Under the pieces are notes generated by a model that saw nothing but the letters and a program-made list of their open reading frames with translations, made no database searches and had not been told where the DNA came from. The position numbers were made by a program, and so were the translations under genes. DNA of 63,989 nucleotides, counting the filler, from a bacterium (GTDB lineage: Bacteria > UBA9089 > CG2-30-40-21 > SBAY01), in NCBI GenBank assembly GCA_040757115.1. It is 5 parts of 5 records of this genome, joined end to end, with 100 filler letters (N's around TTAATTAATTAA, not from the genome) between each part and the next. Parts side by side here need not be neighbours in the genome. Positions count along the whole stretch, not along the records: positions 1 to 26,595 come from JBFLYA010000030.1; 4 more parts are not named here. One strand, given 5' to 3'. This document shows positions 1-63,989 of the stretch, in pieces (positions within the stretch are counted from its first letter, which is position 1; the number at the start of each line of letters is the position of its first letter).

Positions 1-130
1 TTATCAACCAGGGAAAACAGTCAAATCATTTTGTGGGGATTCATACTGTAGTGCCAAAACTCAACCTCTCTGCTCTGTAAGTTGTTGATAATACAAGACT
101 TATTTTTTTAAACGGCGAAGTTGGGTTAAC

Positions 131-247
131 CTTGAGTATGATTGCAATATCTCGCCGGTTATTTATACCCAGGCAGAATATCAAAAGAATCAACAGTTTA
201 ATACACTCTTTGTTCAAAACATAAGAAAGGAATCTATTGCCTTATGA
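131..247 (+). pseudogene. C-terminal remnant of minimal nucleotidyltransferase (MNT) antitoxin
   Basis: Reads LEYDCNISPVIYTQAEY...FVQNIRKESIAL*; overlaps the start of a downstream HEPN gene; 5' part replaced by repeat-like sequence ending AAGTTGGGTTA. Confidence 0.5.
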
Positions 248-608
248 GTATAGAGCAGGAGAAGATTGATTTATCCCGTTACCGTCTATCAAAAGCAGAT
301 ATGGAGATTCCATAGGGCGTTCTTACTATGCTATCTTTACTTCAGCAAGGGCACTTTTGGCTTTATTAGGATTGGATAGCCCAAAACACTCTGGGGTAAT
401 TTCGCTTTTTAATCGTGACTGGGTGAAAACTAAAATTATGCCTGAGGAAAGCAGTACTATTATTGCTGGTGCTAAACGGGATAGAGAAGCCTCCGATTAT
501 AGCGATTATGTTGAATTTACCTATGAGGAAGCAAATGCTCAACTTACTCAGGCAAAAAAAATTTGTCTGTCAGACCAAAGAAGTAGTAGAAAAAATAATA
601 TGCGGTGA
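244..608 (+). pseudogene. HEPN-domain protein, frameshifted/deleted
   Basis: MSIEQEKIDLSRYRLSKA.. then RSYYAIF..ALLALLGLDSPKHSGVISLFN..RxxxDY across broken frames. Confidence 0.65.
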
Positions 609-681
609 GATACCTTTACCAAAGGTTGATTAAAGGAGATTTGACATAACCTGGATTAATATCTATCTGGAAGGGGTTTAA

Positions 682-2391
682 ATGAACCAGATTATAGAAC
701 GCATACTATCAAAAAAAGTTTATTGTTTCCTTCTAATCTTATCAGCGGTTATCATTATCTACAGCATTGGGTTAACCTCCTACCTCTTCGCTGATGACTT
801 TATGTTTATTGAAAAGGCGAAGAATACAGATTGGAGCAATTGGCAAAGTATAGTCCATTCCTGGGTATTCACTGCCAGAGACAGCGGCCTCTGGTGGGTT
901 CCAAAGGATACAGTTGCTCAATTCCTTAGACCACTCATTGCTTTCTCCTTTGCTATCGACTACTCTCTATGGGGAATGAATCCCTTTGGTTTTCATCTCT
1001 TAAATCTTTTGGTGCATATTTTTACTTCTATCATTGTCTTTTTTATTATAGATTTTATCTCTCAAAATAGAAGGGTAAGCCTGCTTGGTTCTCTTTTGTT
1101 CACCATCCATCCCTGTCAGGCAGAGGCGGTCTTCTGGGTCTCAGGAAGGTGCGACCTTATCTGTGGTTTCTTCTATTTTACCTCATTCTTCTGTTTTATA
1201 AAGTATCGCCAGGCAGATAAAAAAATTTGGCTTATTGGTTCGTTGATAACATTTATCTTATCTTTATCGGCAAAAGAAATGACAATTACTTTACCATTAG
1301 TGATGATAATCTACGATATGGCCTTGAATAAAGAGAAGCATCTTAAGACATACATTCCTTTCTTTGGTTTGCTCGTTGTCTATCTTCTCATTCGGTTTGC
1401 CGTCTTTGGCAATGTGTGTAAAATGCCTGACACCTATTTTTATAGCCTTGCTCAACCAGAATTTATCTATTGCCTCATCAGAAATCTATTTTCTTATCTT
1501 ACTGGACTTGTGCTTGGACTCTCGCCTATGATAGTAATACCATTTTTAGGAAAGCCAAAAATAGTCCTTTATCTCATCTTTCTTATTGTCTTATTGCTCA
1601 TTCTCCTTATCTTCAGGAGCCTAAAAGGGAGACGAGATTTTCGATTCTCTTACCTCTGGATACTTATCTCTCTACTTCCTGTTTTAATCATTCTTCCATT
1701 TGAAAGATACCTTTACATTCCATCCTTAGGGTTTTCAATTATAGCCGCCCTCTTTATCCTGAAGATTACTTCTTCTCCAGGATTTAAGAAGGTTGGAATC
1801 GGATTATTAATCATACTTTTAATTGGATATAGTTCTTTCAACATCATAAAGGGAGCAAGATATAAACTTGGGTCATCCACCGTGGAAAAGGTAGTTAAAG
1901 ATGTAAAGAAGTATTACCCAACTCTACCAGATAATAGCCATTTGTATTTTATAAACCTTTCTCCATTGGCTTGTTTAAGTACCTCCCAGGGATTCAGGCT
2001 GGAGTATAACAATCCAACCATCTCTGCTTATGTTCTGACTATGTCTCCTAACTTTGGACCAGGATGCGATTCATACCTGAAGGTGATTAATAAACATATC
2101 CTACTTATTGGTTTAAACAAAGGTAGTTTTCTTGATAATCCTGTTGCTCAATTCTTCCTACTTGGCAGGTCTTTTACTAAAGGCGAGAAAATAGAATGGG
2201 ATGGATTTAACGCCACTATGACAAAAATGGATAACCTATGGCCAACAGAGATACTATTTGAGTTTAAGGAGGAAATAGCATCTCCTGATTCCTATTTCTT
2301 TGAGTTTAAGGATTGGAGAGTTTATCCATTGTTCAAAAAGAAGGTTATGTCCACAGGGAGTGAACACAAAGCGATTATTAAGGGGGAATAA
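682..2391 (+). CDS. GT-C fold membrane glycosyltransferase (TMTC/PMT-like)
   Basis: Multi-TM; motifs DD, RPL, FHLLNLLVH, HPxxAEAVxWxSGR, LSAKE, ERYLY. Confidence 0.75.
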   Translation: MNQIIERILSKKVYCFLLILSAVIIIYSIGLTSYLFADDFMFIEKAKNTDWSNWQSIVHSWVFTARDSGLWWVPKDTVAQFLRPLIAFSFAIDYSLWGMNPFGFHLLNLLVHIFTSIIVFFIIDFISQNRRVSLLGSLLFTIHPCQAEAVFWVSGRCDLICGFFYFTSFFCFIKYRQADKKIWLIGSLITFILSLSAKEMTITLPLVMIIYDMALNKEKHLKTYIPFFGLLVVYLLIRFAVFGNVCKMPDTYFYSLAQPEFIYCLIRNLFSYLTGLVLGLSPMIVIPFLGKPKIVLYLIFLIVLLLILLIFRSLKGRRDFRFSYLWILISLLPVLIILPFERYLYIPSLGFSIIAALFILKITSSPGFKKVGIGLLIILLIGYSSFNIIKGARYKLGSSTVEKVVKDVKKYYPTLPDNSHLYFINLSPLACLSTSQGFRLEYNNPTISAYVLTMSPNFGPGCDSYLKVINKHILLIGLNKGSFLDNPVAQFFLLGRSFTKGEKIEWDGFNATMTKMDNLWPTEILFEFKEEIASPDSYFFEFKDWRVYPLFKKKVMSTGSEHKAIIKGE

Positions 2392-2622
2392 GTTTGCTAC
2401 CGACAGATTATTTTTATTTTCAGAAGAAACGCTCATGTCCACAGGGATGGACAGAAAGGAGGATGAAAATAAGTAGTAAGCGGATTTAGCGGATTGAGCA
2501 GATAAAAAACAGAAAAGAAATCCGATTAATCCGCTCAATCCGATTACTAAAAAATAAAAAATCCGTGCTCATCCGTTTAATCCGGGTCATCCGTGTTCTA
2601 TTCTTACAGCTATTTTCAGGAG
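2391..2622. repeat. Intergenic element with inverted 9-nt repeat arms (GCGGATTxx / ATCCGxxxx) and TTTTCAGGAGAA end
   Basis: Arms resemble 7990-8078; end motif recurs near 16390 and 31056. Confidence 0.6.
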
Positions 2623-2629
2623 AAGAAAA

Positions 2630-5600
2630 ATGGATAAAATAGGTTCTGTATTAGTTATTGGTGGTGGTATTGGTGGGATGCAGGCATCACTTGATCTGGC
2701 AGATGCCGGCTTTAAAGTCTATCTGGTCGAAGATAAACCTGCCATTGGTGGCAAGATGTCTCAACTGGATAAAACCTTCCCGACCAATGATTGCTCGATG
2801 TGTATTATGGCGCCACGGCTGGTAGATGTGGCTGGAAATCTAAATATCGAACTTTTGACAACATCAGAGGTTGTTGGTCTGGAAGGACAACCGGGTAATT
2901 TCAAGGTTGAAGTCCGTAGAAAACCCAGATATGTAGATACATCAAAATGCACCGGCTGTGGTGATTGTGCCAAAAAATGTCCGGTAGAGATGCCAGATGA
3001 ATTTAATATGGGAATGAGCAATAGAAAGGCAATCTATAAACTCTATGCTCAGGCTGTTCCAGGTGCCTTTGCTATTGATAAAAGAGGGACTTCTCCCTGT
3101 AAGGCAAAATGTCCTGTAGGTATCAGTGTGCAGGGATATGTTGCCCTGATTGCTCAAGGTAAATACCAGGAAGCCCTTAACTTAATCCGTCAAAAAAATC
3201 CATTTCCTGGCATTTGCGGCAGGGTTTGTAACCATCCCTGTGAAACAGAATGTATGCGTGGTAAAGTAGATGAACCAATTGCTATCGCCAGTTTGAAGCG
3301 TTTTGTGGTTGATTATGAGTCAGAGGTTAGAGGACAGAGGACAGAATTTATTTTTTCCCGAGTCCCGAGTCCCGAGTCCCGAGTCCCGAGTAAAGTGGCT
3401 ATTATCGGCTCAGGTCCAGCAGGCTTGACTGCGGCTTATGACCTAACATTGGCTGGTTACCAGGTAACGGTATTTGAAAAACTGCCAGTGGCTGGTGGTA
3501 TGATGCGGGTTGGAATACCAGACTATCGATTACCATCTAAGATAATTCAGGCAGAAATCGACGCTATTCTCTCAGCTGGTGTAGAACTCAGGCTTAATAC
3601 CCCGGTAGAATCCCTTGACCAACTTAAAACAGAGGGTTTTGAAGCAATATTAATTGCCGTTGGTGCTCATATCAATAAAAAAATGGGTGTGCCAGGAGAA
3701 GAATTAGATGGTGTCCTGTCAGGAGTAGATTTTCTGCGTGATATAAATCTTGGGCAGAAGGTTAATCTGGGAAATAAAGTAGCCATAGTTGGTGGTGGCA
3801 ATGTGGCTATAGATGCCGCCAGAGTAGCAGTGCGGTTGGGTGTCCGAGAGGTTAGCATTATTTATCGACGCTCCCGCAATGAAATGCCAGCAGACCCACA
3901 TGAAATTATTGCCGCAGAGGAAGAAGGGATTAAGATTCATTTTCTCACTAACCCAACTAAGATTATCGGTAAGGATGGTAAGGTCGTGGCTGTGGAATGT
4001 ATTAAAATGGGACTGGGTGAACCAGATGAATCCGGAAGAAGACGGCCAGTGCCAATCCCTGATTCTGAATTTGTCATAGAGATTGATAATATTATCCCGG
4101 CTATAGGGCAAACCTCTGACCTTGAATTAGTAAAAAACCAGGTAAAAGCAACTAAGTGGGGAACAATTGAAGTTGACCCCGAAACCCTCGCTACTAATCA
4201 GGAAGGTGTTTTTGCTGGTGGAGATGTAGTCACGGGACCAGCCTTTGTGGTTGATGCTATTGCCGCTGGGCATATAGCGGCTGAGTCTATTTCAAGATAC
4301 TTGCAAGGTCAAGACCTTAAGGTAGATAGAAAAAAAACATCTGCTTCTGTAGTTAAAGAAGTCCCACTTGATAAGGTTAAGAAAACAGCTCGCCAGAGGA
4401 TGTCGACTCTAAGTATCGAAAAAAGGACTGCTAATTTTAACGAGGTTGAGTTGGGATTTACAGAGGAGCAGGCAAGGGCTGAGGCACAAAGATGTCTTTC
4501 CTGCGGTATCTGCTCGGAATGCTATGAATGCGAACAAGTCTGTCAGGCAAAGGCAATAAACCATCAAGAGGTAGAGTTCACCCAAAAGATAGAGGTTGGA
4601 GCGATTATTCTGGCGCCAGGTTTTGAAACTATTTCACCACAGGTGCGTGAAGAATACGGCTATGGCTATTACCCAAATGTCATTACCAGCCTGGAATTTG
4701 AACGATACCTGTCTGCCTCAGGACCTACTACTGGACATGTGCAGAGACCATCAGATGGCAATGAACCAAAAAAGGTAGCCTGGATACAATGTGTAGGCTC
4801 TCGCGATGAAGAACATAGATACTGTTCTTCAGTTTGCTGTATGTATGCTACGAAAGAGGCTATCATTGCTAAAGAACATTCCCCAGCACTTGAACCAACT
4901 ATATTCTTCATAGATGTGCGGGCTTATGGTAAAGGATTTGATTCATACTATGAACGGGCAAAAGAACAATATGGAGTCAAGTATGTGCGATGTATGGTCT
5001 CAACCGTCAAAGAACATCCAGTGACTAAAGACCTAATCATTCGCTATCTAAACTCCGCCAATGAGTTAGTGGAAGAAGAATTTGAGATGGTGGTGCTGTC
5101 TGTAGGTTTAAAACCTTCTGCTAAAACTTATGAACTATCAAAGAATCTTGGTGTAGAGCTAAATCAGTATCAATTTTGTGCCACCTCTACCTGGACACCA
5201 ATGGCTACTTCTCGTGAAGGCATCTATGTCTGTGGTGCGGTTAGTGAACCAAAGGATATTCCAGAAACGGTTATGCAGGCATCTGGGGCGGCTGGATGTG
5301 TAGGCGAATTACTTGCGGATGTCCGTGGTAGCCTGATGGCTAAGAAAGAATATCCGCCAGAGATAGATGTCAGCGGACTGCTGCCCAGAATTGGTGTTTT
5401 TGTCTGTCGATGTGGGATAAATATTGCTGGAGTAGTTAATGTGCCAGCAGTCGTTGAACAGGCTAAAACTCTGCCTAATGTAGTTTGTGTAGAGGAAAAG
5501 ATATATGTCTGCTCTCAGGATTCACAAGCTTTAATTCGCGATAAAATCAAAGAACATAATTTAAATCGGGTGGTGGTTGCCTCCTGCACCCCACGAACCC

Positions 5601-7240
5601 ATGAAAGGCTATTTCAAGATACAATTCGGACAGCAGGTTTAAATAAATATTTATTTGAGATGGCTAATATCCGTGACCAATGCAGTTGGGTGCATAGTTC
5701 AAACTATGAAGGGGCGACTGAGAAAGCCAAAAAACTGATAGCAATGGCTGTTGCTCGTGCATCGTTACTTGAACCACTATACTTAATCCCGATGGACATC
5801 ACCCGCAAAGGATTGGTCATTGGTGGTGGAGTATCTGGAATGGTATCTGCCCTCTCATTAGCCGAGCAAGGATTTGAGGTTGAACTTGTTGAAAGAGAAG
5901 CTGAGCTTGGTGGAAATGCAAGACATCTCTATTTCACCTTAGAAGGCGATAACCCACAAGTGTATCTTAAATCTGTGATAGAAAAGGTTACCGCGCATAA
6001 GTCGATTAAAATCCACCTGTCGAGTGAAATAACGAAGTTCTCAGGACATGTCGGGCATTTTAAATCTGAAATCCGAAATCCGAAATCCGAAATGACTATT
6101 GAACACGGCGTGGTGATTGTAGCCACAGGTGGTGTAGAACACCAACCAACAGAATATTTATACGGCGAGGACGAAAGAGTAATCACACAACTTGAATTAG
6201 AAAAGAGGTTAGCGAATCCCGAATCCCGAGCCCCGAGCCCCGAGTCCCGAGTCCCGAAGACCATCGTTATGATTCAATGTGTTGGTTCTCGCACCAGTGA
6301 ACGACCGTATTGCAGTCGGGTATGTTGTAGTCAGGCGATAAAAAATGCCTTGAAAATCAAAGAGATAAGTCCCAAAACACAGATTTATATTCTCTATCGA
6401 GACATAAGGACTTACGGGTTCCGTGAAGATTACTATCGCCAGGCACGAGAGGCGGGAGTAATCTTTATTCGATACGAAGAAGATGCAAAACCAAAGGTCA
6501 GAAGACAGAGGACAGATGAGAAAGGGGGAAACGGAGAAGGAGAGGAGACACGAGGCACTATACCTGAATTTTCAGCCATTAGCCATCAGCCTATTTTCCC
6601 GAGCCCCGAGCCCCGAGCCCCGAGCCCCGAGCCCCGAGCCCCGAGCCCCGAGTCCCGAGCCCCGAGCCCCGATTTTGAGTCAGAAATCCGAAATCCCCTG
6701 GAAGTAGAAGTTGTTGACCCGATAATGGGAGAGAAATTGGTTTTGAATCCGGATTTGGTGGTGCTGGCACCGGCTATTCTTTCAGACCCAGGAAATGAAA
6801 GTTTATCTCCATTGTTGAAGGTAACATTGAATGCCGAGCGATTTTTCCTTGAAGCGCATATGAAACTTCGGCCAGTAGATTTTGCTTCAGAGGGTATGTT
6901 TTTGTGTGGGCTGGCACATTCACCCAAGCTGATTGAAGAGTCCATCGCCCAGTCACAAGCCGCCGCTGGTCGAGCGGCTACTATCCTGGCAAAAGACCAC
7001 TTAGATGTAGGTGGAGTTGTTTCGGTTATTGACGCAAATAAATGCGTTGTCTGTCTAACCTGTATCCGTATGTGTCCGTATGATGTGCCGTTTATTAACG
7101 AAAAAGGCGCTGCAGAAATCGAAGCGGCTAAATGCCAGGGTTGTGGGATATGCGCCTCAGAATGCCCGGCTAAGGCTATCCAATTGATGCATTATAAAGA
7201 CAACCAAATACTGGCTAAAACAGAGGCATTATTTGTTTAA
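2630..7240 (+). CDS. hdrA: Large heterodisulfide reductase subunit A-like flavoprotein (HdrA/HdrL with GltD-like NAD(P)H module)
   Basis: GGGIGG..LDKTFPTNDCSMC N-terminus, duplicated HdrA modules (QCVGSR..YCSxVCC), GSGPAG and GGGNVA motifs, C-terminal 2x[4Fe-4S] ferredoxin. Confidence 0.92.
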   Translation: MDKIGSVLVIGGGIGGMQASLDLADAGFKVYLVEDKPAIGGKMSQLDKTFPTNDCSMCIMAPRLVDVAGNLNIELLTTSEVVGLEGQPGNFKVEVRRKPRYVDTSKCTGCGDCAKKCPVEMPDEFNMGMSNRKAIYKLYAQAVPGAFAIDKRGTSPCKAKCPVGISVQGYVALIAQGKYQEALNLIRQKNPFPGICGRVCNHPCETECMRGKVDEPIAIASLKRFVVDYESEVRGQRTEFIFSRVPSPESRVPSKVAIIGSGPAGLTAAYDLTLAGYQVTVFEKLPVAGGMMRVGIPDYRLPSKIIQAEIDAILSAGVELRLNTPVESLDQLKTEGFEAILIAVGAHINKKMGVPGEELDGVLSGVDFLRDINLGQKVNLGNKVAIVGGGNVAIDAARVAVRLGVREVSIIYRRSRNEMPADPHEIIAAEEEGIKIHFLTNPTKIIGKDGKVVAVECIKMGLGEPDESGRRRPVPIPDSEFVIEIDNIIPAIGQTSDLELVKNQVKATKWGTIEVDPETLATNQEGVFAGGDVVTGPAFVVDAIAAGHIAAESISRYLQGQDLKVDRKKTSASVVKEVPLDKVKKTARQRMSTLSIEKRTANFNEVELGFTEEQARAEAQRCLSCGICSECYECEQVCQAKAINHQEVEFTQKIEVGAIILAPGFETISPQVREEYGYGYYPNVITSLEFERYLSASGPTTGHVQRPSDGNEPKKVAWIQCVGSRDEEHRYCSSVCCMYATKEAIIAKEHSPALEPTIFFIDVRAYGKGFDSYYERAKEQYGVKYVRCMVSTVKEHPVTKDLIIRYLNSANELVEEEFEMVVLSVGLKPSAKTYELSKNLGVELNQYQFCATSTWTPMATSREGIYVCGAVSEPKDIPETVMQASGAAGCVGELLADVRGSLMAKKEYPPEIDVSGLLPRIGVFVCRCGINIAGVVNVPAVVEQAKTLPNVVCVEEKIYVCSQDSQALIRDKIKEHNLNRVVVASCTPRTHERLFQDTIRTAGLNKYLFEMANIRDQCSWVHSSNYEGATEKAKKLIAMAVARASLLEPLYLIPMDITRKGLVIGGGVSGMVSALSLAEQGFEVELVEREAELGGNARHLYFTLEGDNPQVYLKSVIEKVTAHKSIKIHLSSEITKFSGHVGHFKSEIRNPKSEMTIEHGVVIVATGGVEHQPTEYLYGEDERVITQLELEKRLANPESRAPSPESRVPKTIVMIQCVGSRTSERPYCSRVCCSQAIKNALKIKEISPKTQIYILYRDIRTYGFREDYYRQAREAGVIFIRYEEDAKPKVRRQRTDEKGGNGEGEETRGTIPEFSAISHQPIFPSPEPRAPSPEPRAPSPESRAPSPDFESEIRNPLEVEVVDPIMGEKLVLNPDLVVLAPAILSDPGNESLSPLLKVTLNAERFFLEAHMKLRPVDFASEGMFLCGLAHSPKLIEESIAQSQAAAGRAATILAKDHLDVGGVVSVIDANKCVVCLTCIRMCPYDVPFINEKGAAEIEAAKCQGCGICASECPAKAIQLMHYKDNQILAKTEALFV

Positions 7241-7347
7241 TTGATACAGGATACAAGATATGTATCTATTCAGTTCTTTTGACAGGTTAGACGGTTTAAG
7301 TTGAGAGCGTTACATAGGGTTTCCAACAATATCCACAGTTTAAGGAA

Positions 7348-7932
7348 TCAGTTTAACATATCCAGTGGACTTTGTACTCCCATCCCACCCTTATTGATAA
7401 CATGTGTATAAATCATGGTCGTGGATACATCCTTATGACCGAGTAATTCTTGCACGGTGCGAATATCATATCCTTTCTCCAGCAGGTGTGTAGCAAAGCT
7501 ATGTCGAAATGTATGAGGGCTGACTGGTTTTGAAAGACCAACGGCACGAGCAGCACTATAGATTGCTCTTTGCAGCCCACTTTCATTGACATGATGCCGA
7601 TGCATCTTGTCACTACGCGGGTCTTTAGATATCTTCTTTGATGGGAAAACATATTGCCAACCCCATTCTTTACCTGCATTAGGATATTTCCGCTCTAACG
7701 CAAAAGGCAGATGTACCTCTCCAACACCATTCTTGAGGTCTTGTTCATGCAATGCCTTAACCCGTTTTAGATGTTCTGATAGCAATGGTTTTAAACTTTC
7801 CGGTAGCATAGTTACTCTATCCTTCATTCCTTTTCCATCTCGCACAATCACTTGATTCCGAGCAAAATCAATATCCTTAACCCGCAAACGAATACATTCC
7901 ATCAATCGTAGTCCACAGCCGTAAATAAGTTT
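7348..7932 (-). pseudogene. intI: Integron integrase, N-terminally truncated
   Basis: [10 protein letters not shown], integron-specific [24 protein letters not shown] insert, [23 protein letters not shown]; upstream part replaced by an element starting at 7934. Confidence 0.9.
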
Positions 7933-7933
7933 C

Positions 7934-8119
7934 CACCTGTGCAATTAGAAATAAAAGGATAATTGATTAAACAGATTACATTTTTTATTGTAAGCGGATT
8001 AAACGGATTGAGCGGATTTTTTTTATTTCTTTTTCCGCTAAATCCGTTAAATCCGCTTACTAAATCCACCCGCTTACTATTAAAAATCTGCTTCCTTAAT
8101 TTTCTACCTGCACAGGTCG
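7934..8119. mobile_element. MITE-like element (CCACCTGTGCAATTAG ... CTACCTGCACAGGTCG) with inverted 9-mer arms
   Basis: Imperfect terminal IRs; related end CTAATCGCACAGGTGG at 45544-45559. Confidence 0.55.
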
Positions 8120-8219
8120 AAAAAATTTATAATGCAGTAAAATAAAAACCGCTAATAGGCAGTATAATCTAAGGATGTTATTTTTCAGTATTTTCTAATT
8201 TTGATATTAAAATTTTTTC

Positions 8220-8248
8220 TTGACAGAATATTTTATTTATGCTACTCT
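8220..8248 (+). promoter_or_regulatory. Putative cassette promoter Pc
   Basis: TTGACA-17 bp-TACTCT with extended -10 TG, directly upstream of attI. Confidence 0.7.
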
Positions 8249-8264
8249 ATAAATAACCCAACTT

Positions 8265-8316
8265 AATAATGCAGTAATATAAAACTGCTAATAGGCAGTA
8301 TAATCTAAGGTTAAGC
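8265..8316 (+). other. Putative attI (crossover G|TTAAGC at 8310/8311)
   Basis: GTTRRRY core at the start of the first cassette, between intI and first attC; partial duplicate at ~8129-8174. Confidence 0.65.
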
Positions 8317-8337
8317 GGCACGCCCGGTGGGCGGGCC

Positions 8338-8419
8338 GCTTAACCCATGCAATGGAGCTGACAAAAATGCGGCATAACAAGTTATGCCGACATTTTTGCA
8401 GCTCATCGCGTCGTTAGCC
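8338..8419 (+). repeat. attC (foreign type, 82 bp)
   Basis: GCTTAAC...GTTAGCC imperfect palindrome. Confidence 0.85.
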
Positions 8420-8452
8420 CGCATATAACAAGGAGCGAGCGATTCAGACAAA

Positions 8453-9085
8453 ATGAATACGATACAGACACTCACTCAACGAGTCCAAAAGACACAACAT
8501 GGGTTTTTGGACATTCAAAAAGCAGCAGATGAAGTAGTAGCTGGGCACGCTGCCAAAGAGAGCCTTTGCATTGTCAAGCAGCTATTCGCTTCAGAGATAT
8601 ACCAAGCACGCTCACTGGCAACCTTCATTTTGGGCCGATTGGCGGCCAACTCGAACGAAAGCCTCGATTTTCTGAAACGGCGTGTCAGCGGAGACAATGA
8701 TTGGCGTGTGCAGGAGATTCTGGCAAAAGCCTTTGACAGGTACTGTGCTGACGTTGGCTATGAACAAGCACTCCCTGTCATCAAGGAATGGTTGGCAGAT
8801 TCCCAACCTAACGTGCGACGGGCAGTCACAGAAGGGCTGAGAATATGGACAGGACGCCCTTACTTTCATGACCATCCAGAAGTTGCCATTCAGTTGTTGA
8901 GCCAGCTTCGAAACGATGAGAGTGAATATGTACGGAAGTCTGTTGGGAATGCTTTGCGTGATATAAGCAAAAAGCACAAGGAGTTAGTAAGAATCGAATT
9001 GCAGCGATGGGACATTGCAAACAAGCGCATTGAGCAAACTCACAAACTGGCAAGTAAGTTCTTGCAAAACAATGGTGCAGGCTAA
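8453..9085 (+). CDS. HEAT-repeat DNA alkylation repair (AlkD-like) protein
   Basis: NVRRAVTEGLRIWT, DESEYVRKSVGNALRDISK; stop codon lies in attC. Confidence 0.8.
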   Translation: MNTIQTLTQRVQKTQHGFLDIQKAADEVVAGHAAKESLCIVKQLFASEIYQARSLATFILGRLAANSNESLDFLKRRVSGDNDWRVQEILAKAFDRYCADVGYEQALPVIKEWLADSQPNVRRAVTEGLRIWTGRPYFHDHPEVAIQLLSQLRNDESEYVRKSVGNALRDISKKHKELVRIELQRWDIANKRIEQTHKLASKFLQNNGAG

Positions 9086-9210
9086 CCCGGCGCTGCACCT
9101 GACTGCGAGGGCTGTGCCGTAATTAGAGTTTTGTGGTATCTCAAGCTTTTATCTTGTTTACAAAGTTTGGTGGTAATCCGCCCCGCAGCAGGTGAGCTCT
9201 ATCGTTAGGC
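9080..9210 (+). repeat. attC (resident ~130 bp family)
   Basis: GGCTAAC...GTTAGGC. Confidence 0.9.
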
Positions 9211-9274
9211 TCTATGAAAGTGCTACTCTACATAATGCTGATTATCATACAAACATACAAAACGAGAAATTAAA

Positions 9275-9541
9275 ATGGATAAATATGAAGAATTAATGAT
9301 AAAAATTCTACGAGGGACATCTGATGCTAATATCCATTTTTCAGAGCTATGTCACTTGTTGAAAAAATTTGGCTTTGATGAACGAATCAAGGGTGACCAT
9401 CATATTTTTACAAAAGATGGTATTGAAGAAATACTGAATTTGCAACCCAAAGGATCAAAGTCTAAACCGTATCAGGTAAAGCAAGTTCGTAATCTCATCC
9501 TTAAATATAAATTGAATTTGGAGGAAGAAGATGTTGGATAA
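9275..9541 (+). CDS. hicA: HicA-family toxin
   Basis: GDHHIF motif, KPYQVKQVR; overlaps hicB. Confidence 0.85.
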   Translation: MDKYEELMIKILRGTSDANIHFSELCHLLKKFGFDERIKGDHHIFTKDGIEEILNLQPKGSKSKPYQVKQVRNLILKYKLNLEEEDVG

Positions 9542-9743
9542 ATATGAAATAATTGTCTATTGGAGCGAGGAAGATGAGGCATTTATTGCTGAGGTACCTG
9601 AATTGCCGGGTTGTATGGCAGATGGCGAGACATATCAAAGAGCCATTTCAAACGCTGAGATTATTATTCAGGAGTGGATTGAGACTGCAAAAGAATTAGG
9701 GCGATTAATTCCACAACCTAAAGGTCGATTAGTATATGCCTAA
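9531..9743 (+). CDS. hicB: HicB-family antitoxin
   Basis: AEVPELPGCMADGET..IPQPKGR. Confidence 0.88.
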   Translation: MLDKYEIIVYWSEEDEAFIAEVPELPGCMADGETYQRAISNAEIIIQEWIETAKELGRLIPQPKGRLVYA

Positions 9744-9869
9744 CAATTCGTTACAGTTGACGGCGGGGGACTGTGCCGTGGTCAAAGTTTTGTGGTCTCT
9801 CAAAGTTTTATCTTGCTATCAAACTTTTGTGGTAATTCTCCCCGCCGCACCTGAACTTTATCGTTAGAA
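9738..9869 (+). repeat. attC
   Basis: GCCTAAC...GTTAGAA. Confidence 0.9.
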
Positions 9870-10105
9870 AACATACAGAGGAACATCCAAGATTGACAAA
9901 GTATCCAATCTGATGAATGGACGGGAGAAAAAACATAAAGGTCTCTACCGGGGTTCAATCCTTGAAAACTGAATAGTTCTTATAAGTTTACTGAAATGAG
10001 ATAGTTGGGCAGGATAGAAGAAAGAAAGAGAAAAAACGGCGAAGAAGTGAAAAAATCGGTGAAGGATAAGAGCCGCTAACAAAAATATTGGGAGGTTGAT
10101 TTCAA

Positions 10106-10345
10106 ATGGTTCAGGTTAGTGTAGATGAAATAAAACAAGATATATCGGTTTATCTTCCGTGTGTAGAAGTTGGAGAGACAGTTGTTATTATGAAGGAAGG
10201 TAAACCTCTGGCAGAATTCAAACCTGTTACTTCGACTTCTAAACGGCTACGACCCTTTGGATTATGCAGTGGAGAATTTATTGTGCCAAATGACTTTGAT
10301 GCTCCATTGCCAGAAAGTATCATTCAGGAGTTTGAAGGACAATGA
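10106..10345 (+). CDS. Phd/YefM-like antitoxin
   Basis: GETVVI..GKPLAE..RPFGL..VPNDFDAPLP. Confidence 0.8.
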   Translation: MVQVSVDEIKQDISVYLPCVEVGETVVIMKEGKPLAEFKPVTSTSKRLRPFGLCSGEFIVPNDFDAPLPESIIQEFEGQ

Positions 10346-10740
10346 AACTACTTTTGGATACCCATATCTTTCTCTGGTTCATTAGCGGGGACAAACGATT
10401 ACCAGAAGGTATGCGAGATACCATTCGTGATCCTAATAACGAAGTCTACTTGAGTGTTGTGTCGCTATGGGAAGCGATCGTTAAATACCAGATAGGTAAA
10501 CTTTCCTTGCCTCAACCACCAAATGTCTATTTACCAATCCAACGCCAAAAACACCAAATAGATAGTTTATCTCTGGATGAAGCCAGTGTGTCTCAACTTG
10601 CTAATCTTGCTAAAATTCACCATGACCCATTTGATCGTATGCTGATTTGTCAAGCAATGGAACACGGTTTAACAATTGTTAGAGTAGATGATACCATTTG
10701 TAATTATTCTGTTTCTGTTCTAAACCGCATCTTAAAGTAG
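10342..10740 (+). CDS. vapC: VapC/PIN toxin
   Basis: LLLDTHIFLW, SLWE, HHDPFDRMLICQA. Confidence 0.9.
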   Translation: MKLLLDTHIFLWFISGDKRLPEGMRDTIRDPNNEVYLSVVSLWEAIVKYQIGKLSLPQPPNVYLPIQRQKHQIDSLSLDEASVSQLANLAKIHHDPFDRMLICQAMEHGLTIVRVDDTICNYSVSVLNRILK

Positions 10741-10903
10741 ACTTAAATCTGATTTTGATGATGTTTTGCTTATGAATTTGGGTGTTATCTGGTTTCTGGA
10801 TAACATCCCAAATGGGGAGATATGAAGGGCAAACCATGAATGTGGAATGCACAATAATTCGGTGAGGCAGAGGAAAAGGAAAAGACAGCGAATCAAAGCT
10901 TTT

Positions 10904-11035
10904 GTCTAACCCTGCATTGCAGTTGACGGCGGGGGACTCTGCCGTGGTCAAAGTTTTGTGGTCTCTCAAAGTTTTATCTTGCTATCAAACTTTTGTGGTA
11001 ATTCTCCCCGCCGCACCTGAACTTTATCGTTAAGC
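10904..11035 (+). repeat. attC
   Basis: GTCTAAC...GTTAAGC. Confidence 0.9.
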
Positions 11036-11098
11036 GGCACGCCCGAGGAGGGAGCAGATGAAAAAAATAGAAGAGATTGAGCAGATATTAAAAGATAA

Positions 11099-11266
11099 GG
11101 TAGGGAGTAGGGTCGGGTAGGGAGTAGGGTCGNNNNNNNNNNNNNNNNNNNNNNNNNNNNNNNNNNNNNNNNNNNNNNNNNNNNNNNNNNNNNNNNNNNN
11201 NNNNNNNNNNNNNNNNNNNNNNNNNNNNNNNNGGTAGGGAGTAGGGTCGGGTAGGGAGTAGGGTCG
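11099..11266 (+). repeat. G-rich 17-bp tandem repeat GGTAGGGAGTAGGGTCG spanning a scaffold gap
   Basis: Two units visible on each side of the N run. Confidence 0.8.
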
Positions 11267-11350
11267 CATCTTGAATTGTGAATTGGTATTCTGAAATAAG
11301 ATACTTTAGCCAGCAAGGAGAAAAGAAAAAAGACGGCAGTGTGCAGCTTT

Positions 11351-11486
11351 TTCTAACCATTCGCTGCACCTGACTGCGAGGGGCTGTGGCGTGATTGAAA
11401 TAGTTTTGTGCTTTATCAAAGTTTTAACCTAGTTATAAAGTTTAGTGGTAATTTCCCCTCGCAGCAGGTGAGCTCAATCGTTAGCC
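11351..11486 (+). repeat. attC
   Basis: TTCTAAC...GTTAGCC. Confidence 0.9.
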
Positions 11487-11572
11487 GGATACCAACTTAC
11501 TATTTATGCTTAAGAAGAAAACTGGACTATGCTATCACAGAATTTGAACTTGTTGATTGAATGAGGTGGACG

Positions 11573-11782
11573 ATGAATGCTATAGAATTTCAAACCACAG
11601 TCAAGAACAATATCATTGAGATTCCTCACAGATACCTCAGCAATCTCACGAAGCGCGTGCGTGTGATCTTGCTGGTTGAAGGAAACAAACCTGCTGTGAA
11701 TTTCATTGATGAATTACTTGCACATCCTGTGCAAGTAAAAGGTTTTCGTTCTTTAACGAGAGAAGAAGTCTATGCCAGATAA
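11573..11782 (+). CDS. Putative antitoxin upstream of PIN toxin
   Basis: MNAIEFQTTVKNNIIEIP..LTREEVYAR; overlaps PIN gene. Confidence 0.7.
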   Translation: MNAIEFQTTVKNNIIEIPHRYLSNLTKRVRVILLVEGNKPAVNFIDELLAHPVQVKGFRSLTREEVYAR

Positions 11783-12200
11783 CGAACGCACAACTTGCTT
11801 CATTGATACGAATATCTGGCTATATGCCTTTATCGAAGGGGATGACTCAACCAAATCGGGAATAGCACGCGCGCTGATTCAAGAAACGGCACCTATGCTT
11901 AGTACACAGGTGATCAACGAAGTATGTGTCAACTTGCTGAAGCAAGCCAACTTTACCGAAGAACAAGTATGCCAACTCATCGAGTCGTTCTATGAGAAAT
12001 ACGTCGTTACTGAGTTAAACAAGTCAGTGCTATTGACTGCGTCGCAACTTCGCCAGCAGTATTCCTTGTCCTTTTGGGACAGCACGATTATAGCAAGTGC
12101 ACTCAGTGTGGGTGTTCCCATTCTATATTCCGAAGACTTGCAAGAGGGATTAATTATTGAAAGGCGACTTAAGGTGCTCAATCCATTCGGACAGAGATAG
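11772..12200 (+). CDS. PIN-domain toxin
   Basis: FIDTNIWLY, STQVINE, SFWDSTII, LYSEDLQ. Confidence 0.88.
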   Translation: MPDNERTTCFIDTNIWLYAFIEGDDSTKSGIARALIQETAPMLSTQVINEVCVNLLKQANFTEEQVCQLIESFYEKYVVTELNKSVLLTASQLRQQYSLSFWDSTIIASALSVGVPILYSEDLQEGLIIERRLKVLNPFGQR

Positions 12201-12292
12201 TTGGAGATATTTTACGGTCAAACCGTGAATGTGGAATGCACAATAATTTGGTGAGGCAGAGGAAAAGGAAAAGACAGCGAATCAAAGCTTTT

Positions 12293-12424
12293 GTCTAACC
12301 CTGCGTTGCAGTTGACGGCGGGGGACTGTGCCGTGGTCAGAGTTTTGTGGTCTCTCAAAGTTTTATCTTGCTATCAAACTTTTGTGGTAATTCTCCCCGC
12401 CGCACCTGAACTTTATCGTTAGAC
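12293..12424 (+). repeat. attC
   Basis: GTCTAAC...GTTAGAC. Confidence 0.9.
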
Positions 12425-12497
12425 ATAAGGTGGAGCGTATTATCGCGAATATCAAATCGAGATATCCACATTCCATAGAAATGAAAGGGAAAGGTCA

Positions 12498-12782
12498 ATG
12501 CATATCATTACTCGAAAACGGTTGAATGAATTTGCAGAGAAACATCCTGATGCCAAGTTGGTTCTTCAACATTGGTATGGTTTGATGAAATCGGGACGGT
12601 TTCGTTCGTTTCCAGAATTGCGTGCAGTCTTTCAGGACGCTGACCAGATAGGAAAATTGACCGTTTTTAATATTGGCCGCAAAGTGCGTCTAATTGCAGC
12701 TATCCATTACAATCGACAGAAGGTTTACATTCGTGCTGTATTAACGCACGACGAGTATAATAAAGGCTTATGGAAGGAGTAA
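12498..12782 (+). CDS. higB: HigB-family toxin
   Basis: MHIITRKRLNEF..TVFNIG..RLIAAIHY..LTHDEY. Confidence 0.88.
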   Translation: MHIITRKRLNEFAEKHPDAKLVLQHWYGLMKSGRFRSFPELRAVFQDADQIGKLTVFNIGRKVRLIAAIHYNRQKVYIRAVLTHDEYNKGLWKE

Positions 12783-12785
12783 CCC

Positions 12786-13013
12786 ATGATGGTAGAAGTA
12801 CAAACAGCGGAACGCGTCTGGCCAACACTCGCACCAGTCGTATTTGCTCCGCATACGGAGAGTGAATATCAACGACTTGTGGCTTTACTTGATGCTTTGA
12901 TTGATGTGGTAGGTGAGAATGAAAGTCATCCCCTATCCTCGTTGATGGAAGTGATTGGTGTGCTGATTGAAAAGTATGAGGACGAACATGTCCCAGAACT
13001 GACAGAGATATAG
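12786..13013 (+). CDS. Short HigA-like antitoxin (N-terminal domain only)
   Basis: EYQRLVALLDALID..HPLSSLMEVIGVLIEKYE; no HTH follows. Confidence 0.75.
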   Translation: MMVEVQTAERVWPTLAPVVFAPHTESEYQRLVALLDALIDVVGENESHPLSSLMEVIGVLIEKYEDEHVPELTEI

Positions 13014-13046
13014 CCATTGAATCATTTGTAGAGAATAGCAAGAGAA

Positions 13047-13178
13047 TTCTAACCAGTCGTTGCATCGGACGGCGGGGGAGCTAACCACTTCTCAAAGTTT
13101 TGTGGTTGACCAAAGTTTTGTTGTGTATATAAAGTTTAGTGGCAATTCTCCCCGCCGCCGCTGAACTCAGCGTTAGAC
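13047..13178 (+). repeat. attC
   Basis: TTCTAAC...GTTAGAC. Confidence 0.88.
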
Positions 13179-13220
13179 AAATAGAATATTAACACTCAAG
13201 ATGAATTGGTAAAATGAAAT

Positions 13221-13517
13221 ATGTTATTATTTGAGTGGGATCCAAGAAAAGCAATTAAGAATATAAATGTCCATGGTATATCTTTTGATGAAGCCAGCAC
13301 AACTTTTAGCGATACACTATCATTAACAATCTATGATCCGTTACATTCTGAGCAAGAAGACAGATTTATTTTAATTGGGAATTCACTTAAACATCGTGTG
13401 TTAGTAACTGTTCATACAGAAAGAGGGGATAAAATTAGAATAATAAGCTCGAGAAAGGCAACAGAAAATGAAAGGAGACAATATGAAGAGAATGCAAAAA
13501 GATCGGGATATGCTTGA
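13221..13517 (+). CDS. brnT: BrnT-family toxin
   Basis: FEWDPRK..HGISFDEA..EDRF..IRIISSRKATENER. Confidence 0.9.
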   Translation: MLLFEWDPRKAIKNINVHGISFDEASTTFSDTLSLTIYDPLHSEQEDRFILIGNSLKHRVLVTVHTERGDKIRIISSRKATENERRQYEENAKRSGYA

Positions 13518-13692
13518 AGAATATGATTTCAGCAAAGGTATTCAGGGAAAATACGTAAAAAAATACTGCGAAGGGACAAATGTTGTAGTTATTGATACTG
13601 ATGTTATCAAATTTTTCCCTGACCATGAATCTGTAAATCAAGCATTAAGATCATTAATTGATATTATTAAGAGACAAAAACAATATGCTTAA
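13483..13692 (+). CDS. BrnA-like antitoxin
   Basis: DMLEEYDFSKGIQGKY..FPDHESVNQALR. Confidence 0.8.
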   Translation: MKRMQKDRDMLEEYDFSKGIQGKYVKKYCEGTNVVVIDTDVIKFFPDHESVNQALRSLIDIIKRQKQYA

Positions 13693-13818
13693 TCACTCGC
13701 TGCACCTGACTACGGGGGGCTGTGCCGTAATTAGAGTTTTGTGGTATCTCAAGCTTTTATCTTGTTTACAAAGTTTGGTGGCAATTCTCCCTGCCGCCGC
13801 TGAACTCAATTGGTAGAA
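13687..13818 (+). repeat. attC, degenerate cores
   Basis: Resident-family body with GCTTAAT and GGTAGAA ends. Confidence 0.8.
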
Positions 13819-13828
13819 CTAAAATATT

Positions 13829-14350
13829 ATGGGATACAATCTGTATCTGGTAAAAAAAGAAAATTGGTTTGATAAGGAGAATGTATTTACCCAAACCGAA
13901 TGGGAAGATATTCAAAAATATCAGATATCGAATTGGCTTTATTTTGATGAAGGGACAATTACAATTAAAAATCCTTCGAAAGAACAAGTAATAGATTTTG
14001 TCAAGATGGCAAAAAGATATAATTGGTTCGTTCAAGGCGACGATGGCGAAAAATATTCAGAAGATGGCTCGCCTATTTATGAGAAACCTAAAAAATCTGG
14101 ACTATTTGGGGGAATTAGATATCTTATATCAGAGTTATTGGCAAAAAAGAAAATCGAACATTCAATGAAAAGTGTAACTTGCCCTTTTAAAGTCGGAGAT
14201 AAAGTAAAAACGACACACAGAACGGGTGGTGTTGTTATTGACATAGATCCAAAAGCAAATCATGGCTTAGGCAGTATCAAGGTAAAGTTTCCTGATGGAG
14301 TTGTCTTAGGGGGAACTTTTATTGCTCACGGTTTTGAAAAAGAGTTCTAA
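13829..14350 (+). CDS. Hypothetical cassette protein
   Basis: ORF fills the cassette; stop codon in attC. Confidence 0.7.
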   Translation: MGYNLYLVKKENWFDKENVFTQTEWEDIQKYQISNWLYFDEGTITIKNPSKEQVIDFVKMAKRYNWFVQGDDGEKYSEDGSPIYEKPKKSGLFGGIRYLISELLAKKKIEHSMKSVTCPFKVGDKVKTTHRTGGVVIDIDPKANHGLGSIKVKFPDGVVLGGTFIAHGFEKEF

Positions 14351-14405
14351 CAACTCGCTGCAGCCGACATAGCTTACGCTCGGTGGCTGAGCTCGGTCGT
14401 TAGGT
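14345..14405 (+). repeat. attC (short foreign type, 61 bp)
   Basis: TTCTAAC..GCAGCCGAC..CGGTGGCTGAGC..GTTAGGT. Confidence 0.85.
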
Positions 14406-14426
14406 CTGAAAAATTGGAGGATAGTC

Positions 14427-14642
14427 ATGAATACATTGACATATGATAATTTAATTGACACTGTAAAATCATTATCAATTGAAGAAAAAGAGGAACTTAA
14501 ATTTTTGATGGAGAGGTATCTTATAGAGGAACGGAGAGAAGAAATCTATAAAAATTATCAAAATAGCTTGAAAGAAGCTGAAAAAGGGAAGTTAGAATTT
14601 TCAAGTAATGTCCGCAAACTAAGGAAAATGGTAGAAAAGTGA
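14427..14642 (+). CDS. Putative antitoxin
   Basis: Small acidic ORF overlapping a RelE-like gene. Confidence 0.7.
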   Translation: MNTLTYDNLIDTVKSLSIEEKEELKFLMERYLIEERREEIYKNYQNSLKEAEKGKLEFSSNVRKLRKMVEK

Positions 14643-14908
14643 TAGAAATCAGTTTTAGTTCTTCTTTTAAAAGAGCGTATAAGAAAAGGATTAAATGGTC
14701 TGATGAGTTAGAACGGAAATTTTGGGAAAGAGTAGAGATGTTTACAAAAGCTCCTTTTGATAGAATTTTGAAGACACACAAGTTATCAGGAAGACTACAA
14801 GAATTATGGAGTTTTAGTATTGAATACGATGTCCGGGTAATATTTTATTTTGCTGATAGGAATAGGGTGGTATTTGTAGATATAGGAAAACATGATGAAG
14901 TTTATTGA
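14639..14908 (+). CDS. RelE/YafQ-superfamily toxin
   Basis: SSFKRAYKK..LKTHKLSG..WSFSIEYDVRVIF..DIGKHDEVY. Confidence 0.85.
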   Translation: MIEISFSSSFKRAYKKRIKWSDELERKFWERVEMFTKAPFDRILKTHKLSGRLQELWSFSIEYDVRVIFYFADRNRVVFVDIGKHDEVY

Positions 14909-15040
14909 CCTAACAATTCGTTGCAGCGGACGGCGGGGGACTGTGCTGTAATTGAGAGTTTTGTAGTATATCAATAGGTAATCGTGCTTACAAAGTTTGG
15001 TGGCAATTCTCCCTGCCGCCGCTGAACTCAATTGTTAGGC
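14908..15040 (+). repeat. attC
   Basis: ACCTAAC...GTTAGGC. Confidence 0.9.
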
Positions 15041-15057
15041 AGATAGGAGACAACGGG

Positions 15058-15312
15058 ATGATACCCATACAATGTAAGAAATGCGGACATATTCAAGATG
15101 CTGGGAGTACCTTGTCACCCAATGACACCTGTGAACGATGCGGTACACCCATCTACGGACCCAGAGCTCACAATCCAACAACTATGGCAATTCTCGCCGT
15201 AGTAACAGTGATTGGTGCCGCGATACTGGGTATGCCCAAGAACTTCCTGCTCATAGTCGGTATCTTGGCTGCCTTCTTGGTGATCAACGCAGTCATAAGG
15301 CGAAAGAGGTGA
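15058..15312 (+). CDS. Zinc-ribbon + 2TM small protein
   Basis: CKKCGH..CERCG followed by hydrophobic helices. Confidence 0.6.
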   Translation: MIPIQCKKCGHIQDAGSTLSPNDTCERCGTPIYGPRAHNPTTMAILAVVTVIGAAILGMPKNFLLIVGILAAFLVINAVIRRKR

Positions 15313-15315
15313 GAC

Positions 15316-15672
15316 ATGGGGACAGTCGTATTTCTCGTCGCCATTATAGTCGGTGCTGTGATATCCGCAATCTTTTACTGGCTTTTCCCCTTTGAGCCGC
15401 CTATTCAGAAGTGCGAAACATGCTTTCACCAAATGCAGGTCCTTAAGTTCACAGGCAGAGGTGGAGTGATGCTTTTGCGGGAAGAAATGGTCTCCGGCAT
15501 CGGCTATGCGGAACAATGTTGGGAGTGTGGCAGGGTGTATTGTGCCGAGTGCTATCCTTCGCGTCCGCGGAACACTTGTGTTTGCGGACGGGGGAGGGAC
15601 GCTGTGCGTCATATCGGAGGCACAGTCTATCGAGGTTCATTACGGCTTGTGAAAGTCCGATACATCAATTAA
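15316..15672 (+). CDS. TM-anchored Cys-rich protein
   Basis: N-terminal TM; CETC, CWECGRVYCAEC, CVC. Confidence 0.6.
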   Translation: MGTVVFLVAIIVGAVISAIFYWLFPFEPPIQKCETCFHQMQVLKFTGRGGVMLLREEMVSGIGYAEQCWECGRVYCAECYPSRPRNTCVCGRGRDAVRHIGGTVYRGSLRLVKVRYIN

Positions 15673-15761
15673 AGGAGATATTAGGGTCAAACCGTGAATG
15701 TGGAATGCACAATAATTTGGTGAGGCAGAGGAAAAGGAAAAGACAGCGAATCAAAGCTTTT

Positions 15762-15893
15762 GTCTAACCCTGCGTTGCAGTTGACGGCGGGGGACTGTGC
15801 CGTGATTGAAAGTTTTATAGTATCTCAAAGGTTAATCGTGCGGACAAAGTTTGGTGGTAATCCTCTCCGCCACCGCTGAACTCAGTGTTAGAC
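15762..15893 (+). repeat. attC
   Basis: GTCTAAC...GTTAGAC. Confidence 0.9.
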
Positions 15894-15948
15894 TAAAAGA
15901 GATTAAACCACGAACGACCCACAAGTGGGTACCCCGGAAGAACACGAA

Positions 15949-16054
15949 GTGAAATTTGATGAAATATCTAATAAAGTTAGCAAATATTAAAGTTGGCTTG
16001 TTGATAAATTTCAATGTAGAAAGTTTGAAAAAAGGCATAAAAAGATTTGTCTTG
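15949..16054 (+). pseudogene. Internally deleted GxxExxY-family gene
   Basis: MKFDEISNKV joined out of frame to KLANIKVGLLINFNVESLKKGIKRFVL; flanked by CACGAA / CTTCGTG inverted arms. Confidence 0.7.
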
Positions 16055-16443
16055 TCCAATCTTCGTGACCTTCGTGCTCTTCGTGATGAATAGTTACATA
16101 AATCTTTTTATTATCTCTAAAATATAAAAGTATTATACCAGACCTTGATTATGTAGAAATAAGAAGAAAAGACGGCGAAGTGGAATTTTTACTTAATCAA
16201 TCGCTGATCCTGACCGTAATACGTCAGTTATTTGGGGGAATGAACATTAACCTGCGGAGGACAGAGCAATGAAAATAGTAGGCAAGTAGGTAGTAGGGAA
16301 GTAGGAAAGGGATAAAGGATGTGCACGGTATTCCTCTTCTGGGGGCAATGTCTCCCCCTTTCCTACTTTCCTACTCTCCTACTTCCTACTTTCAGGAGAA
16401 TCCCCCATTTCAGTGACGCATTACTCCTGACCGATTTTTTCAC

Positions 16444-16472
16444 TTGACAACAAATATCAACAATGATACTAT
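16444..16472 (+). promoter_or_regulatory. Sigma70 promoter of second hicAB
   Basis: TTGACA-17 bp-TACTAT, 6 nt before the ATG. Confidence 0.65.
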
Positions 16473-16478
16473 ATTTAC

Positions 16479-16739
16479 ATGGCAAAGGTTGAAGAAATTA
16501 TTACCCGTATGAAGCGGAATCCTAACGATATCCGATTCAGTGAGTTGTGCAAGGTATGTAATTACTACTTTGGAAAATCTCGTCAGAGTAGTAGTAGTCA
16601 CCGAGTATATAAAACTCCATGGCAAGGTAATCCACGGATTAACATACAAAATAATAAAGGAAAAGCTAAAACATACCAAATAAAACAGGTCATTTTAGCT
16701 ATTGAAAGATTGGAGGTAGAACATGGCCATAAAAAATGA
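16479..16739 (+). CDS. HicA-like toxin
   Basis: NPNDIRFSEL..SSHRVYKTPWQGNPRINIQ..KAKTYQIKQV. Confidence 0.8.
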   Translation: MAKVEEIITRMKRNPNDIRFSELCKVCNYYFGKSRQSSSSHRVYKTPWQGNPRINIQNNKGKAKTYQIKQVILAIERLEVEHGHKK

Positions 16740-17139
16740 TCGTTATACCTATCGAGTAACATGGTCAGAGGATGATAATGAATATGTTGGTTTATGTATA
16801 GAGTTTCCAGGTTTGAGTTGGCTTGCTAAAACTTCTGAAGATGCCTTAAAAGGGATACAGAGATTAGTTGCTGATGTTATAAAAGATATGTTTGAAAATG
16901 GTGAAACTATACCTAATGCAATATCCTGTAAACAGTATAGTGGTAAATTTATGGTACGCGTCCCACCTGAAGTTCATCGGAAGCTTGCAATTAAGGCGGC
17001 AGAATCAGGAGTCAGTTTAAATCGGTTTGCCAGTTCAAAATTAAGTCAAGGAGTTGAATTGAAATCAGACTTTGGTTATGGAATACAGGAAAAATTAGGA
17101 AGGAAGGAAAAAAGACGGCGAAGTGGAATTTTTACTTAA
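16723..17139 (+). CDS. hicB: HicB antitoxin (RHH), C-terminus extended into attC tail
   Basis: EFPGLSW..YSGKFMVRVPPEVHRKLA..GVSLN. Confidence 0.85.
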   Translation: MAIKNDRYTYRVTWSEDDNEYVGLCIEFPGLSWLAKTSEDALKGIQRLVADVIKDMFENGETIPNAISCKQYSGKFMVRVPPEVHRKLAIKAAESGVSLNRFASSKLSQGVELKSDFGYGIQEKLGRKEKRRRSGIFT

Positions 17140-17266
17140 TCAGTCGTTGCAGCGGACGGCGAGGGACTGTGCCGTGATTGAAAGTTTTGTAGTATCTCAA
17201 GGGATAATCATGCGGACAAAGTTTAGTGGCAATCCTCCCCGCCGCACCTGAACTTTATCGTTAGAC
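17134..17266 (+). repeat. attC
   Basis: ACTTAAT...GTTAGAC. Confidence 0.85.
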
Positions 17267-17306
17267 GTATACCACTGGAAGAAAAATGATCTTTAGGAGG
17301 GCTTAA

Positions 17307-18029
17307 GTGAGTTCATTGTTGATTGGAGTAATTGCTTCTTTAATTTCTACTATCATAGGTTACTTAATAGCTAAGGCAGTTCAATATTTGAGAGAATTAA
17401 GACCACTCCAAAAAACTTGGCAGTTTAGAAAGGATGAGCAAATTTGTGTTTTTATAGCGAGTCCTGGAGAAATAGATACAGGTGTCTATAAAAAGAGAAT
17501 TACTACTTTAGGCCATATTTATGGTTTTGCTTATATTTTAAATTCTATTAAAAAGGGATATCCCAATTTAGAAATTAATCATCTATATTTCACCCGAGAC
17601 TCAAAAACCGATAATTTCTCTTCCGAACTCCTTGGGTCAACTGGTATTTGTTTAGGAGGACATAAACATAATTGGGTAACAAAATTATTCCTTGAAGAGA
17701 TACATCCACCAGTTGTGTTCGATGAAAACGATAACTTAATAGACTTACTGAATAAAAAAATATATAAACCTAAAGTAGAAGACGATAGAATATTAGAAGA
17801 TTATGGAATAATTATCAAAACAGTAAATCCCAATAACAGAAGGAACAAGGTCTTCATATTTGCAGGTTGTCATACTTACGGGGTTATTGCTGCAGCCAAA
17901 TTCTTCTACGAAAATCTCCCTAAAATGGAAATAGTTAAGTACAACCAATTCGAAGTTATAGTAAGTGGGAAGGTTATAGGTTCTCATGTATATCAGTTAA
18001 ATAAAATAGACCAGCATATAATAGATTGA
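17307..18029 (+). CDS. N-terminal TM protein with uncharacterised alpha/beta domain
   Basis: RBS AGGAGG; TM helix; ICLGGxxxN, DYGIIIKxxNP, VFIFAGxHxYG. Confidence 0.7.
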   Translation: MSSLLIGVIASLISTIIGYLIAKAVQYLRELRPLQKTWQFRKDEQICVFIASPGEIDTGVYKKRITTLGHIYGFAYILNSIKKGYPNLEINHLYFTRDSKTDNFSSELLGSTGICLGGHKHNWVTKLFLEEIHPPVVFDENDNLIDLLNKKIYKPKVEDDRILEDYGIIIKTVNPNNRRNKVFIFAGCHTYGVIAAAKFFYENLPKMEIVKYNQFEVIVSGKVIGSHVYQLNKIDQHIID

Positions 18030-18041
18030 GGGAGGTTATTA

Positions 18042-18752
18042 ATGGAAAAAGTTATATTATTTGATATTGGAAAAACTTTAATTGATGGAGATGCTATTAT
18101 TAATGGAGCGTTAGAACACTCTGCTAAGAAATTGAAAAAGTTAAAATTCATCGATGATGAGGAAAAATTTATTATAGCCTATTTAGAGGCAGACAAAGAT
18201 ACTACTTTTGCCCATATACATCATACTTACTCAGATTTTGAAATAATAAAAAAAGCATGGAAAAATCTTGGTCGTGAGGATAACTACAAAGTTTATGCTA
18301 ATTTTCTCCTTGAATATAGAAATTATGTAAGGAGCAAAATTAAACCTGATTCAAAGATTTTAAAAACATTCCAACATTTACAGAATAAGAAGATGTTGCT
18401 TGGAATTGCTTCAGATGGTACTATCGTAGAACAGTTAGAAACTCTTGTGCGATTAAGAATAATTTCATATTTAGAACCCAACTTAATTTTCGTGTCTGAA
18501 GATATTGGAGTTGAAAAAACCAATAAAGATTTCTATAAATATATTCTCCAAAAGAATGGTAATCCAAATAGAAGAATGGTTATAGTTGGAGATAGACTTG
18601 AAGCTGATATTCTTATACCAAAGCAATTAGGATTTAAAACAGTGCTGGTTCTCAAATATGCAAAATATATAGAAGAAAAAATTAAATATGTAAACCCTGA
18701 TTTTGTAATAAATGACATTCCTGAGATGGAAAGAATTGCTGATTTAATATGA
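18042..18752 (+). CDS. HAD-family hydrolase
   Basis: ILFDIGKTLID, SDG, EK, VGDRLEADI. Confidence 0.85.
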   Translation: MEKVILFDIGKTLIDGDAIINGALEHSAKKLKKLKFIDDEEKFIIAYLEADKDTTFAHIHHTYSDFEIIKKAWKNLGREDNYKVYANFLLEYRNYVRSKIKPDSKILKTFQHLQNKKMLLGIASDGTIVEQLETLVRLRIISYLEPNLIFVSEDIGVEKTNKDFYKYILQKNGNPNRRMVIVGDRLEADILIPKQLGFKTVLVLKYAKYIEEKIKYVNPDFVINDIPEMERIADLI

Positions 18753-18836
18753 GATTTGAGTTATATGGCGTCTAACAAAAAAATGAACCAGACGAGGATA
18801 GTGACGGGGTCGGATAGTGCCGGGGTCAGACCTCGA

Positions 18837-19089
18837 GTGAGTGTTGACAAGAAAAACTACATTTTGTTTGACGATGAACAAATTTTAGTGTATGTATAAC
18901 TCTATTAAAATAAAGCAATTAAGAAATTAGGTATAAACTTACATGGAGTATTCACTAATTCATATCATAAGATTTTGATCATAAATGAAAAAGTGGAGTA
19001 TCTTTACATCTATATTCAATCTATTGTTTTTCAATGGGTTATGCAATATTCATCAAATTATATAGATGAAAAGATTTGTCAACACTCAC
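18837..19089. mobile_element. MITE with GTGAGTGTTGACAA terminal IRs, flanked by TCGA
   Basis: Perfect IR at 18833-18850 and 19076-19093; AT-rich non-coding interior. Confidence 0.75.
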
Positions 19090-19125
19090 TCGAAAGCAGA
19101 ATTAACTCAGCAAAATGCAGCTTTT

Positions 19126-19257
19126 GTCTAACCAATCGCTGCACCTGACTGCGGGGGGCTGTGCCGTTTTCAATGTTTTGTGGTATCTCAAGCTTTTATC
19201 TTGTTTACAAAGTTTGGTGGTAGTCCTCCCCGCAGCAGGTGAGCTCTATCGTTGTGC
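19126..19257 (+). repeat. attC
   Basis: GTCTAAC...GTTGTGC. Confidence 0.9.
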
Positions 19258-19276
19258 GGAAGGAGGTTGAAAGAAA

Positions 19277-20506
19277 ATGCGAGGATTTCATACCGCTGTA
19301 ACACTTTTCCTGGTAATTCTGGCCGCAATACCACGCGTGTTCTCTGCAGAGGCGCCCTCTGCTGATCTAAAGGCCGTTGTCAATGGTAATACCCAGTTTG
19401 CGCTTGATTTGTATTCAAAGTTGAAAGAGACGACGGAAGCCAATCTCTTTTTCTCTCCGTACAGTATCTCGGTCGCACTGGCCATGACTTATGGCGGTGC
19501 ACGAGGCAACACGGCAAAGGAGATGGAAAATAGTCTGCATTTCACACTTAAAGAAAAAACCCATCTGGCATTTGCTGAACTGGACACGAGGCTTGACGAA
19601 GTACAGAGGAAAAGGAAAGTGCAATTGCACATTGCGAATTCCCTTTGGCCTCAAAAGGACTACCGTTTTCTTCCTGAATACATCTCGTTGATAAAGCAGC
19701 ACTACGGAGTCTCCATCACACCATTGGACTACACCAAAGCAGTGGAGGAAGCTTGTAGGATCATCAACAAATGGGTTGAAGATGAGACAAAGGAGAAGAT
19801 CAAAGACCTTATTCGTAAAGGCGGTCTGAATCCTCTAGTCCGTCTCGTCTTGGTCAACGCTATTTATTTCAAAGGAGACTGGGCCAGTCAATTCGATCCA
19901 AAACAAACAGCCAACATCAACTTCACCTTATTAAACGGCGAGAAGAAGCGAGTTCCTATGATGCAGCAGAAAGGTAAGTTCAGATACCGGGAGATAGAAA
20001 AGGCTCAATTGTTGGAGTTGCCCTATATTGGCAAGCAATTATCAATGATAATTCTTCTCCCACAGGACCCAAATGGCCTTTCCGATATTGAGAATCAATT
20101 GTCAGAAAGGAAACTCGATTCTTGGTTTTCCAACCTTACTGAGGAGGAAGTCAAGGTTTACCTACCTAAGTTCAAAATAACTTGGGGTACATTTGAACTG
20201 AACGATCAGCTCAAAGCATTGGGTATGCGAGATGCTTTCGTTTTTAGCCGGGCTGACTTCTCTGGCATGGATGGCACGAAAGATCTGTATATCAGTTTGG
20301 TCCTTCATAAAGCCTTCGTTGAAGTCAATGAAGAGGGTACTGAGGCAGCCGCAGCCACAGCTGTGACTATGAAGGTAGGAGGTCGTCTTCCTAGAATACG
20401 AACCTTCAAAGCAGATCACCCATTTGTTTTTTTCATCCGTGACAATACCACAGGAAGTATTTTGTTTCTCGGTAGAGTAGTCGACCCAAGCAAAAAAGAA
20501 GAATAA
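19277..20506 (+). CDS. Secreted serpin (inhibitory type)
   Basis: Signal peptide, NLFFSPYSI, LVNAIYFKGDW, hinge EEGTEAAAATAV, FKADHPFVF. Confidence 0.95.
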   Translation: MRGFHTAVTLFLVILAAIPRVFSAEAPSADLKAVVNGNTQFALDLYSKLKETTEANLFFSPYSISVALAMTYGGARGNTAKEMENSLHFTLKEKTHLAFAELDTRLDEVQRKRKVQLHIANSLWPQKDYRFLPEYISLIKQHYGVSITPLDYTKAVEEACRIINKWVEDETKEKIKDLIRKGGLNPLVRLVLVNAIYFKGDWASQFDPKQTANINFTLLNGEKKRVPMMQQKGKFRYREIEKAQLLELPYIGKQLSMIILLPQDPNGLSDIENQLSERKLDSWFSNLTEEEVKVYLPKFKITWGTFELNDQLKALGMRDAFVFSRADFSGMDGTKDLYISLVLHKAFVEVNEEGTEAAAATAVTMKVGGRLPRIRTFKADHPFVFFIRDNTTGSILFLGRVVDPSKKEE

Positions 20507-20511
20507 TGACC

Positions 20512-20644
20512 GCACAACAAATCGTTGCAGCGGACGGCGGGGGACTGTACCGTGATTGAAAGTTTTGTAATATCTCAATGGATAATCGTGTTTACAAAGT
20601 TTAGTGGTAATCCTCCCCGCCGCCGCTGAACTTTGTCGTTAGAA
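20512..20644 (+). repeat. attC
   Basis: GCACAAC...GTTAGAA. Confidence 0.9.
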
Positions 20645-20738
20645 TGAAAAAATAATCATACAAAGTCACAAAGAAATTGAATAAAAAGAATAAATCTTTG
20701 TGTACTTTGAGGCTTTGTGTGAGGATATAAAAGAAAAA

Positions 20739-20874
20739 TTCTAACCCTTCGCTGCACCTGACTGCGAGGGGCTGTGGCGTGATTGAGATAGTTTTGTAGT
20801 TTACCAGAGTTTTATCTTGCTTATGAAAGTTTGGTGGTAATTCTCCCCGCCGCATCTGAACTTTATCGTTAGAC
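20739..20874 (+). repeat. attC
   Basis: TTCTAAC...GTTAGAC. Confidence 0.9.
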
Positions 20875-21062
20875 AGGCTGGGCAGACAAGAAGAAGGATG
20901 AGTTATTCCTGTTGGAAGTTTTGGTGAGAATATTTGCTCCTTTAGTGGACTATACCAGGACTGCGAGATTGATGCTTTCCTGAAAGAGTTGCTTATTCCT
21001 TAGAAGCAACAGGGGGAGGCTAAGAGGGGCTACTGAAAGGTGATAGTTAAGTAAGATAGAGG

Positions 21063-21429
21063 GTAACTATTCAGCATACCAAGCAAGTAGGAAGTAGGAA
21101 GTAGGAAAGTAGGAAGTAGGAAGAGGGGAAAATACTTCATACTATTTTACTCTTAATTGATTTGATTAAACCTATAAGCATCCTACTCACTTCTTCAGAT
21201 ATATCCCAAATGGATTGAAAATCTGGCAGATAATTAAGATCTTTAGATAGAATTAGATAATACCTTTCTTACTTTCCTACTCTCCTACTTCCTACTTTCA
21301 GGAGGAAATAGTAGGCAAGTAGGTAGTAGGAAAGGGATAAAGGATGTGCACGGTATTCCTCTTCTGGGGACAATGTCTCCCCTTTCCTACTTCCCTACTC
21401 TCCTACTTTCCTACAGGCTGAATAGTTAC
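21063..21429. mobile_element. MITE with GTAACTATTCAG TIRs, 8-bp TSD GATAGAGG, GTAGGAA arrays and four-helix-bundle relic
   Basis: TSD at 21055-21062 and 21430-21437; near-identical copy at 40653-41122. Confidence 0.9.
21137..21265 (-). pseudogene. C-terminal relic of four-helix-bundle (23S-IVP/Avd-like) protein
   Basis: RYYLILSKDLNYLPDFQSIWDISEEVSRMLIGLIKSIKSKIV*. Confidence 0.7.
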
Positions 21430-21471
21430 GATAGAGGAAGTAAAAAGAAAGAGACGGCGAAGTGCAGCTTT

Positions 21472-21603
21472 TTCTAACCCTTCGCTGCACCTGACTGCGG
21501 GGGACTGTGCCGTGGTCAGAGTTTTGTGGTCTCTCAAAGTTTTATCTTGCTATCAAACTTTTGTGGTAATTCTCCCCGCCGCACCTGAACTTTATCGTTA
21601 GCT
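21472..21603 (+). repeat. attC
   Basis: TTCTAAC...GTTAGCT. Confidence 0.9.
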
Positions 21604-21739
21604 CGCATAAATAGTTCAGAGGAAAACTTTTTGATTGACAGAGAGTAAAATTCTCGCTAAAATACTTTCAGAGGGAACAAAAATGGGTATAACAGTCAAA
21701 ACACTCAAAAAGCAAATTTCTATCAGTTGAAGGTGTAGA

Positions 21740-24718
21740 ATGAATGCTTTTTTAATACTTATCGTAGTTGTAATTATAGCAGGTATTTCCGCCGCCTCAG
21801 GTAATGTAAATAATTTTAACTTGCTTTGTATTCTATTCCTGTTATTTTTGGTTATACGATTAAGAAGTAAATTTAAGACAATTTTAGCCCACATTGCGTC
21901 TATTGAAGAAGATTTAGAGGATTTAAAAAATATCCAATCAACCCACTTACCAGAAAAAGAAATAGAGCCTACTTTACCCTCCTTAGATGAATCCAAATTT
22001 GCTGAGCCACAACCAGAACTTGCTTTTGAAGTTCAACCAGTTACTTCTGAAAAAGTCCAGCTACAAGAAGTATCTCCTATTTTGAAGACAAAATGTGACT
22101 GGTTGCCAAAACTTACTGAAAAATTTGCTGAGAATTGGACAGGAATATTAGGTGCAATTACTATGGTTATGGGGGTAGCATTCTTAGGTATCTATGCCGC
22201 ACTAAAATGCACACCATTTTATCGATTTATTATCATGGTGATTTTTTCGGGGATATTGACGGGCTTATTTTTTATTTTGAAGGAAAAACCACCATGGCGT
22301 AAGTTATCACTATGGTTGAGAAGTAGTGCTGGGGCAATCTTTTTATTTGCCTGCTTGGGTTCTGGTGGTATTCCCGGGCTACAATGGATTATAGACCCTT
22401 TCAACGCACTTGTTTTACTACTGTTTGGAATCAGTGCAAATATATATTTAAGTTACATTGGCAAGACGCCGCTTTATGCCTCATTCCATGTGGTATTAAA
22501 TCTCATTGCACTATCAATAGCCCCACAAACAACTATTGTTTTTATTGTTGCTGGAATTGTAACATTGTTAGGCATTGTGATTAATTATAAAGAAAAATGG
22601 GAATATCATCTAATTACCTGTATCTCAGCTTTTTTCCTTTATCACCTATACTGGTATTTTACTAAAACTGCAGAGATGACCGATATCCAACATTATCTGG
22701 GTATGGGAAATGTAGCGTTGGTCAGTTTTACTGCCTTATTAGTTCATTATCGGGATATTTATAAAACTAAAAATTTCGAATACATCCCATTTATCTCCCA
22801 TTTTCTAAACTGGTTTTATTTTGGTATTGGTATTTGGATACATTCATTTGATTTTAATGGCAGACCAATTATTATTATCGTTGGTGCATTTGTATCATTT
22901 TTCATTGCCCAAAAAGCAAAAAAGAAAGGCATTCGGTGGGTTTATACGACTGATATGCTGGTCGCCCAAATTGGGATTTTGCTGGCGATTGTATCAATGA
23001 CTATGTGGAAAATGGAAATATATTACCTTTTGGGATTAATGTATCTTGAAACATTATTGTATAGTTTTGTGGTTTTGAAAGAAAATGAAAGGCTTCTTTT
23101 CCGTATCGGGATATGGCTTGCCAATGTATTATCTCTTATCTTACTGATTACCGCATTTAAGAGTATCAATTTTTCTGATACTATGTTACTATATAAACAT
23201 TCAACAACACTGTTAATTACCGTAGTGATAGGAGTTTTCTTCCATTTGTATCAAGCAAAATATGGAGGAGAGGTTTTTGACTGTATATCAGTTTATATTA
23301 CAAAAACAGGTTCTGAGTATTTGCACAAGTTTTCGGTATCCGGAATTCTGTTACCCATTATGGGATTTACTGTCTATTTTCATTTAGCTCAGATGATGTG
23401 GGGACCAGTTGTAGTAATGATAATCGGAATAAGTTTTCTGTATGCACGGCAGAAATATCAACTCAATGGATTCGGTATTGGCATCCTCCTGTATCTTTTG
23501 GGAGTTTATTATCTTGGGTGGTATAAAATATATAGATTCAATAATTGGGATGAGAAAATTATATATAGTCTGCCGTTTTTTTTCTTATCCTTCGCCAGTA
23601 TTAAGTTATCCTACCTTGAAAAAATCAACAATTATGCAAAATATGTTGGTATTTATCTGCTATATATTCATCTTGCATTTACCGTCCATTATGCATTTAA
23701 TTCTATATCTCCTTTTATCAGTGGAATTGTCTGGCTTTGTATCAGCATCATCAATTTAGAAATTGCAACATTCTTGCGCACAAAATATGGTGATACAATA
23801 ATTCAAAAAGGTTCACCTGACCGCTTTCTGATGCACATCGGATATATTTTCATTGGACTCTTTCTAATTCGGCATATTTGTGTTCACCTACAATCTGAAA
23901 TATACATCGGGCTCATTCAACTGCGATTTTTAATAGAACTATTCGCATTGTTGACATTTGTGTATTGGCTACTCCATAAAAAACCACAGATGCAGATTAT
24001 TGATAAACATTGGATTCGTATCTATCCATTGATGGTGGAACTTATTGTGCTTTTTTCAGTACTTACCATTGCTGTTGAGTTATCTTCTAAATGGCATCCT
24101 GTAGCATGGGGAATCTCTGCATTTATCTGCCTATTTTTAGGTCAAACATTTTCATCAAGATTATCTCAATTAAAGTTTTATTCGCTATTATTTTCGTGGG
24201 CAAATGCATTTCATGTAGCATTTAAAACCGCAGTAGAAATTACGCCATCAACAAAATGGCATGAGCAGTCATGGATGAGTGGATTAATTGCCATTGTATT
24301 GCAATTTATGTACATCGTGTGGATTCACCGAAAAAATATTTTTACTCCTATCGAATTTCCACCAATACTTAAATCCCTTTCGCATTGGGTTGGGGTGATA
24401 CAAAAAAGAAAAAATCTCTGGATTTATTACCCATTGTTCCTCAGTATCACTATGTTTCTTTATTTCTCATTTGAGAAATCAATATTAACGCTTCTCTTAG
24501 TATTAGAATGCTTTTTTATTTTTGTTATCAGCCTTATATTGCGAGAGGACAACTTTCGGTATCTTTCAATGGCAGGACTTATCCTCTGTCTTATCCGACT
24601 TATTTTCTATGATTTGGTACAGGCGGGGACTTTGATGAGGGCTGTTGTATTTTTATGTGTTGGTATTATTATGCTTGGTATGAATTTTATTTATAGCAAA
24701 TATAAACAGAGGCAATAG
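21740..24718 (+). CDS. Large polytopic membrane protein (DUF2339-like)
   Basis: ENWTGILG after a soluble linker, many TM helices, C-terminal RLIFYDL..RAVVF. Confidence 0.7.
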   Translation: MNAFLILIVVVIIAGISAASGNVNNFNLLCILFLLFLVIRLRSKFKTILAHIASIEEDLEDLKNIQSTHLPEKEIEPTLPSLDESKFAEPQPELAFEVQPVTSEKVQLQEVSPILKTKCDWLPKLTEKFAENWTGILGAITMVMGVAFLGIYAALKCTPFYRFIIMVIFSGILTGLFFILKEKPPWRKLSLWLRSSAGAIFLFACLGSGGIPGLQWIIDPFNALVLLLFGISANIYLSYIGKTPLYASFHVVLNLIALSIAPQTTIVFIVAGIVTLLGIVINYKEKWEYHLITCISAFFLYHLYWYFTKTAEMTDIQHYLGMGNVALVSFTALLVHYRDIYKTKNFEYIPFISHFLNWFYFGIGIWIHSFDFNGRPIIIIVGAFVSFFIAQKAKKKGIRWVYTTDMLVAQIGILLAIVSMTMWKMEIYYLLGLMYLETLLYSFVVLKENERLLFRIGIWLANVLSLILLITAFKSINFSDTMLLYKHSTTLLITVVIGVFFHLYQAKYGGEVFDCISVYITKTGSEYLHKFSVSGILLPIMGFTVYFHLAQMMWGPVVVMIIGISFLYARQKYQLNGFGIGILLYLLGVYYLGWYKIYRFNNWDEKIIYSLPFFFLSFASIKLSYLEKINNYAKYVGIYLLYIHLAFTVHYAFNSISPFISGIVWLCISIINLEIATFLRTKYGDTIIQKGSPDRFLMHIGYIFIGLFLIRHICVHLQSEIYIGLIQLRFLIELFALLTFVYWLLHKKPQMQIIDKHWIRIYPLMVELIVLFSVLTIAVELSSKWHPVAWGISAFICLFLGQTFSSRLSQLKFYSLLFSWANAFHVAFKTAVEITPSTKWHEQSWMSGLIAIVLQFMYIVWIHRKNIFTPIEFPPILKSLSHWVGVIQKRKNLWIYYPLFLSITMFLYFSFEKSILTLLLVLECFFIFVISLILREDNFRYLSMAGLILCLIRLIFYDLVQAGTLMRAVVFLCVGIIMLGMNFIYSKYKQRQ

Positions 24719-24720
24719 AT

Positions 24721-25599
24721 ATGGGTAATTGGCGATTTTTACTCCTTTTTATTATTATAATCTTTGGCATTTCGCTTACAGTCATTAGTTTTAGAAAACA
24801 AATAAAAACACCTTTATCCTCTACACTCGCTCCTTTTTTTCAAATACTGGGAATATCAGTCAAGTCAGTTAACACAGCGATTTCCAGAATCATTCCCGTT
24901 GATGTACTTGACGAAAAAGAATATGGAGAAGCGATAGCCAAAGAGATTGAGTGTTCTTTGAGTGATAAAGGTACAGAGCACATATATTTAAATAATATTG
25001 TAACTCATCTGAGCCGATACGCCAAAAAGCCATTTAAGTACCGTGTTTATGTTGATGATTATGGAGGAATACCTAATGCCTATGCACTTCCGGGTGGAGT
25101 AATTGTTGTTTCAAAGGCACTGCTTACAGTTTTGAACTCAGAGGCAGAGGTTGCCGCAGTTATTGCCCATGAAATGGGGCATATTGAATTATCACATTGC
25201 TTTGAAGCAGTAAAATATGAGTTACTTATGAGGAAAATAAAGAATGCTTCATTAGGTCAACTGGCTGATATGGCGATAGCTGTTCTTATTCGGCATTCTT
25301 TCAGCAAAACACAGGAAAACGAAGCAGATGAATATGCATACAACCTTATCTTACAGACAAAGTATGACCCGCTTTGTGTAGGCAAAGCATTCAAAAGTCT
25401 TAATTCCTGGTATGAAAAACATATAGATAATAGACAATCAGATGATGAGGCTAATATTATACGGGACTATTTTCTTTCTCACCCCCCGTTGAAGTTACGG
25501 ATGGAAAAGTTCACTGAGCGGGCTCAAGTATGGTGGAAAACGCACCCAAAAGAAAAACGGTTTTGGGGTGAAAGGAGAGAAGAACCGAAAGGATCGTAA
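24721..25599 (+). CDS. M48-family zinc metallopeptidase
   Basis: PNAYALPGG, AHEMGH, ENEAD, FLSHP. Confidence 0.9.
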   Translation: MGNWRFLLLFIIIIFGISLTVISFRKQIKTPLSSTLAPFFQILGISVKSVNTAISRIIPVDVLDEKEYGEAIAKEIECSLSDKGTEHIYLNNIVTHLSRYAKKPFKYRVYVDDYGGIPNAYALPGGVIVVSKALLTVLNSEAEVAAVIAHEMGHIELSHCFEAVKYELLMRKIKNASLGQLADMAIAVLIRHSFSKTQENEADEYAYNLILQTKYDPLCVGKAFKSLNSWYEKHIDNRQSDDEANIIRDYFLSHPPLKLRMEKFTERAQVWWKTHPKEKRFWGERREEPKGS

Positions 25600-25807
25600 C
25601 TAAAGCTCCTTTTGTGAAATCAGCAAATCTGTGTAATCCGCAGAGAACATAAATTAACAAATCAAAAATTTATTAGAATACAAAATGTTGGGGGAAAAGA
25701 CACCTAATGTGCAGGGACAAATTACAATCTCTAAAGAATATCGTAAGCGCTCAGGTGTAAGTAAGGGAAAATGGAAAAGTAGGGAAAAAGGGGAAAATAT
25801 AACTCAA

Positions 25808-26470
25808 AGAGATAAGTCCCCAAACACAAATTTATATTCTGTATCGAGACATAAGGACTTACGGCTTCCGTGAAGATTACTATCGTCAAGCACGCGAGGC
25901 GGGAGTAATCTTTATTCGATACGAAGAAGATGCAAAACCAAAGGTCAGAAGACAGAGGACAGACAACAGACCACAGACAACAGACCACAGAGGACAGATG
26001 ACTGATGACAGAAGTCAGATGTCAGGAGTTAGATTCTTTCCGAGTCCCGAATCCCGAGTCCCGAACCCCGAGTCCCGAGCCCCGAGCCCCGATTTTGAGT
26101 CAGAAATCGAAAATCTCCTGGAAGTAGAAGTTGTTGACCCGATAATGGGAGAGAAATTGGTTTTGAATCCGAATTTGGTGGTGCTGGCACCGGCTATTCT
26201 TTCAGACCCAGGAAATGAAAGTTTATCTCCATTGTTGAAAAGGTAACATTGAATGCCGAGCGATTTTTCCTTGAAGCGCATATGAAACTTCGGCCGGTAG
26301 ATTTTGCTTCAGAGGGTATGTTTTTATGTGGGCTGGCACATTCACCCAGGCTGATTGAAGAGTCCATCGCCCAGTCACAAGCCGCCGCTGGTCGAGCGGC
26401 TACTATCCTTGCAAAAGACCACTTAGATGTAGGTGGAGTTGTTTCGGTTATTGACGGAAATAAATGCGTT
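25808..26470 (+). pseudogene. hdrA: Duplicated, frameshifted 3' fragment of hdrA
   Basis: Near-identical to ~6361-7048 except for single-base indels and a different repeat insert. Confidence 0.9.
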
Positions 26471-26695
26471 ATCACCTATTTCGAACCGATAGTTATTCCC
26501 ACTTTTTTCCCTGGTCACTTGAACTGAAAGTCTAAGGAGTGGTTGTTCAGCCAGGAGACTTTGGGGTTAACTCCTTTGCTTTTAAGTTTCTCTTCNNNNN
26601 NNNNNNNNNNNNNNNNNNNNNNNNNNNNNNNNNNNNNNNTTAATTAATTAANNNNNNNNNNNNNNNNNNNNNNNNNNNNNNNNNNNNNNNNNNNN

Positions 26696-26821
26696 TGTTT
26701 TCCACAATCAATTTCTACCTATTTCTATAAATTTCAATCTATTTCTATTATCTTATCTCCATATCACTCTTATCTCCTTATCCCCTTTCTTACACTTTTG
26801 ATATATAGCCTGAACGGTTAC
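26696..26821. mobile_element. End of high-copy MITE (…GCCTGAACGGTTAC)
   Basis: Continues the element seen at 63866-63989 (overlap TGTTTTCCACAAT); 9-mer arms. Confidence 0.7.
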
Positions 26822-26875
26822 ACCTAATTTATCATAGATTTTCACAAAAGTCAATTTTTTTTAATGTGGTTAACT

Positions 26876-27637
26876 TTACAGAGGCGATAGGATTTTCTCT
26901 ATTTTCCAATTAAATCTTTTATTCTGTATCTTAAATTTTACCCTTAAAAAGGCAATAATTCCCAGCAAAATAACCCCAAAAGCATCTCTAAACCTTGCCC
27001 CTGGCACATAAGTATCAACATTTACAGGATAGTTATTATCCATTTTAATCTTAAGTCGTGCGGCAATAATTCCCATTTCTTGCTCACAACTATAGCGATA
27101 ACCGGTATAATAAGGTAATATCTTATTTATTACTTTTGCCTCAAAGATTCTAAATCCTGATTCAACATCATTAAATCTAAATCCACTGATAAAAGATGCC
27201 CAGAGAGAAAGAAATCTATTCCCGAATTTCTTATAAAAAGGATAGATTGAAAAATCCCGTTTGGTAATAACCATCTCAAATCTTCCTTTCTCTAAATATT
27301 CGATGATTGATGTGATATTTTCTGGTTCATGTTGTCCATCGGCATCAATAGTGATAATTAAATCATCCGGAGAGAGCTGGTTTGAGTCTAATAGATGTTT
27401 GACAAAACAAAAGCAATTCCAGAATACCTTACCTTTGCCACTATTGGGGTTTAATGAGAAGAAATAGAAATTTTCCGCGTGGTTTCTGTTCCATTCAATA
27501 ATCTTTTGTTTAGAGGTATCCGTAGAACCATCATCAACGACAATGAAGGTATGGACATAAGGCTTTAAGCGATTTAAGACATCAACAACTGTTTTTTCTT
27601 CATTAAATACGGGTAGGATAACAATTCTTTTTCTCAT
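26876..27637 (-). CDS. GT2 glycosyltransferase (DPM-synthase-like)
   Basis: PVFNEE, VVDDGSTD, TIDADGQH, DVESGFR. Confidence 0.9.
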   Translation of the reverse strand: MRKRIVILPVFNEEKTVVDVLNRLKPYVHTFIVVDDGSTDTSKQKIIEWNRNHAENFYFFSLNPNSGKGKVFWNCFCFVKHLLDSNQLSPDDLIITIDADGQHEPENITSIIEYLEKGRFEMVITKRDFSIYPFYKKFGNRFLSLWASFISGFRFNDVESGFRIFEAKVINKILPYYTGYRYSCEQEMGIIAARLKIKMDNNYPVNVDTYVPGARFRDAFGVILLGIIAFLRVKFKIQNKRFNWKIEKILSPL

Positions 27638-27651
27638 CCCTTATCCTAACT

Positions 27652-29166
27652 TTACTCCTTTACTCGCCATTTCGTCTCCTGTGGGGTGTCTTCTAAGATT
27701 ATATTTAAGGTATTCAAATCAGCCCGAATTTTATCTGCCATTTGCCAATCTTTTTTATCTCGTGCCATCTTACGGAGATTGACGATTATCTCCATTAATT
27801 TCGGCACTAATTCATCCTTTGGTTTTGTAGATATTTCCTTAAATAATCCAAATATATCGCCCAATTTATAGACGGTTTCTTGAGCTAATTTAAGTAATGC
27901 CCGGGCTGAAAATCGCGAGCATTCATATAAAGTATCCATTTGAGAGATAAATTTATTGATGGCGGTAACTAAATCATATAAAGAGGCTAATGCTATCGGT
28001 GTGTTAAAATCATCATCCATTGCTTGAATGAATCTTTCCTCTGTTTGTTTAATCGCCTCATAAAATTCACGGTCCTTTTCCTCCAGCCGGCTCGGGTCAA
28101 ATTTAATAAGTGTTTCTTGTTCCCCTGGTAATAATTGATAGAGCTGGGCATCAATTGATGTCGTTGATTCAATCTTAAGAAAGTCAGTTACATTTCTTAA
28201 GGTATTGTAGAATCGTTGAATTCCTGCCTTTGCCTGTTCTAAGTTTTCAACTGAAAATTCAACCGGGCTTTTGTAATATGTATTGAGGAAGAATAATCGA
28301 ATCACATCAATCGGGTAATTTTCTAAAACACTTTTTATTAAAAACTCATTACCAAGTGATTTAGACATTTTTTCTTCATTTAAGGTAACCATCCCATTAT
28401 GAATCCAAAAATTAGCGAATTTTTTACCGGTATAACTTTCAGACTGGGCGATTTCATTTTCATGATGTGGGAAGACTAAATCCTGACCACCACCGTGAAT
28501 ATCAAAGGTTTCACCTAAATATTTAATGGACATTGCCGAACATTCGATATGCCAGCCGGGCCTACCTTTGCCAAACGGACTATCCCATGCAGGTTCGCCT
28601 TCTTTTGCTGATTTCCACAGGGCAAAATCTTGCGGTGATTTTTTACGGGTATCAATTTCAAATCGTGTTCCGTGTATCATCTCATTTAAACTTCGACCGC
28701 TTAATTTACCATATTCTTTAAACTTACTTACTTCAAAAAATACATCGTTCTCAACCTGGTAAGCAAAGCCTTTTTCAATCAGAACCTTAATAAAATCAAT
28801 AATTTCCTGAATATGTTCAGTAACTCTCGGGTAATAAGTCGCCCTTTTAATACCCAATTTATCCATACATTTAAAATACTCATCGATATATTTTTTTGCC
28901 AGTTCTTCAGAGGAGGTATTTCGTTGTTTAGCTCGTTCGATTATCTTATCATCAATATCGGTAAAATTCTGGATAAAAATAACCTCATAGCCTTTATATT
29001 CCAGGTATTTTCGGATAATATCAAAGGTAATGTAGCACCGGGTATGTCCCATGTGGCAATCCGAATAAGGTGTCAGCCCGCAGACATACATCTTTATCTT
29101 GCCTTCTTGAATGGGCACAAATTCTTCTTTTTTTCGACTAAGTGTATTATAAATTTTCAATGCCAT
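27652..29166 (-). CDS. cysS: Cysteine--tRNA ligase
   Basis: MYVCGLT, HMGH, GRPGWHIECSAM, DIHGGG, KMSKS. Confidence 0.97.
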   Translation of the reverse strand: MALKIYNTLSRKKEEFVPIQEGKIKMYVCGLTPYSDCHMGHTRCYITFDIIRKYLEYKGYEVIFIQNFTDIDDKIIERAKQRNTSSEELAKKYIDEYFKCMDKLGIKRATYYPRVTEHIQEIIDFIKVLIEKGFAYQVENDVFFEVSKFKEYGKLSGRSLNEMIHGTRFEIDTRKKSPQDFALWKSAKEGEPAWDSPFGKGRPGWHIECSAMSIKYLGETFDIHGGGQDLVFPHHENEIAQSESYTGKKFANFWIHNGMVTLNEEKMSKSLGNEFLIKSVLENYPIDVIRLFFLNTYYKSPVEFSVENLEQAKAGIQRFYNTLRNVTDFLKIESTTSIDAQLYQLLPGEQETLIKFDPSRLEEKDREFYEAIKQTEERFIQAMDDDFNTPIALASLYDLVTAINKFISQMDTLYECSRFSARALLKLAQETVYKLGDIFGLFKEISTKPKDELVPKLMEIIVNLRKMARDKKDWQMADKIRADLNTLNIILEDTPQETKWRVKE

Positions 29167-29451
29167 ACTTTAGTTTTTGCCTTTCTCCCGAAGTATATAT
29201 GTATTTCCTAAATAACGGACTCATTTCGTTATTATCAACACCTTTGTAACTGCCGTATATGTTTTTCTTCCAAAGGTGAAAACAATTTCATCTTTTTTAG
29301 AAACAATTTCTTTATCAAAGAAATTATCAATCTTCTGGAATACAAGTGGAAAATCTCTCTTTAACTCCCAGCTTTGTTCAGGACTGTCTTTATCCAAAAG
29401 GACAACAAATAAATTGTTCCTGAACCACACCCCAAGAAAAAGTTTTGACTT

Positions 29452-30486
29452 TCAAGAAACACTCTCTATTTCAAATTTTATGTCTCTATTTTCTACTTCA
29501 TACTTAATGAATAAAATACCTCTTTCACTAAAATCGCTATTTCGTGCTTTTTGTTTTGCTCGGCCATTAAAATCGAATGCTATTAATATCGGTTGGATAG
29601 TTTCAATCTCGCTCCCTGCCAGCCTTCCAGCAACCCATTTAGAATATTCAATAACTTGAGAAACATCCTTATCATCAGCAGTATCCCGTTTTAATTCTAC
29701 AACACTGAATTTATACCTTAAAGGGAATCCAGTATATTTGATGTTTTTGTGATAACAAAGAATATCAATATTTTTCCTTGTAACATGATAAGGAACATTA
29801 TTGGCAAACCATTCTAAATCTTCGTTTGGACCAAAAATCTTTCTTAAATCCTCTCGCTTTGGATCATCAATATTTGCAATTAGCCATGCTCTTAAAATGT
29901 CTTCAAGATAAACTTTACCATCTTGCTCCAATGGTAGTAAAATTTTGTTTTTGTTATTTGATGGATAAGGATTAACTTGTGATGGCTTGTTAATAGCATT
30001 ACCATTGATTTTTACAAGTAATTCTATAAGTGCCTCAGTTGCTTCAGGATTTATCGTGTTGATACCTCTTGCCCCTTGAATTTTTCTGTAAAACCATCCC
30101 CAAAATTTTGATTCATATTCTTTTGTTGAAAATAGATAATCTTCAGGAACTGGCTGTGAAAAATAGTTTAATAATTCAATTTCTACTCTTATTGGCCAAG
30201 TTTCACCAACACAGCCAATTGGCGTAGAATCAAAAAACGGTTCACTTACAATTTTATATATACCGTGGAATCCAACTTGCCGTTCATAAAGAAAAACTAT
30301 ATCTCCAACTCGTGTGCCTAAAATGTCTCCTATCATTCCAAAATACGGTTTCTTGCCATTCTTTAAGTTTTCTTCAACTACCTCGTTAAGTGTATTGGGA
30401 ATTCCTTTGATTCCCACACCCCAAAAACTGTTGTCTCTAACTACCGGAAATGTGTTTTCATCTGTAATAAAAACATGAGCTCTCAT
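29452..30486 (-). CDS. PUA/EVE-like N-domain + NucS-like PD-(D/E)xK nuclease
   Basis: N-terminal WG..GDIVFLY..GIY; C-terminal E..L..W, IDIL, VVELK, QVIEY. Confidence 0.6.
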   Translation of the reverse strand: MRAHVFITDENTFPVVRDNSFWGVGIKGIPNTLNEVVEENLKNGKKPYFGMIGDILGTRVGDIVFLYERQVGFHGIYKIVSEPFFDSTPIGCVGETWPIRVEIELLNYFSQPVPEDYLFSTKEYESKFWGWFYRKIQGARGINTINPEATEALIELLVKINGNAINKPSQVNPYPSNNKNKILLPLEQDGKVYLEDILRAWLIANIDDPKREDLRKIFGPNEDLEWFANNVPYHVTRKNIDILCYHKNIKYTGFPLRYKFSVVELKRDTADDKDVSQVIEYSKWVAGRLAGSEIETIQPILIAFDFNGRAKQKARNSDFSERGILFIKYEVENRDIKFEIESVS

Positions 30487-31074
30487 ACTATTAAACCTTT
30501 AGGATATAAAATTTCTTGTTTTATTATCCTTTTAATATTTTCTCTAACACCCATTTCATCGTATACGAACATACTTGAAGCAAATGGTTTGTCGTAAATA
30601 AGATTACTGATAATTCCTAAATTTACAGAACAGACTAAAGCATATAGAGTTAAAGATTAGGTCAAATGAAAATGCTCAACTATTGAGGAACAAGAGTATA
30701 ACCATTTATAAATAAAGTAGTTGTAATTCTTTGNNNNNNNNNNNNNNNNNNNNNNNNNNNNNNNNNNNNNNNNNNNNTTAATTAATTAANNNNNNNNNNN
30801 NNNNNNNNNNNNNNNNNNNNNNNNNNNNNNNNNATAATTAATTTTTTAATTTTATTTTCAACCCCCACCCCCCAATCTTGGGGGCTTTAATAAGGAATTA
30901 GGATTGTGGCATTCAAAATGACCAACAATATATATTATACGAGGACGATGAAAATAAAGGAAGGATGCGGGCGGGGATGCTGAAGTCGAACAACGCAGGC
31001 TAAAGCTTGCGGCTACCAGCCTTCCCGAGTCCCGAACCCCGAGTCCCGAGTCCCGATTTTCAGGAGAGAGACTA

Positions 31075-32139
31075 ATGGATTTAAAAAAATTTATTGATAC
31101 CCCGGCACAATGGTTAAATAGTAGTGGGAATTATTCTAATATTGTTATCAGTACCAGGGTAAGATTAGCCCGAAATATTGAGGGTATCCCATTTGCCCAT
31201 TGTGCGAAAGAATCTGACCTTGATAAGGTTATATTCCAGATAAAAGAGGCAATTAAAAATAATCCCTATCTGACAAATGTAACAATGGTTGAATTAAACA
31301 AGGTGAATGACCTTGTTAAACAACTATTAATGGAGCGGCATTTAATTAGCCGCGAACTGGCAGAGAGTAAAAAAGGCGTCGTCTTTATTGGCGACAAAGA
31401 GATAATGAACATTATGGTTAATGAAGAAGACCATCTGCGAATACAAACCTTTGCCTCCGGGTTAGACTCAAGGACTACCTGGGAGATGATTAATAAAATA
31501 GATGATGAATTGTCTAAATACCTGAACTACGCTTATTCATCGAATTGGGGCTATTTAACTGCCTGTCCAACTAATGTTGGCACAGGGATGCGGACATCGG
31601 TGATGATACATTTGCCGGCACTGAATATTACGAATCAGATACGAAAAATTCTTCATGCCATCTCACAAGTAGGATTGGCTATTCGAGGACTTTATGGAGA
31701 GGGCACAGAGGCTCTGGGTAATTTTTTCCAGATATCCAATCAGGTAACACTTGGCAGAAATGAGCAGGAAATTACAGATAATACTGAAAAAATTACCAAT
31801 CAAATCATAGGACATGAGGAAAAGGCACGGGAGATATTAATGAAAAATAACCGTATTCAATTAGAAGACCAGATTATGCGTGCTTATGCGACCTTAGCTC
31901 ATGCCCGGGTTATAGGCTCAAAAGAGGCATTAGAACTATTATCATTAGTTAGATTAGGCGTGGGAATTGGATTGATAAAAGATATTTCGTTGAAGATTAT
32001 CAATGAACTTCTGGTTATTTCTCAACCAGCACATGTTCAATTATTCTCAGGAGAAATTTTGAGTTCGCCAGCTCGGGATGTTAAGCGGGCACTCATAATC
32101 CAAAAAAATTTAACAAGAGGTGAAGAAAGAAATGTTTGA
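31075..32139 (+). CDS. mcsB: Protein-arginine kinase
   Basis: [29 protein letters not shown]; adjacent to clpC. Confidence 0.95.
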
Positions 32140-34567
32140 ACGATTTACAGAAAGAGCAAGAATGGTCTTGCAATTGGCACAGGAAGAGTCGAAACGACTT
32201 GGGCATGATTACCTTGGCACAGAACATATTCTGTTAGCCTTAATTCGTGAAGGAGGAGGTGTGGCGGCAGAGGTTTTAAAAAGCCTTGGTGTTAATCTTG
32301 AATCGCTACGAATAGAGATAGAAAAGCAGGTTCCCTCAGGTGCAGATATGCTGACGATAGGCGATGTTCCTTTTACCCCTCATTCCAAAAAGGTGTTAGA
32401 ATTAGCGGTAGATGAGGCACGGGTGCTACACCATAATTATATTGGAACTGAACATCTATTGTTAGGCTTAATTCGAGAAGGAGAAAGTGTTGGAGCAAAG
32501 GTATTGATGGCTATGGGTATAAATTTGGAGCAGGTGCGTGACGGCGTAATTAAATTATTAGGTGGAGAAATGCCATCAGCCATTGCTGGTGCACCAGGAC
32601 AAAAGAAAACAACAACACCGGTCTTAGATGCCTTCTCCCGAGATTTAACCACATTAGCCAAAGATGATAAATTAGACCCTGTCGTTGGCCGCAAAGATGA
32701 AATAGAACGAGTAACTCAAATATTATCTCGAAGAACTAAGAATAATCCAGTATTGATTGGTGACCCGGGGGTAGGCAAAACAGCCATTGTCGAAGGATTG
32801 GCACAAATGATAGTTAGCGGCAGAGTTCCTGAAGTATTGGCTAATAAACGAGTATTATGTTTAGATTTAGCCGCAGTGGTTGCCGGAACTAAATATCGTG
32901 GTGAATTTGAAGAAAGACTTAAAAGAATAATGAATGAAATCAAGCAAAGTCCAGATGTCATTCTATTTATAGATGAAATTCATACCTTAGTTGGTGCTGG
33001 TGGTGCCGAAGGAGCAATAGATGCCTCTGCGATTTTAAAACCAGCCTTAGCCCGCGGGGAATTACAATGTATCGGAGCCACAACCTTAGATGAATACCGT
33101 AAATATGTGGAGCGAGATGCCGCCTTAGAGCGTCGATTCCAGACAGTTATGGTTGATGAACCTTCAGTTCAAGAAACTTTTGAGATTTTAAAAGGATTGA
33201 GAGATAAATATGAGGCACATCATCGCGTCAAATTTAGTGATGCGTCATTAGATGCCGCGGCTAAACTTGCACATCGATATATTGCCGATAGATTCCTTCC
33301 GGATAAAGCTATTGATTTAATGGATGAAGCTGGGGCAAAGGCACGACTACGCATTATGACTAAACCACCTGACCTTAAAGATATGGAAAAGGAATTAGAG
33401 CAAATAATTAAAGAAAAAAATGCCACTATCACTTCACAAGAATATGAGAAAGCCGCAACCTTGCGTGATAAAGAAAAAGAAATTAGAAAAAAAATTGAGG
33501 AGACAAAGAAAAAATGGGAAAGTGAACATCAGGAAGAAGCTACAAATGTTATCATCGAGGAAGATATTGCGGATATTGTCTCCAAATGGACGGGTGTTCC
33601 TGTCTTCAAACTGGTCGAAAAGGAATCTGAGAAATTATTACGGATGGAGGAAGAAATTCATAAACGGATTATCGGCCAGGATGAGGCTATTTCTGCCCTG
33701 TCAAGAGCAATGCGCCGCGCCAGAACCGGCTTGAAAGACCCAAAAAGACCAATGGGCTCATTTATCTTTTTGGGACCTACTGGTGTTGGCAAAACAGAAC
33801 TCGCCAGGGCGTTAGCCGAATTCTTATTTGATGACGAGGAGGCTTTGATACAAATTGATATGTCAGAATTTATGGAAAAATTCGCCGTCTCCAGATTAGT
33901 CGGTGCTCCTCCAGGATATGTTGGCTATGAAGAAGGTGGAGAATTAACAGAAAAGGTAAGAAGAAAACCTTATTCAGTTATTCTCTTAGATGAAATTGAA
34001 AAGGCTCATCCAGATGTGTTTAATATTCTACTCCAGATATTTGAAGAGGGACACCTCACCGATAACCTTGGACATACAGTTGACTTTAGAAATGCGGTGC
34101 TTATTATGACCTCTAATGCCGGAGCAAGAGATATATTTGAAGCCAAAGATATTGGATTTAGAAAGGCTACGGCTGAAAAAACTTATGAGGATATTAAAGA
34201 TAAGGTGCTGGCGGAGATGAAGAAGATATTTAATCCAGAATTCCTTAATAGAATTGATGACACCATTGTTTTTCACCCATTAACTCATGATGATGTTAAG
34301 ATGATTGTCCAGTTAATGATTGATAAGTTAAATGAACGATTAGAAGAACAAAAGATAACACTGGAATTAACTCAAGAGGGAATATCTTTCTTATCGGAAA
34401 AAGGCTATGACCCGGCTTACGGGGCAAGACCACTGCGTAGAGCCATCCAGAAATATGTCGAAGACCCATTATCTGAAGAAATCCTTAAAGGTAAATTCCA
34501 TAAAGGTGGTAAGATAAGCGTGAATAGGGAAGAGGATAAATTGGTATTTAAAAAGAAAAAAGGTTGA
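32132..34567 (+). CDS. clpC: ATP-dependent Clp protease ATP-binding subunit
   Basis: MFERFTERA, two AAA+ Walker A motifs, UVR M-domain, GAPPGYVGY. Confidence 0.97.
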
Positions 34568-34600
34568 ATGTAATCCTTCAGCCATCAGGTTGCAAATATT

Positions 34601-34787
34601 GTAACCGTTCAGCCACAGAGGCACAGAGTTCACAGAGAATTAGAGAAATTAGCTACATAAGGACACGAATTAACCTGTGACATTCGATAAATGTAGTGCG
34701 AACCTTATGGTTTTTGCAAAATTAACTTCCACTTTTCTGGAATACCATAAAATAAATTAAAAATCAAACATCAAAATGTAAAATTAC
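34601..34787. mobile_element. Left part of GTAACCGTTCAG MITE (copy of 39110 element), cut by contig end
   Basis: First ~105 bp match 39110-39216. Confidence 0.8.
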
Positions 34788-34968
34788 NNNNNNNNNNNNN
34801 NNNNNNNNNNNNNNNNNNNNNNNNNNNNNNNTTAATTAATTAANNNNNNNNNNNNNNNNNNNNNNNNNNNNNNNNNNNNNNNNNNNNTTTGAGAAATAAT
34901 CCCAAAGGCTAATCCGGCTACAAACCAGCGAACTACTTTCATCCTTTCTCACCTCCTTAAGAAAAAAG

Positions 34969-35533
34969 GTAACTATTCAGCCACAGATGGACACGGATGA
35001 AACACTAAAAATTCGGTGGTGTCTGAAAATAACTCTAATAGTGAAATCTATGCAGATTTGGTGTCCAAAAGGGATTTCCTCCAAAGAGCAAAATGCAAAA
35101 AGCAAATATAAAAATTACATATCAAAATGTAAAATTATCTCTTTCCTTTCAGCGTTAAAATACTTGAAGCAAAGATATTACCAAATTCCTCCAACTCTTT
35201 GAGAAATCCTGTTACTTCCTCTTTGAAATTTGATTTGTAATTTTGCATTTTGATATTTAATATTTGATATTTATTTGTTGTCTCCCTCAAATCCTATTTT
35301 GCAGAACCCTATACACTATTTTAACCTTTATGCTAGATTAAGACACCACTAAAAATTCATGAATCGTGTCCGGTATCCGTGTCCGTTTGTCCTTTGCCTT
35401 CTACCCTCTGCCCTCTACCCTCTGCTATTTATCCGTGCTAATCCGTGTTAATCAGCGGTTGAATAGTTATTTTATTTCTATATTTTCTCTGTTCCTCTGC
35501 GTCTGTGCGGTAAAGGACTACCTGAACGGTTAC
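34969..35533. mobile_element. Nested MITE cluster including a GGTGGTGTCT element at 35014-35350
   Basis: GTAACTATTCAG start, TGAATAGTTA and CTGAACGGTTAC ends; inner element near-identical to 39945-40300. Confidence 0.8.
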
Positions 35534-36042
35534 CCTTTATCGAATTTCGTTTTAGTAATAAAATGAGTAATAATAATAACTAAGGCGATTAATGAGAGTA
35601 ATAAAGCTATTCTTACTCTGACTAAATTTATGGGATGTTTTACTAAATTGCCCGGTTTGATTATCTCTAATGATGTGGCGTGAATATCGAGTTCACCTCC
35701 GTGATTGGGACAGGCACGATGGAAAATCCCTTTTACCATTATTCTATCTCCAATGGCTTTATAACAACCGTGGTAAGTAATCTTTGGGAGTTGCGAGATT
35801 TGAACAAAAACACCAATGGCAAAATTTCCATCGCTAATATTAAGCCAGGCAATATTTCCTCTTTTCATTACCGAACCAATGACCTCACCCTCATAATAAA
35901 CCATTTTCCCATCGTATTCTTTTGCCTTTTCAATTAATTCGGTCGATGAAATAGGAGATGCATAAACAAGATTCTTTATAACCACAAAGAACATAAAAAA
36001 TACAAAGCTTTTAAATTGATTTTGGATTTTGGATTGATTCAT
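35530..36042 (-). CDS. Membrane-anchored OB-fold protein in trk operon
   Basis: GEVIG..WLNISDG..G.FHRAC..HGGELDIHA, flanked by hydrophobic segments. Confidence 0.7.
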   Translation of the reverse strand: MNQSKIQNQFKSFVFFMFFVVIKNLVYASPISSTELIEKAKEYDGKMVYYEGEVIGSVMKRGNIAWLNISDGNFAIGVFVQISQLPKITYHGCYKAIGDRIMVKGIFHRACPNHGGELDIHATSLEIIKPGNLVKHPINLVRVRIALLLSLIALVIIITHFITKTKFDKG

Positions 36043-37598
36043 CTTATTACCCTCTTTTTAGAAGACCATAATTGGGTAGTTGAGATAACAAAACTAATCA
36101 AGGCAAAAATAGACATAAATTCTAATCTTCCTGCCCACATTTCAAATATATAGGTTATTTTAAGTAAAAATGGCATTTGAGGAGAAACAATTCCACAACT
36201 AAGTCCAGTGCCGCTTCCTGCGGAAACTGAATCAAACAGAGCATCTAATAATGGATAATCACAAATAACTCCAACAAATGTCCCCAGTCCATAACTAAAT
36301 AAAAAACAAAAAATAATGAACATTGTTGAGCGAACGATTTTATCTTCTAATACAATATCTTTGATATGGTGAAACTTTTCCTTTACGACCGCTGATTTAG
36401 GGAGTGAAAGGGATTTTATATCCTGAAGCATTCCTTTAAATAAAATACCTATTCTTAAGGATTTAATTGCTCCTGATGTCGAACCACTATTACCTCCAAT
36501 TCCCATAGCGATGATTAAACCTATCATTGCTAATGGTCCCCAGTCGGTTAAGAATTGTTGTGAATAAATCGTCGAATGGCCAGCAGTGCCAAGTGCTGAG
36601 ATAACAAGATAAAGTGCCTTTCTAAAAAAGGTAGTGAAGTTTGAATAAACTTGTTGTTGGACAAGTCCATTTATGATGATAAAGAAAACTATTAAGAATA
36701 TGCTTATAAAACTAATGATTTCAATATTTTTGTATATTTCTTTGCGGTTTCCCGTAAAAAGTGCGTAATGAATTGAGAAATTAATTACGCCAAGGATAAT
36801 TACTACTGCGGTAATTATTTCAATAGTTAAACTATGGTAATAAAGTAAACTCATACTTTGTGGTGCAAAACCACAAGTTGCCCATGAACTTATATATAAC
36901 CACATACTATGCCAGAATGCCTCTAATTTCGGTAATCCTATATTTACATAAGCAAACCAGAGAACTAATGTCCCAAGACAAAAATAACCCAGACTAATCG
37001 CCCAGATTATTCTTGCGGTCTGAACGATGTTAGGTAAAATTCTATCTTCCCTGCCCTCCCCAACATACATTCCATAGACACCGCTGGTGCGAATTAATAA
37101 TGTCAGAGCAACAAGAATCATTCCTTGACCACCAATAAAGGTCATCGTGAATCGCCACATATTAACTGTGTAAGAAGTATGGTCTAAATCTTGAATTAAA
37201 GATAATCCAACCGTGGCTAAACCACTCATAGCATCAAAACATGCATCTGTGTAAGAAACAAAATGGCCACTCATGAAAAGTGGGATGGCGCCTAAAAACA
37301 TCGTTAAAATCCAGGAAACTGAAGCAATGACCATTCCTTCTATCCATGAAAGGTCAGTTGAAACAGGACAGATTAAAAGGAGGATATAACCAATAATCAT
37401 GCAACACAAAAAACTAATGAAAAAATTTATTCCTTCGTTATACTCATTCATCAGAAAGGAAACAGCAATAGGAATAATCATTAAAAGCCCATATCCAACA
37501 ATTAGCCTGCCACTATAATAACCAATAGTTTTAATATCCTGTAAGGTAGGTTTTGGAATCATTTTATATACCACACCAGTCCCGCGATAATCAAACAA
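36039..37598 (-). CDS. trkH: Trk potassium uptake membrane protein
   Basis: FDAMSGLATVG, GGNSGSTSGAIK, WAGRLE. Confidence 0.9.
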   Translation of the reverse strand: MFDYRGTGVVYKMIPKPTLQDIKTIGYYSGRLIVGYGLLMIIPIAVSFLMNEYNEGINFFISFLCCMIIGYILLLICPVSTDLSWIEGMVIASVSWILTMFLGAIPLFMSGHFVSYTDACFDAMSGLATVGLSLIQDLDHTSYTVNMWRFTMTFIGGQGMILVALTLLIRTSGVYGMYVGEGREDRILPNIVQTARIIWAISLGYFCLGTLVLWFAYVNIGLPKLEAFWHSMWLYISSWATCGFAPQSMSLLYYHSLTIEIITAVVIILGVINFSIHYALFTGNRKEIYKNIEIISFISIFLIVFFIIINGLVQQQVYSNFTTFFRKALYLVISALGTAGHSTIYSQQFLTDWGPLAMIGLIIAMGIGGNSGSTSGAIKSLRIGILFKGMLQDIKSLSLPKSAVVKEKFHHIKDIVLEDKIVRSTMFIIFCFLFSYGLGTFVGVICDYPLLDALFDSVSAGSGTGLSCGIVSPQMPFLLKITYIFEMWAGRLEFMSIFALISFVISTTQLWSSKKRVIR

Positions 37599-37679
37599 AG
37601 GACAATGATAATAAAAATAGCTAAAATTTCAATCAAAAACCCCATAACAGGGTTAAAAATTTTTGTTATTGTTTTTCTA

Positions 37680-38357
37680 TTATTCATTTATATCAATTTC
37701 TCCTAAGAAAATATTGAGTAATGCCTGTTCATTTTCAATCGTCGTCAGGGCAATTATATCATCTCCTTTTTCTAACTTAGTTTTGCCGTTGGGAATGATA
37801 AGGTCTTCGCCTCTAACAATAGAGGCAATAACTGAGTTAGATGGTAATTTAATTTTCTCTATTGGTTTATTTATAACCGGTGAGTTATCCATAAGGTCAA
37901 CGCGGACAATTGCTAATTTACCTTTCTGGACAGTCATCAGGTTAATAAAGTCTTCAAGGGATGTTTCTTCCTCAATTATTCGAGCAATAATTGCGGTGCT
38001 ATTGATGGGCACATCCACTCCTAAATCATTAAAAATCTGTTCATTTTTGGGGTCATTTACTCGGGCGACAGTGCGAGGGACATTAAAGTATTCCTTCGCC
38101 AATTGACAGACAACAATATTATCTTCGTCATCACCGGTTACAGCCGCAACAACATCAGCCTTTTCAATCCCGGCATCTTCTAAATAATGTGCCTCACAAC
38201 CATCTCCTTCGATTGTAAGTACATTTTCTAATTCTTCGGCAATTTCAGAACAGATATTTGTATCTTTTTCTATTAAGGCAACCTGATGCTTATCCTGGCA
38301 AAGTGTTTTAGCCAGTTGATACCCAATCTTTCCTCCACCAACAATAACTATATACAT
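37680..38357 (-). CDS. trkA: TrkA-family RCK protein
   Basis: GGGKIG Rossmann motif plus TrkA-C domain. Confidence 0.92.
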   Translation of the reverse strand: MYIVIVGGGKIGYQLAKTLCQDKHQVALIEKDTNICSEIAEELENVLTIEGDGCEAHYLEDAGIEKADVVAAVTGDDEDNIVVCQLAKEYFNVPRTVARVNDPKNEQIFNDLGVDVPINSTAIIARIIEEETSLEDFINLMTVQKGKLAIVRVDLMDNSPVINKPIEKIKLPSNSVIASIVRGEDLIIPNGKTKLEKGDDIIALTTIENEQALLNIFLGEIDINE

Positions 38358-38374
38358 TTTAGCCCTCTTGTTTA

Positions 38375-38483
38375 GTAAACATTCAAAAGTTAGTTTTCAG
38401 CCATTAGTATTTAGATTCAGCATTCTACATCTTGTATCTTGCATCCTCTCTTAACTGCTGATATCTGCTCGCTGAACGCTTAC
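38375..38483. mobile_element. Degenerate GTAA..TTCA MITE between trkA genes
   Basis: GTAAACATTCAA ... CTGAACGCTTAC with heptamer relics. Confidence 0.5.
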
Positions 38484-39088
38484 CTTTTAACAATAATTAA
38501 TAAAATATCCTTTTCTTTAGTAATTATTTCTTCTTCTGGAAATAGAATTTCCTTATCACGAAGCACGGCAAGGGTTTTACCCTGTTGTTTTGTTTCTATT
38601 TCTTTTAAAGTTAAACCAGATGTATCTTCATTTATTTTAAATTCAATTATTTCTATCTCATTTACTTCGGATAAGTGATGAACAAAATGTCCAGAGGTAA
38701 TTTTTTCTTTGATCATTTTCGCCATTAAGGTTGTTCCACCAATTACATTTAATCCTAATTGGTGATATAGTTGTGTTCGTTTTGGGTCATATATTCTGGT
38801 TATCACAGTAGGTATTTTAAATATTTTCCTTGCGACCTGTGTTGCGACCACATTGGTATTATCGCCGTTTGTCACCACAGCAACTGCATCTGCATTTTCA
38901 ATACCCGCTTCTTTCAAAAGCTCAACATCATAACCATTACCAACCATAGTTCTACCATTAAAATTTGTGCCCAGTCGTTTGAAGGAAGAGTTACTTTTAT
39001 CAATCACAACAACATTATGTCCTTCTAAACTTAAAGTAGTTGCTAATTGAGACCCGACTCGACCACAACCAATGATGATAATATACAT
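38480..39088 (-). CDS. trkA: TrkA-family RCK protein
   Basis: GCGRVG Rossmann motif, GDNTN. Confidence 0.9.
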   Translation of the reverse strand: MYIIIIGCGRVGSQLATTLSLEGHNVVVIDKSNSSFKRLGTNFNGRTMVGNGYDVELLKEAGIENADAVAVVTNGDNTNVVATQVARKIFKIPTVITRIYDPKRTQLYHQLGLNVIGGTTLMAKMIKEKITSGHFVHHLSEVNEIEIIEFKINEDTSGLTLKEIETKQQGKTLAVLRDKEILFPEEEIITKEKDILLIIVKR

Positions 39089-39109
39089 TTATTTTCCCTC
39101 CAAAATTAT

Positions 39110-39863
39110 GTAACCATTCAGCCACAGAGGCACAGAGTTCACAGAGAATTAGAGAAATTAGCTACAAATGGACACGAATTAACCTCTGACATTCGATAAA
39201 TGTAGTGCGAACCTTATTGCTTTTTCATAAATAGGTTCCTCTTTTGGGGAGAGCGATAGCAAGAAGAACTTTAATGTAAATATCAAAATGCAAATATCAA
39301 AATTACAATGCAAAATGCAAAAATACTTGTAAATTAACAAAGTAGCTGGAGAATATTTTGATTTTTGATTTGTAATTTTACATTTTGATGTTTGATTTTT
39401 AATTTATTTTATGGTATTCCAGAAAAGTGGAAGTTAATTTTGCAAAAACCATTAGGTTCGCTTTCCTGCTTGCCAGAAGCGAGGCTAAAGCCTCGCACTA
39501 CAAATCTTTTTATTCGTGTTCATTCGTGGTTAGTAACTATTCAGCCACAGATGGACACGGATGAAACACTGAAAATTCGTAATCCGTGTCCGTTTTCCGT
39601 GTCCGTAATTAGGCTGAAGAGTTTTTCTCCTTTTGACTTTTATCTTCTATCCTTCTTGATTCTCTGCCAGTGGAGGAAATTTCCACCCCCTAACCCCCGC
39701 CAGCGGGGGACAACCCGCCTCTGCCCTCTGCCCTCTGCTCTCTGCCCTCTATCCTCTGCCCTCTGTATTTATCCGTGCTAATCCGTGTTAATCAGTGGCT
39801 GAATAGTTACCGTGGTTATATATTCCCTCTGTGTTCTCTGTGACTATATCCCTGAACGGTTAC
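39110..39863. mobile_element. Outer MITE (TSD AAAATTAT) with nested elements at 39217-39451 and 39533-39810
   Basis: TSD 39102-39109/39864-39871; inner TSD CGTGGTTA 39525-39532/39811-39818; TTA duplication 39214-39216/39452-39454. Confidence 0.9.
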
Positions 39864-39944
39864 AAAATTATTAAAGGGTATCATATCATAAAATATGTCC
39901 TTTGTCAACTTTAAAAAATTATCCTGTCCATCTGGGCAAATCTG

Positions 39945-40300
39945 GGTGGTGTCTGAAAATAACTCTAATAGTGAAATCTATGCAGATTTGGTGTCCAAAA
40001 GGGATTTCCTCCAAAGAGCAAAATGCAAAAAGCAAATATAAAAATTACATATCAAAATGTAAAATTATCTCTTTCCTTTCAGCGTTAAAATACTTGAAGC
40101 AAAGATATTACCAAATTCCTCCAACTCTTTGAGAAACCTTGTTACTTCCTCTTTGAAATTTGATTTGTAATTTTGCATTTTGATATTTATATTTGATATT
40201 TAATATTTGCTATTTGATATTTATTTGTTGTCTCCCTTAAATCCTATTTTGCAGAACCCTATACACTATTTTAACCTTTATGCTAGATTAAGACACCACC
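39945..40300. mobile_element. MITE with GGTGGTGTCT TIRs, 8-bp TSD CAAATCTG, four-helix-bundle relic at 40065-40136 (-)
   Basis: TSD 39937-39944/40301-40308; relic FLKELEEFGNIFASSILTLKGKR*. Confidence 0.88.
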
Positions 40301-40312
40301 CAAATCTGCGTC

Positions 40313-40597
40313 CTATCTATGTCCATATTTTATTTCAAATGTAGAAAATTCTCCGGTATAATCTTCGTAAGTCATTTCAACATTTTTAACACTTGCCCCG
40401 GGAGGACCTTTATGGCACCAGGAGATGATTTTTTCTACTTGTGCTTCTTCTCCTTCAAATACTGCTTCTACTCTCCCATCCGGGAGGTTTTTTACCCAGC
40501 CATTAATTTCTAATCTTTTTGCAGAATCTTGAGTATATGCTCTGAAGAATACTCCCTGGACATCGCCAGAGATATAGAGATGTGCTCTTATGTTCAT
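40313..40597 (-). CDS. acyP: Acylphosphatase
   Basis: [21 protein letters not shown]. Confidence 0.95.
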
Positions 40598-40652
40598 AAC
40601 TTCATTACTTCCTAACTTCCAAACTTCGTAATTTCCTGACTTTTCATTAGAC

Positions 40653-41122
40653 GTAACTATTCAGCATACCAAGCAAGTAGGAAGTAGGAAGTAGGAAAGG
40701 GGGAAAATACTTCATACTATTTTACTCTTAATTGATTTGATTAAACCTATAAGCATCCTACTCACTTCTTCAGATATATCCCAAATGGATTGAAAATCTG
40801 GCAGATAATTAAGATCTTTAGATAGAATTAGATAATGCCTTTCCTACTTTCCTACTCTCCTACTTCCTACTTTCAGGAGGAAATAGTAGGCAAGTAGGTA
40901 GTAGGAAAGGGATAAAGGATGTGCACGGTATTCCTCTTTTGGGGACAATGTCTCCCCTTTCCTACTTTCCTACTTTCCTACTCTCCTACTTCCTACTTTC
41001 AGGAGGAAATAGTAGGCAAGTAGGTAGTAGGAAAGGGATAAAGGATGTGCACGGTATTCCTCTTCTGGGGACAATGTCTCCCCTTTCCTACTCTCCTACT
41101 TTCCTACAGGGTGAATAGTTAC
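40653..41122. mobile_element. Second copy of GTAGGAA/four-helix MITE, TSD CATTAGAC
   Basis: TSD 40645-40652/41123-41130; internal ~120 bp module duplicated relative to the 21063 copy. Confidence 0.9.
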
Positions 41123-41124
41123 CA

Positions 41125-42027
41125 TTAGACATATTTTTTATGAAGAAAAGGTAGTTTTTTTGAAGGAGTAATTAAGTTTTGAAGTAGATAAAGTCTCATA
41201 TCACGCGAGGCAACGGCAATATGTTTTGCATTAGGAGTAATATCTACTTCATAAACACTTCCTTTTGTTTCATATTTCCAGATTTCTTTTCCTGCTTTAT
41301 TAAATAAATAAACATAATTATTATTTACTCCCGCAGCTATAAATTCACCATCAGGTGTAATTCTAACTCCATAAATTTCTCCCCCAATATATTTTTTGAA
41401 GAGTAATTTACCCTTTTTATTTAAAAGGTAAATATATTTATCTTCGCCACCAGCTATAATTCGATTACCATCAAAGGAGATATCAACATCATAAACCTCG
41501 CCATTTGTTTCAAATCTCCATAACAACTTTCCGTTTTTATTCTGAAAGTAAATATATCTATCTCCACAACCCGAGACAATATATTCCGCTGCGGGTGTAA
41601 GTGCTACGCCACTAATCATTTGACTTACTCCATATCGCCAGAGGAGTTTTCCATTTATTACATCTAAAAGTCCTATTTTCCAATCAGCAGTGCCAACCGC
41701 AATATAATCTCCTCCTGGAGTAATAGAAACGCTATTTACATCGCCCCCGGTTTTATATTTCCATAGCAATTCACCTGTATTATTAAAGAAACAAACATCA
41801 TAATCACCAGTTCCAGCAACAATATAGTTCCCTTTATAGGTAATATCTACGGAATGTACCCATTGTCCAATTTCATATTCCCAGAGTTTATTACCTGTTC
41901 CATCTAAGAAATAAAGATTTTTATCATTGGCACCTACAACTATATATTTAGCATCATGGGTAATGGCAACACAAAAAACACTTTCTCGAATGTTATAACT
42001 CCATTTTTCTTTGACTAATTCTGGCAT
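41125..42027 (-). CDS. WD40/PQQ-like beta-propeller protein
   Basis: Seven ~40-aa repeats (V.IT.DG.YI..G..D..YL...G..LW); likely start MPELVKEKW. Confidence 0.85.
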   Translation of the reverse strand: MPELVKEKWSYNIRESVFCVAITHDAKYIVVGANDKNLYFLDGTGNKLWEYEIGQWVHSVDITYKGNYIVAGTGDYDVCFFNNTGELLWKYKTGGDVNSVSITPGGDYIAVGTADWKIGLLDVINGKLLWRYGVSQMISGVALTPAAEYIVSGCGDRYIYFQNKNGKLLWRFETNGEVYDVDISFDGNRIIAGGEDKYIYLLNKKGKLLFKKYIGGEIYGVRITPDGEFIAAGVNNNYVYLFNKAGKEIWKYETKGSVYEVDITPNAKHIAVASRDMRLYLLQNLITPSKKLPFLHKKYV

Positions 42028-42087
42028 AGATAGAAATTCCTGGTAACTATTTAGTGTGATAAGAAGATGGAATGTTGAGATTTTTCG

Positions 42088-42334
42088 GTAACCGTTCACC
42101 GCAGAGACGCAGAGAAAAAAATTAAAAACTATTTGTCATACGTTTCATTCCATCTTTGATTTTCATCAGAGCAAACTTTTTAGGATTGACATATCATAAT
42201 TGATTAACAAATTTGGTTTTGATGTCCTATGTATTACAAAGATTACCTCAATAATCTTTTCTGTGATCTGATTTATTTCTATGTCTTCTCTGTTTCTCTG
42301 CGTCTCTGCGGTAAATTACCACCTGAACGGTTAG
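42088..42334 (-). mobile_element. MITE with GxxExxY relic (inverted copy of 52457 element)
   Basis: GTAACCGTTCAC...CTGAACGGTTAG; flanks ATTTTTCG/ATTTTTCC; relic EINQITEKII...DGMKRMTNSF*. Confidence 0.75.
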
Positions 42335-42382
42335 ATTTTTCCTCTTCGCACCTTTTCATAACTGATTATCGAATATTCTTCC

Positions 42383-42743
42383 TGGTGGAGGCGGCGGGAA
42401 TCGAACCCGCGTCCGAAGATACAAAGACATAAGCCTCTACACATCCATTGTCTGAGATTTTAGTTTTCACTTCCTTAATCTCCTCTCAGACAGGATACAA
42501 AGGAAATTAGCTTATTTTTTCTCGCTACTTTTGCCCAAGCAAAGCAATAAGTAACCAGTCTGTTAAACTAACACCCTTAATAATTCTACAGACAAGAATT
42601 ATCAGGATGTGCTGCTAAATTAAGCAGCAAGTGCCAGATCGTAGTTGGCGTTTATTGGTTTTGCTGTCTGTTTAACGAGGCCTGACAGCACCTCGGGATG
42701 CAACCTATATTTTGTTTATCTCCGTCGAACCCTTTTCGCCCCC
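42383..42743 (-). ncRNA. ssrA: tmRNA; tag peptide (A)ANYDLALAA*
   Basis: 5' GGGGGCGAAAAGGGTTCGAC, 3' T-arm and CCACCA; tag ORF 42620-42649. Confidence 0.95.
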
Positions 42744-42811
42744 TTTTTTTTTTACCCCAGAGAACACATGTTTTAACCGAGGCTCTGATTGTTATATGTA
42801 TTTAGAGAGTA

Positions 42812-42896
42812 ATTACTGCATATTGTCTTCAGGGGCACTTTCTTTCCACCAGTTTAAGTATACCATATTTTAAGAAAAATTACAACTATTTTTTAT
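42812..42896 (-). promoter_or_regulatory. Duplicated smpB promoter/5' segment upstream of ssrA
   Basis: Direct repeat of 50686-50770; TTGTAA-17 bp-TG.TATACT. Confidence 0.7.
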
Positions 42897-42950
42897 CAGT
42901 TGGGTGTATGTAAAATTTGTGGATAACTTTTAACACCTCTATTTTTATCA

Positions 42951-43260
42951 ATTTCCTCCAAAGAGCAAAATGCAAAACTCGTTTATAGTGTATAGTTTAT
43001 AGTTTATAGTTTATAGTGTATAGTTTATAGTTTATAGTTTATAGTTTATGGTTTATAGTCTATAGTCCTTCAACTATCAACTATCAACTATCTACTATCA
43101 ACTATAAACTATCAACTATCTTTGCCAAAGTTCAGTAAAATTATCTCTTTCCTTTCAGCGTTAAAATACTTAAAGCAAAGATATTACCAATCTTCATTCT
43201 TCTGCAATTTCTGCCTGCTTTAGTCTGAGGTCTGATGTCTATAGTCTACTGTCTGAATCA
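42951..43260. repeat. Inverted heptamer arrays (GTTTATA)n/(CTATCAA)n within a four-helix-bundle relic element
   Basis: Flanks match the interior of the 35014/39945 element; relic at 43141-43190 (-). Confidence 0.8.
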
Positions 43261-43509
43261 CAGATTTTTTTTAAAATGCTTGACAAAAATTTAATTAATA
43301 TGCTATTATATAATCATAAGGGATGAGGAATTAAATCCCCCTTTCAATTGTAGATAGGAATCAGAAACAAGAGATATCGCTATATCTTATTGAAAATCAA
43401 ATGGTTATGTTAAATTTTTGTCTTTAAATAGAGGGGAAGTTCCGTTATAAGGATCCCCATCTTTACATATTATCAAATTCCCATCAGTTTTAGGAGACCA
43501 AACCTTAAA

Positions 43510-45099
43510 ATGAAACCACAAATTTTAATTATTGTGCCAAAACAACTCAATCTTGAAAAAGCTAATTACAACTACAACTTTCCATTAGGATTAGGCTATA
43601 TCTCTTCAATTTTAAAAAAAAATGGGTATAATGTAGATTGTATTAACTTAAACCATTATGAAGGGAAAACTGAGAATTTAGTAAAATCTTCTTTAAGTAA
43701 AAAAGAATATGATTTTGTTGGAATTGGGAACATTGCTTTAGGATTTAATTCTACCAAAATAATTATAGATAGCATAAGAGAATATAATCCTAAAATAAAA
43801 ATTATCATTGGAGGAATGATTATTATTGCTGATCCAAAATTAATGTTTCCTCTTTTAAATCCTGATTTTGGAGTTATAGGAGAAGGTGAAGAAACAATTA
43901 TAGAGCTTCTTGAGGCAATTGAGAATAAAAAAGATTTAAAAAATATTAAAGGCCTTATTTTTAAAGATGTAAAAGGAGATATAATTTTAACAGAGCAGAG
44001 AGAGCCTATAAAAGATATTGATTCTTTGCCTTGGCCTGATTTTGAAGGCCTTGAATATTTAGAGTTTATAGAGCATCTTCATCCTAATTTTGGGAATGCA
44101 TATAATTTTTTTGACAATCCGCGTCCTTACCCTATTTTAGGAAGCAGGGGATGCCCGTTCCATTGCACTTTTTGCTATCATTACAGCAATTACAGAGCAA
44201 AGTCTGTTAGAAGTATTGTTGAAGAGATTCGAGTAGCAATAGAAAAATACAGGATAAATATAATTGCATTCTATGATGAATGTATTTCAGTAAACAAACT
44301 AAGATTATTTGAAATTTGCGAAGAAATAAAAAAATTAAGAGAAGAAACTCCATGGAACTTAAACTGGATACCTCAGATGACAGTGCATAACATTGATGAA
44401 GAGGTTCTTAAAAGAATAAAAGAGTCTGGAGGAGCTATAATAAGCTATGGTTTTGAAAGTTTTTCAGAAAAAGTTTTAAAGAGCATGAGGAAGCCAATTA
44501 CGCCGCAGATGATTGAAAATGCTTTTTTAAAAACAATAAACGCAGGAATAGGGGTTCAGGGGAATTTTATTTTCGGAGATGTCGCTGAAACAAAAGAAAC
44601 AGCAAAAGAAACTTTAGACTGGTGGAAAAAAAATGCAAAAGGTCAGATAAACCTGGGTTTTATCCAGCCTTATCCTGGAAGCGAAATCTACAAGCATTGC
44701 GTGAGAAAAGGGATAATAAAAGATGAGGCAAATTTTATAAAAAGTCAGCTTTCAACAATGCATTATTACAACATGACTGAAAACATGACTGATAAAGAAT
44801 ATGCTAAAATGAAAAAAGAAATATTTAATGCAGTTGTAAAATATCATATATTTACAAAGCATAAAATAAAAAGATTGGTTGAAAATGTCTATGAAGTAAA
44901 TGTTAAATGCCCTTTCTGCCAAAAAATAATCACTTACAAAAATATTCTTATAGAAGATCCTATTTTATATGGATTTTGGCTTTATTGCAGAAATTGCCAT
45001 CAAAGATTCTTCATAGTAAGTCCTTTAAAAAGACTTTCATATAAATTTTACTCTTATTTAAAATTCTTACAAGAACGAAGGGATAAAAAGAAATACTAG
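43510..45099 (+). CDS. B12-binding radical SAM protein
   Basis: FPLGLGYISS, GEGEET, SRGCPFHCTFC, GFES. Confidence 0.9.
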   Translation: MKPQILIIVPKQLNLEKANYNYNFPLGLGYISSILKKNGYNVDCINLNHYEGKTENLVKSSLSKKEYDFVGIGNIALGFNSTKIIIDSIREYNPKIKIIIGGMIIIADPKLMFPLLNPDFGVIGEGEETIIELLEAIENKKDLKNIKGLIFKDVKGDIILTEQREPIKDIDSLPWPDFEGLEYLEFIEHLHPNFGNAYNFFDNPRPYPILGSRGCPFHCTFCYHYSNYRAKSVRSIVEEIRVAIEKYRINIIAFYDECISVNKLRLFEICEEIKKLREETPWNLNWIPQMTVHNIDEEVLKRIKESGGAIISYGFESFSEKVLKSMRKPITPQMIENAFLKTINAGIGVQGNFIFGDVAETKETAKETLDWWKKNAKGQINLGFIQPYPGSEIYKHCVRKGIIKDEANFIKSQLSTMHYYNMTENMTDKEYAKMKKEIFNAVVKYHIFTKHKIKRLVENVYEVNVKCPFCQKIITYKNILIEDPILYGFWLYCRNCHQRFFIVSPLKRLSYKFYSYLKFLQERRDKKKY

Positions 45100-45559
45100 T
45101 GCTGTGTCGCTACTCAATTGATGTTCCCCGCTGGCGGCGGATTAAGGGGGTGGAATATGAAATCTGAAATAGAAAAATGCAGCCCCCAATAATTAACAAT
45201 TGACAATTTACAATTAACAATTGACCATTATTTGTTAATTTTGTCAACATCAAATATTAATTGTGAATTGATAATGGCTAATTGATAATTGTCAATTAAC
45301 TATATTTGGACTTGTGGGTAACGATAAGACTCCCGCCAGCGGGGGGGATTAAGGGAGTGGAAATGAGAAGAAGAAAAGCCCTTCAGCCTTCAGCCTGATT
45401 ACAGACACGGATACCGGAGATGCCTCACCGATTTTTCCGTGTTTCATCCGTGTCCATCTGCGGCTGAATAGTTACGATTTGGTTTATAATTCTTCGTACC
45501 CTTCGTGTTCTTCGTGATTTTAAAAGATGTGAGGAAGGTTAATCTAATCGCACAGGTGG
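45100..45559. repeat. Cluster of nested repeat elements (AATTAAC/AATTGAT arms, CCCGCCAGCGGGG hairpins, MITE ends)
   Basis: Motifs shared with 39682-39710, 39533 and 7934 elements. Confidence 0.65.
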
Positions 45560-45585
45560 AAAATTTCATTTAATGAGGTAACTTA

Positions 45586-46371
45586 ATGTCTAAAGTAGTT
45601 ATTTTATGTGGTGGAATGGGTACCAGATTACGGGAGGAAACTGAAATTCGACCGAAACCATTAGTTGAAGTAGGAAATAAACCCATCCTCTGGCACATTA
45701 TGAAGATTTATTCATATTATGGATTTAATGATTTTATTCTTTGTCTGGGTTACAAAGGAGAGATGATTAAAAACTATTTCTATAACTATGAAATGCTAAA
45801 TAATGATTTTACCATAGAATTAGGTAACTCTAAAAATATAGAGATTTACAGCCATCATAAAGAAAAGGACTGGCGAGTTACACTGGTTGATACCGGAGCA
45901 AATGCCTTGAAAGGGGCGAGGATAAAAAAAATAGAAAAATATATCGATAGCGACCTGTTTATGCTGACTTATGGAGATGGCGTAGCTAACATCAATCTCC
46001 ATGAATTGTTATCCTTTCATAAGAGTCATGGTTGTATTGGAACGGTAACTGGTGTCCGACCGATGTCGCGATTTGGGGAATTAATAGTTAAAGAAAATAG
46101 AGTTATCTCATTTACAGAAAAGCCCCAGGTTTCTTATGGAATAATAAATGGGGGGTTTTTTGTTTTTAATCGAAAAATCTTTGACTATTTATCTGAAAAT
46201 GATAGTTGTGATTTTGAAATAGGACCGTTAGAACAATTAGCCAGAGAAGGCGAATTAATGGTCTATGACCTCAAAGGAGCATGGGAGTGTATGGATACCT
46301 TTAGGGATACTCAGCATCTTAATAATTTGTGGAAAAATAAAAAGGCATTCTGGAAAGTTTGGGAGGAGTAA
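45586..46371 (+). CDS. rfbF: Glucose-1-phosphate cytidylyltransferase
   Basis: LCGGMGTRLREETEIRPKPLV, TYGDGV, WECMDT. Confidence 0.95.
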   Translation: MSKVVILCGGMGTRLREETEIRPKPLVEVGNKPILWHIMKIYSYYGFNDFILCLGYKGEMIKNYFYNYEMLNNDFTIELGNSKNIEIYSHHKEKDWRVTLVDTGANALKGARIKKIEKYIDSDLFMLTYGDGVANINLHELLSFHKSHGCIGTVTGVRPMSRFGELIVKENRVISFTEKPQVSYGIINGGFFVFNRKIFDYLSENDSCDFEIGPLEQLAREGELMVYDLKGAWECMDTFRDTQHLNNLWKNKKAFWKVWEE

Positions 46372-46375
46372 AAAA

Positions 46376-46837
46376 ATGGATAATAACCAGATTGAAGGCG
46401 TGGTTATAAAACCACTAAAAAAAATACCGGATGAAAGAGGTTCTATCTGTCTCATGTTAAGATGGGATGACCCAATTTTTGAGAGATTTGGAGAGATATA
46501 TTTTTCTTTAGCCTATCCTGGAGTTATTAAAGCCTGGCACCTACATGAAAAAATGACGCTAAATTATGCGGTTATTCAAGGAATGATAAAACTTGTCCTT
46601 TTTGATAATAGGGAAAACTCATCTACAAAAGGTAATTTAATGGAAGTGTTTATTGGTGAAGAAAATTATTCTTTAGTTAAAATTCCACCAAAAATTTGGA
46701 ATGGATTTAAATGTATTGGAACAAAACAGACCATAGTGGCAAATTGTGCGACCTTACCTCATGACCCAGACGAAATTAAAAGAATAAATCCTTTTACAAA
46801 TGAAATACCTTACGATTGGGACCTAAAACATGGATAA
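46376..46837 (+). CDS. RmlC-like NDP-sugar 3,5-epimerase (cupin)
   Basis: PDERG, IKAWHLH, IPPKIWNGF. Confidence 0.85.
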   Translation: MDNNQIEGVVIKPLKKIPDERGSICLMLRWDDPIFERFGEIYFSLAYPGVIKAWHLHEKMTLNYAVIQGMIKLVLFDNRENSSTKGNLMEVFIGEENYSLVKIPPKIWNGFKCIGTKQTIVANCATLPHDPDEIKRINPFTNEIPYDWDLKHG

Positions 46838-47942
46838 ATATCTTAGACAAATATATGAAAATAGACGGGTGTTAGTTACAGGACATACGGGATTCAAAGG
46901 CGGATGGTTATCAGTATGGCTTACAGAATTAAGGGCAAAGGTTATTGGTTACTCCCTCCAACCCCCTACACAACCAAATCTGTTTGAATCTATAAATCTA
47001 AAAGATAAAATTGAACACATTATTGGTGATATTCGAGATGAAAAAAATTTGCTCGCTATCTTTGAAGAATATCAACCTGAATTTGTCTTCCACTTAGCGG
47101 CACAACCATTAGTGAGATTTTCTTATAAAGAACCAAAATTTACCTATGAAACAAACATCATGGGCACAGTAAACCTTTTAGAAGCAGTACGAAAATCCAA
47201 GAGTGTGAAAGTTTGTGTTATCATTACCAGTGATAAGTGCTATGAAAATAAAGAATGGATTTATGGTTATAGAGAAATAGACCCGATGGGTGGCTATGAC
47301 CCTTATAGTTCAAGTAAGGGGTGTGCTGAACTCATAACCGCTTCTTATAGAAATTCTTTTTTTAATCCTAAAGACTATGGGAAAATTCACCAGGTATCTC
47401 TATCATCTGTCCGAGCTGGAAATGTAATCGGTGGTGGAGATTGGGGGGAAGATAGACTTATTCCGGATTGTGTGAAATCATTTTCAAAAAATAAAACAGT
47501 TCTCATTCGTAATCCACACGCCACAAGACCCTGGCAATATATTTTGGAACCATTATCAGGTTATCTATTGCTGGGAGCGTTAATGTATGAAAACGGAGCA
47601 AAATATAGTAGCGGGTGGAATTTTGGTCCAAACGATGAAAGTATAATAAAGGTGGAAGAAATAGTTAAATGTTTAATTAAACATTGGGGTAGCGGCGACT
47701 ATCAAATAGACACTTCAAATGTCACTCAACCTCATGAAGCCAGCCTCTTAAAATTGGATATAAGTAAAGTTCGTGCTTTACTTGGTTGGAAACCTATTTA
47801 TCATATCTATGAATCACTTGAAAAAACTATTATGTGGTATAAAAGTTTTTACAATGATGTTGGTCTGGAAAAGTTGTATGAAATTACAGTCCAGGAAATT
47901 AGGAACTACATAAACTCTATAAATAGGAAGGAATTAAATTAA
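46830..47942 (+). CDS. rfbG: CDP-glucose 4,6-dehydratase
   Basis: [37 protein letters not shown]. Confidence 0.95.
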
Positions 47943-47946
47943 GATA

Positions 47947-49257
47947 GTGGAAAATAAAGATTTAAAAAGTGAGATTTTTGAGATGGTTACCAGGTATTAT
48001 GAAGAAAAACATAAACACAAACCATTTATACCTGGTAAAACACACATTCCGTATGCTGGTCGGGTCTATAACGAAGAGGAGATAATTTTTCTTGTTGATT
48101 CGGCTTTGGATTTCTGGCTGACAACTGGAAGATTTGCAGAACAATTTGAGAAGGAATTGAGTAAGTTTTTAGGGGTAAAACATTGTATTCTCACTAACTC
48201 GGGTTCTTCTGCCAATCTTTTAGCTATTTCTGCTTTGACATCTCCTAAGTTAGGAGAAAGAAGGCTTAAACCAGGAGATGAAGTAATCACTATAGCCTGT
48301 GGTTTCCCAACCACGGTGAATCCGATTATCCAGAATAATCTGGTGCCGGTATTTATAGATGTAGATATTGGGTCTTATAACATTCAATCAGATAAAATTG
48401 AAGAGGCTTTATCTGAAAAGACAAAGGCTATTTTTTTAGCCCATACACTTGGTAATCCATTTGATTTAAACAAAATAATGTCCATTGCTCAAAAATATAA
48501 TTTGTGGGTAATTGAAGATAACTGCGATGCTCTTGGCTCAAAATACAATGATAAATATACTGGCACCTTTGGACAGATAGGGACTTTAAGTTTTTACCCT
48601 GCTCACCACATCACTATGGGAGAAGGAGGGGCATTAATAACTAATGATACTCAGCTAAAGAGATTGATTGAATCTTTTAGAGACTGGGGTAGAGACTGCT
48701 GGTGTGAGCCAGGAAATGATAATACCTGTGGAAAGAGATTTTCACAGCAGTTGGGTAGGTTACCTTTTGGTTATGACCATAAGTATATCTACTCTCATAT
48801 AGGTTATAATTTAAAAATAACAGATATGCAAGCGGCAATAGGGATTGCTCAATTAAAAAAATTACCCTCATTTATTGAAGCCAGAAAGAAAAATTTTAAT
48901 TTGCTTTATCAAGGGCTAAAGAAATATGAGGAAGTCTTCATCCTGCCACAACCTACTTCTAATTCACAACCAAGCTGGTTTGGATTCCCAATAACCGTAA
49001 GACAAAAGGCTAAATTTTCACGAGCAGAGATTGTTAATCATTTAGAAAAAAATAATATTGCTACCAGAATGCTTTTTGGTGGCAATTTAGTCAAACAACC
49101 GGCCTATCAAAATGTGAATTATCGCCTTATAGATTCGTTAAAAAATACAGATTTTGTCATGGATAATACCTTTTGGTTGGGTGTATATCCTGGCTTAACT
49201 GAGGAAATGATTGAATTTATTCTTAAAACAATAGCCTCTAAATTGCGAGGGATATGA
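47947..49257 (+). CDS. rfbH: CDP-4-keto-6-deoxyglucose 3-dehydratase
   Basis: [14 protein letters not shown] (His in place of Lys), [15 protein letters not shown]. Confidence 0.95.
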
Positions 49258-50249
49258 TGGTTGATTTAACTATATCGATAATTAATTTTAATAATGAAAA
49301 GTTATTAGAAGAGTGTCTAACATCTATTTATGAAACCGCTAAAAAGATTAGCTTTGAAATATGGGTAGTGGATAATTACTCAATGGATAACAGTGTAGAA
49401 ATGGTTCGAACTAAATTCCCACAAGTTAATCTAATAGTCAATCCCCACCATAAAGGTTTTTCTACCAATCATAACCAGGTGCTATCGCGGATGAACGGCA
49501 GGTATGCTTTAATCTTAAGTGATGATGTGATTGTAAAACCAAATGCCCTTGATTATATGGTCGAGTTTATGGATGAACATTCTGATATAGGAATATTAGG
49601 GCCAAAGGAGTTTTTCCCGGATGGAAGATTGCAAAAATTTCATTGTTTGGAAATACGCTCTCCCTGGTCTGAATTTTTAGAGGCATTTATGATTAGTCCT
49701 TTTTTAAGAAGGGTTTTTCCTGAACTAAGATTTCCAGGACAATTGTATATGTCTTCGCTCAAAGATTATAACTATGCTCATGAGGTAGCTTCTGTTCATG
49801 GAAGTTGTCTGATGGTGAGAAAAAAGATGTTAGACCAAATTGGGCTCATGGAAGAAAAATATTATTTCTATTATGAAGAACCGGATATATGCCTTCGGGC
49901 TAAAAAAGCAGGCTATAAAGTCTATTATACCCCAGATGCACAAATAATCCACTATTTTGCCGCTACCACTCGAAAATCTAATCCATTTTTTATGATAGAT
50001 AAATCTTTAAATGCCCTCCATTCTTTTTATAAAAAATTCTATGGTTTATCTGGCTCTATTTTAGTTGGATGTATTACCATTGCCTCTTCAATATTTATCT
50101 TATTCACCTTCCCTTTTGTCTATATATTTGATGTGAAAAAGAGAGATGTGATAAAAAGAGGTATAAAATCTAATTTACTGGTTCTTCATTGGTATTTTAC
50201 CTTCGGAGGACGATTCTCTTCTAAGAAGAAGAATGTGTATCTTGACTAA
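49254..50249 (+). CDS. GT2 glycosyltransferase (rhamnosyltransferase-like)
   Basis: [25 protein letters not shown]. Confidence 0.88.
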
Positions 50250-50253
50250 CCTT

Positions 50254-50712
50254 CTATTTCCTCATAGTTTCTTTCATCGCCCGTCTCATTTCTTTTTCAT
50301 GGTCTCTTTTCTTAATTACCGCACGCTTATCATAAAGTTTTTTACCTTTACCTAATCCTAATTCTAACTTTACCTTTCCTTTTTTAAAGTATAATCTTAA
50401 TGGAATTAAGCTAAGTCCTCTTTCTTGCGTCTTCCCTATCAATCTTTTGATTTCTTCTTTTTTTAAAAGGAGCTTACGAATCCTTGTCGGCTCATGATTT
50501 TGAATATTTCCATACGGATATTGATTTATATGACAATTAAATAAAAAAACCTCTTCATTTTCTACCCTGGCTAAACTATCCTGTAAATTTGCTTGATGAT
50601 TTCGTAATGATTTAACCTCTGTTCCTCGAAGGCAAATACCTGCCTCGTAAGTTTCTAAAATTTCATAATCATGGTATGCTTTACGATTACTACATATTGT
50701 CTTCAGGGTCAC
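50254..50712 (-). CDS. smpB: SsrA-binding protein
   Basis: NRKAYHDY, EAGICLRGTEVKSLR, RKLLL, GKKLYDKR. Confidence 0.97.
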   Translation of the reverse strand: MTLKTICSNRKAYHDYEILETYEAGICLRGTEVKSLRNHQANLQDSLARVENEEVFLFNCHINQYPYGNIQNHEPTRIRKLLLKKEEIKRLIGKTQERGLSLIPLRLYFKKGKVKLELGLGKGKKLYDKRAVIKKRDHEKEMRRAMKETMRK

Positions 50713-50918
50713 TTTCTTTCCACCATTTCAACTATACCACATTTTAAGAAAAATTACAACTATTTTTTATATTCCCTGTTTTTTTATTGACTTTTAGATG
50801 AACAATGATTATAATATAAAAGTCAGTAGTCAGTGAAGAGAAAACAGTAATTAGAGAAAAGTGATTATTGTTTCACTTTTCGCTTCTCACTGTTCACGGT
50901 TAAAGGAGGTTACTTACT

Positions 50919-51110
50919 ATGGGTTCTACGGCGAAGTTAAGCAGTAAATATCAAATTGTTATCCCTAAAAAAATAAGACGAGAATTAAACCTGAAATCAG
51001 GTGATGAATTAATAATGAAGATTGAAGATGATAAGATAATTATGCGGGCAAAACCTAAGAGTTATACCGACTATATGTTAGGATTAGGTGAAAAAGTCTG
51101 GAAGGAATAA
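50919..51110 (+). CDS. AbrB/MazE-family antitoxin
   Basis: KLSSKYQIVIPKKIRRELNLKSGD; promoter TTGACT-17 bp-TATAAT at ~50787. Confidence 0.85.
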   Translation: MGSTAKLSSKYQIVIPKKIRRELNLKSGDELIMKIEDDKIIMRAKPKSYTDYMLGLGEKVWKE

Positions 51111-51112
51111 TT

Positions 51113-51577
51113 ATGAACAAATTAGAAAAATTTCTGAAAGGACATCATGTTATAGGATTAGATGCACAAATCTTTATTTATCTTTTTGAAAATAATCCGA
51201 GATTTAAACCAGTTACAATCGCCCTATTTAGTCTAATGGAGCAAGGAGAAATAATTGGTGTTACATCTATTCTATCTCTTCTTGAAATTCTTATCAAACC
51301 GATGGAGAAACAAGAACATCATTTGATAAATGAATATAAATTTTTGCTTAATACATTTCCGAACTTGATTATTGGGAAAATTGATGAAGAGATAATCGAT
51401 TTAGCCGCATCTTTCAAAGCAAATTATTCTTTTTTGGATGATACTTTTGCCATTCAATTAGCTACCGCTAAATTATACGACGCCGAGTGTTTCATTACTC
51501 ATAACCAATCGCTGAAAAAAATGCGAGAGATTAAAATAATTAATATAGCCGAGATTTTAGAAAAGGTAGAAGATTGA
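51113..51577 (+). CDS. PIN-domain (VapC-like) toxin
   Basis: GLDAQIFIY, SLLEIL, AIQLATA. Confidence 0.8.
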   Translation: MNKLEKFLKGHHVIGLDAQIFIYLFENNPRFKPVTIALFSLMEQGEIIGVTSILSLLEILIKPMEKQEHHLINEYKFLLNTFPNLIIGKIDEEIIDLAASFKANYSFLDDTFAIQLATAKLYDAECFITHNQSLKKMREIKIINIAEILEKVED

Positions 51578-52419
51578 TGAGACGATTTATCTTGTTTTTA
51601 ATATTATTTTTTGGAATCTCATTTTTATTTTATATCACCATTTTAAGAGATTTCAAACCAACTACCATTAACATTTCTGGCTATCTTTCACTTGAAGAGA
51701 GGGTTAGTGCTGAAGGAGTGAAGGTTGAAGTCGTTCCATTTTATCCTAAAAGGATTTTTAGAAAACCTGTCCAACATTTCTTTACCGACTCAACAGGATT
51801 TTACAAATTAGAAGAAATTGAAGTCCCTATTGGACCTTTGGGTGAAATTTTTGTTTTATGGTTAGATGGTCAGAAAAAAAAGGCACCATATTTAAAGTTA
51901 AGAATTATTAAAAAAGGTTACCTTCCGGTGGAAGTTCTAATATTCAAATTTACACCCATAGTCAAAATACCATTTCTAACTTTAGATAAGGAAGGAACAC
52001 GAAAACCACTAAATGAAGTCATTTCTGAAAATGGTATTAAAATTGTAAAAAATATCACCAGGTATAGATTTTGTGCCCTTCATAATTATCTATGGTTTTA
52101 TCCAGAATACTACGACCTTGAACTTATAATTCCAACAGATAAACCAAAACAAAATGTCAAACTCAAACTTCGGTTGATTAATGAACCACTTTACACCAAT
52201 TTTGAGGAAGAACTTAATGAATCAGCCGATGAATTAAAAGGGATAATAAAGATACTTATTCCCGAAATTCCTGTCGAAGAGGTAAAATTGCGTAGTGGAG
52301 AAAATGTGGCTAATTCATTATCTAACCCATCTTTACTGGATAAATTAAACGAAATCTTAATCAACTCTAAAATAAAACATATTCGTTTAACATCAATAGA
52401 TTTAGTAAAGAAAAAGTAA
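51574..52419 (+). CDS. Hypothetical exported protein
   Basis: N-terminal TM, TDSTGFY beta-sandwich-like motif. Confidence 0.6.
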   Translation: MMRRFILFLILFFGISFLFYITILRDFKPTTINISGYLSLEERVSAEGVKVEVVPFYPKRIFRKPVQHFFTDSTGFYKLEEIEVPIGPLGEIFVLWLDGQKKKAPYLKLRIIKKGYLPVEVLIFKFTPIVKIPFLTLDKEGTRKPLNEVISENGIKIVKNITRYRFCALHNYLWFYPEYYDLELIIPTDKPKQNVKLKLRLINEPLYTNFEEELNESADELKGIIKILIPEIPVEEVKLRSGENVANSLSNPSLLDKLNEILINSKIKHIRLTSIDLVKKK

Positions 52420-52456
52420 CTGTTCAGCCACCAGGGCACAAAGACTCGAAGAAAAG

Positions 52457-52750
52457 GTAACCGTTCAGGTGGTAATTTACCGCAGAGACGCAGAGGAACA
52501 GAGAAGATATGGAAATAAATCAGATAACAGAAAAGATTATTGGTATAGCCATTGAAATACTTAGGACCTGCTTGCCGAATGTTCAGCCGGCAAGCCAGAT
52601 TTGTTAATCCATCCCTGATTTTCATCAGGGCAAGTTTAATGTTGTTGGACTCAAGAGCTTGCACTGATGAAAATCAGGGATGTTAAGCCTATCGTCCATA
52701 AATTTTAATTTTCTTCTCTGCGTCTCTGTGTCTCTGCGGTGAACGGTTAC
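52457..52750 (+). mobile_element. MITE (TSD AAGAAAAG) with GxxExxY relic and inner palindrome, nested in an older element from 52416
   Basis: TSD 52449-52456/52751-52758; MEINQITEKIIGIAIEI at 52509; IR TCCCTGATTTTCATCAG/CTGATGAAAATCAGGGA. Confidence 0.88.
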
Positions 52751-52817
52751 AAGAAAAGATTATTTTATCTTCGTGGCTTCGTGGCTCAATAATTAAAGAA
52801 ACAAGGATTAAAATATT

Positions 52818-53675
52818 ATGATGAATTATTATCTCTCATACATATTTGGAAGTCATTATGATGGTCCGTCTTACTTTATTGGATTAATACCATTTGTCAT
52901 CGTCATAGGACTAATTATCTTTTTAGAAGAATTTATCTCTTGTGGAATTAATTTTATAATGACTAATAATAAAATAATCAGATTAAGACTTATTTTATCT
53001 TCTATTATTATAGCTCTATTTACGATATTCTTAGTTGGAACAAGCGTATTATTTTATCATAATGTTTATCTGGGCAAAAAAATTATTTTTTTATATTTTT
53101 ATCTTAATGGACTATTTTTTCTTTTTTATCTTGGGTTATTGGCAATTGGGACATATATTTTCCTCGTCTTATGGAAAAGAAGATTAGACCATAGCATTGG
53201 TCAAGGTGGATTAAGTGGTCTTATTTTTGGGATACTCTTAATCGTTAGCCTTGATTTTATAGGGTTAGAACATTATGATAAAATTCTTGTGATATTATTA
53301 TTTGCCGGACTTGGATTTCTATGGGGACTGCTTGGAAAAAAAGAGGTAATTTTACAAAAATGGGTTTTAATTCTATTTCCAGTAGAACAAAGTGTTATTA
53401 TCTCTTTAATCTTCAGTGTATTTTTAATCTGGCTTTTCAGGGCTTTATATGGAATTGATTTCGAAAATGAAAAACTTTTATCTATGATTGGATTAATCTT
53501 GCCTATTATAAGTGTGATATTTACCAGCATTTATATCGATAGGTTAATTCGCGTAGAACCTTTTGAAAGTAGTCCGTATAAGAAATCGCGGTATCTTAAA
53601 TTAGGACTATTAATATTCCTATTTTTCTGGATAGGTGAATTATACTCTCTTTTAACCATCAAAATGATCTCATAG
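52818..53675 (+). CDS. Hypothetical membrane protein
   Basis: Multi-TM ORF of 285 aa. Confidence 0.6.
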   Translation: MMNYYLSYIFGSHYDGPSYFIGLIPFVIVIGLIIFLEEFISCGINFIMTNNKIIRLRLILSSIIIALFTIFLVGTSVLFYHNVYLGKKIIFLYFYLNGLFFLFYLGLLAIGTYIFLVLWKRRLDHSIGQGGLSGLIFGILLIVSLDFIGLEHYDKILVILLFAGLGFLWGLLGKKEVILQKWVLILFPVEQSVIISLIFSVFLIWLFRALYGIDFENEKLLSMIGLILPIISVIFTSIYIDRLIRVEPFESSPYKKSRYLKLGLLIFLFFWIGELYSLLTIKMIS

Positions 53676-53747
53676 TAGCCTACTGTTTTGTCAAGTTCGT
53701 CTTTTGGGTAGAGTTTTCCCTGAAAATAGTAGTTAGTAGTCAGTAGT

Positions 53748-53998
53748 TATAGCAGTTATTAGTCAAAATTTTACTCAGAGTGGATAAGTAAAAAAAATCC
53801 TAAATCCCAAACACCAAATCTCAAATAAGCACCAAATTCCACATACCAAAAAGCGAATTAGAGATTAGTGAATTAGAGATTAGATTTTACTAATTCGCTA
53901 ATTCGCTTAATTCACTAATTCACTAAATGGAATTTGGAATTTGTGATTTGGAATTTCATAGCCATATCTATGTTAAATTTCGATTAATAAGTGCTATA
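53748..53998. mobile_element. TA-flanked MITE with inverted heptamer/octamer arms
   Basis: TATAGCAGTTATTAGTCAAAATTT / AAATTTCGATTAATAAGTGCTATA imperfect IR. Confidence 0.65.
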
Positions 53999-54074
53999 TA
54001 TGTAACTGTTCTTTCTGACAAAAATCGAAAAAATACTTGACTTTTGTTAAACTATATGCTATATCAAATATATA

Positions 54075-54312
54075 GTAAGTGTTCAGGGTGTAATAAAGGA
54101 AAAATGGAAAAACCAGGGAAAAAGGGTAAATCTAAGAAGGGAAGAAATTAAGAGGTTGATAAGTCTGTCCTGGCGACAGGTCAGGGTGAGAGGTTAAGAT
54201 GGATGTTTTGCTTCTCACAATCTCATCTTCTTAACTTCTTATCTTCTTTTCTTCCTTTCCCATTTTTTCCGTGTTTCCCCTTTTTCCCTATGGACACTAC
54301 CTGAACGGTTAC
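54075..54312. mobile_element. GTAAGTGTTCAG...CTGAACGGTTAC element with inverted purine/pyrimidine arms
   Basis: Left arm resembles 25743-25805. Confidence 0.65.
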
Positions 54313-54365
54313 CTTTAATCTTTGTGTCGTGGTATCTTTGTGGCTGAACAATTACAAAAAGGAGG

Positions 54366-57300
54366 TTGGTTAAAATGTTAAAACAAAATAATAGTTGTAA
54401 GTATAAGAGAGAGAGAGATTACGAAAGAAAAGAAGTTTTAAGTGGAGGTTTTTTATGTTTTTTAAGCAGGTTGATAGTATTAGTTGCCTGCTTTATTTGT
54501 CTTTTGGGTAGGTTAGTAAGTAAGAGATATTCGGGTCAGGAGACCAGAAGCGACTCATTTATGTTTTCTTGCTACTCTCTACTTTCTACTCTCTACTTTT
54601 TCAGGAAAGTTGGCAAGGTATTATTATTTGCCGCTTGCCTGGTATTGATACTAATAGGAATCCAGGAAAAGAAATGTTTTGCTCAAAATAATGAAGTAAT
54701 GTTACCAATACAATGGGGAGGAACAATAGGGCATATCGAGCAATCTGGTCCAGTATGGAGATGTCTTGAAGTTTTTTATGCATTTACGCCACTTGATGAT
54801 TTTCAAGTTGATTATTACATGTATAAAAGTTCTCGAACTCAAGGATGGCAGAAAGCGAATCCCTTTTTACCTTCTGACATTGAATTATCGCAGAACCCAT
54901 GGCTTACTCCAAAACATTTACTTATGAGGCCAATGTACTATGGTTTATGTGCCGATCTAACCTTAGAAGAAGCTAAAAAAGAGCTATTAGAGATGATAAC
55001 AGACAACCAGGCTCATAATTATGAAGTAAAAGCAGTAGGAAAATGGAAAAAGGATGCATATGAATTAAAAAAAGAGGAAATACTAAATAAGTTAGGTAAA
55101 GGTGATACTATAGGAGACCCTGTAAATCCTATTACCGGTAATTTCTTCTATTCTCATGAGGATTTATATATTCCAGGTGGTGGATTTCCAATACGGTTTA
55201 TACGGAGTTATAACTCCCAAGATAATAATTTATTTGTAAGGCAAGTATTTGGAATAGGTTGGACACATAATTTTAATATTCACTTTAATGCTCAGGATGA
55301 ATGGAATTTACCTGATAATTACTACGTTCCAGTTGCAAGTATACGAGATTGGGACGGAAAAATGATTTACTTTAGGGAATGGAATGGTATATATTATCCC
55401 AAATGTGGTGAAAGGTCTACTTTATCTAAACAAGATGATGGTAGTTTTGTCTGGACAAAAAGAGATGGGATTAAATATTACTTTGAAGAAGTTATACCTA
55501 AACATGTCCCACTTCTTTCTAGAATAGTTAAGCCAAACGGGCATTATATCAGATTAATTTATAATGATAACGCTAAACTTATAAAAATACAAAATGATTC
55601 TGGATATTACATAGACCTTGTATATGTGACTTATCAAGAAGACAAACTTACCGAGGGATGTCTTAAGAGCATATCAGATTCTACAGGTCGAACAGTTTCT
55701 TATGAATATACAGGTACAATTACAGAGAATAGGATAGGGAAGATGTATTTAGCCACTGTAACTGATACTTTAAATAATAAGATAGTATACAACTATATGA
55801 AGGATGATTTTCCTTATTATCCAATTGATTGGATCAGTAATAGCAGTTATAAACCACTGACAAAAATTAAAGACCCTAATGGAAGAATAGTTGAAATTTC
55901 TTATAATAACTTTGATGGAAGTGGATATTTTAGGTGTTGCGAGGTAATGGTACAATCTGAGTGGAAGCTATATGACTATGATTATCTTCTATGGATATCT
56001 TATGACTATGATAAAGACTATGGTTCAAAAACTACATTTATTGGAGGAAATAAGTATCAAGAAAAAATATATGGCTATAACCAGATATATCAGTATAAAA
56101 GAACTGATGAATATGCCGAGTATGGGTGGGGATTAACTGTATCTAGAATAACGACTAATTGCAAAGAGATAGACACATGGTCTGAAAATGTAACTAATAA
56201 AGTATTCACCTATAGTCCTAATGGACTTCTCTATCAAATTAAAGATGACAATGGCAATATTACTAAGATGGATTATGAACCCAATCTACCATATAACCTG
56301 ACTAACATAATTGACCCGCTAAATGGAACTACTACCTTTACCTATCATCCATCATTACCAATGTGCATAACACAAATAAAAGACCCAATGAATAATATCA
56401 CTACCTTCGATTATTATGATGATGGAAAACTCGGAACTATAACTGATGCACAAGGAAATAAGACAAGATATTTCTATGATACCAAAGGTAATTGTATTCA
56501 AATTATTGATGCCAATAACCAGATTGTCACCTATACCTATAATTCAAATGATAATTTAATAGCTATCAAAGACCCTCTTGGAAATATAACCTCATTTGAG
56601 TATGACCCTATTGGTAATTGTAAAAAGATTATCTATCCTAACAATTACACGATTAGCTTTAATTACAATGCAGATAATAAAATAACCCGGATAATATATC
56701 CTGATACTACTATTTCATATGAATACGACCCGGTGGGGAACATAGGTACTATGACAGATTCAAGAGGGGTTACTCGGTATAAATATGATTCAGTAGATCG
56801 ACTTGTAAAAATAATACATCCTGATGGTAGTGTATCTACCTATACATCTACTTATGCAGTCTGGGCACAGGGCGTATCTAAAATATTAGTAGAAGATGCT
56901 AATGGAAAAGCAACAAATTATGCCTTTAACAGTCTTCATCAGCTTCAAGAAGTAAAGCAAAATAACGAAGGAGAGGATATTGTTACCAGGTATAGCCATG
57001 ACCCATTAGGTAACCTACAATCTATAACCGATGCTAAAAATAGAACTACTGTCTATAGCTATGATGGACTAAATAGACTAACTAAGGTTACATATCCAGA
57101 TGACACTGGAGTGGAGTATAGGTATGATAAAAATGGTAACTTGAGATTTAAACAAGAGCCAGAGGCAAAGGATAATTTCGAATGGATAGAGTATCGTTAT
57201 GATAACTTAAACCGCCTTATTTACAAAGGCACCATTACCTGCCTGGCAAATAATAATCCATTAACAGATGCTATTGGCTATGCGACTAAGACTGTTTTTG

Positions 57301-60300
57301 CTTATGATACTTATATCATTAGTCCACCTGCTGATTTAAATAACCCAAAAGGGAATCTGACAATGATGATTGATGAATCGGGCACTACTACCTATTTTTA
57401 CAATGCCTTAAATAGATTATGCCAACAAGATAAGATAATCGATGGGCTAAAATATACGACTCAATATCATTATGATAAAGCAGGAAATATAGACTATATC
57501 ATTGACCCAGCAGGTAAAAAGACGATTTATACCTATACCAACAATCGCATTACCTCAATTAATGTGGATGGAATTGGTAAGATAGCTGATTATACCTATA
57601 ATCCAACGGATGCTGTCAAAAGTATAACCTTTAATAATAACATAAAGACTGACTTCGATTATTACCCTACACAAGGTTGGATAAAGAAAATAAATACGAC
57701 TAAAGGGACATCATCGGTCCTTCAGCGCTATTATAAAGGTTATGACAAAATAGGTAATCTCTTAAATGAAAATATTGAAAAGGCGATATGGAATGAAGAA
57801 TATAAAGGAAATATCCTGCCTGAAAATTTAGATTGGCCTGCTTCAGAAGGAACTGGAAATGCAGTCATTGAAAATGATGGAATTTTACATATTACCGGAG
57901 TTAAAAATTGGAGAAAAGAGCACATATATCCTGATGAGTGGAAAGAACCAGAAGAAGGTTTTTGTATAGAATTCTCATTAAAAGTAGGAGGGAAAAATGA
58001 AGGTGCATTTGTAGCCTTTGGTGGAGATTGGACTGGTTGGAGAAGTGAATGGATACTTTTCTATCCTGACAGGATTGACTTTTTTTATACCAGGGATTCT
58101 ATATCAATGTCCACTAACGATAGTTTCCATACCTATCGAATAGAAATTGTAGGGAAAAATTTAAAGTTTTATGCCGATGATAAATTTAAAAAAATGATTG
58201 AGCCATTTGGAACATCAGGTGGTTCCATACATCCAACTACTCTTATCCAAATAGTAAAATGGGGATGTAAAGATGGTGCGGGAGAATCCTTTTGGAAATA
58301 TATTAAATATCGTTCAAGTGTTAACCCGATAAATGAACTCCCATTTGCTAGATATATCTATGATGATTTATATAGATTAGAAGATGTAAATTATGGCGAT
58401 AAGTTTTTGGAATTCCCAAATCTTAGTTATGGATATGACAAGGTTGGTAATCGAGAATTTGAAAATAAAGGTAATGATATTCATTCCTATACCTATATAG
58501 ATAATACTGATAGAATATACTCAAATGGAGTATATACCTATACCTACGATAACAATGGTAATCTGAAGACTAGGTCCATTAGCACTGCTACGACTACTTA
58601 TCACTATGACTACGAAAACAGATTAATAAAGGTTGAATCGCCCGGTGGATTAGTTGAGGAATATGTCTACGATGGTTTTGGTCATAGAATTATGAAGAAT
58701 ACTGCCGGGACAAAAACAGTATATCACTATAATCAGGAAGGTAAAATTATCTGCCAGAATAGTTATATAGGGGGAGGACAAAATGATAGTGAGGAGATAT
58801 ATGAGGAGGATTTTGAAAACCTACCAGAACAAAAGATATGGACTACAAGTGGGCTATGGCATCAGTCAGATAAAAAGAGCTATTCTGGAAAATATTGTTT
58901 TGCTTATAATAATGACAAAGACTATAATACTGGTGGCAGGAACTTTGGCATTTTGACCTCACCTATAATTGATCTAACTAAACCAGCTACGGCTACATTG
59001 AGTTTCTGGACAAGATGGCAACATGAATCTTATCCTTATGGAAAATATGATAATATGAAGGTAGAGGTCTATGATGGTAAGAGTTGGCGTCAGATTTTTT
59101 ATAATGACTGTCGAGGGATAGCCTTTTCGGATTGGCATAGAAAATCCTTTGACCTCTTAACTTATTGTGGAAAGAAAATACAGATTAGGTTTTGTTTTGA
59201 TACCGTTGATGGTTGGTATAACAATTATGAAGGCTGGTATATTGATAAAATTGAGATTAGAGGGGGAGATAAGATATTTTTTGAAGATGATTTTGAGGAA
59301 ACTCAAAATGAGATAAAAGACAAAATTTGGATAAATGATGGACTCTGGAATCATTCAATACTCAGGAGTAATAGCTCTGTTCATAGTTTTGCTTATAATA
59401 ACGGAGCAAATTATAATACCGGTGGTAGAAATTCTGGTTGTTCTCTTTCACCATTAATTGATTTGTCAACGCTCAAAGGTAACCTTACTCTAAATTTCTG
59501 GACAAGATGGCAACATGAATCTTATCCTTATGGAAACTATGACAATATGAAGGTAGATATTTGGGATAGTCAGAAATGGAATAGGATTTTTTATAACGAT
59601 TGTAATGAAGGACCATCGGTTATGGACTGGCATGAGGAATCCTTTGATATTTCAAACTACGCGGGTAAGAAGATAAAACTAAGATTTAATTTTGATACAG
59701 TAGATGGGTGGTATAACGACTATGAAGGGTGGTATATAGATGATGTAGAGATTATCAAGGGAGAAGATAAACCTGTGTATGTGCCTTTAGGAACTATCTC
59801 CTATATTTATGCTAATGATGAATTAGTCGCGAGGGTAGATAAAAAACCTGCTCAGTCCGAGAAAGTATATTATTATCATAATGATTACTTAGGTTCAACA
59901 AGGGTGATGACTGATAGTATGGGAGAAATAGTTTGGTCGAGTGATTATTTACCTTTTGGTGAGTTGATAAATACAGAGGGAAAGATTGAAAATAACTTCA
60001 CTTTCACTGGCAAAGAATATGATGAGGCAACCGGCTTATATTACTTCGGCGCCAGATACTATGATCCGAGGGTAGGGAGATTTATTACTAAAGACCCATA
60101 CACTGGCAATGTCTACTTTCCACCTAATTTACATAAGTATATCTATTGCTACAATGATCCGATTAACTGGATAGACCTGTGGGGATTGTGTCCAATAAGT
60201 CCAGAGGAGCAATCTATAATAGAGGACTGGTTAAGTGAAATTGGATTAGGTTTTCTGGCATATCTTTATCCAACACTATTTAGTTCAATAGTTGGATTAT

Positions 60301-60536
60301 CTCAACAAGCAGAAGCACCAAAGTATGATCCAAAACCTCCTGATGGATTTGTCGAAAATCCTGATCGAAAAGGAAGTTGGGGAAAGTATGAAGACGGAAA
60401 GTTTAAAGAGAAATGGAGATTTGATAAGGGGGATCCTACAAAGCCAGGGTGGAGAGGAAAAGATCACTTACACTTTGATAAGAAAAAGAAACATTATCCC
60501 CCAGATACACCCTATCCAGGGAATGGAGGTCAGTAA
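54366..60536 (+). CDS. RHS polymorphic toxin (DUF6531, YD repeats, inserted beta-sandwich domains, C-terminal toxin); true start uncertain
   Basis: GDPVNPITGNF, YD repeats, HNDYLGS, FTGKEYD..ARYYDP..GRF, NDPINWIDLWGL. Confidence 0.92.
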   Translation: MVKMLKQNNSCKYKRERDYERKEVLSGGFLCFLSRLIVLVACFICLLGRLVSKRYSGQETRSDSFMFSCYSLLSTLYFFRKVGKVLLFAACLVLILIGIQEKKCFAQNNEVMLPIQWGGTIGHIEQSGPVWRCLEVFYAFTPLDDFQVDYYMYKSSRTQGWQKANPFLPSDIELSQNPWLTPKHLLMRPMYYGLCADLTLEEAKKELLEMITDNQAHNYEVKAVGKWKKDAYELKKEEILNKLGKGDTIGDPVNPITGNFFYSHEDLYIPGGGFPIRFIRSYNSQDNNLFVRQVFGIGWTHNFNIHFNAQDEWNLPDNYYVPVASIRDWDGKMIYFREWNGIYYPKCGERSTLSKQDDGSFVWTKRDGIKYYFEEVIPKHVPLLSRIVKPNGHYIRLIYNDNAKLIKIQNDSGYYIDLVYVTYQEDKLTEGCLKSISDSTGRTVSYEYTGTITENRIGKMYLATVTDTLNNKIVYNYMKDDFPYYPIDWISNSSYKPLTKIKDPNGRIVEISYNNFDGSGYFRCCEVMVQSEWKLYDYDYLLWISYDYDKDYGSKTTFIGGNKYQEKIYGYNQIYQYKRTDEYAEYGWGLTVSRITTNCKEIDTWSENVTNKVFTYSPNGLLYQIKDDNGNITKMDYEPNLPYNLTNIIDPLNGTTTFTYHPSLPMCITQIKDPMNNITTFDYYDDGKLGTITDAQGNKTRYFYDTKGNCIQIIDANNQIVTYTYNSNDNLIAIKDPLGNITSFEYDPIGNCKKIIYPNNYTISFNYNADNKITRIIYPDTTISYEYDPVGNIGTMTDSRGVTRYKYDSVDRLVKIIHPDGSVSTYTSTYAVWAQGVSKILVEDANGKATNYAFNSLHQLQEVKQNNEGEDIVTRYSHDPLGNLQSITDAKNRTTVYSYDGLNRLTKVTYPDDTGVEYRYDKNGNLRFKQEPEAKDNFEWIEYRYDNLNRLIYKGTITCLANNNPLTDAIGYATKTVFAYDTYIISPPADLNNPKGNLTMMIDESGTTTYFYNALNRLCQQDKIIDGLKYTTQYHYDKAGNIDYIIDPAGKKTIYTYTNNRITSINVDGIGKIADYTYNPTDAVKSITFNNNIKTDFDYYPTQGWIKKINTTKGTSSVLQRYYKGYDKIGNLLNENIEKAIWNEEYKGNILPENLDWPASEGTGNAVIENDGILHITGVKNWRKEHIYPDEWKEPEEGFCIEFSLKVGGKNEGAFVAFGGDWTGWRSEWILFYPDRIDFFYTRDSISMSTNDSFHTYRIEIVGKNLKFYADDKFKKMIEPFGTSGGSIHPTTLIQIVKWGCKDGAGESFWKYIKYRSSVNPINELPFARYIYDDLYRLEDVNYGDKFLEFPNLSYGYDKVGNREFENKGNDIHSYTYIDNTDRIYSNGVYTYTYDNNGNLKTRSISTATTTYHYDYENRLIKVESPGGLVEEYVYDGFGHRIMKNTAGTKTVYHYNQEGKIICQNSYIGGGQNDSEEIYEEDFENLPEQKIWTTSGLWHQSDKKSYSGKYCFAYNNDKDYNTGGRNFGILTSPIIDLTKPATATLSFWTRWQHESYPYGKYDNMKVEVYDGKSWRQIFYNDCRGIAFSDWHRKSFDLLTYCGKKIQIRFCFDTVDGWYNNYEGWYIDKIEIRGGDKIFFEDDFEETQNEIKDKIWINDGLWNHSILRSNSSVHSFAYNNGANYNTGGRNSGCSLSPLIDLSTLKGNLTLNFWTRWQHESYPYGNYDNMKVDIWDSQKWNRIFYNDCNEGPSVMDWHEESFDISNYAGKKIKLRFNFDTVDGWYNDYEGWYIDDVEIIKGEDKPVYVPLGTISYIYANDELVARVDKKPAQSEKVYYYHNDYLGSTRVMTDSMGEIVWSSDYLPFGELINTEGKIENNFTFTGKEYDEATGLYYFGARYYDPRVGRFITKDPYTGNVYFPPNLHKYIYCYNDPINWIDLWGLCPISPEEQSIIEDWLSEIGLGFLAYLYPTLFSSIVGLSQQAEAPKYDPKPPDGFVENPDRKGSWGKYEDGKFKEKWRFDKGDPTKPGWRGKDHLHFDKKKKHYPPDTPYPGNGGQ

Positions 60537-60937
60537 TGCAGTTAAATTTGAGTCGTGAGCAAATTGAGTTTCTTCCTATCCATGATGCTGAATTACACAA
60601 TCTTTCGATCATTCAAACTGTCGCAGGGAATTATATTTTGTTACTTGATGTGGAAATTACTGATGATTCTTATGACCCAGGTTATCCTATCCCTAAAAAA
60701 AATGGCTTAACAAGAATAATTTTTAAGAACTGTTGGGGAATAATGAATGATCTTAAATGTCACTGCGTAGATAGAGATACAATACAAGGGATAGATATGA
60801 TTAAAGATTCTAATTTGATTTCTGAAATGGAAAGCAAAGGAATCAAACCACCCATTCCAGTTTATCATTATAGAATTTCTTTAAATAGTGGCTCGCAAAT
60901 TGATGTTGTTTTAGAAGAGATTATATTAGAAGGATAG
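60536..60937 (+). CDS. Putative immunity protein
   Basis: Translationally coupled to the RHS stop; IHDA motif. Confidence 0.7.
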   Translation: MQLNLSREQIEFLPIHDAELHNLSIIQTVAGNYILLLDVEITDDSYDPGYPIPKKNGLTRIIFKNCWGIMNDLKCHCVDRDTIQGIDMIKDSNLISEMESKGIKPPIPVYHYRISLNSGSQIDVVLEEIILEG

Positions 60938-60961
60938 ACTTTTGCTGCAAGAGAGGGATTA

Positions 60962-61021
60962 GGGGCAGACCTTGAATGTAGAAAGCAGTTTCTTCTACAT
61001 TCAACATTCACGGTCTGCCCC
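60962..61021. repeat. REP-like palindrome GGGGCAGACC...GGTCTGCCCC
   Basis: Inverted arms; half-sites recur at cassette tails. Confidence 0.7.
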
Positions 61022-61383
61022 CAACATTCTCCGCAAATGAACCGGCACCTAACATAGATCCAACTCAAGATCCTAATAATTGGTGGAAAAACCTACTTGA
61101 TAAAATAGGTGACTTGCTTGGCGATTGGCGAGAGTGAGCCAAAACCATGAGAAAAAATATAATAAATATAGTCAAAAAAATTATAACATTTATATTAAAT
61201 CACTATGTTTTTAGAAAGTTAAGAAACTTTCTATTGAGTTATCATGCTGTTACTCAAGGGATTGAATTTCTTCGTCAGGAAAGNNNNNNNNNNNNNNNNN
61301 NNNNNNNNNNNNNNNNNNNNNNNNNNNTTAATTAATTAANNNNNNNNNNNNNNNNNNNNNNNNNNNNNNNNNNNNNNNNNNNN

Positions 61384-61593
61384 TTCCATAAATTTCTATT
61401 AGTTTCTATTAATTTCAATTTTTTTAATAATATCTCCCTATCTCCTTAATCTCCACATCTCCTTTTGTTACACCACCTGAACGCTTACCTATTTTTAAGC
61501 CTTTTTAAACACCGAAAAACGCGAAAAACACGAAAAAAAGATATTTTCCTCTCTGTTTCTCTGCGTCTCTGTGTCTCTGTGGTGAACAGTTAC
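61384..61593. mobile_element. MITE ends (CTGAACGCTTAC at 61488; GTGAACAGTTAC at 61593)
   Basis: 61384-61488 is the reverse complement of 63866-63970. Confidence 0.75.
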
Positions 61594-61599
61594 AAAAAG

Positions 61600-63786
61600 A
61601 TGTTAAAATTTATTCTAATCACAATCATTATTTTAAATAGTGTCTCCAGTTGGGCAAAAACATCGCCAACATTAATTAAATGGTTTGGGCAATCTATCTC
61701 TAAAACTACCACCGCCTACCAGAATATCATTTTATCTGACCGTAAAATCATTACCACCAGATATTTAAAAGGGATTGAAATATGGCAACAAGATGATAAA
61801 GGTAGCTGGACTATTGTGCCTCATACCGGACTTTCTTCAGACGGTTCTTATCAAGGATTAGCCATTGGTGATGTCAATCAAGATGGTAAATTAGATATAA
61901 TTGCTACCACGGCTAATTCAGGAATTAGTCTCTGGTTAGGTGAGGATAATTTAAAATGGAATAAAATCTCAACCAATCTTCCTCAAATTAACTCCTATTT
62001 TGGAGTTGAGGTCGCTGATTTGAATTCAGATGGTTCTATGGACATAGTTTCTGCATCTCAATTCGGAATAAAGGTTTGGGCAGGAGATGGAACAGGTAAA
62101 AATTGGATTCCTCAAAATCATGGTCTGCCAGATTATAAGTATTACTATAAAGTTGTAATTACGGATTTTAACCTGGATGGTAAATTAGATATAGTTGCCA
62201 CGAATAACGATGGAGGTGGTGTAAAAGCCTGGCGAGGAAATGGTCAGGGAAAATGGATGAATACCTCAAATGGACTTCCTGGTTATGGAAACTACTACGG
62301 GTTAGCCACTTCGGATGTAAATTTAGATGGCAAGTTAGATATAATTGCAGGTAGTGGTAAAAATGGACTTGGGATTTGGCTGGGAGATGGCAATGGAAAT
62401 TGGTCAGATTCTGCTAAATCACCTCTTAAAACAAGGGCTGTTTTTAGTCTTTTTGCTTATGATTTTAATTTAGATGGTTATCCAGATATTGCCGCAGGAA
62501 CTGATGAGGGAATTAAAGTCTGGGTAGGAGATGGTCAAGGTAACTGGCAACTTGCATCATCAGGACTACCAACTGAAAATTTCTATCAGGGGCTTGCTGG
62601 CGGGGATATTAATTTAGATGGAAGACCAGACATCATTGGGGTTAATTCTGCTGGTATTCAACTCTGTTTATCAAATCCAGCACCAGTATCATTACTTGGC
62701 TGGATAGGACAGATAGGATATACCACAGATGGACTTCAACCTGAATATGGCACATCAGGCACGATTTTTACATATAAACTAAATTATATCAATAATCTCC
62801 CACCTAAAAAAGGTCATCCAAAGGTAGGCATTTATAAAGGGCAAACCTTAATCGGCACCTATACGATGAAACAAGATAATGGCTTTTACTATTTTGAGAT
62901 TTGTTTAAAAGAGAAAGGGAGTTATAGTTATCAATTTGAGGCAGAAGATATTGCTGGAAATAAAGCTATCGGCACGCCAATATACCCACAAATGGGTCCT
63001 ATGGTTGATTCTATTCATCCCCATATCTGGGCACAAAAGACCACCCCTGATACCTCGCACGAACACTATGGCATAGCTATAGCAGATTTCAACTTAGATG
63101 GTGTTGCGGATATAGTTTGTGCCACACCTCAAGGTGTGAAGGCATGGATAAGGACCAATAATCATTGGCAGCCAGCATCTTTTGGGCTTGATGAAAATAA
63201 ATTCTATTATGGGGTAGCCCTGGCAGATTTTAATTTAGATGGGAAATTGGACATCGTGGCAACCAGCATTAAAGGATTGGATGTCTGGTTTGGTGATGGT
63301 GATGGTAGATGGAATCTTAGCTCGAATGAATTGCCTTCAACCGGTTTTTTCTACGGCGTGATTTGTGGGGACTTTAATTTTGATGGAAAACCAGATATTG
63401 TTGCTGGAACTAATGATAATAAAGGTGTGCAAGCTTGGTCAGGCGATGGTAGAGGTAACTGGAAAAACAATTCTAAAGGACTTCCAACAGACGGACACCT
63501 TTGTAGCGTTGCCCTGGTTGATTTTAACTCAGATGAAAATCTTGATATTGTCGCTGGTGATTATACGGGAATCAGATTTTTACTCCAGGAAAATATGACT
63601 AAATTCAATACCTGTTCAACAATTTATGATTTACCTACTCCGCCAGGCTTTCAGCTAGCTGGTTTACCGGATGTTCTTTTTGGTCGATTTGATGGCATTA
63701 CTAAAGGATTTGCCAGTGATGGCAGGGGAAACTGGACCTATACCTTTACCAATCTTGCCATTGGCGAAGGAATAGAAATTGAGTAA
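61600..63786 (+). CDS. Secreted FG-GAP/VCBS repeat protein
   Basis: Signal peptide MLKFILITII; many D(F/V)NxDGxxDI repeats in two blocks. Confidence 0.88.
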   Translation: MLKFILITIIILNSVSSWAKTSPTLIKWFGQSISKTTTAYQNIILSDRKIITTRYLKGIEIWQQDDKGSWTIVPHTGLSSDGSYQGLAIGDVNQDGKLDIIATTANSGISLWLGEDNLKWNKISTNLPQINSYFGVEVADLNSDGSMDIVSASQFGIKVWAGDGTGKNWIPQNHGLPDYKYYYKVVITDFNLDGKLDIVATNNDGGGVKAWRGNGQGKWMNTSNGLPGYGNYYGLATSDVNLDGKLDIIAGSGKNGLGIWLGDGNGNWSDSAKSPLKTRAVFSLFAYDFNLDGYPDIAAGTDEGIKVWVGDGQGNWQLASSGLPTENFYQGLAGGDINLDGRPDIIGVNSAGIQLCLSNPAPVSLLGWIGQIGYTTDGLQPEYGTSGTIFTYKLNYINNLPPKKGHPKVGIYKGQTLIGTYTMKQDNGFYYFEICLKEKGSYSYQFEAEDIAGNKAIGTPIYPQMGPMVDSIHPHIWAQKTTPDTSHEHYGIAIADFNLDGVADIVCATPQGVKAWIRTNNHWQPASFGLDENKFYYGVALADFNLDGKLDIVATSIKGLDVWFGDGDGRWNLSSNELPSTGFFYGVICGDFNFDGKPDIVAGTNDNKGVQAWSGDGRGNWKNNSKGLPTDGHLCSVALVDFNSDENLDIVAGDYTGIRFLLQENMTKFNTCSTIYDLPTPPGFQLAGLPDVLFGRFDGITKGFASDGRGNWTYTFTNLAIGEGIEIE

Positions 63787-63817
63787 GCAAAAAAGGTAAT
63801 TGGTGATAGAAAAATTA

Positions 63818-63989
63818 GGTGGTGTCTTAATCTATCATAAAGGTTGAAATAGTGTCCGAAAAGGAGTAAGCGTTCAGGTGGTGTAACAAAAGGAGATGTG
63901 GAGATTAAGGAGATAGGGAGATATTATTAAAAAAATTGAAATTAATAGAAACTAATAGAAATTTATGGAAATTTGTTGTTTTCCACAAT
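63818..63989. mobile_element. GGTGGTGTCT MITE end interrupted by GTAAGCGTTCAG element (63866 to window end)
   Basis: Matches the reverse complement of the 40300 end and of 61384-61488. Confidence 0.8.

Follow-up and report, generated by a model that had tools for sequence, protein, structure and literature searches.

The question raised by this locus is how the gene of a redox enzyme, hdrL, can carry tandem arrays of a 7-nt unit, which is not a multiple of 3, and still be read through. The gene lies in a stretch of 63,989 nt, here called the window, and its host is an uncultured groundwater bacterium represented by a metagenome assembly. The preliminary description named the product an intact HdrA. 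Intact it is, with an open frame of 1536 aa, but rather than a plain HdrA it is an HdrL-type fusion in which an N-terminal HdrA-like part is joined to an NfnB/GltD-like module and to a second HdrA-like module bearing a C-terminal ferredoxin domain. A Pfam scan of the protein returned the families Pyr_redox_2, Fer4_20, and Fer4; for the C-terminal module the match to HdrA (5odc_A) has E 3e-87, and the 8000 homologues reach a top identity of 76%. All genome-wide counts given below were taken from the nearest genome, the hdrL of which shares 94.4% nucleotide identity with that of the window.

Tandem Repeats Finder lists seven period-7 arrays inside the ORF, grouped at four sites (Table 1). A purpose-written detector found six period-7 arrays of at least 21 nt in hdrL (total 245 nt), where 500 codon shuffles averaged 0.008 arrays and never exceeded 1; periods 5, 6, 8, 9, and 10 yielded zero arrays in the gene under the identical criterion. 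The proposal that heptamer arrays lie in frame at four places of hdrL is thus borne out by the repeat search, the sequence itself, and the shuffles, and the peptides quoted at the outset are present in the ORF translation.

Table 1. Coordinates of hdrL, its repeat tracts, and related elements of the window.
Feature	Position	Strand	Evidence
Intact HdrL-type gene, 1536 codons	2630..7240	+	ORF list, no stop
Site 1a, CAGAGGN heptamer array, peptide E-V-R-G-Q-R-T-E	3319..3345	+	Tandem Repeats Finder, sequence, own detector
Site 1b, T-rich leader then TCCCGAG x5.1, peptide SRVPSPESRVPS	3346..3391	+	Tandem Repeats Finder, sequence
Site 2, AAATCCG x4.6, peptide KSEIRNPKSE	6057..6093	+	Tandem Repeats Finder, sequence
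Site 3, CCCGARY x6.4, peptide NPESRAPSPESRVP	6210..6257	+	Tandem Repeats Finder, sequence
Site 4a, GTCAGAA/CAGAGGN array, start on conserved K-P-(K/E)-V codons	6489..6516	+	Tandem Repeats Finder, sequence, junction comparison
Site 4b, block copied from interior of dispersed MITE	6506..6596	+	Comparison with nearest genome
Site 4c, CCCGAGC x10.7, peptide PSPEPRAPSPEPRAPSPESRAPSP	6598..6672	+	Tandem Repeats Finder, sequence
Site 4d, tail CCCGATTTTGAG, then ~2 GAAATCC units	6667..6697	+	Sequence
CAGAGGA x3.6	3321-3345	+	Tandem Repeats Finder
TCCCGAG x5.1, matches 100%	3356-3391	+	Tandem Repeats Finder
AAATCCG x4.6	6062-6093	+	Tandem Repeats Finder
CGAGTCC x6.4	6213-6257	+	Tandem Repeats Finder
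AGGACAG x3.1	6495-6516	+	Tandem Repeats Finder
TCAGCCA x2.9	6572-6591	+	Tandem Repeats Finder
CCCGAGC x10.7	6598-6672	+	Tandem Repeats Finder
Pseudogene fragment, copy of hdrL 6356-7050	25803..26473	+	blastn, tblastn, alignment, ORF list
Dispersed 'family A' cassette	30990..31067	+	Sequence
Longer element, arms as in the full MITE copy, other cargo, CAGAGGG array 35391-35425	34966..35476	-	Tandem Repeats Finder, inverted-repeat search
Full MITE copy, 278 nt, both terminal inverted repeats	39533..39810	-	Inverted-repeat search, sequence

Net length was taken as that of the segment in the window HdrL against 110 distant homologues. Sites 1, 3, and 4 have gained 7, 5, and 60 residues, respectively, the segment at site 3 measuring 19 residues against a median of 14, and the whole of site 4 measuring 73 against a median of 13 (range 12-17). 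Site 2, with 11 residues against a median of 12, shows no net gain; of the inserts originally proposed in four loops, three are therefore net insertions and the one at site 2 is not. AlphaFold modeling assigns two of the four sites to loops, one to an interdomain linker, and one to a hairpin turn; the hairpin, at site 2, is modeled with confidence, and pLDDT is low for the tracts at the other three. Site 1b lies in the linker joining the Fer4_20 domain to the Rossmann domain (model 2: coil 96-115, pLDDT <50 at 97-111, flanked by helix 80-95 and strand 116-120). Site 2 is the turn between β-strands 134-140 and 145-150 of model 1 (pLDDT 81-90); at this position methanogen HdrA has an inserted ferredoxin domain, and the 5odc alignment is interrupted between residues 235 and 319. 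The loop at site 3 (model 1: coil 187-201, pLDDT <50 at 188-197) directly precedes the conserved IVMIQCVGSR strand, and an HdrL paralogue in the nearest genome carries the CCCGARY array family here and nowhere else in the gene. Site 4, after which comes the conserved LEVEVV strand, is coil from 284 to 347 in model 1 (pLDDT <50 at 286-344) between strands 280-283 and 348-354. Both models show the tracts as coil or turn, in agreement with the idea that arrays are tolerated in linkers only.

Relatives among the Desantisbacteria carry other heptamers at the same four sites of hdrL. In three other assemblies of the clade, 12 of 13 period-7 arrays in or at the gene fall at the four shared sites, with units unlike those of the window; the 13th is at the stop codon. 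Among relatives site 4 spans 13 to 73 residues, one close relative having the ancestral length, and a decayed form of the site 2 array is common to the two closest relatives. Between the window and the nearest genome, site 1 differs by +6 heptamers (5 units vs 11 in the nearest genome; net +36 nt) and site 4 by +3 octamers (+24 nt), both in frame, and it is on these two events that the rule of frame-preserving steps is based. Each of the five complete orthologues examined has an open frame. The 90% cluster of one relative shows no indels among its full-length members (8/8), and two further clusters have none either.

The restriction to frame-preserving lengths is also upheld by two further observations. 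An unconstrained pseudogene copy of part of hdrL, with flanks ~97% identical to the gene and a 2-nt frameshift, has CAGANNA heptamers in place of the MITE block and a CCCGAG array that is 23 nt shorter; its gaps relative to hdrL (+1, -5, -23, and +2 nt) are non-multiples of 3. In the nearest genome one surface-protein gene is frameshifted exactly across a CCCGAG array.

Part of site 4, previously described as a mosaic of several families, was imported: positions 6506-6596 reproduce the interior of a MITE that is dispersed in the nearest genome. In the nearest genome this block matches at 21 places other than the hdrL orthologue, and 18 of 20 fetched MITE copies match it with 92-100% identity over 38-88 of its 91 nt. 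Its contents are the last of the CAGAGGN units, octamers of the form GAAAsGGr, a core that is unique, and a TCAGCCW array (6572-6591). The left arm of the MITE, present in all 20 fetched copies, is absent from hdrL, and neither MITE arms nor a visible target duplication were found around the block. All three frames of the left arm appear to have stops, which would explain why only the interior survives inside the gene.

The MITE is ~250 nt long with terminal inverted repeats and no coding capacity, and is present in at least 40 copies in the nearest genome, where its right arm matched at 40/40 scored places (282 first-look candidates); the right arm had zero matches in two other Desantisbacteria-clade genomes. 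The full copy in the window has internal cargo unlike the block in hdrL, and contains a CCTCTGC array (39718-39765; the reverse complement of CAGAGGG). This array and the one at 31023-31056, which belongs to the CCCGAG family, had been reported as intergenic heptamers; both are real. The latter is part of the 'family A' cassette, consisting of a conserved core, the units CCCGAGT-CCCGAAC-CCCGAGT-CCCGAGT, and a CCCGATTTTCAGGAG tail, and ending 8 nt upstream of the ATG (31075) of an ATP:guanido phosphotransferase gene (Pfam). The same unit order is found in nine stand-alone and three MITE-embedded copies in the nearest genome.

That genome contains 97 occurrences of (CCCGARY)3 against 2 of the reversed control, forming ~40 arrays on 32 contigs. 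At least nine CCCGARY arrays lie within long open frames, including those of PdxA, RsmA, and the HdrL paralogue, and the coding arrays of this family are in the sense orientation in 9/9 cases there and 3/3 in the window. The T-rich leader and CCCGATTTTSAG tail of the CCCGAG arrays in hdrL recur in dispersed cassettes and in the in-frame inserts of PdxA and RsmA. The tail of site 4d likewise follows CCCGAG arrays on their 3′ side in dispersed cassettes and the PdxA insert, and the composite of CAGAGGN, CCCGAGY, and tail recurs in PdxA and one further gene. In another Desantisbacteria genome the unit at its own site 3, TCAACTC, occurs on at least 14 contigs; one relative's site 4 unit, GAACCCC, is confined to hdrL (4/4 matches), so that a dispersed source does not exist for every array, although this assembly measures only 2.0 Mb. 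A comparison of the site 4 junction in six Desantisbacteria-clade and eight distant genes reveals that the leftmost array begins on conserved K-P-E-V codons in 6/6 clade genes, with lineage-specific GTCAGRR-type units in five. The native codons CCA-GAG-GTC include one CAGAGGT unit, and we surmise that entry was by microhomology between native codons and array units.

The earlier suggestion that the arrays were imported and not formed by local slippage can accordingly be kept in part. The sequence match to MITE copies identifies 6506-6596 as imported from the MITE interior, and a common pool is strongly implied as the source of the CCCGAG arrays. The exclusion of slippage was too strong: the K-P-E-V start and the three-unit steps indicate that it contributes as well. 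A dedicated repeat-depositing process is not needed: mobility of the MITE, recombination of one array with another, and slippage, with selection as the filter, are enough to account for the observations.

We consider it likely that the tracts are passengers, DNA drawn from the repeats of the genome itself and translated, in an enzyme that still works, as disordered loops. Translation is suggested by the open frame and by purifying selection on the remaining gene. Relative to the nearest genome dN/dS is 0.085 for 1410 core codons and 0.80 for 126 insert codons, the latter value depending on 28 differences, located in repeats for which alignment is difficult; the inserts thus behave as neutral passengers. 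The lineage is rich in 7- to 10-nt tandem arrays, which travel as modules of the MITE, of a gene-leader cassette, and of cassettes with inverted arrays surrounding small genes. These modules would have got into hdrL at a small number of permissive positions. Short stretches in which native codons match array units probably served as points of recombination or template switching, after which arrays may have grown, shrunk, or been replaced through slippage and further exchange. Selection would have retained only those located within a linker, turn, or loop, lacking a stop codon, and keeping the downstream frame, that is, changing in steps of three units. Because 7 mod 3 = 1, a heptamer array with no stop can be read in any of the three frames and yields the same 7-residue repeat whichever frame is used, and for this reason heptamers are unusually easily tolerated in genes. 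The occupation of the same four sites in all lineages could reflect one old insertion per site, later overwritten, instead of repeated entry. The inserted peptides seem to play no sequence-dependent part, and the loops look like tolerated selfish DNA and not novel protein function.

A purely local origin, in which every array arose by slippage of native codons in place and nothing was transferred, would fit the K-P-E-V junctions, the GTCAGRR-type units, the lack of added length at the decayed site 2 array, and the confinement of GAACCCC to hdrL. It is refuted for 6506-6596 by the match of this non-repetitive block to MITE copies, and the leader, tail, and unit-variant order shared with ~40 CCCGAG arrays elsewhere, together with the recurring composite, make it improbable for the whole. 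Recruitment of the Pro/Ser/Glu/Arg-rich loops as flexible linkers, docking sites, or solubility tags we regard as equally improbable: the single orientation of coding CCCGAG arrays and the retention of inserts at the same sites across the clade point that way, but loop sequences and lengths are wholly different among relatives, one of which has the ancestral site 4 length, the models show loops without structure, and the insert dN/dS far exceeds that of the core. Mis-assembly of repeats is hardly credible. The metagenomic source and the partial proteins among members of one relative's cluster would allow it; against it, the nearest genome, assembled independently, shows arrays at these sites that differ in frame-preserving steps, three further assemblies from other records have them there too, and the full-length cluster members, eight in number and drawn from several sources, do not differ in length.

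Long, nearly perfect arrays with a unit length that is no multiple of 3, and the frameshifted surface-protein gene, recall phase-variable SSR contingency loci, which, as outlined in PMC4692102, likewise have a tandem repeat of this kind within an ORF; slipped-strand events would then switch HdrL on and off within the population. The differences are that hdrL encodes a core enzyme with several arrays in one gene and no frame-shifting polymorphism was seen. Five of five open orthologues, the in-frame differences from the nearest genome, the lack of indels in the three clusters (consensus assemblies can hide minor variants), the same inserts in housekeeping genes such as those of PdxA and RsmA, and the low core dN/dS render such switching very unlikely. 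Scarcely more probable is a dedicated machinery, for instance Avd-like four-helix-bundle proteins, making heptamer arrays or copying them into DNA. The nearest genome has 39 matches to PF05635, 27 of them over the cut-off, whereas any match was found in only 1 of 14 control genomes; the PF05635 gene is flanked by an array and its reverse complement at 6/7 loci examined, with CAGAGGN units at two, and the family resembles Avd, an accessory protein of diversity-generating retroelements (PMC10053308). This is co-occurrence only, however; the nearest genome has just two reverse-transcriptase matches, MITE terminal repeats were not found at PF05635 genes, and none of the 40 window ORFs scanned is such a gene.

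The closest analogues of the tracts are Rickettsia palindromic elements (RPEs) and heptameric simple sequence repeats. Among the latter are the cyanobacterial STRR, reportedly described by Mazel in 1990. Others include the GGGNATC heptamers of Xanthomonas and Nostoc (PMC4692102) and the TAACTGA heptamers of Beggiatoaceae and cyanobacteria, for which PMC4679880 already notes that they can be read as a 7-residue peptide repeat. Common to these and to hdrL are lineage-specific 7-nt units, one unit at many loci, often just 5′ of start codons, and several units here have G or C tracts. Those heptamers are reported to be mainly intergenic and under-represented in coding regions, whereas here six arrays occupy one conserved enzyme gene at sites that a candidate phylum has in common, and some of the inserted sequence is MITE interior.

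RPEs are MITE-type selfish DNA found in frame within protein-coding genes (Ogata et al. 2000, as summarized in PMC10969869). They too are a dispersed small repeat family with in-frame copies in unrelated housekeeping genes, adding a peptide at fold-compatible positions while the host gene remains functional. They differ in being whole palindromic elements, in contrast to the tandem 7-nt arrays and armless MITE interior seen here; hdrL tracts also vary in length by slippage, there is no sequence relation, and the present host is of a free-living groundwater lineage. In size, terminal inverted repeats, non-coding nature, and copy number the dispersed element resembles the prokaryotic MITEs reviewed in PMC10969869, from which it is distinguished by modular cargo between two tandem arrays and, in hdrL, by a copy consisting of the interior only.

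The open reading frame at 2630-7240 (+) encodes 1536 stop-free residues and is here called hdrL, its product being presumably of the HdrL type. Pfam matches include Pyr_redox_2 (E 8.5e-62, four stretches) and NAD_binding_8, so FAD/NAD(P) Rossmann domains are present, together with Fer4_20 and a number of 4Fe-4S families. A match to methanogen HdrA (5odc_A, E 3.4e-87) covers the C-terminal 527 residues in three stretches, the ferredoxin domain included, and the cysteine columns are invariant in 15 aligned sequences. A homologue search returned 8000 proteins of about 1465-1500 residues, several of which bear the source name "heterodisulfide reductase subunit A-like polyferredoxin." In the window, hdrL has neither an HdrB nor an HdrC gene beside it. 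The matches point to a putative HdrA/HdrL-type function.

Tandem Repeats Finder reports seven period-7 rows within hdrL at coordinates that agree with the preliminary description, confirming its statement that heptamer arrays lie in frame in this gene. Using our own detector, six period-7 arrays of at least 21 nt were found (245 nt in total), against a mean of 0.008 and a maximum of one in 500 codon shuffles; no arrays of period 5, 6, 8, 9, or 10 were found in hdrL by the equal criterion. The arrays are direct rather than inverted repeats and qualify as heptameric SSRs (7-nt tandem units, three or more copies). The window contains 28 arrays in total, of which only the six in hdrL are surely coding. 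Since each unit displaces the frame by one, a heptamer array that lacks stops can be read through in any of the three frames and encodes an identical seven-residue repeat in each.

The arrays fall at four sites, the lengths of which were measured as segments between conserved anchors in an alignment of 120 homologues and compared with the 110 distant ones (<65% identity). Because their segments exceed the distant-homologue medians, sites 1, 3, and 4 represent net insertions, as had been proposed for all four; site 2 is no longer than its counterparts, and here the repeat appears to have overwritten a turn with no length added.

Repeat-bearing sites of hdrL and related elements in the window, with segment lengths in distant homologues
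Feature	Window position	Length	Distant homologues or relationship
Site 1	3319-3391	26 residues	median 19 (range 16-37)
Site 2	6057-6093	11 residues	median 12
Site 3	6210-6257	19 residues	median 14 (range 11-26)
Site 4	6489-6697	73 residues	median 13 (range 12-17)
MITE, full copy	39533-39810	278 nt	
Longer MITE relative	34966-35476		
hdrL pseudogene fragment	25803-26473	670 nt	copy of hdrL 6356-7050

AlphaFold models built on orthologue alignments covered residues 140-620 (mean pLDDT 83) and 1010-1536 (mean pLDDT 60.6). In the former, site 1 is coil (pLDDT <50) running from the last Fer4_20 helix to the first Rossmann strand. In the latter, site 2 forms the turn in a confidently modeled beta hairpin, site 3 is a low-confidence coil ahead of the conserved IVMIQCVGSR strand, and site 4 is a low-confidence coil of 64 residues between two strands. 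In the alignment with 5odc, site 2 coincides with the position of the ferredoxin domain inserted in methanogen HdrA, and site 4 falls within a six-residue turn. The suggestion that the arrays are confined to linkers and loops is supported, each site being coil or turn in the models, with gaps relative to the 110 distant homologues at sites 1, 3, and 4.

The nine closest proteins (68-76% identity), all from Candidatus Desantisbacteria or unclassified assemblies, also carry low-complexity tracts at these sites, their sequences being unrelated. Site 4 has 39, 68, 18, 25, 36, 13, 17, and 18 residues in these proteins, one of which is truncated there. At the DNA level, 12 of the 13 period-7 arrays in or at the hdrL genes of three relatives lie at the four sites, the 13th being at the stop codon; among their units are CAGAAGT, CCCTCAT, CAGGGGT, AATGTCG, AAAATCC, and GTCAGGG, and further GAACCCC, AAAGTTG, TCAACTC (17 copies), CGCATTC, AGTGAAA, and GTTAGGG. 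The occurrence of unlike units at the same four sites in three relatives indicates that the sites are clade-wide and the units lineage-specific.

All genome-wide counts were taken from the nearest genome, G001 (4.7 Mb, 770 contigs), and not from the window's own genome. The G001 orthologue of hdrL (1556 residues; 94.4% nucleotide and 95.8% amino acid identity) differs in length at two places only. At site 1 it has 11 CCCGAGY units where the window has five, with a leader 6 nt shorter (net +36 nt), and at site 4 it has three more octamers (+24 nt). In both events the number of units changes by a multiple of three and the frame is preserved, two cases that support the claim that only frame-preserving lengths are tolerated. 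Over 1410 core codons dN/dS is 0.085 (dS 0.205); the 126 insert codons give 0.80 (dS 0.092, dN 0.074), a value that is only rough because repeats align poorly. These rates argue that the enzyme is strongly constrained and that the inserts are drifting. At about 99% identity the lengths are fixed: in one relative's 90% cluster all eight full-length members have 1499 residues, with four to six substitutions and no indel, and members of two more such clusters differ by the called start or by two substitutions only. No frame-shifting length polymorphism was found among close strains (G001 comparison and three 90% clusters, assembled sequences), and in these sequences hdrL does not show this mark of a contingency locus.

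A search of G001 with hdrL revealed 21 places beyond the orthologue that match window 6492-6596, and other places with similarity to the CCCGAG array and to site 1. Twenty of the 21 were fetched, and all are elements of about 250 nt with terminal inverted repeats starting GTAACTATTCAGCCAC. The left arm contains CACGGAT repeats spaced 10 nt apart and is followed by a CAGAGGN array, variable cargo, a TCAGCCW array, and the right arm. With its terminal inverted repeats, small size, lack of an ORF, and high copy number, the element has the attributes of a MITE. All 40 places scored in G001, from 282 first-look candidates, match its right arm, which has no match in two other Desantisbacteria-clade genomes. 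The block at 6506-6596 in site 4 is matched by 18 of the 20 copies (92-100% identity over 38-88 of 91 nt); in the two remaining copies the match is limited to its first 29-33 nt. The arms, present in 20/20 G001 copies, are absent from hdrL. Because the left arm of the window copy has stop codons in all three frames, presumably only an arm-less interior can persist in a gene. The CCTCTGC arrays previously cited as intergenic occurrences turned out to be parts of the two MITE elements listed in the table.

The CCCGAG arrays are likewise dispersed. The pattern (CCCGARY)3 has 97 matches in G001, against two for the reversed control, amounting to about 40 arrays on 32 contigs. In the contexts examined, one kind is a leader cassette whose core is conserved and whose unit variants keep a fixed order, with a CCCGATTTTCAGGAG tail right before start codons; G001 has nine stand-alone copies and three more embedded in the MITE, and the window has one at 30990-31067, ahead of an ATP:guanido phosphotransferase gene. 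A second kind has a GGGGATTCTTTTATT leader. At least nine G001 arrays lie in long open frames, and 9/9 are read in one sense. Three of these are in the hdrL orthologue, and others are in PdxA (PF04166, E 9e-111), an rRNA adenine dimethylase (PF00398, E 3e-61), two large surface proteins, and an open frame running off its contig. The ninth is in a second HdrL-type gene of G001 (locus L085, contig C334, 1851-6332 (-), 1494 aa), where site 3 is the only site with a CCCGAG array. Its TTAGCGAAT lead-in is shared with the hdrL orthologue, which suggests exchange between the paralogues at this site. A composite of CAGAGGN array, T-rich leader, CCCGAGY array, and CCCGATTTTGAR tail is shared by hdrL site 4, PdxA, and one surface protein; site 1 has the same composite without the tail. 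In a large Ig-like surface-protein gene (L082, contig C50, 890-3998 (-)) the frame changes exactly across a 63-nt CCCGAG array that is open in both frames. A natural frameshift, a pseudogene, or an assembly error may lie behind this change, which illustrates the outcome when the length of an array is not frame-preserving. Among the relatives' units, the site-3 unit TCAACTC of another Desantisbacteria genome occurs on at least 14 contigs (the reversed-pattern control, being a rotation of the same repeat, is uninformative), and GAACCCC, in a third, incomplete genome, had no matches outside hdrL. Recurrence at many loci was seen for CCCGARY and TCAACTC and not, in that genome, for GAACCCC.

One critical question is whether the arrays were imported from a common pool, to the exclusion of local slippage, as the preliminary description held. 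Import is upheld for part of the material, the 6506-6596 block being MITE interior, but the exclusion of slippage is not, given the length changes by three units and the way in which site 4 begins. Its leftmost array starts on conserved K-P-E-V codons in 6/6 Desantisbacteria-clade genes examined, followed in five of the six by GTCAGRR-type units, and these codons occur without an array in eight distant genes. One CAGAGGT unit lies inside the native CCA-GAG-GTC, and CAGAGGT also opens the MITE array. From these alignments we infer that native codons gave rise to, or seeded, the leftmost array in the common ancestor, and that the MITE interior may later have entered by homology with this array. 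The pseudogene fragment bears on the same region. Its flanks are about 97% identical to intact hdrL; it has approximately 88 nt of CAGANNA heptamers in place of the MITE block and a CCCGAG array 23 nt shorter, and its gaps relative to hdrL (+1, -5, -23, and +2 nt) are never divisible by three. Because G001 also has the MITE block, the fragment is probably younger than the import and was later overwritten. No second match to this part of hdrL was found in G001, and the fragment might also be of foreign origin. The best-supported reading is that the tracts are passenger repeat DNA. Repeat modules of the lineage would enter genes at a few permissive places, the entered arrays would change through slippage and exchange, and selection would filter them for position, absence of stops, and frame.

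A process that actively deposits repeats had also been proposed, and the candidate machinery for this is the PF05635 family (Avd-like, "23S rRNA intervening-sequence protein"). G001 has 39 matches, 27 of them over the cut-off, and only one of 14 control genomes has any. At six of the seven loci examined (L086-L092) an array lies upstream of the small gene and its reverse complement downstream, the seventh being without upstream sequence; the bracketing unit differs per copy, two using CAGAGGN or CAGAGGG. PF05635 resembles Avd, the accessory protein of diversity-generating retroelements, as outlined in PMC10053308. Reverse-transcriptase matches number only two in G001, and one of these adjoins a weak PF05635 match. 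MITE terminal repeats bracket the PF05635 gene at none of the eight loci searched; L091 has a complete terminal-repeat pair about 900 nt from the gene, and two weak single matches (3 mismatches) occur elsewhere. None of the 40 window ORFs scanned is a PF05635 gene. It is very improbable, in our estimation, that the heptamer arrays are cross-phylum insertable DNA with its own machinery, in which array-bracketed PF05635 genes are the autonomous units and arrays and array-carrying MITEs are copied into leaders and loop-coding parts of core genes. If true, the proposed depositing process would be a real, protein-driven mechanism remodeling enzyme surfaces. As matters stand it is not borne out: the link between PF05635 and the arrays in G001 is one of co-occurrence, and a protein-driven process behind them has a low probability. 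The array-bracketed Avd-like genes nevertheless offer a testable lead on array origin.

Reading the tracts as passenger DNA invites comparison with known systems. Heptameric repeats of bacteria have been known for decades and are usually described as intergenic; to our knowledge there is no agreed origin or role for them. Passages of PMC4692102 and PMC4679880 describe them as over-represented in many bacteria, mainly intergenic, and under-represented in coding regions, and the latter considers their translation as a seven-residue repeat. Rickettsia palindromic elements, as outlined in PMC10969869, are small dispersed repeats inserted in frame in housekeeping genes. The hdrL tracts share with them a dispersed family (in G001), a stop-free reading in frame in a selected gene, and a loop or linker position, but the whole palindromic element is absent. 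In the open-access literature, supplements aside, we found no description of heptamer arrays in a core enzyme at loop sites that are conserved, no report of any repeats of Desantisbacteria, and none of a link between PF05635 and heptamers. The present case indicates that coding sequence can take up heptameric repeats, along with a portion of a MITE, at a small number of permissive positions, which are reused across the candidate phylum with units differing by lineage. The tracts appear to evolve near-neutrally beside a strongly constrained core, their length changes keeping the frame, and provide a concrete case in nature for studying how disordered protein segments arise from selfish repeats. 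A consequence for annotation is that low-complexity "linkers" of proteins known from metagenome assemblies may represent repeat DNA and not evolved domains.

Several other features were observed. The reverse-transcriptase match that adjoins a weak PF05635 match (L095, contig C189, ~1944-2506) has the layout expected of a diversity-generating retroelement. In the window, hairpin-like pairs of 9-nt arrays occur on both sides of the hdrL region (2479-2546 and 7991-8057), and a truncated tyrosine recombinase gene (Phage_integrase family, 7348-7944 (-)) lies directly downstream of hdrL. Beyond it, at 9700-21600, small toxin-antitoxin genes (PIN, HigB, BrnT, HicB) stand in a row, with a recurring 19-nt repeat between them at 9782, 10948, 12337, and 21516; the arrangement, recombinase included, resembles an integron-like cassette array. 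At 19277-20506 the window has a full-length serpin gene (PF00079, E 2.5e-126). Masked runs of N occur at 11133-11232, 26596-26695, 30734-30833, 34788-34887, and 61284-61383, as one of 100 nt and four pairs of 44 nt. An FG-GAP repeat gene has arrays of 8- to 10-nt units upstream and their reverse complements downstream (61391-61464, 63890-63973). Lastly, 40839-41107 contains 2.1 copies (98% identity) of a 126-nt unit composed of CTTTCCTA and AGTAGGA arrays in an inverted arrangement.

What the first reader, a model, noticed from the sequence alone, without database searches (positions are those of the whole stretch)
10816..15768. Same ~90-bp tail plus attC grafted onto unrelated cassette genes
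Seen: GGAGATAT..GG(T)CAAACC(G/A)TGAATGTGGAATGCACAATAATT(T/C)GGTGAGGCAGAGGAAAAGGAAAAGACAGCGAATCAAAGCTTTT precedes the same attC subtype at 10816, 12203 and 15674. In two cases it starts 1-2 nt after the stop codon of unrelated genes. These cassettes have non-complementary ends (GTTAGAA, GTTAGCC, GTTAGGC versus GTCTAAC), whereas most tail-less cassettes match (8413/9080, 9204/9738, 14399/14908, 19251/20512). Known: how cassettes acquire attC sites is unresolved. Inference: this is the footprint of a tail+attC module being attached to gene 3' ends, i.e. cassette neoformation or attC replacement.
Basis: partly seen in the sequence, partly recalled or inferred. Interest (0 to 1): 0.8.

Follow-up and report, generated by a model that had tools for sequence, protein, structure and literature searches.

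The report
Repeated non-coding tail before integron attC sites
A roughly 90-base non-coding "tail" welded to one subtype of integron recombination site is the payload of a small gene-less cassette that has multiplied many times in this groundwater bacterium, and it most likely ended up behind unrelated genes because those genes lost their own recombination site, not because new cassettes were being made.

Summary
The window is a chromosomal integron with a truncated intI and about 16 cassettes. Three cassettes carry the same 88-90 nt tail, fused to an attC with R'' GTCTAAC and spacer CCTGC.

The nearest held genome (G001) has 42 more tail hits. 35 of all 45 hits abut an attC within 3 nt. In the metagenome run that holds the window, tail words are about 270 times deeper than the flanking single-copy DNA.

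The tail is modular. Its 5' part is one arm of a family-wide REP-like palindrome. Its 3' part is a purine box that also precedes other attC subtypes, and precedes a different short attC in another genus.

Tail-only and hairpin+tail gene-less cassettes exist, three of them directly behind attI-like sequence. Gene+tail cassettes have ends that match only at chance level (5 of 19, against 24 of 39 for cassettes without the element).

Three intermediates still hold remnants of a lost attC. Homologues of three tail-bearing genes sit in ordinary tail-less cassettes.

Best reading: an amplified gene-less cassette, fused to upstream cassettes by attC loss. De novo cassette formation is not shown but not excluded. 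The tail's function is unknown; no RNA data were available.

The parts
10816..10903 (+). Tail A, copy 1. It follows a PIN toxin gene, a decayed R''-like box and a 75-nt non-coding 'module X'.
10904..11035 (+). attC of copy 1: R'' GTCTAAC, spacer CCTGC, R' GTTAAGC.
12203..12292 (+). Tail A, copy 2. It starts 2 nt after the stop codon of PIN toxin ORF 11772-12200.
12293..12424 (+). attC of copy 2: R'' GTCTAAC, R' GTTAGAC.
15674..15761 (+). Tail A, copy 3. It starts 1 nt after the stop codon of ORF 15316-15672.
15762..15893 (+). attC of copy 3. Its 5' half is the same as in copies 1 and 2; its 3' half is a different subtype.
11263..11350 (+). Diverged tail-family element (repeat arm plus purine box) in front of attC 11351-11486.
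17063..17133 (+). Diverged tail-family element in front of attC 17134-17266.
16138..16215 (+). Tail-family element followed by R'' ACTTAAT and only about 20 nt of a truncated attC.
21430..21471 (+). Purine-box variant in front of the attC at 21472.
10020..10080 (+). Purine box plus an R''-like GCTAAC with no attC behind it. The next gene follows directly, so this looks like a cassette fusion inside the copy-1 cassette.
10741..10815 (+). Non-coding 'module X' between the PIN stop codon and tail 1. The same module plus tail follows a different, MazF-like gene in G001 contig C769.
20644..20738 (+). Gene-less 'hairpin' cassette with matched ends (GTTAGAA/TTCTAAC). It is the module that sits fused to the tail in 15 G001 copies.
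7348..7944 (-). C-terminal 198 aa of the integron integrase (Phage_integrase, E 1e-36). The upstream part is replaced by an inverted-repeat-bounded insert at about 7930-8110.
8268..8315 (+). attI-like sequence ending in GTTAAGC. Its relatives in G001 are followed directly by hairpin+tail cassettes.
60960..61025 (.). Complete REP-like palindrome outside the integron. Its arm is the same sequence family as the 5' part of the tail.

Best explanation
Tail plus attC is one repeat unit of about 220 bp. It is the whole content of a small gene-less integron cassette: 5' TTAGAC, about 88 nt of tail, then an attC of the CCTGC subtype.

**How the tail is built.** It has two parts made from local material. 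The first is one arm of a palindromic, REP-like repeat found across this bacterial family. The second is a purine-rich box ending in AAGAC(A/G)GCGAA.

**How it spread.** The integrase multiplied this cassette, alone or fused to a second gene-less 'hairpin' module, to tens of assembled copies and probably on the order of a hundred real ones.

**How it got behind genes.** The arrays are decaying: intI is truncated here and many attCs are cut short. When the attC between a gene cassette and a downstream tail cassette is lost, the gene keeps its own 5' end but inherits the tail and the tail's attC. The loss is probably palindrome-promoted deletion.

That accounts for three things:
- unrelated genes end 0-30 nt before the tail;
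- junctions cluster in the first ~15 nt of the tail;
- the two ends of such cassettes do not match.

**What is shown and what is inferred.** Shown: the unit, the gene-less cassettes, the attC remnants, the unmatched ends. Inferred: integrase-driven amplification, the deletion mechanism, and any function.

**Function.** The tail itself is most likely a primary-sequence cis element, not a structured RNA or a coding sequence. It may be a protein-binding site that travels with the attC. Its function is unknown.
For: **The unit**
- 35 of 45 tail hits (3 in the window, 42 in G001) abut an attC within 3 nt. Three more abut once the unaligned end of a diverged tail is allowed for.
- All 20 tail A copies examined have R''-CCTG(C/T)-(G/A)TTGCAGTTGACG. 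Only 2 tail-less attCs share that 5' half.
- Among 24 full copies, the ~65-nt core and the attC 5' half are nearly invariant. A 6-nt patch next to R'' and the attC 3' half vary.

**Gene-less cassettes**
- In G001 contig C627 the tail follows an attC R' directly. In C45 it follows a short attC.
- 15 hairpin+tail copies exist. Where upstream sequence is present they begin at GTTAGAC or GTTAGAA. Three follow attI-like sequence (C67, C673, C375).
- Contigs of the run holding the window join R' 12418-12424 directly to tail positions 15674, 15680, 15681 and 15695, and other attC ends to 15690.

**Copy number**
- Summed contig depth is about 97,000-103,558 over the tail/attC, against about 364-388 over single-copy flanks in run X1. 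This figure is rough.

**Fusion intermediates**
- C259: R'' plus 5 nt, then the tail.
- C494: the last 11 nt of an attC, then the tail.
- C532: a purine box without R'', then the tail.
- Truncated attCs also occur at window ~10076 and ~16191, and in C262, C67, C397 and C769.

**The genes were cassettes already**
- The PIN toxin of copy 1 has an 82% identical homologue in G001 whose TAA lies inside R'' GTCTAAC, with no tail.
- Homologues of the C769 and C259 tail-bearing genes lie in tail-less cassettes.

**Ends test** (70 cassettes)
- Perfect match of 5' TTRRRY to own R'': 24 of 39 without the element, 5 of 19 with tail A, 1 of 12 with other tail-family elements.
- GTTAGAC makes up 23 of 70 5' ends, so chance for tail A is about 33%.
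- Fisher p = 0.0006 for none against any element.

**Local building material**
- The arm occurs 8-50 times in each of the 5 genomes of the family, often as inverted pairs. The reversed control gave 0.

**Literature**
- Fused cassettes arising by partial or total attC loss are described as rare (abstract of PMC4670013).
Against: - In at least 6 junctions the gene's stop codon lies 0-6 nt before GGAGATAT, inside a TTA(A/G) motif (WIN 12203, WIN 15674, C375, C470, C769_8858, C193_4855). That is tidier than independent random deletions predict, and no attC remnant is left there.
- The two assembled tail-only cassettes have 5' ends GTTAGAA and GTTAGGC, which do not match R'' GTCTAAC. They could be gene+tail cassettes that lost the gene, so the order of events is not settled.
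- In the other genus, 3 of 4 attCs of one small array carry a tail. Three separate fusions there is not parsimonious.
- G001 is a 770-contig assembly that breaks at these repeats, so counts are lower bounds.
- My attC finder missed short attCs at first and still misclassifies a few rows. C760-3199 and C769-9269 were scored as 'no element'.
- Copies are related, so the Fisher p overstates.
- No integrase activity, deletion event or function was observed.
Confidence: 0.55

Rival explanations
1. Tail+attC is the module that this lineage attaches de novo to gene 3' ends to make new cassettes. The route could be insertion of the tail cassette at secondary sites just behind a gene, or an RNA / reverse-transcription route.
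For: - Junctions lie 0-6 nt after stop codons in at least 6 contexts, several with a TTA(A/G)(A/G) box that looks like the 3' part of an R' site.
- Ends of tail-bearing cassettes are unmatched.
- The tail's 5' part is a repeat specific to this host family, so the module was assembled in this lineage.
- The element is kept at 75-78% identity in another genus, where the attC is a different, ~50-nt type.
- 3 of 4 attCs in that genus's small array have it.
- One tail+attC follows an HpcH/HpaI aldolase gene at the end of a 10.6-kb multi-gene stretch.
Against: - attC remnants sit between gene and tail in 3 contexts.
- Homologues of three tail-bearing genes are ordinary cassettes with their own R''.
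- The tail exists as free gene-less cassettes.
- The 10.6-kb stretch holds an IS91-type transposase and lies between attCs.
- The lone tail+attC in contig C212 is preceded by a gene with its own decayed attC, a MITE and an IS110 transposase.
- No group II intron or other RNA family was found in 7000-23000.
Confidence: 0.17
2. The tail is a small non-autonomous mobile element (MITE-like, perhaps moved by the IS110-family transposases nearby). It would insert specifically just 5' of R'' of certain attCs.
For: - The right junction is constant.
- The arm is REP-like.
- IS110-family transposases lie next to tails in two loci.
- The arm is an insertion hot spot: a MITE with a TTGA duplication in C212, and a 60-nt insert in C423.
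- Two unoccupied attCs of the same subtype exist.
Against: - R'' behind the tail is nearly always GTCTAAC and does not match the cassette's 5' end. The tail therefore brings its own R'' and attC 5' half, rather than landing beside a resident one.
- Tail subfamilies co-vary with attC subtype.
- There are no terminal inverted repeats or target duplications.
- The left end is ragged.
Confidence: 0.08
3. Concerted evolution. Many cassettes always had a tail-family 3' region. Homologous recombination or gene conversion among the ~220-bp repeats has homogenised them and shuffled 3' ends, so the identical tails are not independent joining events.
For: - attCs are mosaic: copy 3 and several G001 copies share the tail and attC 5' half but carry another 3' half.
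- Subfamilies share linked variants in the tail patch and the attC.
- Older, diverged tail-family elements sit on other cassettes.
Against: - Conversion needs homology on the left side, and unrelated genes offer none.
- It does not explain tail-only cassettes, attC remnants, or why cassettes without the element keep matched ends.
Confidence: 0.15

Closest known systems
Gene-less (ORF-less) cassettes of sedentary chromosomal integrons, e.g. those of Vibrionaceae superintegrons tested for promoter activity (PMC11014356; abstract and two passages seen)
   Same: Short non-coding payload bounded by attC/attI sites. Multicopy. Present in a large chromosomal array.
   Different: Here one gene-less payload is always tied to one attC subtype. 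It is built from a host REP-like arm plus a purine box, is conserved across genera with different attCs, and is found fused behind many genes. Promoter activity was not tested. My simple scan listed no promoter-like site that lies within a tail.
[quoted passage not shown]
   Same: The upstream gene loses its attC and is mobilised with the next cassette's attC. Intermediates with partial attCs are present.
   Different: These are described as rare in class 1 integrons. Here at least 20 distinct upstream contexts (17 in G001, 3 in the window) join the same downstream partner.
Species-specific attC repeats of chromosomal integrons (VCR-type homogeneity) and the open question of cassette genesis (PMC8352920, passages seen)
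   Same: Highly similar attCs within one host. The repeat appears to be produced or maintained within the lineage.
   Different: The conserved repeat extends about 90 nt upstream of R''. As far as I recall this is not part of the usual attC definition; I found no report of it, but my searches were few.
Group IIC-attC intron model of cassette formation (PMC3001079, discussion passage seen; Leon and Roy 2009 seen only as a reference-list entry)
   Same: It predicts a gene, then a hairpin, then an attC, as a footprint of joining.
   Different: No intron was detected. The tail holds only half a palindrome plus a purine tract. Remnants of earlier attCs argue for fusion.
REP/BIME-type intergenic palindromes (label recalled, not from a call)
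   Same: The 5' 25 nt of the tail match the arm of a palindrome present in all five genomes of the family.
   Different: The tail has one arm only, so it is not itself a REP hairpin. Association with a REP-associated tyrosine transposase (RAYT) was not tested.

Membership tests
Integron attC site / cassette array | R''-L''...L'-R' imperfect palindrome (RYYYAAC ... GTTRRRY), repeated in one orientation next to an integrase gene | tested here: met
   15 long attCs, one short attC and one ~83-nt attC on the + strand at 8338-21600. An integrase fragment lies on the - strand (Phage_integrase, E 1e-36)..
Gene-less integron cassette | Bounded on both sides by attC/attI crossover sites | tested here: met
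   Tail-only cassettes in C627 and C45. Hairpin+tail cassettes lie behind R' or attI-like sequence in 10 copies where upstream sequence is present. In the window itself the three copies are not free cassettes..
Gene-less integron cassette | No conserved open reading frame | tested here: met
   The frame is not kept between subfamilies, since indels occur before R''. ORFs over the tail differ between copies..
Gene-less integron cassette | Excised and integrated by the integrase | not testable with these tools
   Only indirect evidence: three copies in first position behind attI-like sequence.
Fused cassettes | [quoted passage not shown] | tested here: met
   Met for C259, C494 and C532, which hold remnants, and for window ~10076. 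For window copies 2 and 3 no remnant is visible, so fusion there is inferred.
REP-like palindromic repeat | Both arms of the palindrome present | tested here: not met
   The tail carries the left arm only. Full palindromes occur elsewhere: window 60960-61025 and paired hits in G003-G005..
MITE | Terminal inverted repeats and target-site duplication | tested here: not met
   Neither was seen at 20 distinct junctions.
Structured small RNA / known RNA family | Conserved secondary structure with covariation, or an Rfam match | tested here: not met
   RNAalifold on 18 diverse family members predicted 0 pairs. There was no Rfam match over the tails at E<=1. Single-sequence folds gave z-scores of -0.3 to -1.95.
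Group IIC-attC intron footprint | Group II intron, or its remnant, at the attC | tested here: not met
   No group II intron family appeared among the Rfam matches in 7000-23000.

The most novel reading that the evidence does not exclude
Tail+attC is the actual unit of cassette manufacture in this lineage. On this reading it is an extended attC module, built from a host repeat arm and a polypurine tract, that is copied and joined to the 3' end of genes. The tidy junctions right after stop codons, the unmatched cassette ends and the cross-genus conservation would then be footprints of that process. The gene-less copies would be its donor pool or its by-products.
Probability: 0.12. Interest if true: 0.9.

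Novelty: new variant of a known kind. Interest (0 to 1): 0.55.

Why it matters
How cassettes get their attC sites is unknown. Here the sequence that travels with the attC is about 90 nt longer than the attC itself. It is made from a repeat specific to the host family, and it is better conserved between genera than the attC is.

That gives a concrete, countable marker for following attC-proximal DNA. One can ask which cassettes are native, which are chimeras, and how often attCs are lost.

Even under the ordinary reading, the scale is unusual. A gene-less cassette has been amplified to an estimated order of 100 copies, and at least 20 different upstream contexts are fused to it. This suggests either a selfish cassette or a cis element that helps recombination or expression. 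Both ideas can be tested with standard integron assays.

Tried and rejected
**Genome access**
- The window's own genome is not held. I worked with the nearest genome, G001, and its family.

**Collection scans**
- Exact A-type tail patterns gave 0 hits in genome contigs and 0 in metagenome contigs. The tool warns that records close to the window may be left out.
- A looser family pattern found 4 genome contigs and 6 metagenome contigs.

**RNA evidence**
- No RNA holder was listed. The only runs were three DNA contig sets from one groundwater study, so tail transcription could not be tested.

**Structure, coding and promoter ideas**
- Rfam gave nothing over the tails.
- Consensus folding of 18 family members gave 0 pairs.
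- The simple scan listed no promoter-like site that lies within a tail. One minus-strand site (hexamers at 15653-15624) stops about 20 nt before tail 3. No terminator-like site lay in or next to a tail, and site counts matched the shuffles.
- A small basic peptide or a read-through extension was rejected. The frame relative to the R'' stop shifts between subfamilies.

**Other similarities**
- Tail against the attI region: local score 16, reached by 512 of 1000 shuffles.
- A right arm for the repeat arm on the far side of the attC was not found by eye.

**Homologue searches**
- Homologues of the copy-2 and copy-3 genes in G001-G005: none useful. There was one weak 43% partial hit for the PIN toxin and nothing for the 118-aa protein. 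Those two junctions could therefore not be compared with a tail-less relative.

**Method problems**
- My first attC screen by arm complementarity failed.
- The BLAST-based screen missed short attCs, which at first made hairpin+tail cassettes look like 'gene+hairpin+tail'.
- A fold-based finder gave false positives inside genes. I used it only for short sites with strict boxes.

**Earlier findings of this scan**
- Nothing on this sequence or genome.

**Papers**
- 'integron' + 'Desantisbacteria' returned 0 papers. I did not find a description of a conserved pre-attC element, but I ran only five searches. Supplements were not opened.

Full report
**1. The locus**

The window holds a chromosomal integron.
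- A tyrosine-recombinase fragment lies on the minus strand at 7348-7944 (Phage_integrase, E 1e-36). Only its C-terminal 198 aa remain. The rest is replaced by an insert bounded by inverted repeats at about 7930-8110.
- An attI-like region ends in GTTAAGC at about 8309.
- From there to about 21600, cassettes run on the plus strand, separated by attC sites of about 130 nt, one short attC (14344-14406) and one of ~83 nt (8338-8419).
- Many cassettes are toxin-antitoxin pairs: HicAB, two PIN toxins, HigB, BrnT and a YafQ-like toxin. Others encode a DNA-alkylation-repair protein, a HAD hydrolase and a serpin.

**2.

- The 22-mer core of the tail occurs exactly three times, against none in 100 shuffles.
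- The three copies (10816, 12203, 15674) align over 88-90 nt and run straight into an attC with R'' GTCTAAC.
- Copies 1 and 2 share the whole attC. Copy 3 shares only its first ~50 nt. Integrase crossover happens at R', so that mosaic must come from homologous exchange between attCs.
- ORFs end 2 nt and 1 nt before tails 2 and 3.

**3. The tail is a high-copy family, not a three-copy oddity**

- The window's own genome is not held. The nearest genome, G001, shares 24% of sampled words, has 770 contigs, and gave 40 or more matches.
- I fetched the 30 contigs that carry matches. BLAST found 45 tail hits (42 in G001, 3 in the window) and 89 long attCs.
- 35 of the 45 tails abut an attC within 3 nt. 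Three diverged tails do so once their unaligned end is counted.
- Of the other seven, two are split by an insert bounded by inverted repeats, one has 97 nt in between, and four have no attC detected. One of those four is at a contig end.
- In the metagenome run that holds 88% of the window's sampled words, single-copy parts of the region have contig depth of about 364-388. Tail/attC bins sum to about 97,000. A tail position is covered by 14 contigs summing to 103,558.
- The tool warns that such sums are not copy numbers. The order of magnitude, about 10^2, still says the assembled copies are a small part of the real number.

**4. Anatomy of the tail**

Part one: a repeat arm.
- The 5' ~25 nt (GGGTCAAACCGTGAATGTGGAATGCAC) match the arm of a palindromic repeat.
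- That repeat occurs as a full hairpin outside the integron, at window 60960-61025.
- It occurs 8-50 times in each of the five genomes of the family, often as inverted pairs about 30 nt apart. The reversed control pattern gave 0 hits.
- Two of those genomes had no tail match at all.

Part two: a purine box.
- The 3' ~45 nt are purine-rich and end in AAGAC(A/G)GCGAA.
- Variants of arm plus purine box also precede attCs of other subtypes in the window (11351, 17134, 21472, and truncated sites near 10076 and 16191) and in G001.

Other genera.
- In a second genus (G002) the same architecture, 75-78% identical, precedes a different attC of about 50 nt.
- A family pattern also found it in contigs titled as a Nitrospirota MAG and a Candidatus Desantisbacteria MAG, and in six metagenome contigs.

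What kind of element it is.
- Eighteen diverse members show no common secondary structure: 0 predicted pairs.
- Rfam finds nothing over the tails.
- No reading frame is conserved.
- It is therefore a primary-sequence element. Tandem heptamers (TGAAT-type) and the purine box are its most conserved parts.

**5. Tail and attC are one unit**

- All 20 tail A copies with a scorable attC have the same R''-spacer-L'' side (spacer CCTGC or CCTGT). Only 2 tail-less attCs share that side, and they differ in the first two bases of R''.
- The second large subfamily of purine boxes is likewise tied to TTCTAAC plus GCTGCACCTGAC.
- Among 24 full copies, the tail core and attC 5' half show 0-2 variant copies per column. 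A 6-nt patch just before R'' and the attC centre and 3' half vary much more.
- Patch variants go together with attC variants, for example CAATGC with CCTGTG. Tail and attC therefore diversify as subfamilies.

**6. The tail exists as gene-less cassettes**

- C627 has R' GTTAGAA, two bases, then the tail. C45 has a short attC ending in GTTAGGC, two bases, then the tail.
- Fifteen G001 copies are preceded by the same ~100-nt palindromic 'hairpin' module. That module occurs on its own as a gene-less cassette at window 20644-20738.
- Where upstream sequence is present, hairpin+tail starts at an R' (GTTAGAC in most copies, which matches its own R''; GTTAGAA in two).
- In three contigs (C67, C673, C375) it directly follows sequence homologous to the window's attI region. 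That is the position where newly integrated cassettes are expected, as I recall the integron model.
- Contigs of the window's run join R' (12418-12424) to tail positions 15674, 15680, 15681 and 15695. Other attC ends join to 15690.
- The sides of these joints are short (20-31 nt). They are hints of tail-only cassettes with ragged starts in the window's own population, not proof.
- Joints of R' directly to another R'' also occur. These would be empty cassettes.

**7. Gene+tail cassettes are chimeras**

I scored 70 cassettes with both boundaries.

| Class | Perfect match of 5' TTRRRY to own R'' |
|---|---|
| No tail-family element | 24 of 39 |
| Tail A | 5 of 19 |
| Other tail-family elements | 1 of 12 |

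- The matches in the first class include rare pairs such as GTTGTGC/GCACAAC and GTTAGGT/ACCTAAC.
- GTTAGAC makes up 23 of 70 5' ends, so 5 of 19 for tail A is what chance gives.
- Pooled Fisher p is 0.0006.
- Caveats: copies are related; two rows with an element were scored as without (C760-3199, C769-9269); the attC calls come from my own scripts.

**8. How the chimeras arose**

Three junctions keep pieces of the upstream cassette's own attC:
- C259: purine box, R'' TTCTAAC, five bases, then the tail.
- C494: the last 11 nt of an attC, then the tail from position ~14.
- C532: a purine box without R'', then the tail.

Truncated attCs are common elsewhere:
- window ~10076 and ~16191;
- C262 (R'' plus 14 nt), C67 and C397 (first 73-84 nt), C769 (last 49 nt).

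The PIN toxin in front of tail 1 is informative:
- It has an 82% identical homologue in G001 whose stop codon lies inside R'' GTCTAAC, with no tail.
- In the window, the same gene is followed by a decayed R''-like ATCTTAA, a 75-nt module and then the tail.
- In G001 contig C769, that same module plus tail follows a different, MazF-like gene.

Two further tail-bearing genes have homologues (43% and 34-39% identity) in tail-less cassettes.

Taken together, these genes were ordinary cassettes first. They acquired the tail and its attC when their own attC was lost.

Left endpoints cluster at tail positions 1-15 but reach 30 and 43. They often fall in the A-rich stretch right after the hairpin module. 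That fits deletions guided by the palindromes (attC and hairpin). This mechanism is my inference.

**9. What does not fit neatly**

- In at least six junctions the stop codon sits within TTA(A/G), 0-6 nt before GGAGATAT, with no remnant.
- That could be the leftover of an R'' of the (A/G)CTTAAT type, as at 13687 and 17134. It could equally be the leftover of an R' box.
- The two assembled tail-only cassettes have unmatched ends. They may be deletion products of gene+tail cassettes rather than the source.
- In G002, 3 of 4 attCs of one array carry tails.
- I therefore keep de novo attachment as a live minority reading.

**10. Function**

- No RNA run was available, so transcription is untested.
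- In G002 and two other records, a ~95-nt module holds a near-consensus promoter (TTGACT, 18 nt, TATAAT) directly upstream of the tail. The predicted start is close to the tail's first bases. Homology among four loci begins about 95 nt upstream of the tail and ends at R''. There the tail would be transcribed towards the attC.
- In the window's lineage my scan listed no promoter-like site within a tail.
- The tail is more conserved than the adjacent patch and the attC 3' half, and it is kept across genera. That argues for constraint.
- A protein-binding cis element that helps recombination or expression would also explain why this cassette multiplied. This remains speculation.

**11. Comparison with what is known**

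- Gene-less cassettes are known in large chromosomal integrons (PMC11014356, abstract and two passages).
- Fused cassettes formed by attC loss are known but described as rare (PMC4670013, abstract).
- The mechanism of cassette genesis is treated as unknown (PMC8352920, passages). Group IIC-attC introns are one proposal (PMC3001079, discussion passage).
- What is new here:
  - a conserved pre-attC element tied to attC subtypes;
  - its construction from a host repeat arm;
  - its presence in uncultured groundwater lineages;
  - the scale of its amplification and of fusions to it.
- I found no paper linking integrons with Desantisbacteria. My literature search was small, and supplements were not opened.

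**12. Verdict**

- The best explanation is an amplified gene-less tail cassette plus cassette fusion by attC loss, with confidence 0.55.
- Interest is moderate to high. The element gives a tractable handle on attC-proximal evolution, and its function is open.

Noticed in passing
window 7930-8110; also G001 contig C397 (L009/L051): An insert bounded by inverted repeats that begin CCACCTGTGC replaces the N-terminal part of intI. The same kind of end cuts an attC after 73 nt in G001 contig C397.
   Followed up: partly
window 8309-8419 and 11029-11045: A mini-cassette with about 25 nt of content and perfectly matched ends (GTTAAGC/GCTTAAC) sits first after attI. Its start, GTTAAGCGGCACGCCCG, recurs at the start of the cassette behind tail copy 1.
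   Followed up: no
L060 (G001 C212) about 10506-10840; window about 19020-19105: A ~330-nt MITE-like insert has 14-nt terminal inverted repeats (GTGAGTGTTGNCAA) and a TTGA duplication. It sits inside the repeat arm of a tail. One end of the same element lies just before the attC at window 19126.
   Followed up: partly
L060 10870-11952 (+); L079 9412-10437 (-): IS110-family transposases (DEDD_Tnp_IS110 plus Transposase_20) lie next to tails. In L079 the foreign sequence begins right after R'', reminiscent of attC-targeting IS1111-type elements (that comparison is recalled, not tested).
   Followed up: partly
L045 (G001 C769) 8934-9225 and 10723-10960: Two tails are split at the same position by an insert bounded by inverted repeats (GTAAGCGTTCAG ... 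CTGAACGCTTAC). The insert carries what looks like the remnant of a small four-helix-bundle-type gene, and AAGACAGCG is duplicated at the flanks.
   Followed up: no
window 11080-11260: A tandem array of a ~16-nt unit (GGTAGGGAGTAGGGTC) is interrupted by a 100-N gap. Related short tandem duplications occur at the 5' edge of several tails (C481, C88, C627, C44).
   Followed up: no
L070 7690-7850; L069 about 10330-10490; L071; L079 8640-8792: A ~95-nt module holds a near-consensus promoter (TTGACT, 18 nt, TATAAT) directly upstream of a tail. It is conserved in four loci whose upstream flanks are unrelated. In one locus it heads a four-cassette array with no integrase seen nearby.
   Followed up: partly
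L059 (G001 C423) 6020-16629: A 10.6-kb multi-gene stretch lies between two attCs. It encodes an IS91-type transposase, an alpha-amylase, a GlcNAc-2-epimerase-like protein, a DJ-1/PfpI protein, an ankyrin protein and an HpcH/HpaI aldolase. It ends in a tail whose repeat arm carries a 60-nt insert.
   Followed up: partly
window 16285-16400 and 21380-21440; L061 (G001 C570): Another palindromic repeat (CCTAC-rich arms around GGGGACAATGTCTCCCC) recurs in cassettes. In C570 an inverted copy cuts off a tail at position ~79, which gives a tail without an attC.
   Followed up: no
window 19277-20506: A 409-aa serpin (Pfam Serpin, E 2.5e-126) is carried as a cassette with the unusual matched ends GTTGTGC/GCACAAC.
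   Followed up: no
window 26596-26695, 30734-30833, 34788-34887, 61284-61383: There are four pairs of 44-N runs separated by 12 bases. They look like masked or withheld repeats rather than assembly gaps.
   Followed up: no

What the first reader, a model, noticed from the sequence alone, without database searches (positions are those of the whole stretch)
21055..21437. Mobile elements built from inverted short-tandem-repeat arms around four-helix-bundle and GxxExxY relics
Seen: elements with GTAA(C/G)(T/C)(A/G)TTCA termini and exact 8-bp target duplications at 21063-21429 (GATAGAGG), 40653-41122 (CATTAGAC), 39110-39863 (AAAATTAT), 39533-39810 (CGTGGTTA) and 52457-52750 (AAGAAAAG). Their interiors are unrelated but share one design: a degenerate 7-9-nt tandem array followed by its inverted counterpart. 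Where coding relics survive, heptamer arms surround four-helix-bundle C-termini (21137-21265, 40.7 kb; also 35135, 40065, 43141). The 8-9-mer arms surround GxxExxY termini (15949, 42.1-42.3 kb, 52509). Known: the 23S-IVP four-helix bundle is structurally related to Avd, the RT accessory of DGRs, and GxxExxY is a predicted PD-(D/E)xK-type protein. Inference: an undescribed selfish system in which these small genes travel with, and perhaps generate or recognise, their own repeat arms, and are further spread by a trans-acting transposase.
Basis: partly seen in the sequence, partly recalled or inferred. Interest (0 to 1): 0.88.

Follow-up and report, generated by a model that had tools for sequence, protein, structure and literature searches.

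The report
Mini-transposons carrying hairpin gene cassettes
Short transposons that rely on an IS66-type enzyme encoded elsewhere have picked up and multiplied decayed copies of two small gene cassettes that sit between mirror-image arrays of 7-9-base repeats; the transposon part is ordinary, while the cassette design is widespread and still unexplained.

Summary
GTAA(C/G)YRTTCA occurs 25 times in the window against 0.26 expected. All five listed elements have exact 8-bp target duplications.

There are two layers.

1. The ends are IS66-family ends. A 1505-bp element in a same-order genome carries exactly GTAACCGTTCA at both ends around a 476-aa IS66 transposase. The nearest genome G001 has 856 such ends against 2 for the control pattern. 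Three window insertions, two of them with these ends, are empty sites in G001.

2. The interiors are decayed "IVS-like" cassettes.
- In G001, 16 of 17 intact four-helix-bundle genes and 15 of 17 intact GxxExxY genes lie between a tandem-word array and its inverted copy.
- The arm period is 7 in 14 of 17 four-helix-bundle cassettes and in 0 of 17 GxxExxY cassettes.
- Intact genes are mostly outside the terminal repeats. Relics are mostly inside them.

Whether the proteins make or recognise their arms was not tested. No RNA data were available.

This scan has met the same cassette design before on other DNA. What is new here is the IS66 vehicle. My verdict is a new variant of a known kind.

The parts
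21055..21062 (.). Left copy of the 8-bp target duplication GATAGAGG
   Evidence: The site is present once, with no insert, in G001:C196.
21063..21429 (.). 367-bp non-autonomous IS66-type element (MITE). It has GTAACTATTCA ends, AAGTAGG heptamer arms and their inverse, and a four-helix-bundle gene relic.
   Evidence: RNA fold z = -7.4. Bases 1-204 are 93% identical to the gene-bearing copy L018.
21140..21268 (-). Relic of the last ~42 codons of a four-helix-bundle (TIGR02436) gene
   Evidence: TIGR02436 E = 0.0016, 18.6 bits, below the 24-bit cut-off. 97.6% identity over 42 aa to L018.
21430..21437 (.). Right copy of the target duplication GATAGAGG
40653..41122 (.). 470-bp copy of the same family. 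It carries an internal 126-bp tandem duplication (40839-41107) and has the target duplication CATTAGAC.
   Evidence: The orthologous site in G001:C246 holds CATTAGAC once, with no insert.
40715..40843 (-). Four-helix-bundle C-terminal relic, the same as at 21140-21268
   Evidence: TIGR02436 E = 0.0045. The DNA is 97% identical to L018.
39110..39863 (.). 754-bp composite element. It is a 242-bp 'shell A' MITE with GTAACC(A/G)TTCA ends and CACAGAG word arms, holding two later insertions. Target duplication AAAATTAT.
   Evidence: Alignment to the plain shell copy L121; L122, L124 and L125 are further plain copies.
39215..39451 (.). 237-bp gene-less cassette with heptamer-type inverted arms. It sits in the loop of the shell's central hairpin (GCGAACCT / AGGTTCGC).
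   Evidence: The same insert lies in the same loop but in the opposite orientation in G001:C204, L096.
39533..39810 (.). 278-bp nested MITE with GTAACTATTCA ends and CACGGAT / CCTCTGC word arrays. Target duplication CGTGGTTA.
52457..52750 (.). 294-bp MITE with GTAACCGTTCA ends, CGCAGAGA octamer arms and a GxxExxY N-terminal relic. Target duplication AAGAAAAG.
   Evidence: 94.9% identical over 294 bp to a copy in L052. Its ends match the gene-bearing element L034.
52476..52604 (+). Relic of the start of a GxxExxY gene together with its upstream arm
   Evidence: 90% identity over 31 aa to L034 and L035. No NCBIfam match at E <= 1.
42088..42334 (.). 247-bp copy of the 52457 family in inverted orientation. 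One end has 1 mismatch. Target duplication ATTTTTCG / ATTTTTCC.
   Evidence: Relic 42169-42315(-) is 58% identical over 52 aa to L034.
15953..16097 (+). GxxExxY C-terminal relic followed by a CTTCGTG word arm and a right GTAACTATTCA end (16087-16097)
   Evidence: TIGR04256 E = 3.3e-5. Local profile E = 7.6e-6..
39945..40300 (.). 356-bp element of a second MITE class with GGTGGTGTCT / AGACACCACC ends and the 8-bp duplication CAAATCTG. It carries heptamer arrays and a doubtful four-helix-bundle relic (40068-40199, minus strand).
   Evidence: Absent from the orthologous G001:C246 site. The relic match is weak.
34969..35533 (.). Rearranged nest: a 39533-type MITE interrupted by a copy of the GGTGGTGTCT-ended element (about 35016-35349, flanking duplication AAAAATTC). 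No clean outer duplication.

Best explanation
The elements are non-autonomous transposons (MITEs) of the IS66 family.

A single-ORF IS66-type DDE transposase, encoded elsewhere in the genome, recognises the roughly 11-12-bp ends GTAA(C/G)YRTTCA(G). It cuts the element out or copies it, and inserts it with an 8-bp staggered cut.

The cargo is a second, older module. This is a small cassette made of a four-helix-bundle (TIGR02436) or GxxExxY (TIGR04256) gene lying between an array of tandem 7-9-nt words and the inverted copy of that array. In its free form the cassette sits inside co-directional gene strings. It resembles the ORF-bearing intervening sequences of 23S rRNA.

Some cassettes came to lie between IS66-type ends. 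Once there, the gene was dispensable for movement and decayed, and the shortened hairpin-shaped derivatives multiplied to hundreds of copies.

Shown: the ends, the target duplications, the empty sites, the matching autonomous element in a relative, the gene-arm association, and the intact-outside / relic-inside pattern.

Inferred: that this particular transposase moves them, the order of events, and that the arms act as an RNA or DNA hairpin.
For: Ends and duplications.
- 25 ends in the window against 0.26 expected, with 5 perfect 8-bp duplications.
- IS66 elements are described as having terminal repeats that start GTAAGCG and 8-bp direct repeats (passage read in PMC11946415).

Matching autonomous elements.
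- L065 (G007, same order): 1505 bp, exact GTAACCGTTCA at both ends, a 476-aa ORF with DDE_Tnp_IS66 (E = 4e-39) and zf-IS66.
- L064 (G008): GTAACTACTCA ends around a 541-aa IS66 transposase.
- L003 (G001): a C-terminal transposase fragment 73 bp from a GTAACTGCTCA end.

Abundance.
- G001 has 856 ends against 2 for the control pattern.
- 22 of 24 same-phylum genomes have 7-856 ends. All 16 genomes from other phyla have 0-4.

Recent movement.
- Empty sites in G001 for 21063-21429, and for 40653-41122 and 39945-40300.
- Of 20 facing end pairs picked only by proximity, 7 had perfect duplications.

Cassette layer in G001.
- The inverted-arm score exceeds the 95th percentile of 97 control ORFs for 16 of 17 four-helix-bundle genes and 15 of 17 GxxExxY genes (Mann-Whitney p about 1e-10 for each).
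- Period 7 in 14 of 17 against 0 of 17 (Fisher p = 1e-6; paralogues are not independent).
- 21 of 22 upstream and 26 of 27 downstream neighbouring ORFs are on the same strand as the cassette gene.
- dN/dS is 0.03-0.09 for four GxxExxY pairs, and the D...ExK motif is kept in at least 15 of 17.

Capture and decay.
- 7 of 34 intact genes have at least one IS66-type end within 450 bp, against 23 of 26 relics.
- 9 relic-bearing elements and one 563-bp element with an intact GxxExxY gene (L041) have perfect duplications.
- The window MITEs align to gene-bearing copies L018 and L034.
Against: - No complete IS66 transposase with these ends was found in the window or in G001. The window check covered 10 large ORFs. 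G001 gave only a fragment.
- The window's own assembly is not held, so genome-wide numbers come from G001. G001 shares 24% of sampled 31-mers with the window, and orthologous stretches are 98-99% identical.
- The three transposase-bearing copies (L064, L065, L066) lack target duplications.
- Three end-rich genomes (G012 with 613 ends, G019 with 183, G003 with 175) gave no PF03050 match. All are fragmented assemblies.
- The shared end is only about 11-12 bp, shorter than the 20-30 bp quoted for IS66.
- 13 of 20 sampled end pairs had no perfect duplication: 12 with four or more mismatches and one that could not be scored because it ran off its contig.
- In one genome of another phylum (G028), only 1 of 12 cassette genes passed my arm-score threshold, although tandem words are visible by eye around most of them.
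- Transposition has not been shown experimentally.
Confidence: 0.75

Rival explanations
1. The cassettes are the primary mobile units and aim at hairpin loops. MITEs are hairpins and so act as landing pads. They become vehicles only secondarily. This is compatible with the best explanation for the outer layer, but it reverses who captured whom.
For: - A 237-bp gene-less heptamer-arm cassette sits exactly in the loop of shell A's central hairpin in the window.
- The same cassette sits in the same loop, but in the opposite orientation, in G001:C204.
- At the orthologous AAAATTAT site, the window and G001 (99% identical flanks) share the shell but hold different inner cassettes.
- Two unrelated MITE classes (GTAAC ends and GGTGGTGTCT ends) both carry tandem-word arms.
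- All 17 short, gene-less MITEs among the 20 facing end pairs sampled (picked from those listed, in G001, G008 and G009; the three longer pairs, L114, L118 and L120, aside) have word arms directly inside their ends.
Against: - Inversion by recombination between the hairpin stems, or gene conversion between MITE copies that share outer arms, would give the same pictures without loop targeting.
- No clear target duplication or conserved ends were found for the inner insert.
- No mechanism or enzyme is identified. The four-helix-bundle protein has no known catalytic activity.
Confidence: 0.35
2. The tandem-word arms are subterminal binding sites for the IS66-type transposase. On this view they belong to the transposon, not to a separate cassette.
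For: In MITEs the arms directly abut the ends, for example end + C + CGCAGAGA words in L054-L060. Together they make a long extended inverted repeat.
Against: - The words differ completely between families that share the same ends: AAGTAGG, CACAGAG, CGCAGAGA, CACGGAT, GGAGAT.
- The transposase-bearing elements L064 and L065 have no such arrays inside their ends.
- 27 of 34 intact cassette genes have arms but no IS66-type end within 450 bp.
Confidence: 0.07
3. The GxxExxY PD-(D/E)xK protein is itself the mobility enzyme, acting as a homing endonuclease or transposase, and is responsible for the insertions and 8-bp duplications.
For: - The D...ExK motif is conserved and the genes are under strong purifying selection.
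- Many paralogues per genome: 75 matches in G001.
- One intact gene lies in an element flanked by a perfect duplication, L041.
Against: - The same ends and duplications flank four-helix-bundle relics, gene-less elements and IS66 transposase genes.
- Most intact GxxExxY genes (12 of 17) have no such ends nearby.
- This explanation gives no account of the four-helix-bundle cassettes.
Confidence: 0.05
4. The four-helix-bundle genes are Avd-type accessory factors and the arrays are made by a reverse transcriptase, as in a diversity-generating retroelement.
For: - One G001 contig (C189) has an RT fragment next to a weak four-helix-bundle match and a sequence that looks like a variable region.
- The Avd / S23p structural kinship is recalled, not tested here.
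Against: - Only 2 RVT_1 matches in G001, against 38 four-helix-bundle and 75 GxxExxY matches.
- No RT lies next to any of the 34 intact cassettes other than on C189.
- The arms are inverted tandem words, not a template / variable repeat pair.
Confidence: 0.03

Closest known systems
IS66-family insertion sequences, single-ORF type, and the MITEs derived from insertion sequences
   Same: - The ends begin with GTAA(G/C)(C/T)(G/A).
- 8-bp target duplications.
- A DDE_Tnp_IS66 + zf-IS66 transposase lies in elements with the identical end.
- Non-autonomous short copies far outnumber the autonomous ones.
- Empty and filled sites occur between close relatives.
   Different: - Apart from one 579-bp element (L076), the MITEs are not internal deletions of the insertion sequence.
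- They share only about 12 bp with it, and their interiors are unrelated hairpin cassettes with gene relics.
- One element carries an intact passenger gene (L041).
- That the single-ORF type corresponds to the ISBst12 subgroup is recalled, not tested.
ORF-bearing intervening sequences (IVS) of 23S rRNA, e.g. Coxiella burnetii (PMC4990558)
   Same: - A four-helix-bundle (S23p) ORF preceded by tandem heptamers and closed by terminal inverted repeats that form a long stem (passages read).
- Copy number of the heptamers varies between strains.
- No promoter of its own is evident. Here the cassettes lie co-directionally inside gene strings.
   Different: - The location is between protein-coding genes or inside MITEs, not in 23S rRNA helices.
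- Tens of copies per genome.
- A second gene family (GxxExxY) uses the same design with 8-10-nt words.
- RNase III processing is shown for the IVS but is untested here.
REP / REPIN elements with their RAYT transposase
   Same: A gene flanked by short inverted repeat units that also occur as many gene-less hairpin copies across the genome.
   Different: - The genes here are not Y1 (IS200-like) transposases.
- They are multi-copy.
- The repeats are tandem arrays that differ for each gene copy rather than one genome-wide REP sequence.
- This comparison rests on recall plus the listing. No RAYT search was run.
Short tandemly repeated heptamers (STRR) of heterocystous cyanobacteria
   Same: Intergenic arrays of degenerate heptamers, often in many sequence families within one genome.
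   Different: - The organism here is not shown to be a cyanobacterium. Its genes include mcsB/clpC-type genes, and its nearest genome has flagellar genes.
- The link to flanked genes and to IS66 ends is not part of the STRR description, as far as I recall.

Membership tests
IS66-family non-autonomous element (MITE) | Terminal inverted repeats beginning GTAA(G)CG-like | tested here: met
   GTAA(C/G)YRTTCA at both ends of all five elements. 25 exact copies in the window against 0.26 expected. Family description from a passage in PMC11946415.
IS66-family non-autonomous element (MITE) | 8-bp target-site duplication | tested here: met
   5 of 5 listed elements have perfect duplications. 7 of 20 sampled end pairs and 10 elements in G001 loci also have perfect duplications.
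IS66-family non-autonomous element (MITE) | No transposase inside the element; an autonomous element with the same ends exists | tested here: met
   The interiors are 278-754 bp and hold only relic peptides. L065 is 1505 bp with exact GTAACCGTTCA ends around a DDE_Tnp_IS66 ORF, in a same-order genome. In G001 itself only a fragment was found, L003.
IS66-family non-autonomous element (MITE) | Evidence of movement (filled against empty sites) | tested here: met
   Precise empty sites in G001 for 21063-21429 and 40653-41122.
IS66-family non-autonomous element (MITE) | Mobilisation by the IS66 transposase in trans | not testable with these tools
   This needs a transposition assay.
ORF-bearing 23S rRNA intervening sequence (IVS) | Inserted in helix 25 or helix 45 of 23S rRNA | tested here: not met
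   The only Rfam match in the window is tmRNA. The elements lie between protein-coding genes.
ORF-bearing 23S rRNA intervening sequence (IVS) | S23p / four-helix-bundle ORF | tested here: met
   The parent copies in G001 match TIGR02436 with E down to 7e-37. The window holds only C-terminal relics. The GxxExxY cassettes do not meet this feature.
ORF-bearing 23S rRNA intervening sequence (IVS) | Terminal inverted repeats that form a stem around the ORF | tested here: met
ORF-bearing 23S rRNA intervening sequence (IVS) | Excision from the transcript by RNase III | not testable with these tools
   No RNA run was listed.
Diversity-generating retroelement (Avd + RT + TR/VR) | Reverse transcriptase gene next to the four-helix-bundle gene | tested here: not met
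   2 RVT_1 matches in G001 against 38 four-helix-bundle matches. Only contig C189 has both together.
REP / RAYT system | IS200-like Y1 transposase flanked by its REP units | not tested
   The flanked genes belong to TIGR02436 and TIGR04256. No search for the Y1 transposase family was run.

The most novel reading that the evidence does not exclude
The four-helix-bundle and GxxExxY genes are the working parts of a widespread, undescribed class of small mobile cassettes, of which the 23S rRNA intervening sequences are only the best-known landing site.

On this reading each cassette travels with its own family-specific tandem-word hairpin: heptamers for four-helix-bundle genes, 8-10-mers for GxxExxY genes. 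It inserts into hairpin loops and into transcribed spacers, in the direction of transcription, and is tolerated there because the hairpin is processed out of the RNA.

In this groundwater lineage the cassettes have in addition colonised IS66-type and other MITEs, which then spread their remains by the hundred.
Probability: 0.3. Interest if true: 0.85.

Novelty: new variant of a known kind. Interest (0 to 1): 0.66.

Why it matters
Three things follow if this reading is right.

1. Fragment excess. It explains why fragments of two enigmatic small-gene families are so common in this lineage. G001 has 38 four-helix-bundle and 75 GxxExxY matches, and about half of the first and three-quarters of the second are pieces. 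The pieces are cargo of an amplified IS66-type MITE superfamily that pervades a whole phylum.

2. A route of movement. It gives one concrete, testable way for cassettes to move whose mobility has been only a conjecture since the rRNA intervening sequences were described.

3. Regularities that need explaining. The cassette layer shows regularities that no published account I could find explains (searches; listings only, apart from the passages read):
- a private inverted word array for each gene copy;
- a word length that goes with the gene family;
- near-obligate co-orientation with the host genes;
- strong purifying selection.

These make two questions directly testable: what the intervening sequences are, and where bacterial heptamer arrays come from. 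Suitable tests are protein-arm binding, RNase III mapping and transposition assays.

Tried and rejected
- Whole genome of the window: not held. All genome-wide figures come from the nearest genome, G001.
- RNA evidence: no RNA holder was listed for window:40250-42100. Only three DNA runs from one study were listed.
Hairpin processing and within-population polymorphism therefore remain untested.
- Wolk et al. 2010 (PMC2950511) on Anabaena insertion sequences and MITEs is not held. Supplements are closed, so the Anabaena sp. 90 MITE table (PMC3542288, Table S4) could not be compared with these elements.
- Cyanobacterium idea: my first guess was a cyanobacterium with Nezha-type MITEs and STRR heptamers. 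I dropped it. The window has mcsB/clpC-type genes, and G001 contigs that carry the same MITEs have flagellar genes.
- Family profiles on relics: NCBIfam matched 3 of 8 peptides, all below the curated cut-offs. My own profiles, built from 16 and 17 G001 proteins, gave E < 0.05 for only 3 relics, plus one unrelated frame. DNA and protein alignment to the gene-bearing copies was decisive instead.
- L001 (IS66-type, GTAATTGTTTAC end) and L002 (another DDE transposase) in G001: neither has the MITE ends.
- dN/dS: 12 pairs were computed. 5 were saturated at silent sites. L012-L015 is unreliable because L012 has an in-frame stop.
- Rfam: tmRNA was the only match at gathering thresholds.
- Cross-phylum check: 5 genomes of other phyla were searched. 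Only G028 carries both families, and there the arm score passed my threshold for 1 of 12 genes.
Full report
OBSERVATION

The window is AT-rich (31-45% G+C) and crowded with short tandem arrays (131 Tandem Repeats Finder rows).

Pairing forward and reverse ends gives exactly the five elements listed, each with a perfect 8-bp duplication, one of them nested inside another. Allowing one mismatch gives 34 ends against about 9 in mononucleotide shuffles, and a sixth element (42088-42334) with a 7-of-8 duplication.

Directly inside nearly every end the sequence runs into tandem 7-9-nt words (AAGTAGG, CACAGAG, CGCAGAGA, CACGGAT, CACGAAG, GGAGAT). The inverse words lie at the other end. As RNA, 21063-21429 folds into one long hairpin, with z = -7.4 against shuffles.

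WHOSE ENDS THESE ARE

- None of the 10 large window ORFs I tested is a transposase.
- The window's own assembly is not held. The nearest genome, G001, is 4.7 Mb in 770 contigs and is 98-99% identical over orthologous stretches. It has 856 copies of GTAACYRTTCAG, against 2 for the backwards control.
- Ends that start GTAA together with 8-bp duplications are the hallmark of IS66 (passage read in PMC11946415).
- A search for DDE_Tnp_IS66 in 40 relatives gave matches in 16.
- In G007 (same order), locus L065 is a 1505-bp element with exact GTAACCGTTCA at both ends around a 476-aa ORF that carries DUF6444, zf-IS66 and DDE_Tnp_IS66.
- L064 (G008) has GTAACTACTCA ends around a 541-aa homologue. L066 (G018) has GTAACTATTCA ends around a decayed copy.
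- G001 itself yielded only a C-terminal transposase fragment lying beside a GTAACTGCTCA end (L003).
- The end motif is a feature of the whole phylum: 22 of 24 same-phylum genomes have 7-856 copies, while 16 of 16 genomes from other phyla have 0-4.

Caveats:
- The three transposase-bearing copies have no target duplications.
- Three end-rich but fragmented genomes gave no IS66 match.
- Only about 12 bp of the end is shared between the insertion sequences and the MITEs.

RECENT MOVEMENT

- In G001:C196 the flanks of 21063-21429 are contiguous, and GATAGAGG is present once. That locus is 89-92% identical to the window, so it may be a paralogous or second-strain copy.
- In G001:C246 (98-99% identical), CATTAGAC is present once where the window has 40653-41122. 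G001 instead has a different GTAAC-ended element a few bases upstream, with its own duplication, ACTTTATT. The window lacks that element.
- A 356-bp element of a second class, with GGTGGTGTCT ends and the duplication CAAATCTG (39945-40300), is also absent from C246.
- Of 20 facing end pairs chosen only by proximity in G001, G008 and G009, 7 had perfect duplications.

THE CARGO

G001 has 38 TIGR02436 (four-helix-bundle) matches and 75 TIGR04256 (GxxExxY) matches. There are 17 full-length genes of each family, one of the four-helix-bundle genes with an in-frame stop.

Arms around the intact genes:
- Reading the flanks of those 34 genes shows the same picture nearly every time. A tandem array of a short word lies just upstream, and the reverse complement of that word is arrayed just downstream. 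The word differs from gene to gene.
- I scored the best local alignment between the 130 nt upstream and the reverse complement of the 130 nt downstream. 16 of 17 four-helix-bundle genes and 15 of 17 GxxExxY genes exceed the 95th percentile (14.6) of 97 control ORFs of at least 200 aa taken from the window and all loci. The control median is 8.0 against family medians of 22.0 and 20.5, with Mann-Whitney p about 1e-10 for each. The highest-scoring controls include the gene at window 61.6-63.8 kb, which lies between two copies of one MITE, and the IS66 transposases with their own ends.

Period and gene family:
- The best period of the upstream arm is 7 in 14 of 17 four-helix-bundle cassettes and in 0 of 17 GxxExxY cassettes. 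The GxxExxY periods are 8-10 in 15 of 17, with single cases of 6 and 12 (Fisher p = 1e-6).
- Several genes are close paralogues (L016/L017, L021/L022, L012/L015, L034/L035, L038/L042/L045), so the effective sample is about 14 per family.
- The window relics follow the same rule: heptamers around the four-helix-bundle relics, and 8-9-mers around the GxxExxY relics.

Orientation and selection:
- The cassette genes sit in co-directional gene strings. 21 of 22 upstream and 26 of 27 downstream ORFs of at least 120 aa within 450 bp are on the same strand. For 12 upstream sides and 7 downstream sides no such ORF was found.
- GxxExxY paralogues are under purifying selection, with dN/dS of 0.03-0.09 in four pairs. 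The LG.G.LE..Y ... D ... E.K motif is kept in at least 15 of 17.

HOW THE TWO LAYERS RELATE

I looked for an IS66-type end (up to 1 mismatch) within 450 bp on each side of the 60 best matches.

| Category | With at least one end | With both ends |
|---|---|---|
| Intact four-helix-bundle | 2 of 17 | - |
| Intact GxxExxY | 5 of 17 | - |
| Four-helix-bundle relics | 11 of 13 | 6 |
| GxxExxY relics | 12 of 13 | 9 |

- One of the two intact four-helix-bundle cases is probably a chance match.
- Among elements with both ends, 5 four-helix-bundle and 4 GxxExxY relic elements have perfect duplications.
- Four intact GxxExxY genes lie between two ends. One of them, L041, is a 563-bp element with a perfect TCCCATTT duplication.

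The window elements are deletion derivatives of such gene-bearing copies:
- 21063-21429 and 40653-41122 align at 93-97% to L018, whose four-helix-bundle gene (TIGR02436, E = 4e-23) runs into the same arm and end.
- The ends of 52457-52750 align at 84-95% to those of L034, a 464-bp element with an intact GxxExxY gene, and over its full length to another relic copy in L052.

I therefore read the system as cassettes that became enclosed by IS66-type ends, lost their genes, and were amplified.

NESTING

- 39110-39863 is a 242-bp 'shell' MITE whose plain copies are L121, L122, L124 and L125. It carries a 237-bp gene-less heptamer-arm cassette in the loop of its central hairpin (39215-39451), plus the nested MITE 39533-39810.
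- The same inner cassette lies in the same loop, but flipped relative to the shell, in G001:C204.
- At the orthologous site, G001:C246 has the shell with a different inner cassette.
- These pictures fit either loop-targeted insertion of cassettes, or inversion and gene conversion between MITE copies. I cannot separate the two.

WHAT IS NOT SHOWN

- Nothing tests whether the proteins bind, cut or build their arms.
- Reverse transcriptase is not generally linked to the cassettes. G001 has 2 matches, one of them on contig C189 next to a weak four-helix-bundle match and a sequence that looks like a variable region.
- In G028, the one genome of another phylum among the five searched that has both families (9 and 8 matches), only 1 of 12 genes passed my arm-score threshold. 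Tandem words are nonetheless visible around most of them. One GxxExxY gene there (L137) lies between GTAACTATTCAG and a 2-mismatch inverted copy.

COMPARISON WITH WHAT IS KNOWN

- The outer layer meets every sequence-level criterion of an IS66-family MITE. It is unusual in that it shares only the terminal roughly 12 bp with the insertion sequence.
- The inner layer is closest to the ORF-bearing 23S rRNA intervening sequences. In Coxiella the S23p ORF is preceded by 2-3 GACAGAT heptamers whose number varies between strains. [quoted passage not shown] Here the location is not rRNA.
- My searches for the family names and for the design found no paper describing such cassettes outside rRNA, and none describing them for GxxExxY (listings only, 3, 12 and 7 papers).
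- Earlier reports of this scan describe the same cassette design in other genomes and phyla. Those are unchecked AI notes. What this window adds is the IS66 vehicle, the intact-outside / relic-inside pattern, and the empty sites.

VERDICT

The finding is a new variant of a known kind: an IS66-type MITE superfamily whose cargo is IVS-like cassettes. The cassette layer remains an open and interesting problem.

Noticed in passing
window 7348-7944 (-), and about 9.7-21.6 kb: A truncated tyrosine recombinase (Phage_integrase, E = 1e-36) faces a run of small same-strand genes: PIN at 10342-10740 and 11772-12200, and HicB at 16723-17139. These genes are separated by a recurring imperfect-palindrome element of about 150 bp that contains a 19-nt repeat (9782-9833, 10948-10999, 12337-12388, 21516-21567). 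It looks like a chromosomal integron with attC-like sites. The MITE at 21063 sits just before one of those sites, and the same element precedes GxxExxY cassettes in G001:C760 (L043, L044).
   Followed up: partly
window 42383-42743 (-): A tmRNA gene (208.6 bits), the only Rfam match in the window. The 42088-42334 MITE lies 48 bp from it.
   Followed up: no
G001:C189 (L037, L105): A layout like a diversity-generating retroelement. A sequence resembling a lectin-fold variable region is followed by an inserted GxxExxY cassette, a weak four-helix-bundle (Avd-like) match (E = 3.6e-4) and an RT fragment.
   Followed up: partly
window 39945-40300 and about 35016-35349: A second MITE class with GGTGGTGTCT / AGACACCAC(C) ends and 8-bp duplications (CAAATCTG, AAAAATTC). 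It also carries heptamer arrays. Its transposase was not sought.
   Followed up: partly
L137 (G028:C11, another phylum): An intact GxxExxY gene lies between GTAACTATTCAG and a 2-mismatch inverted copy, in a genome that has only two such motifs in all. This hints either at transfer of an IS66-ended cassette between phyla or at an old association.
   Followed up: no
window 40839-41107: A 126-bp unit, consisting of an inner hairpin and one arm of the MITE, is tandemly duplicated (2.1 copies, 98% identical). This accounts for the size difference between 40653-41122 and 21063-21429.
   Followed up: partly
L009 and L014 (G001:C761, C29): A repeat of about 23-37 nt recurs immediately outside the cassette arms in these loci, in the style of a CRISPR repeat or REP unit. 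Its nature is unknown.
   Followed up: no
window 61488 (-) and 63866 (+): Two ends with identical 45-nt inner sequence face outward on either side of the 773-aa FG-GAP repeat gene. Two copies of one MITE family therefore bracket that gene.
   Followed up: no
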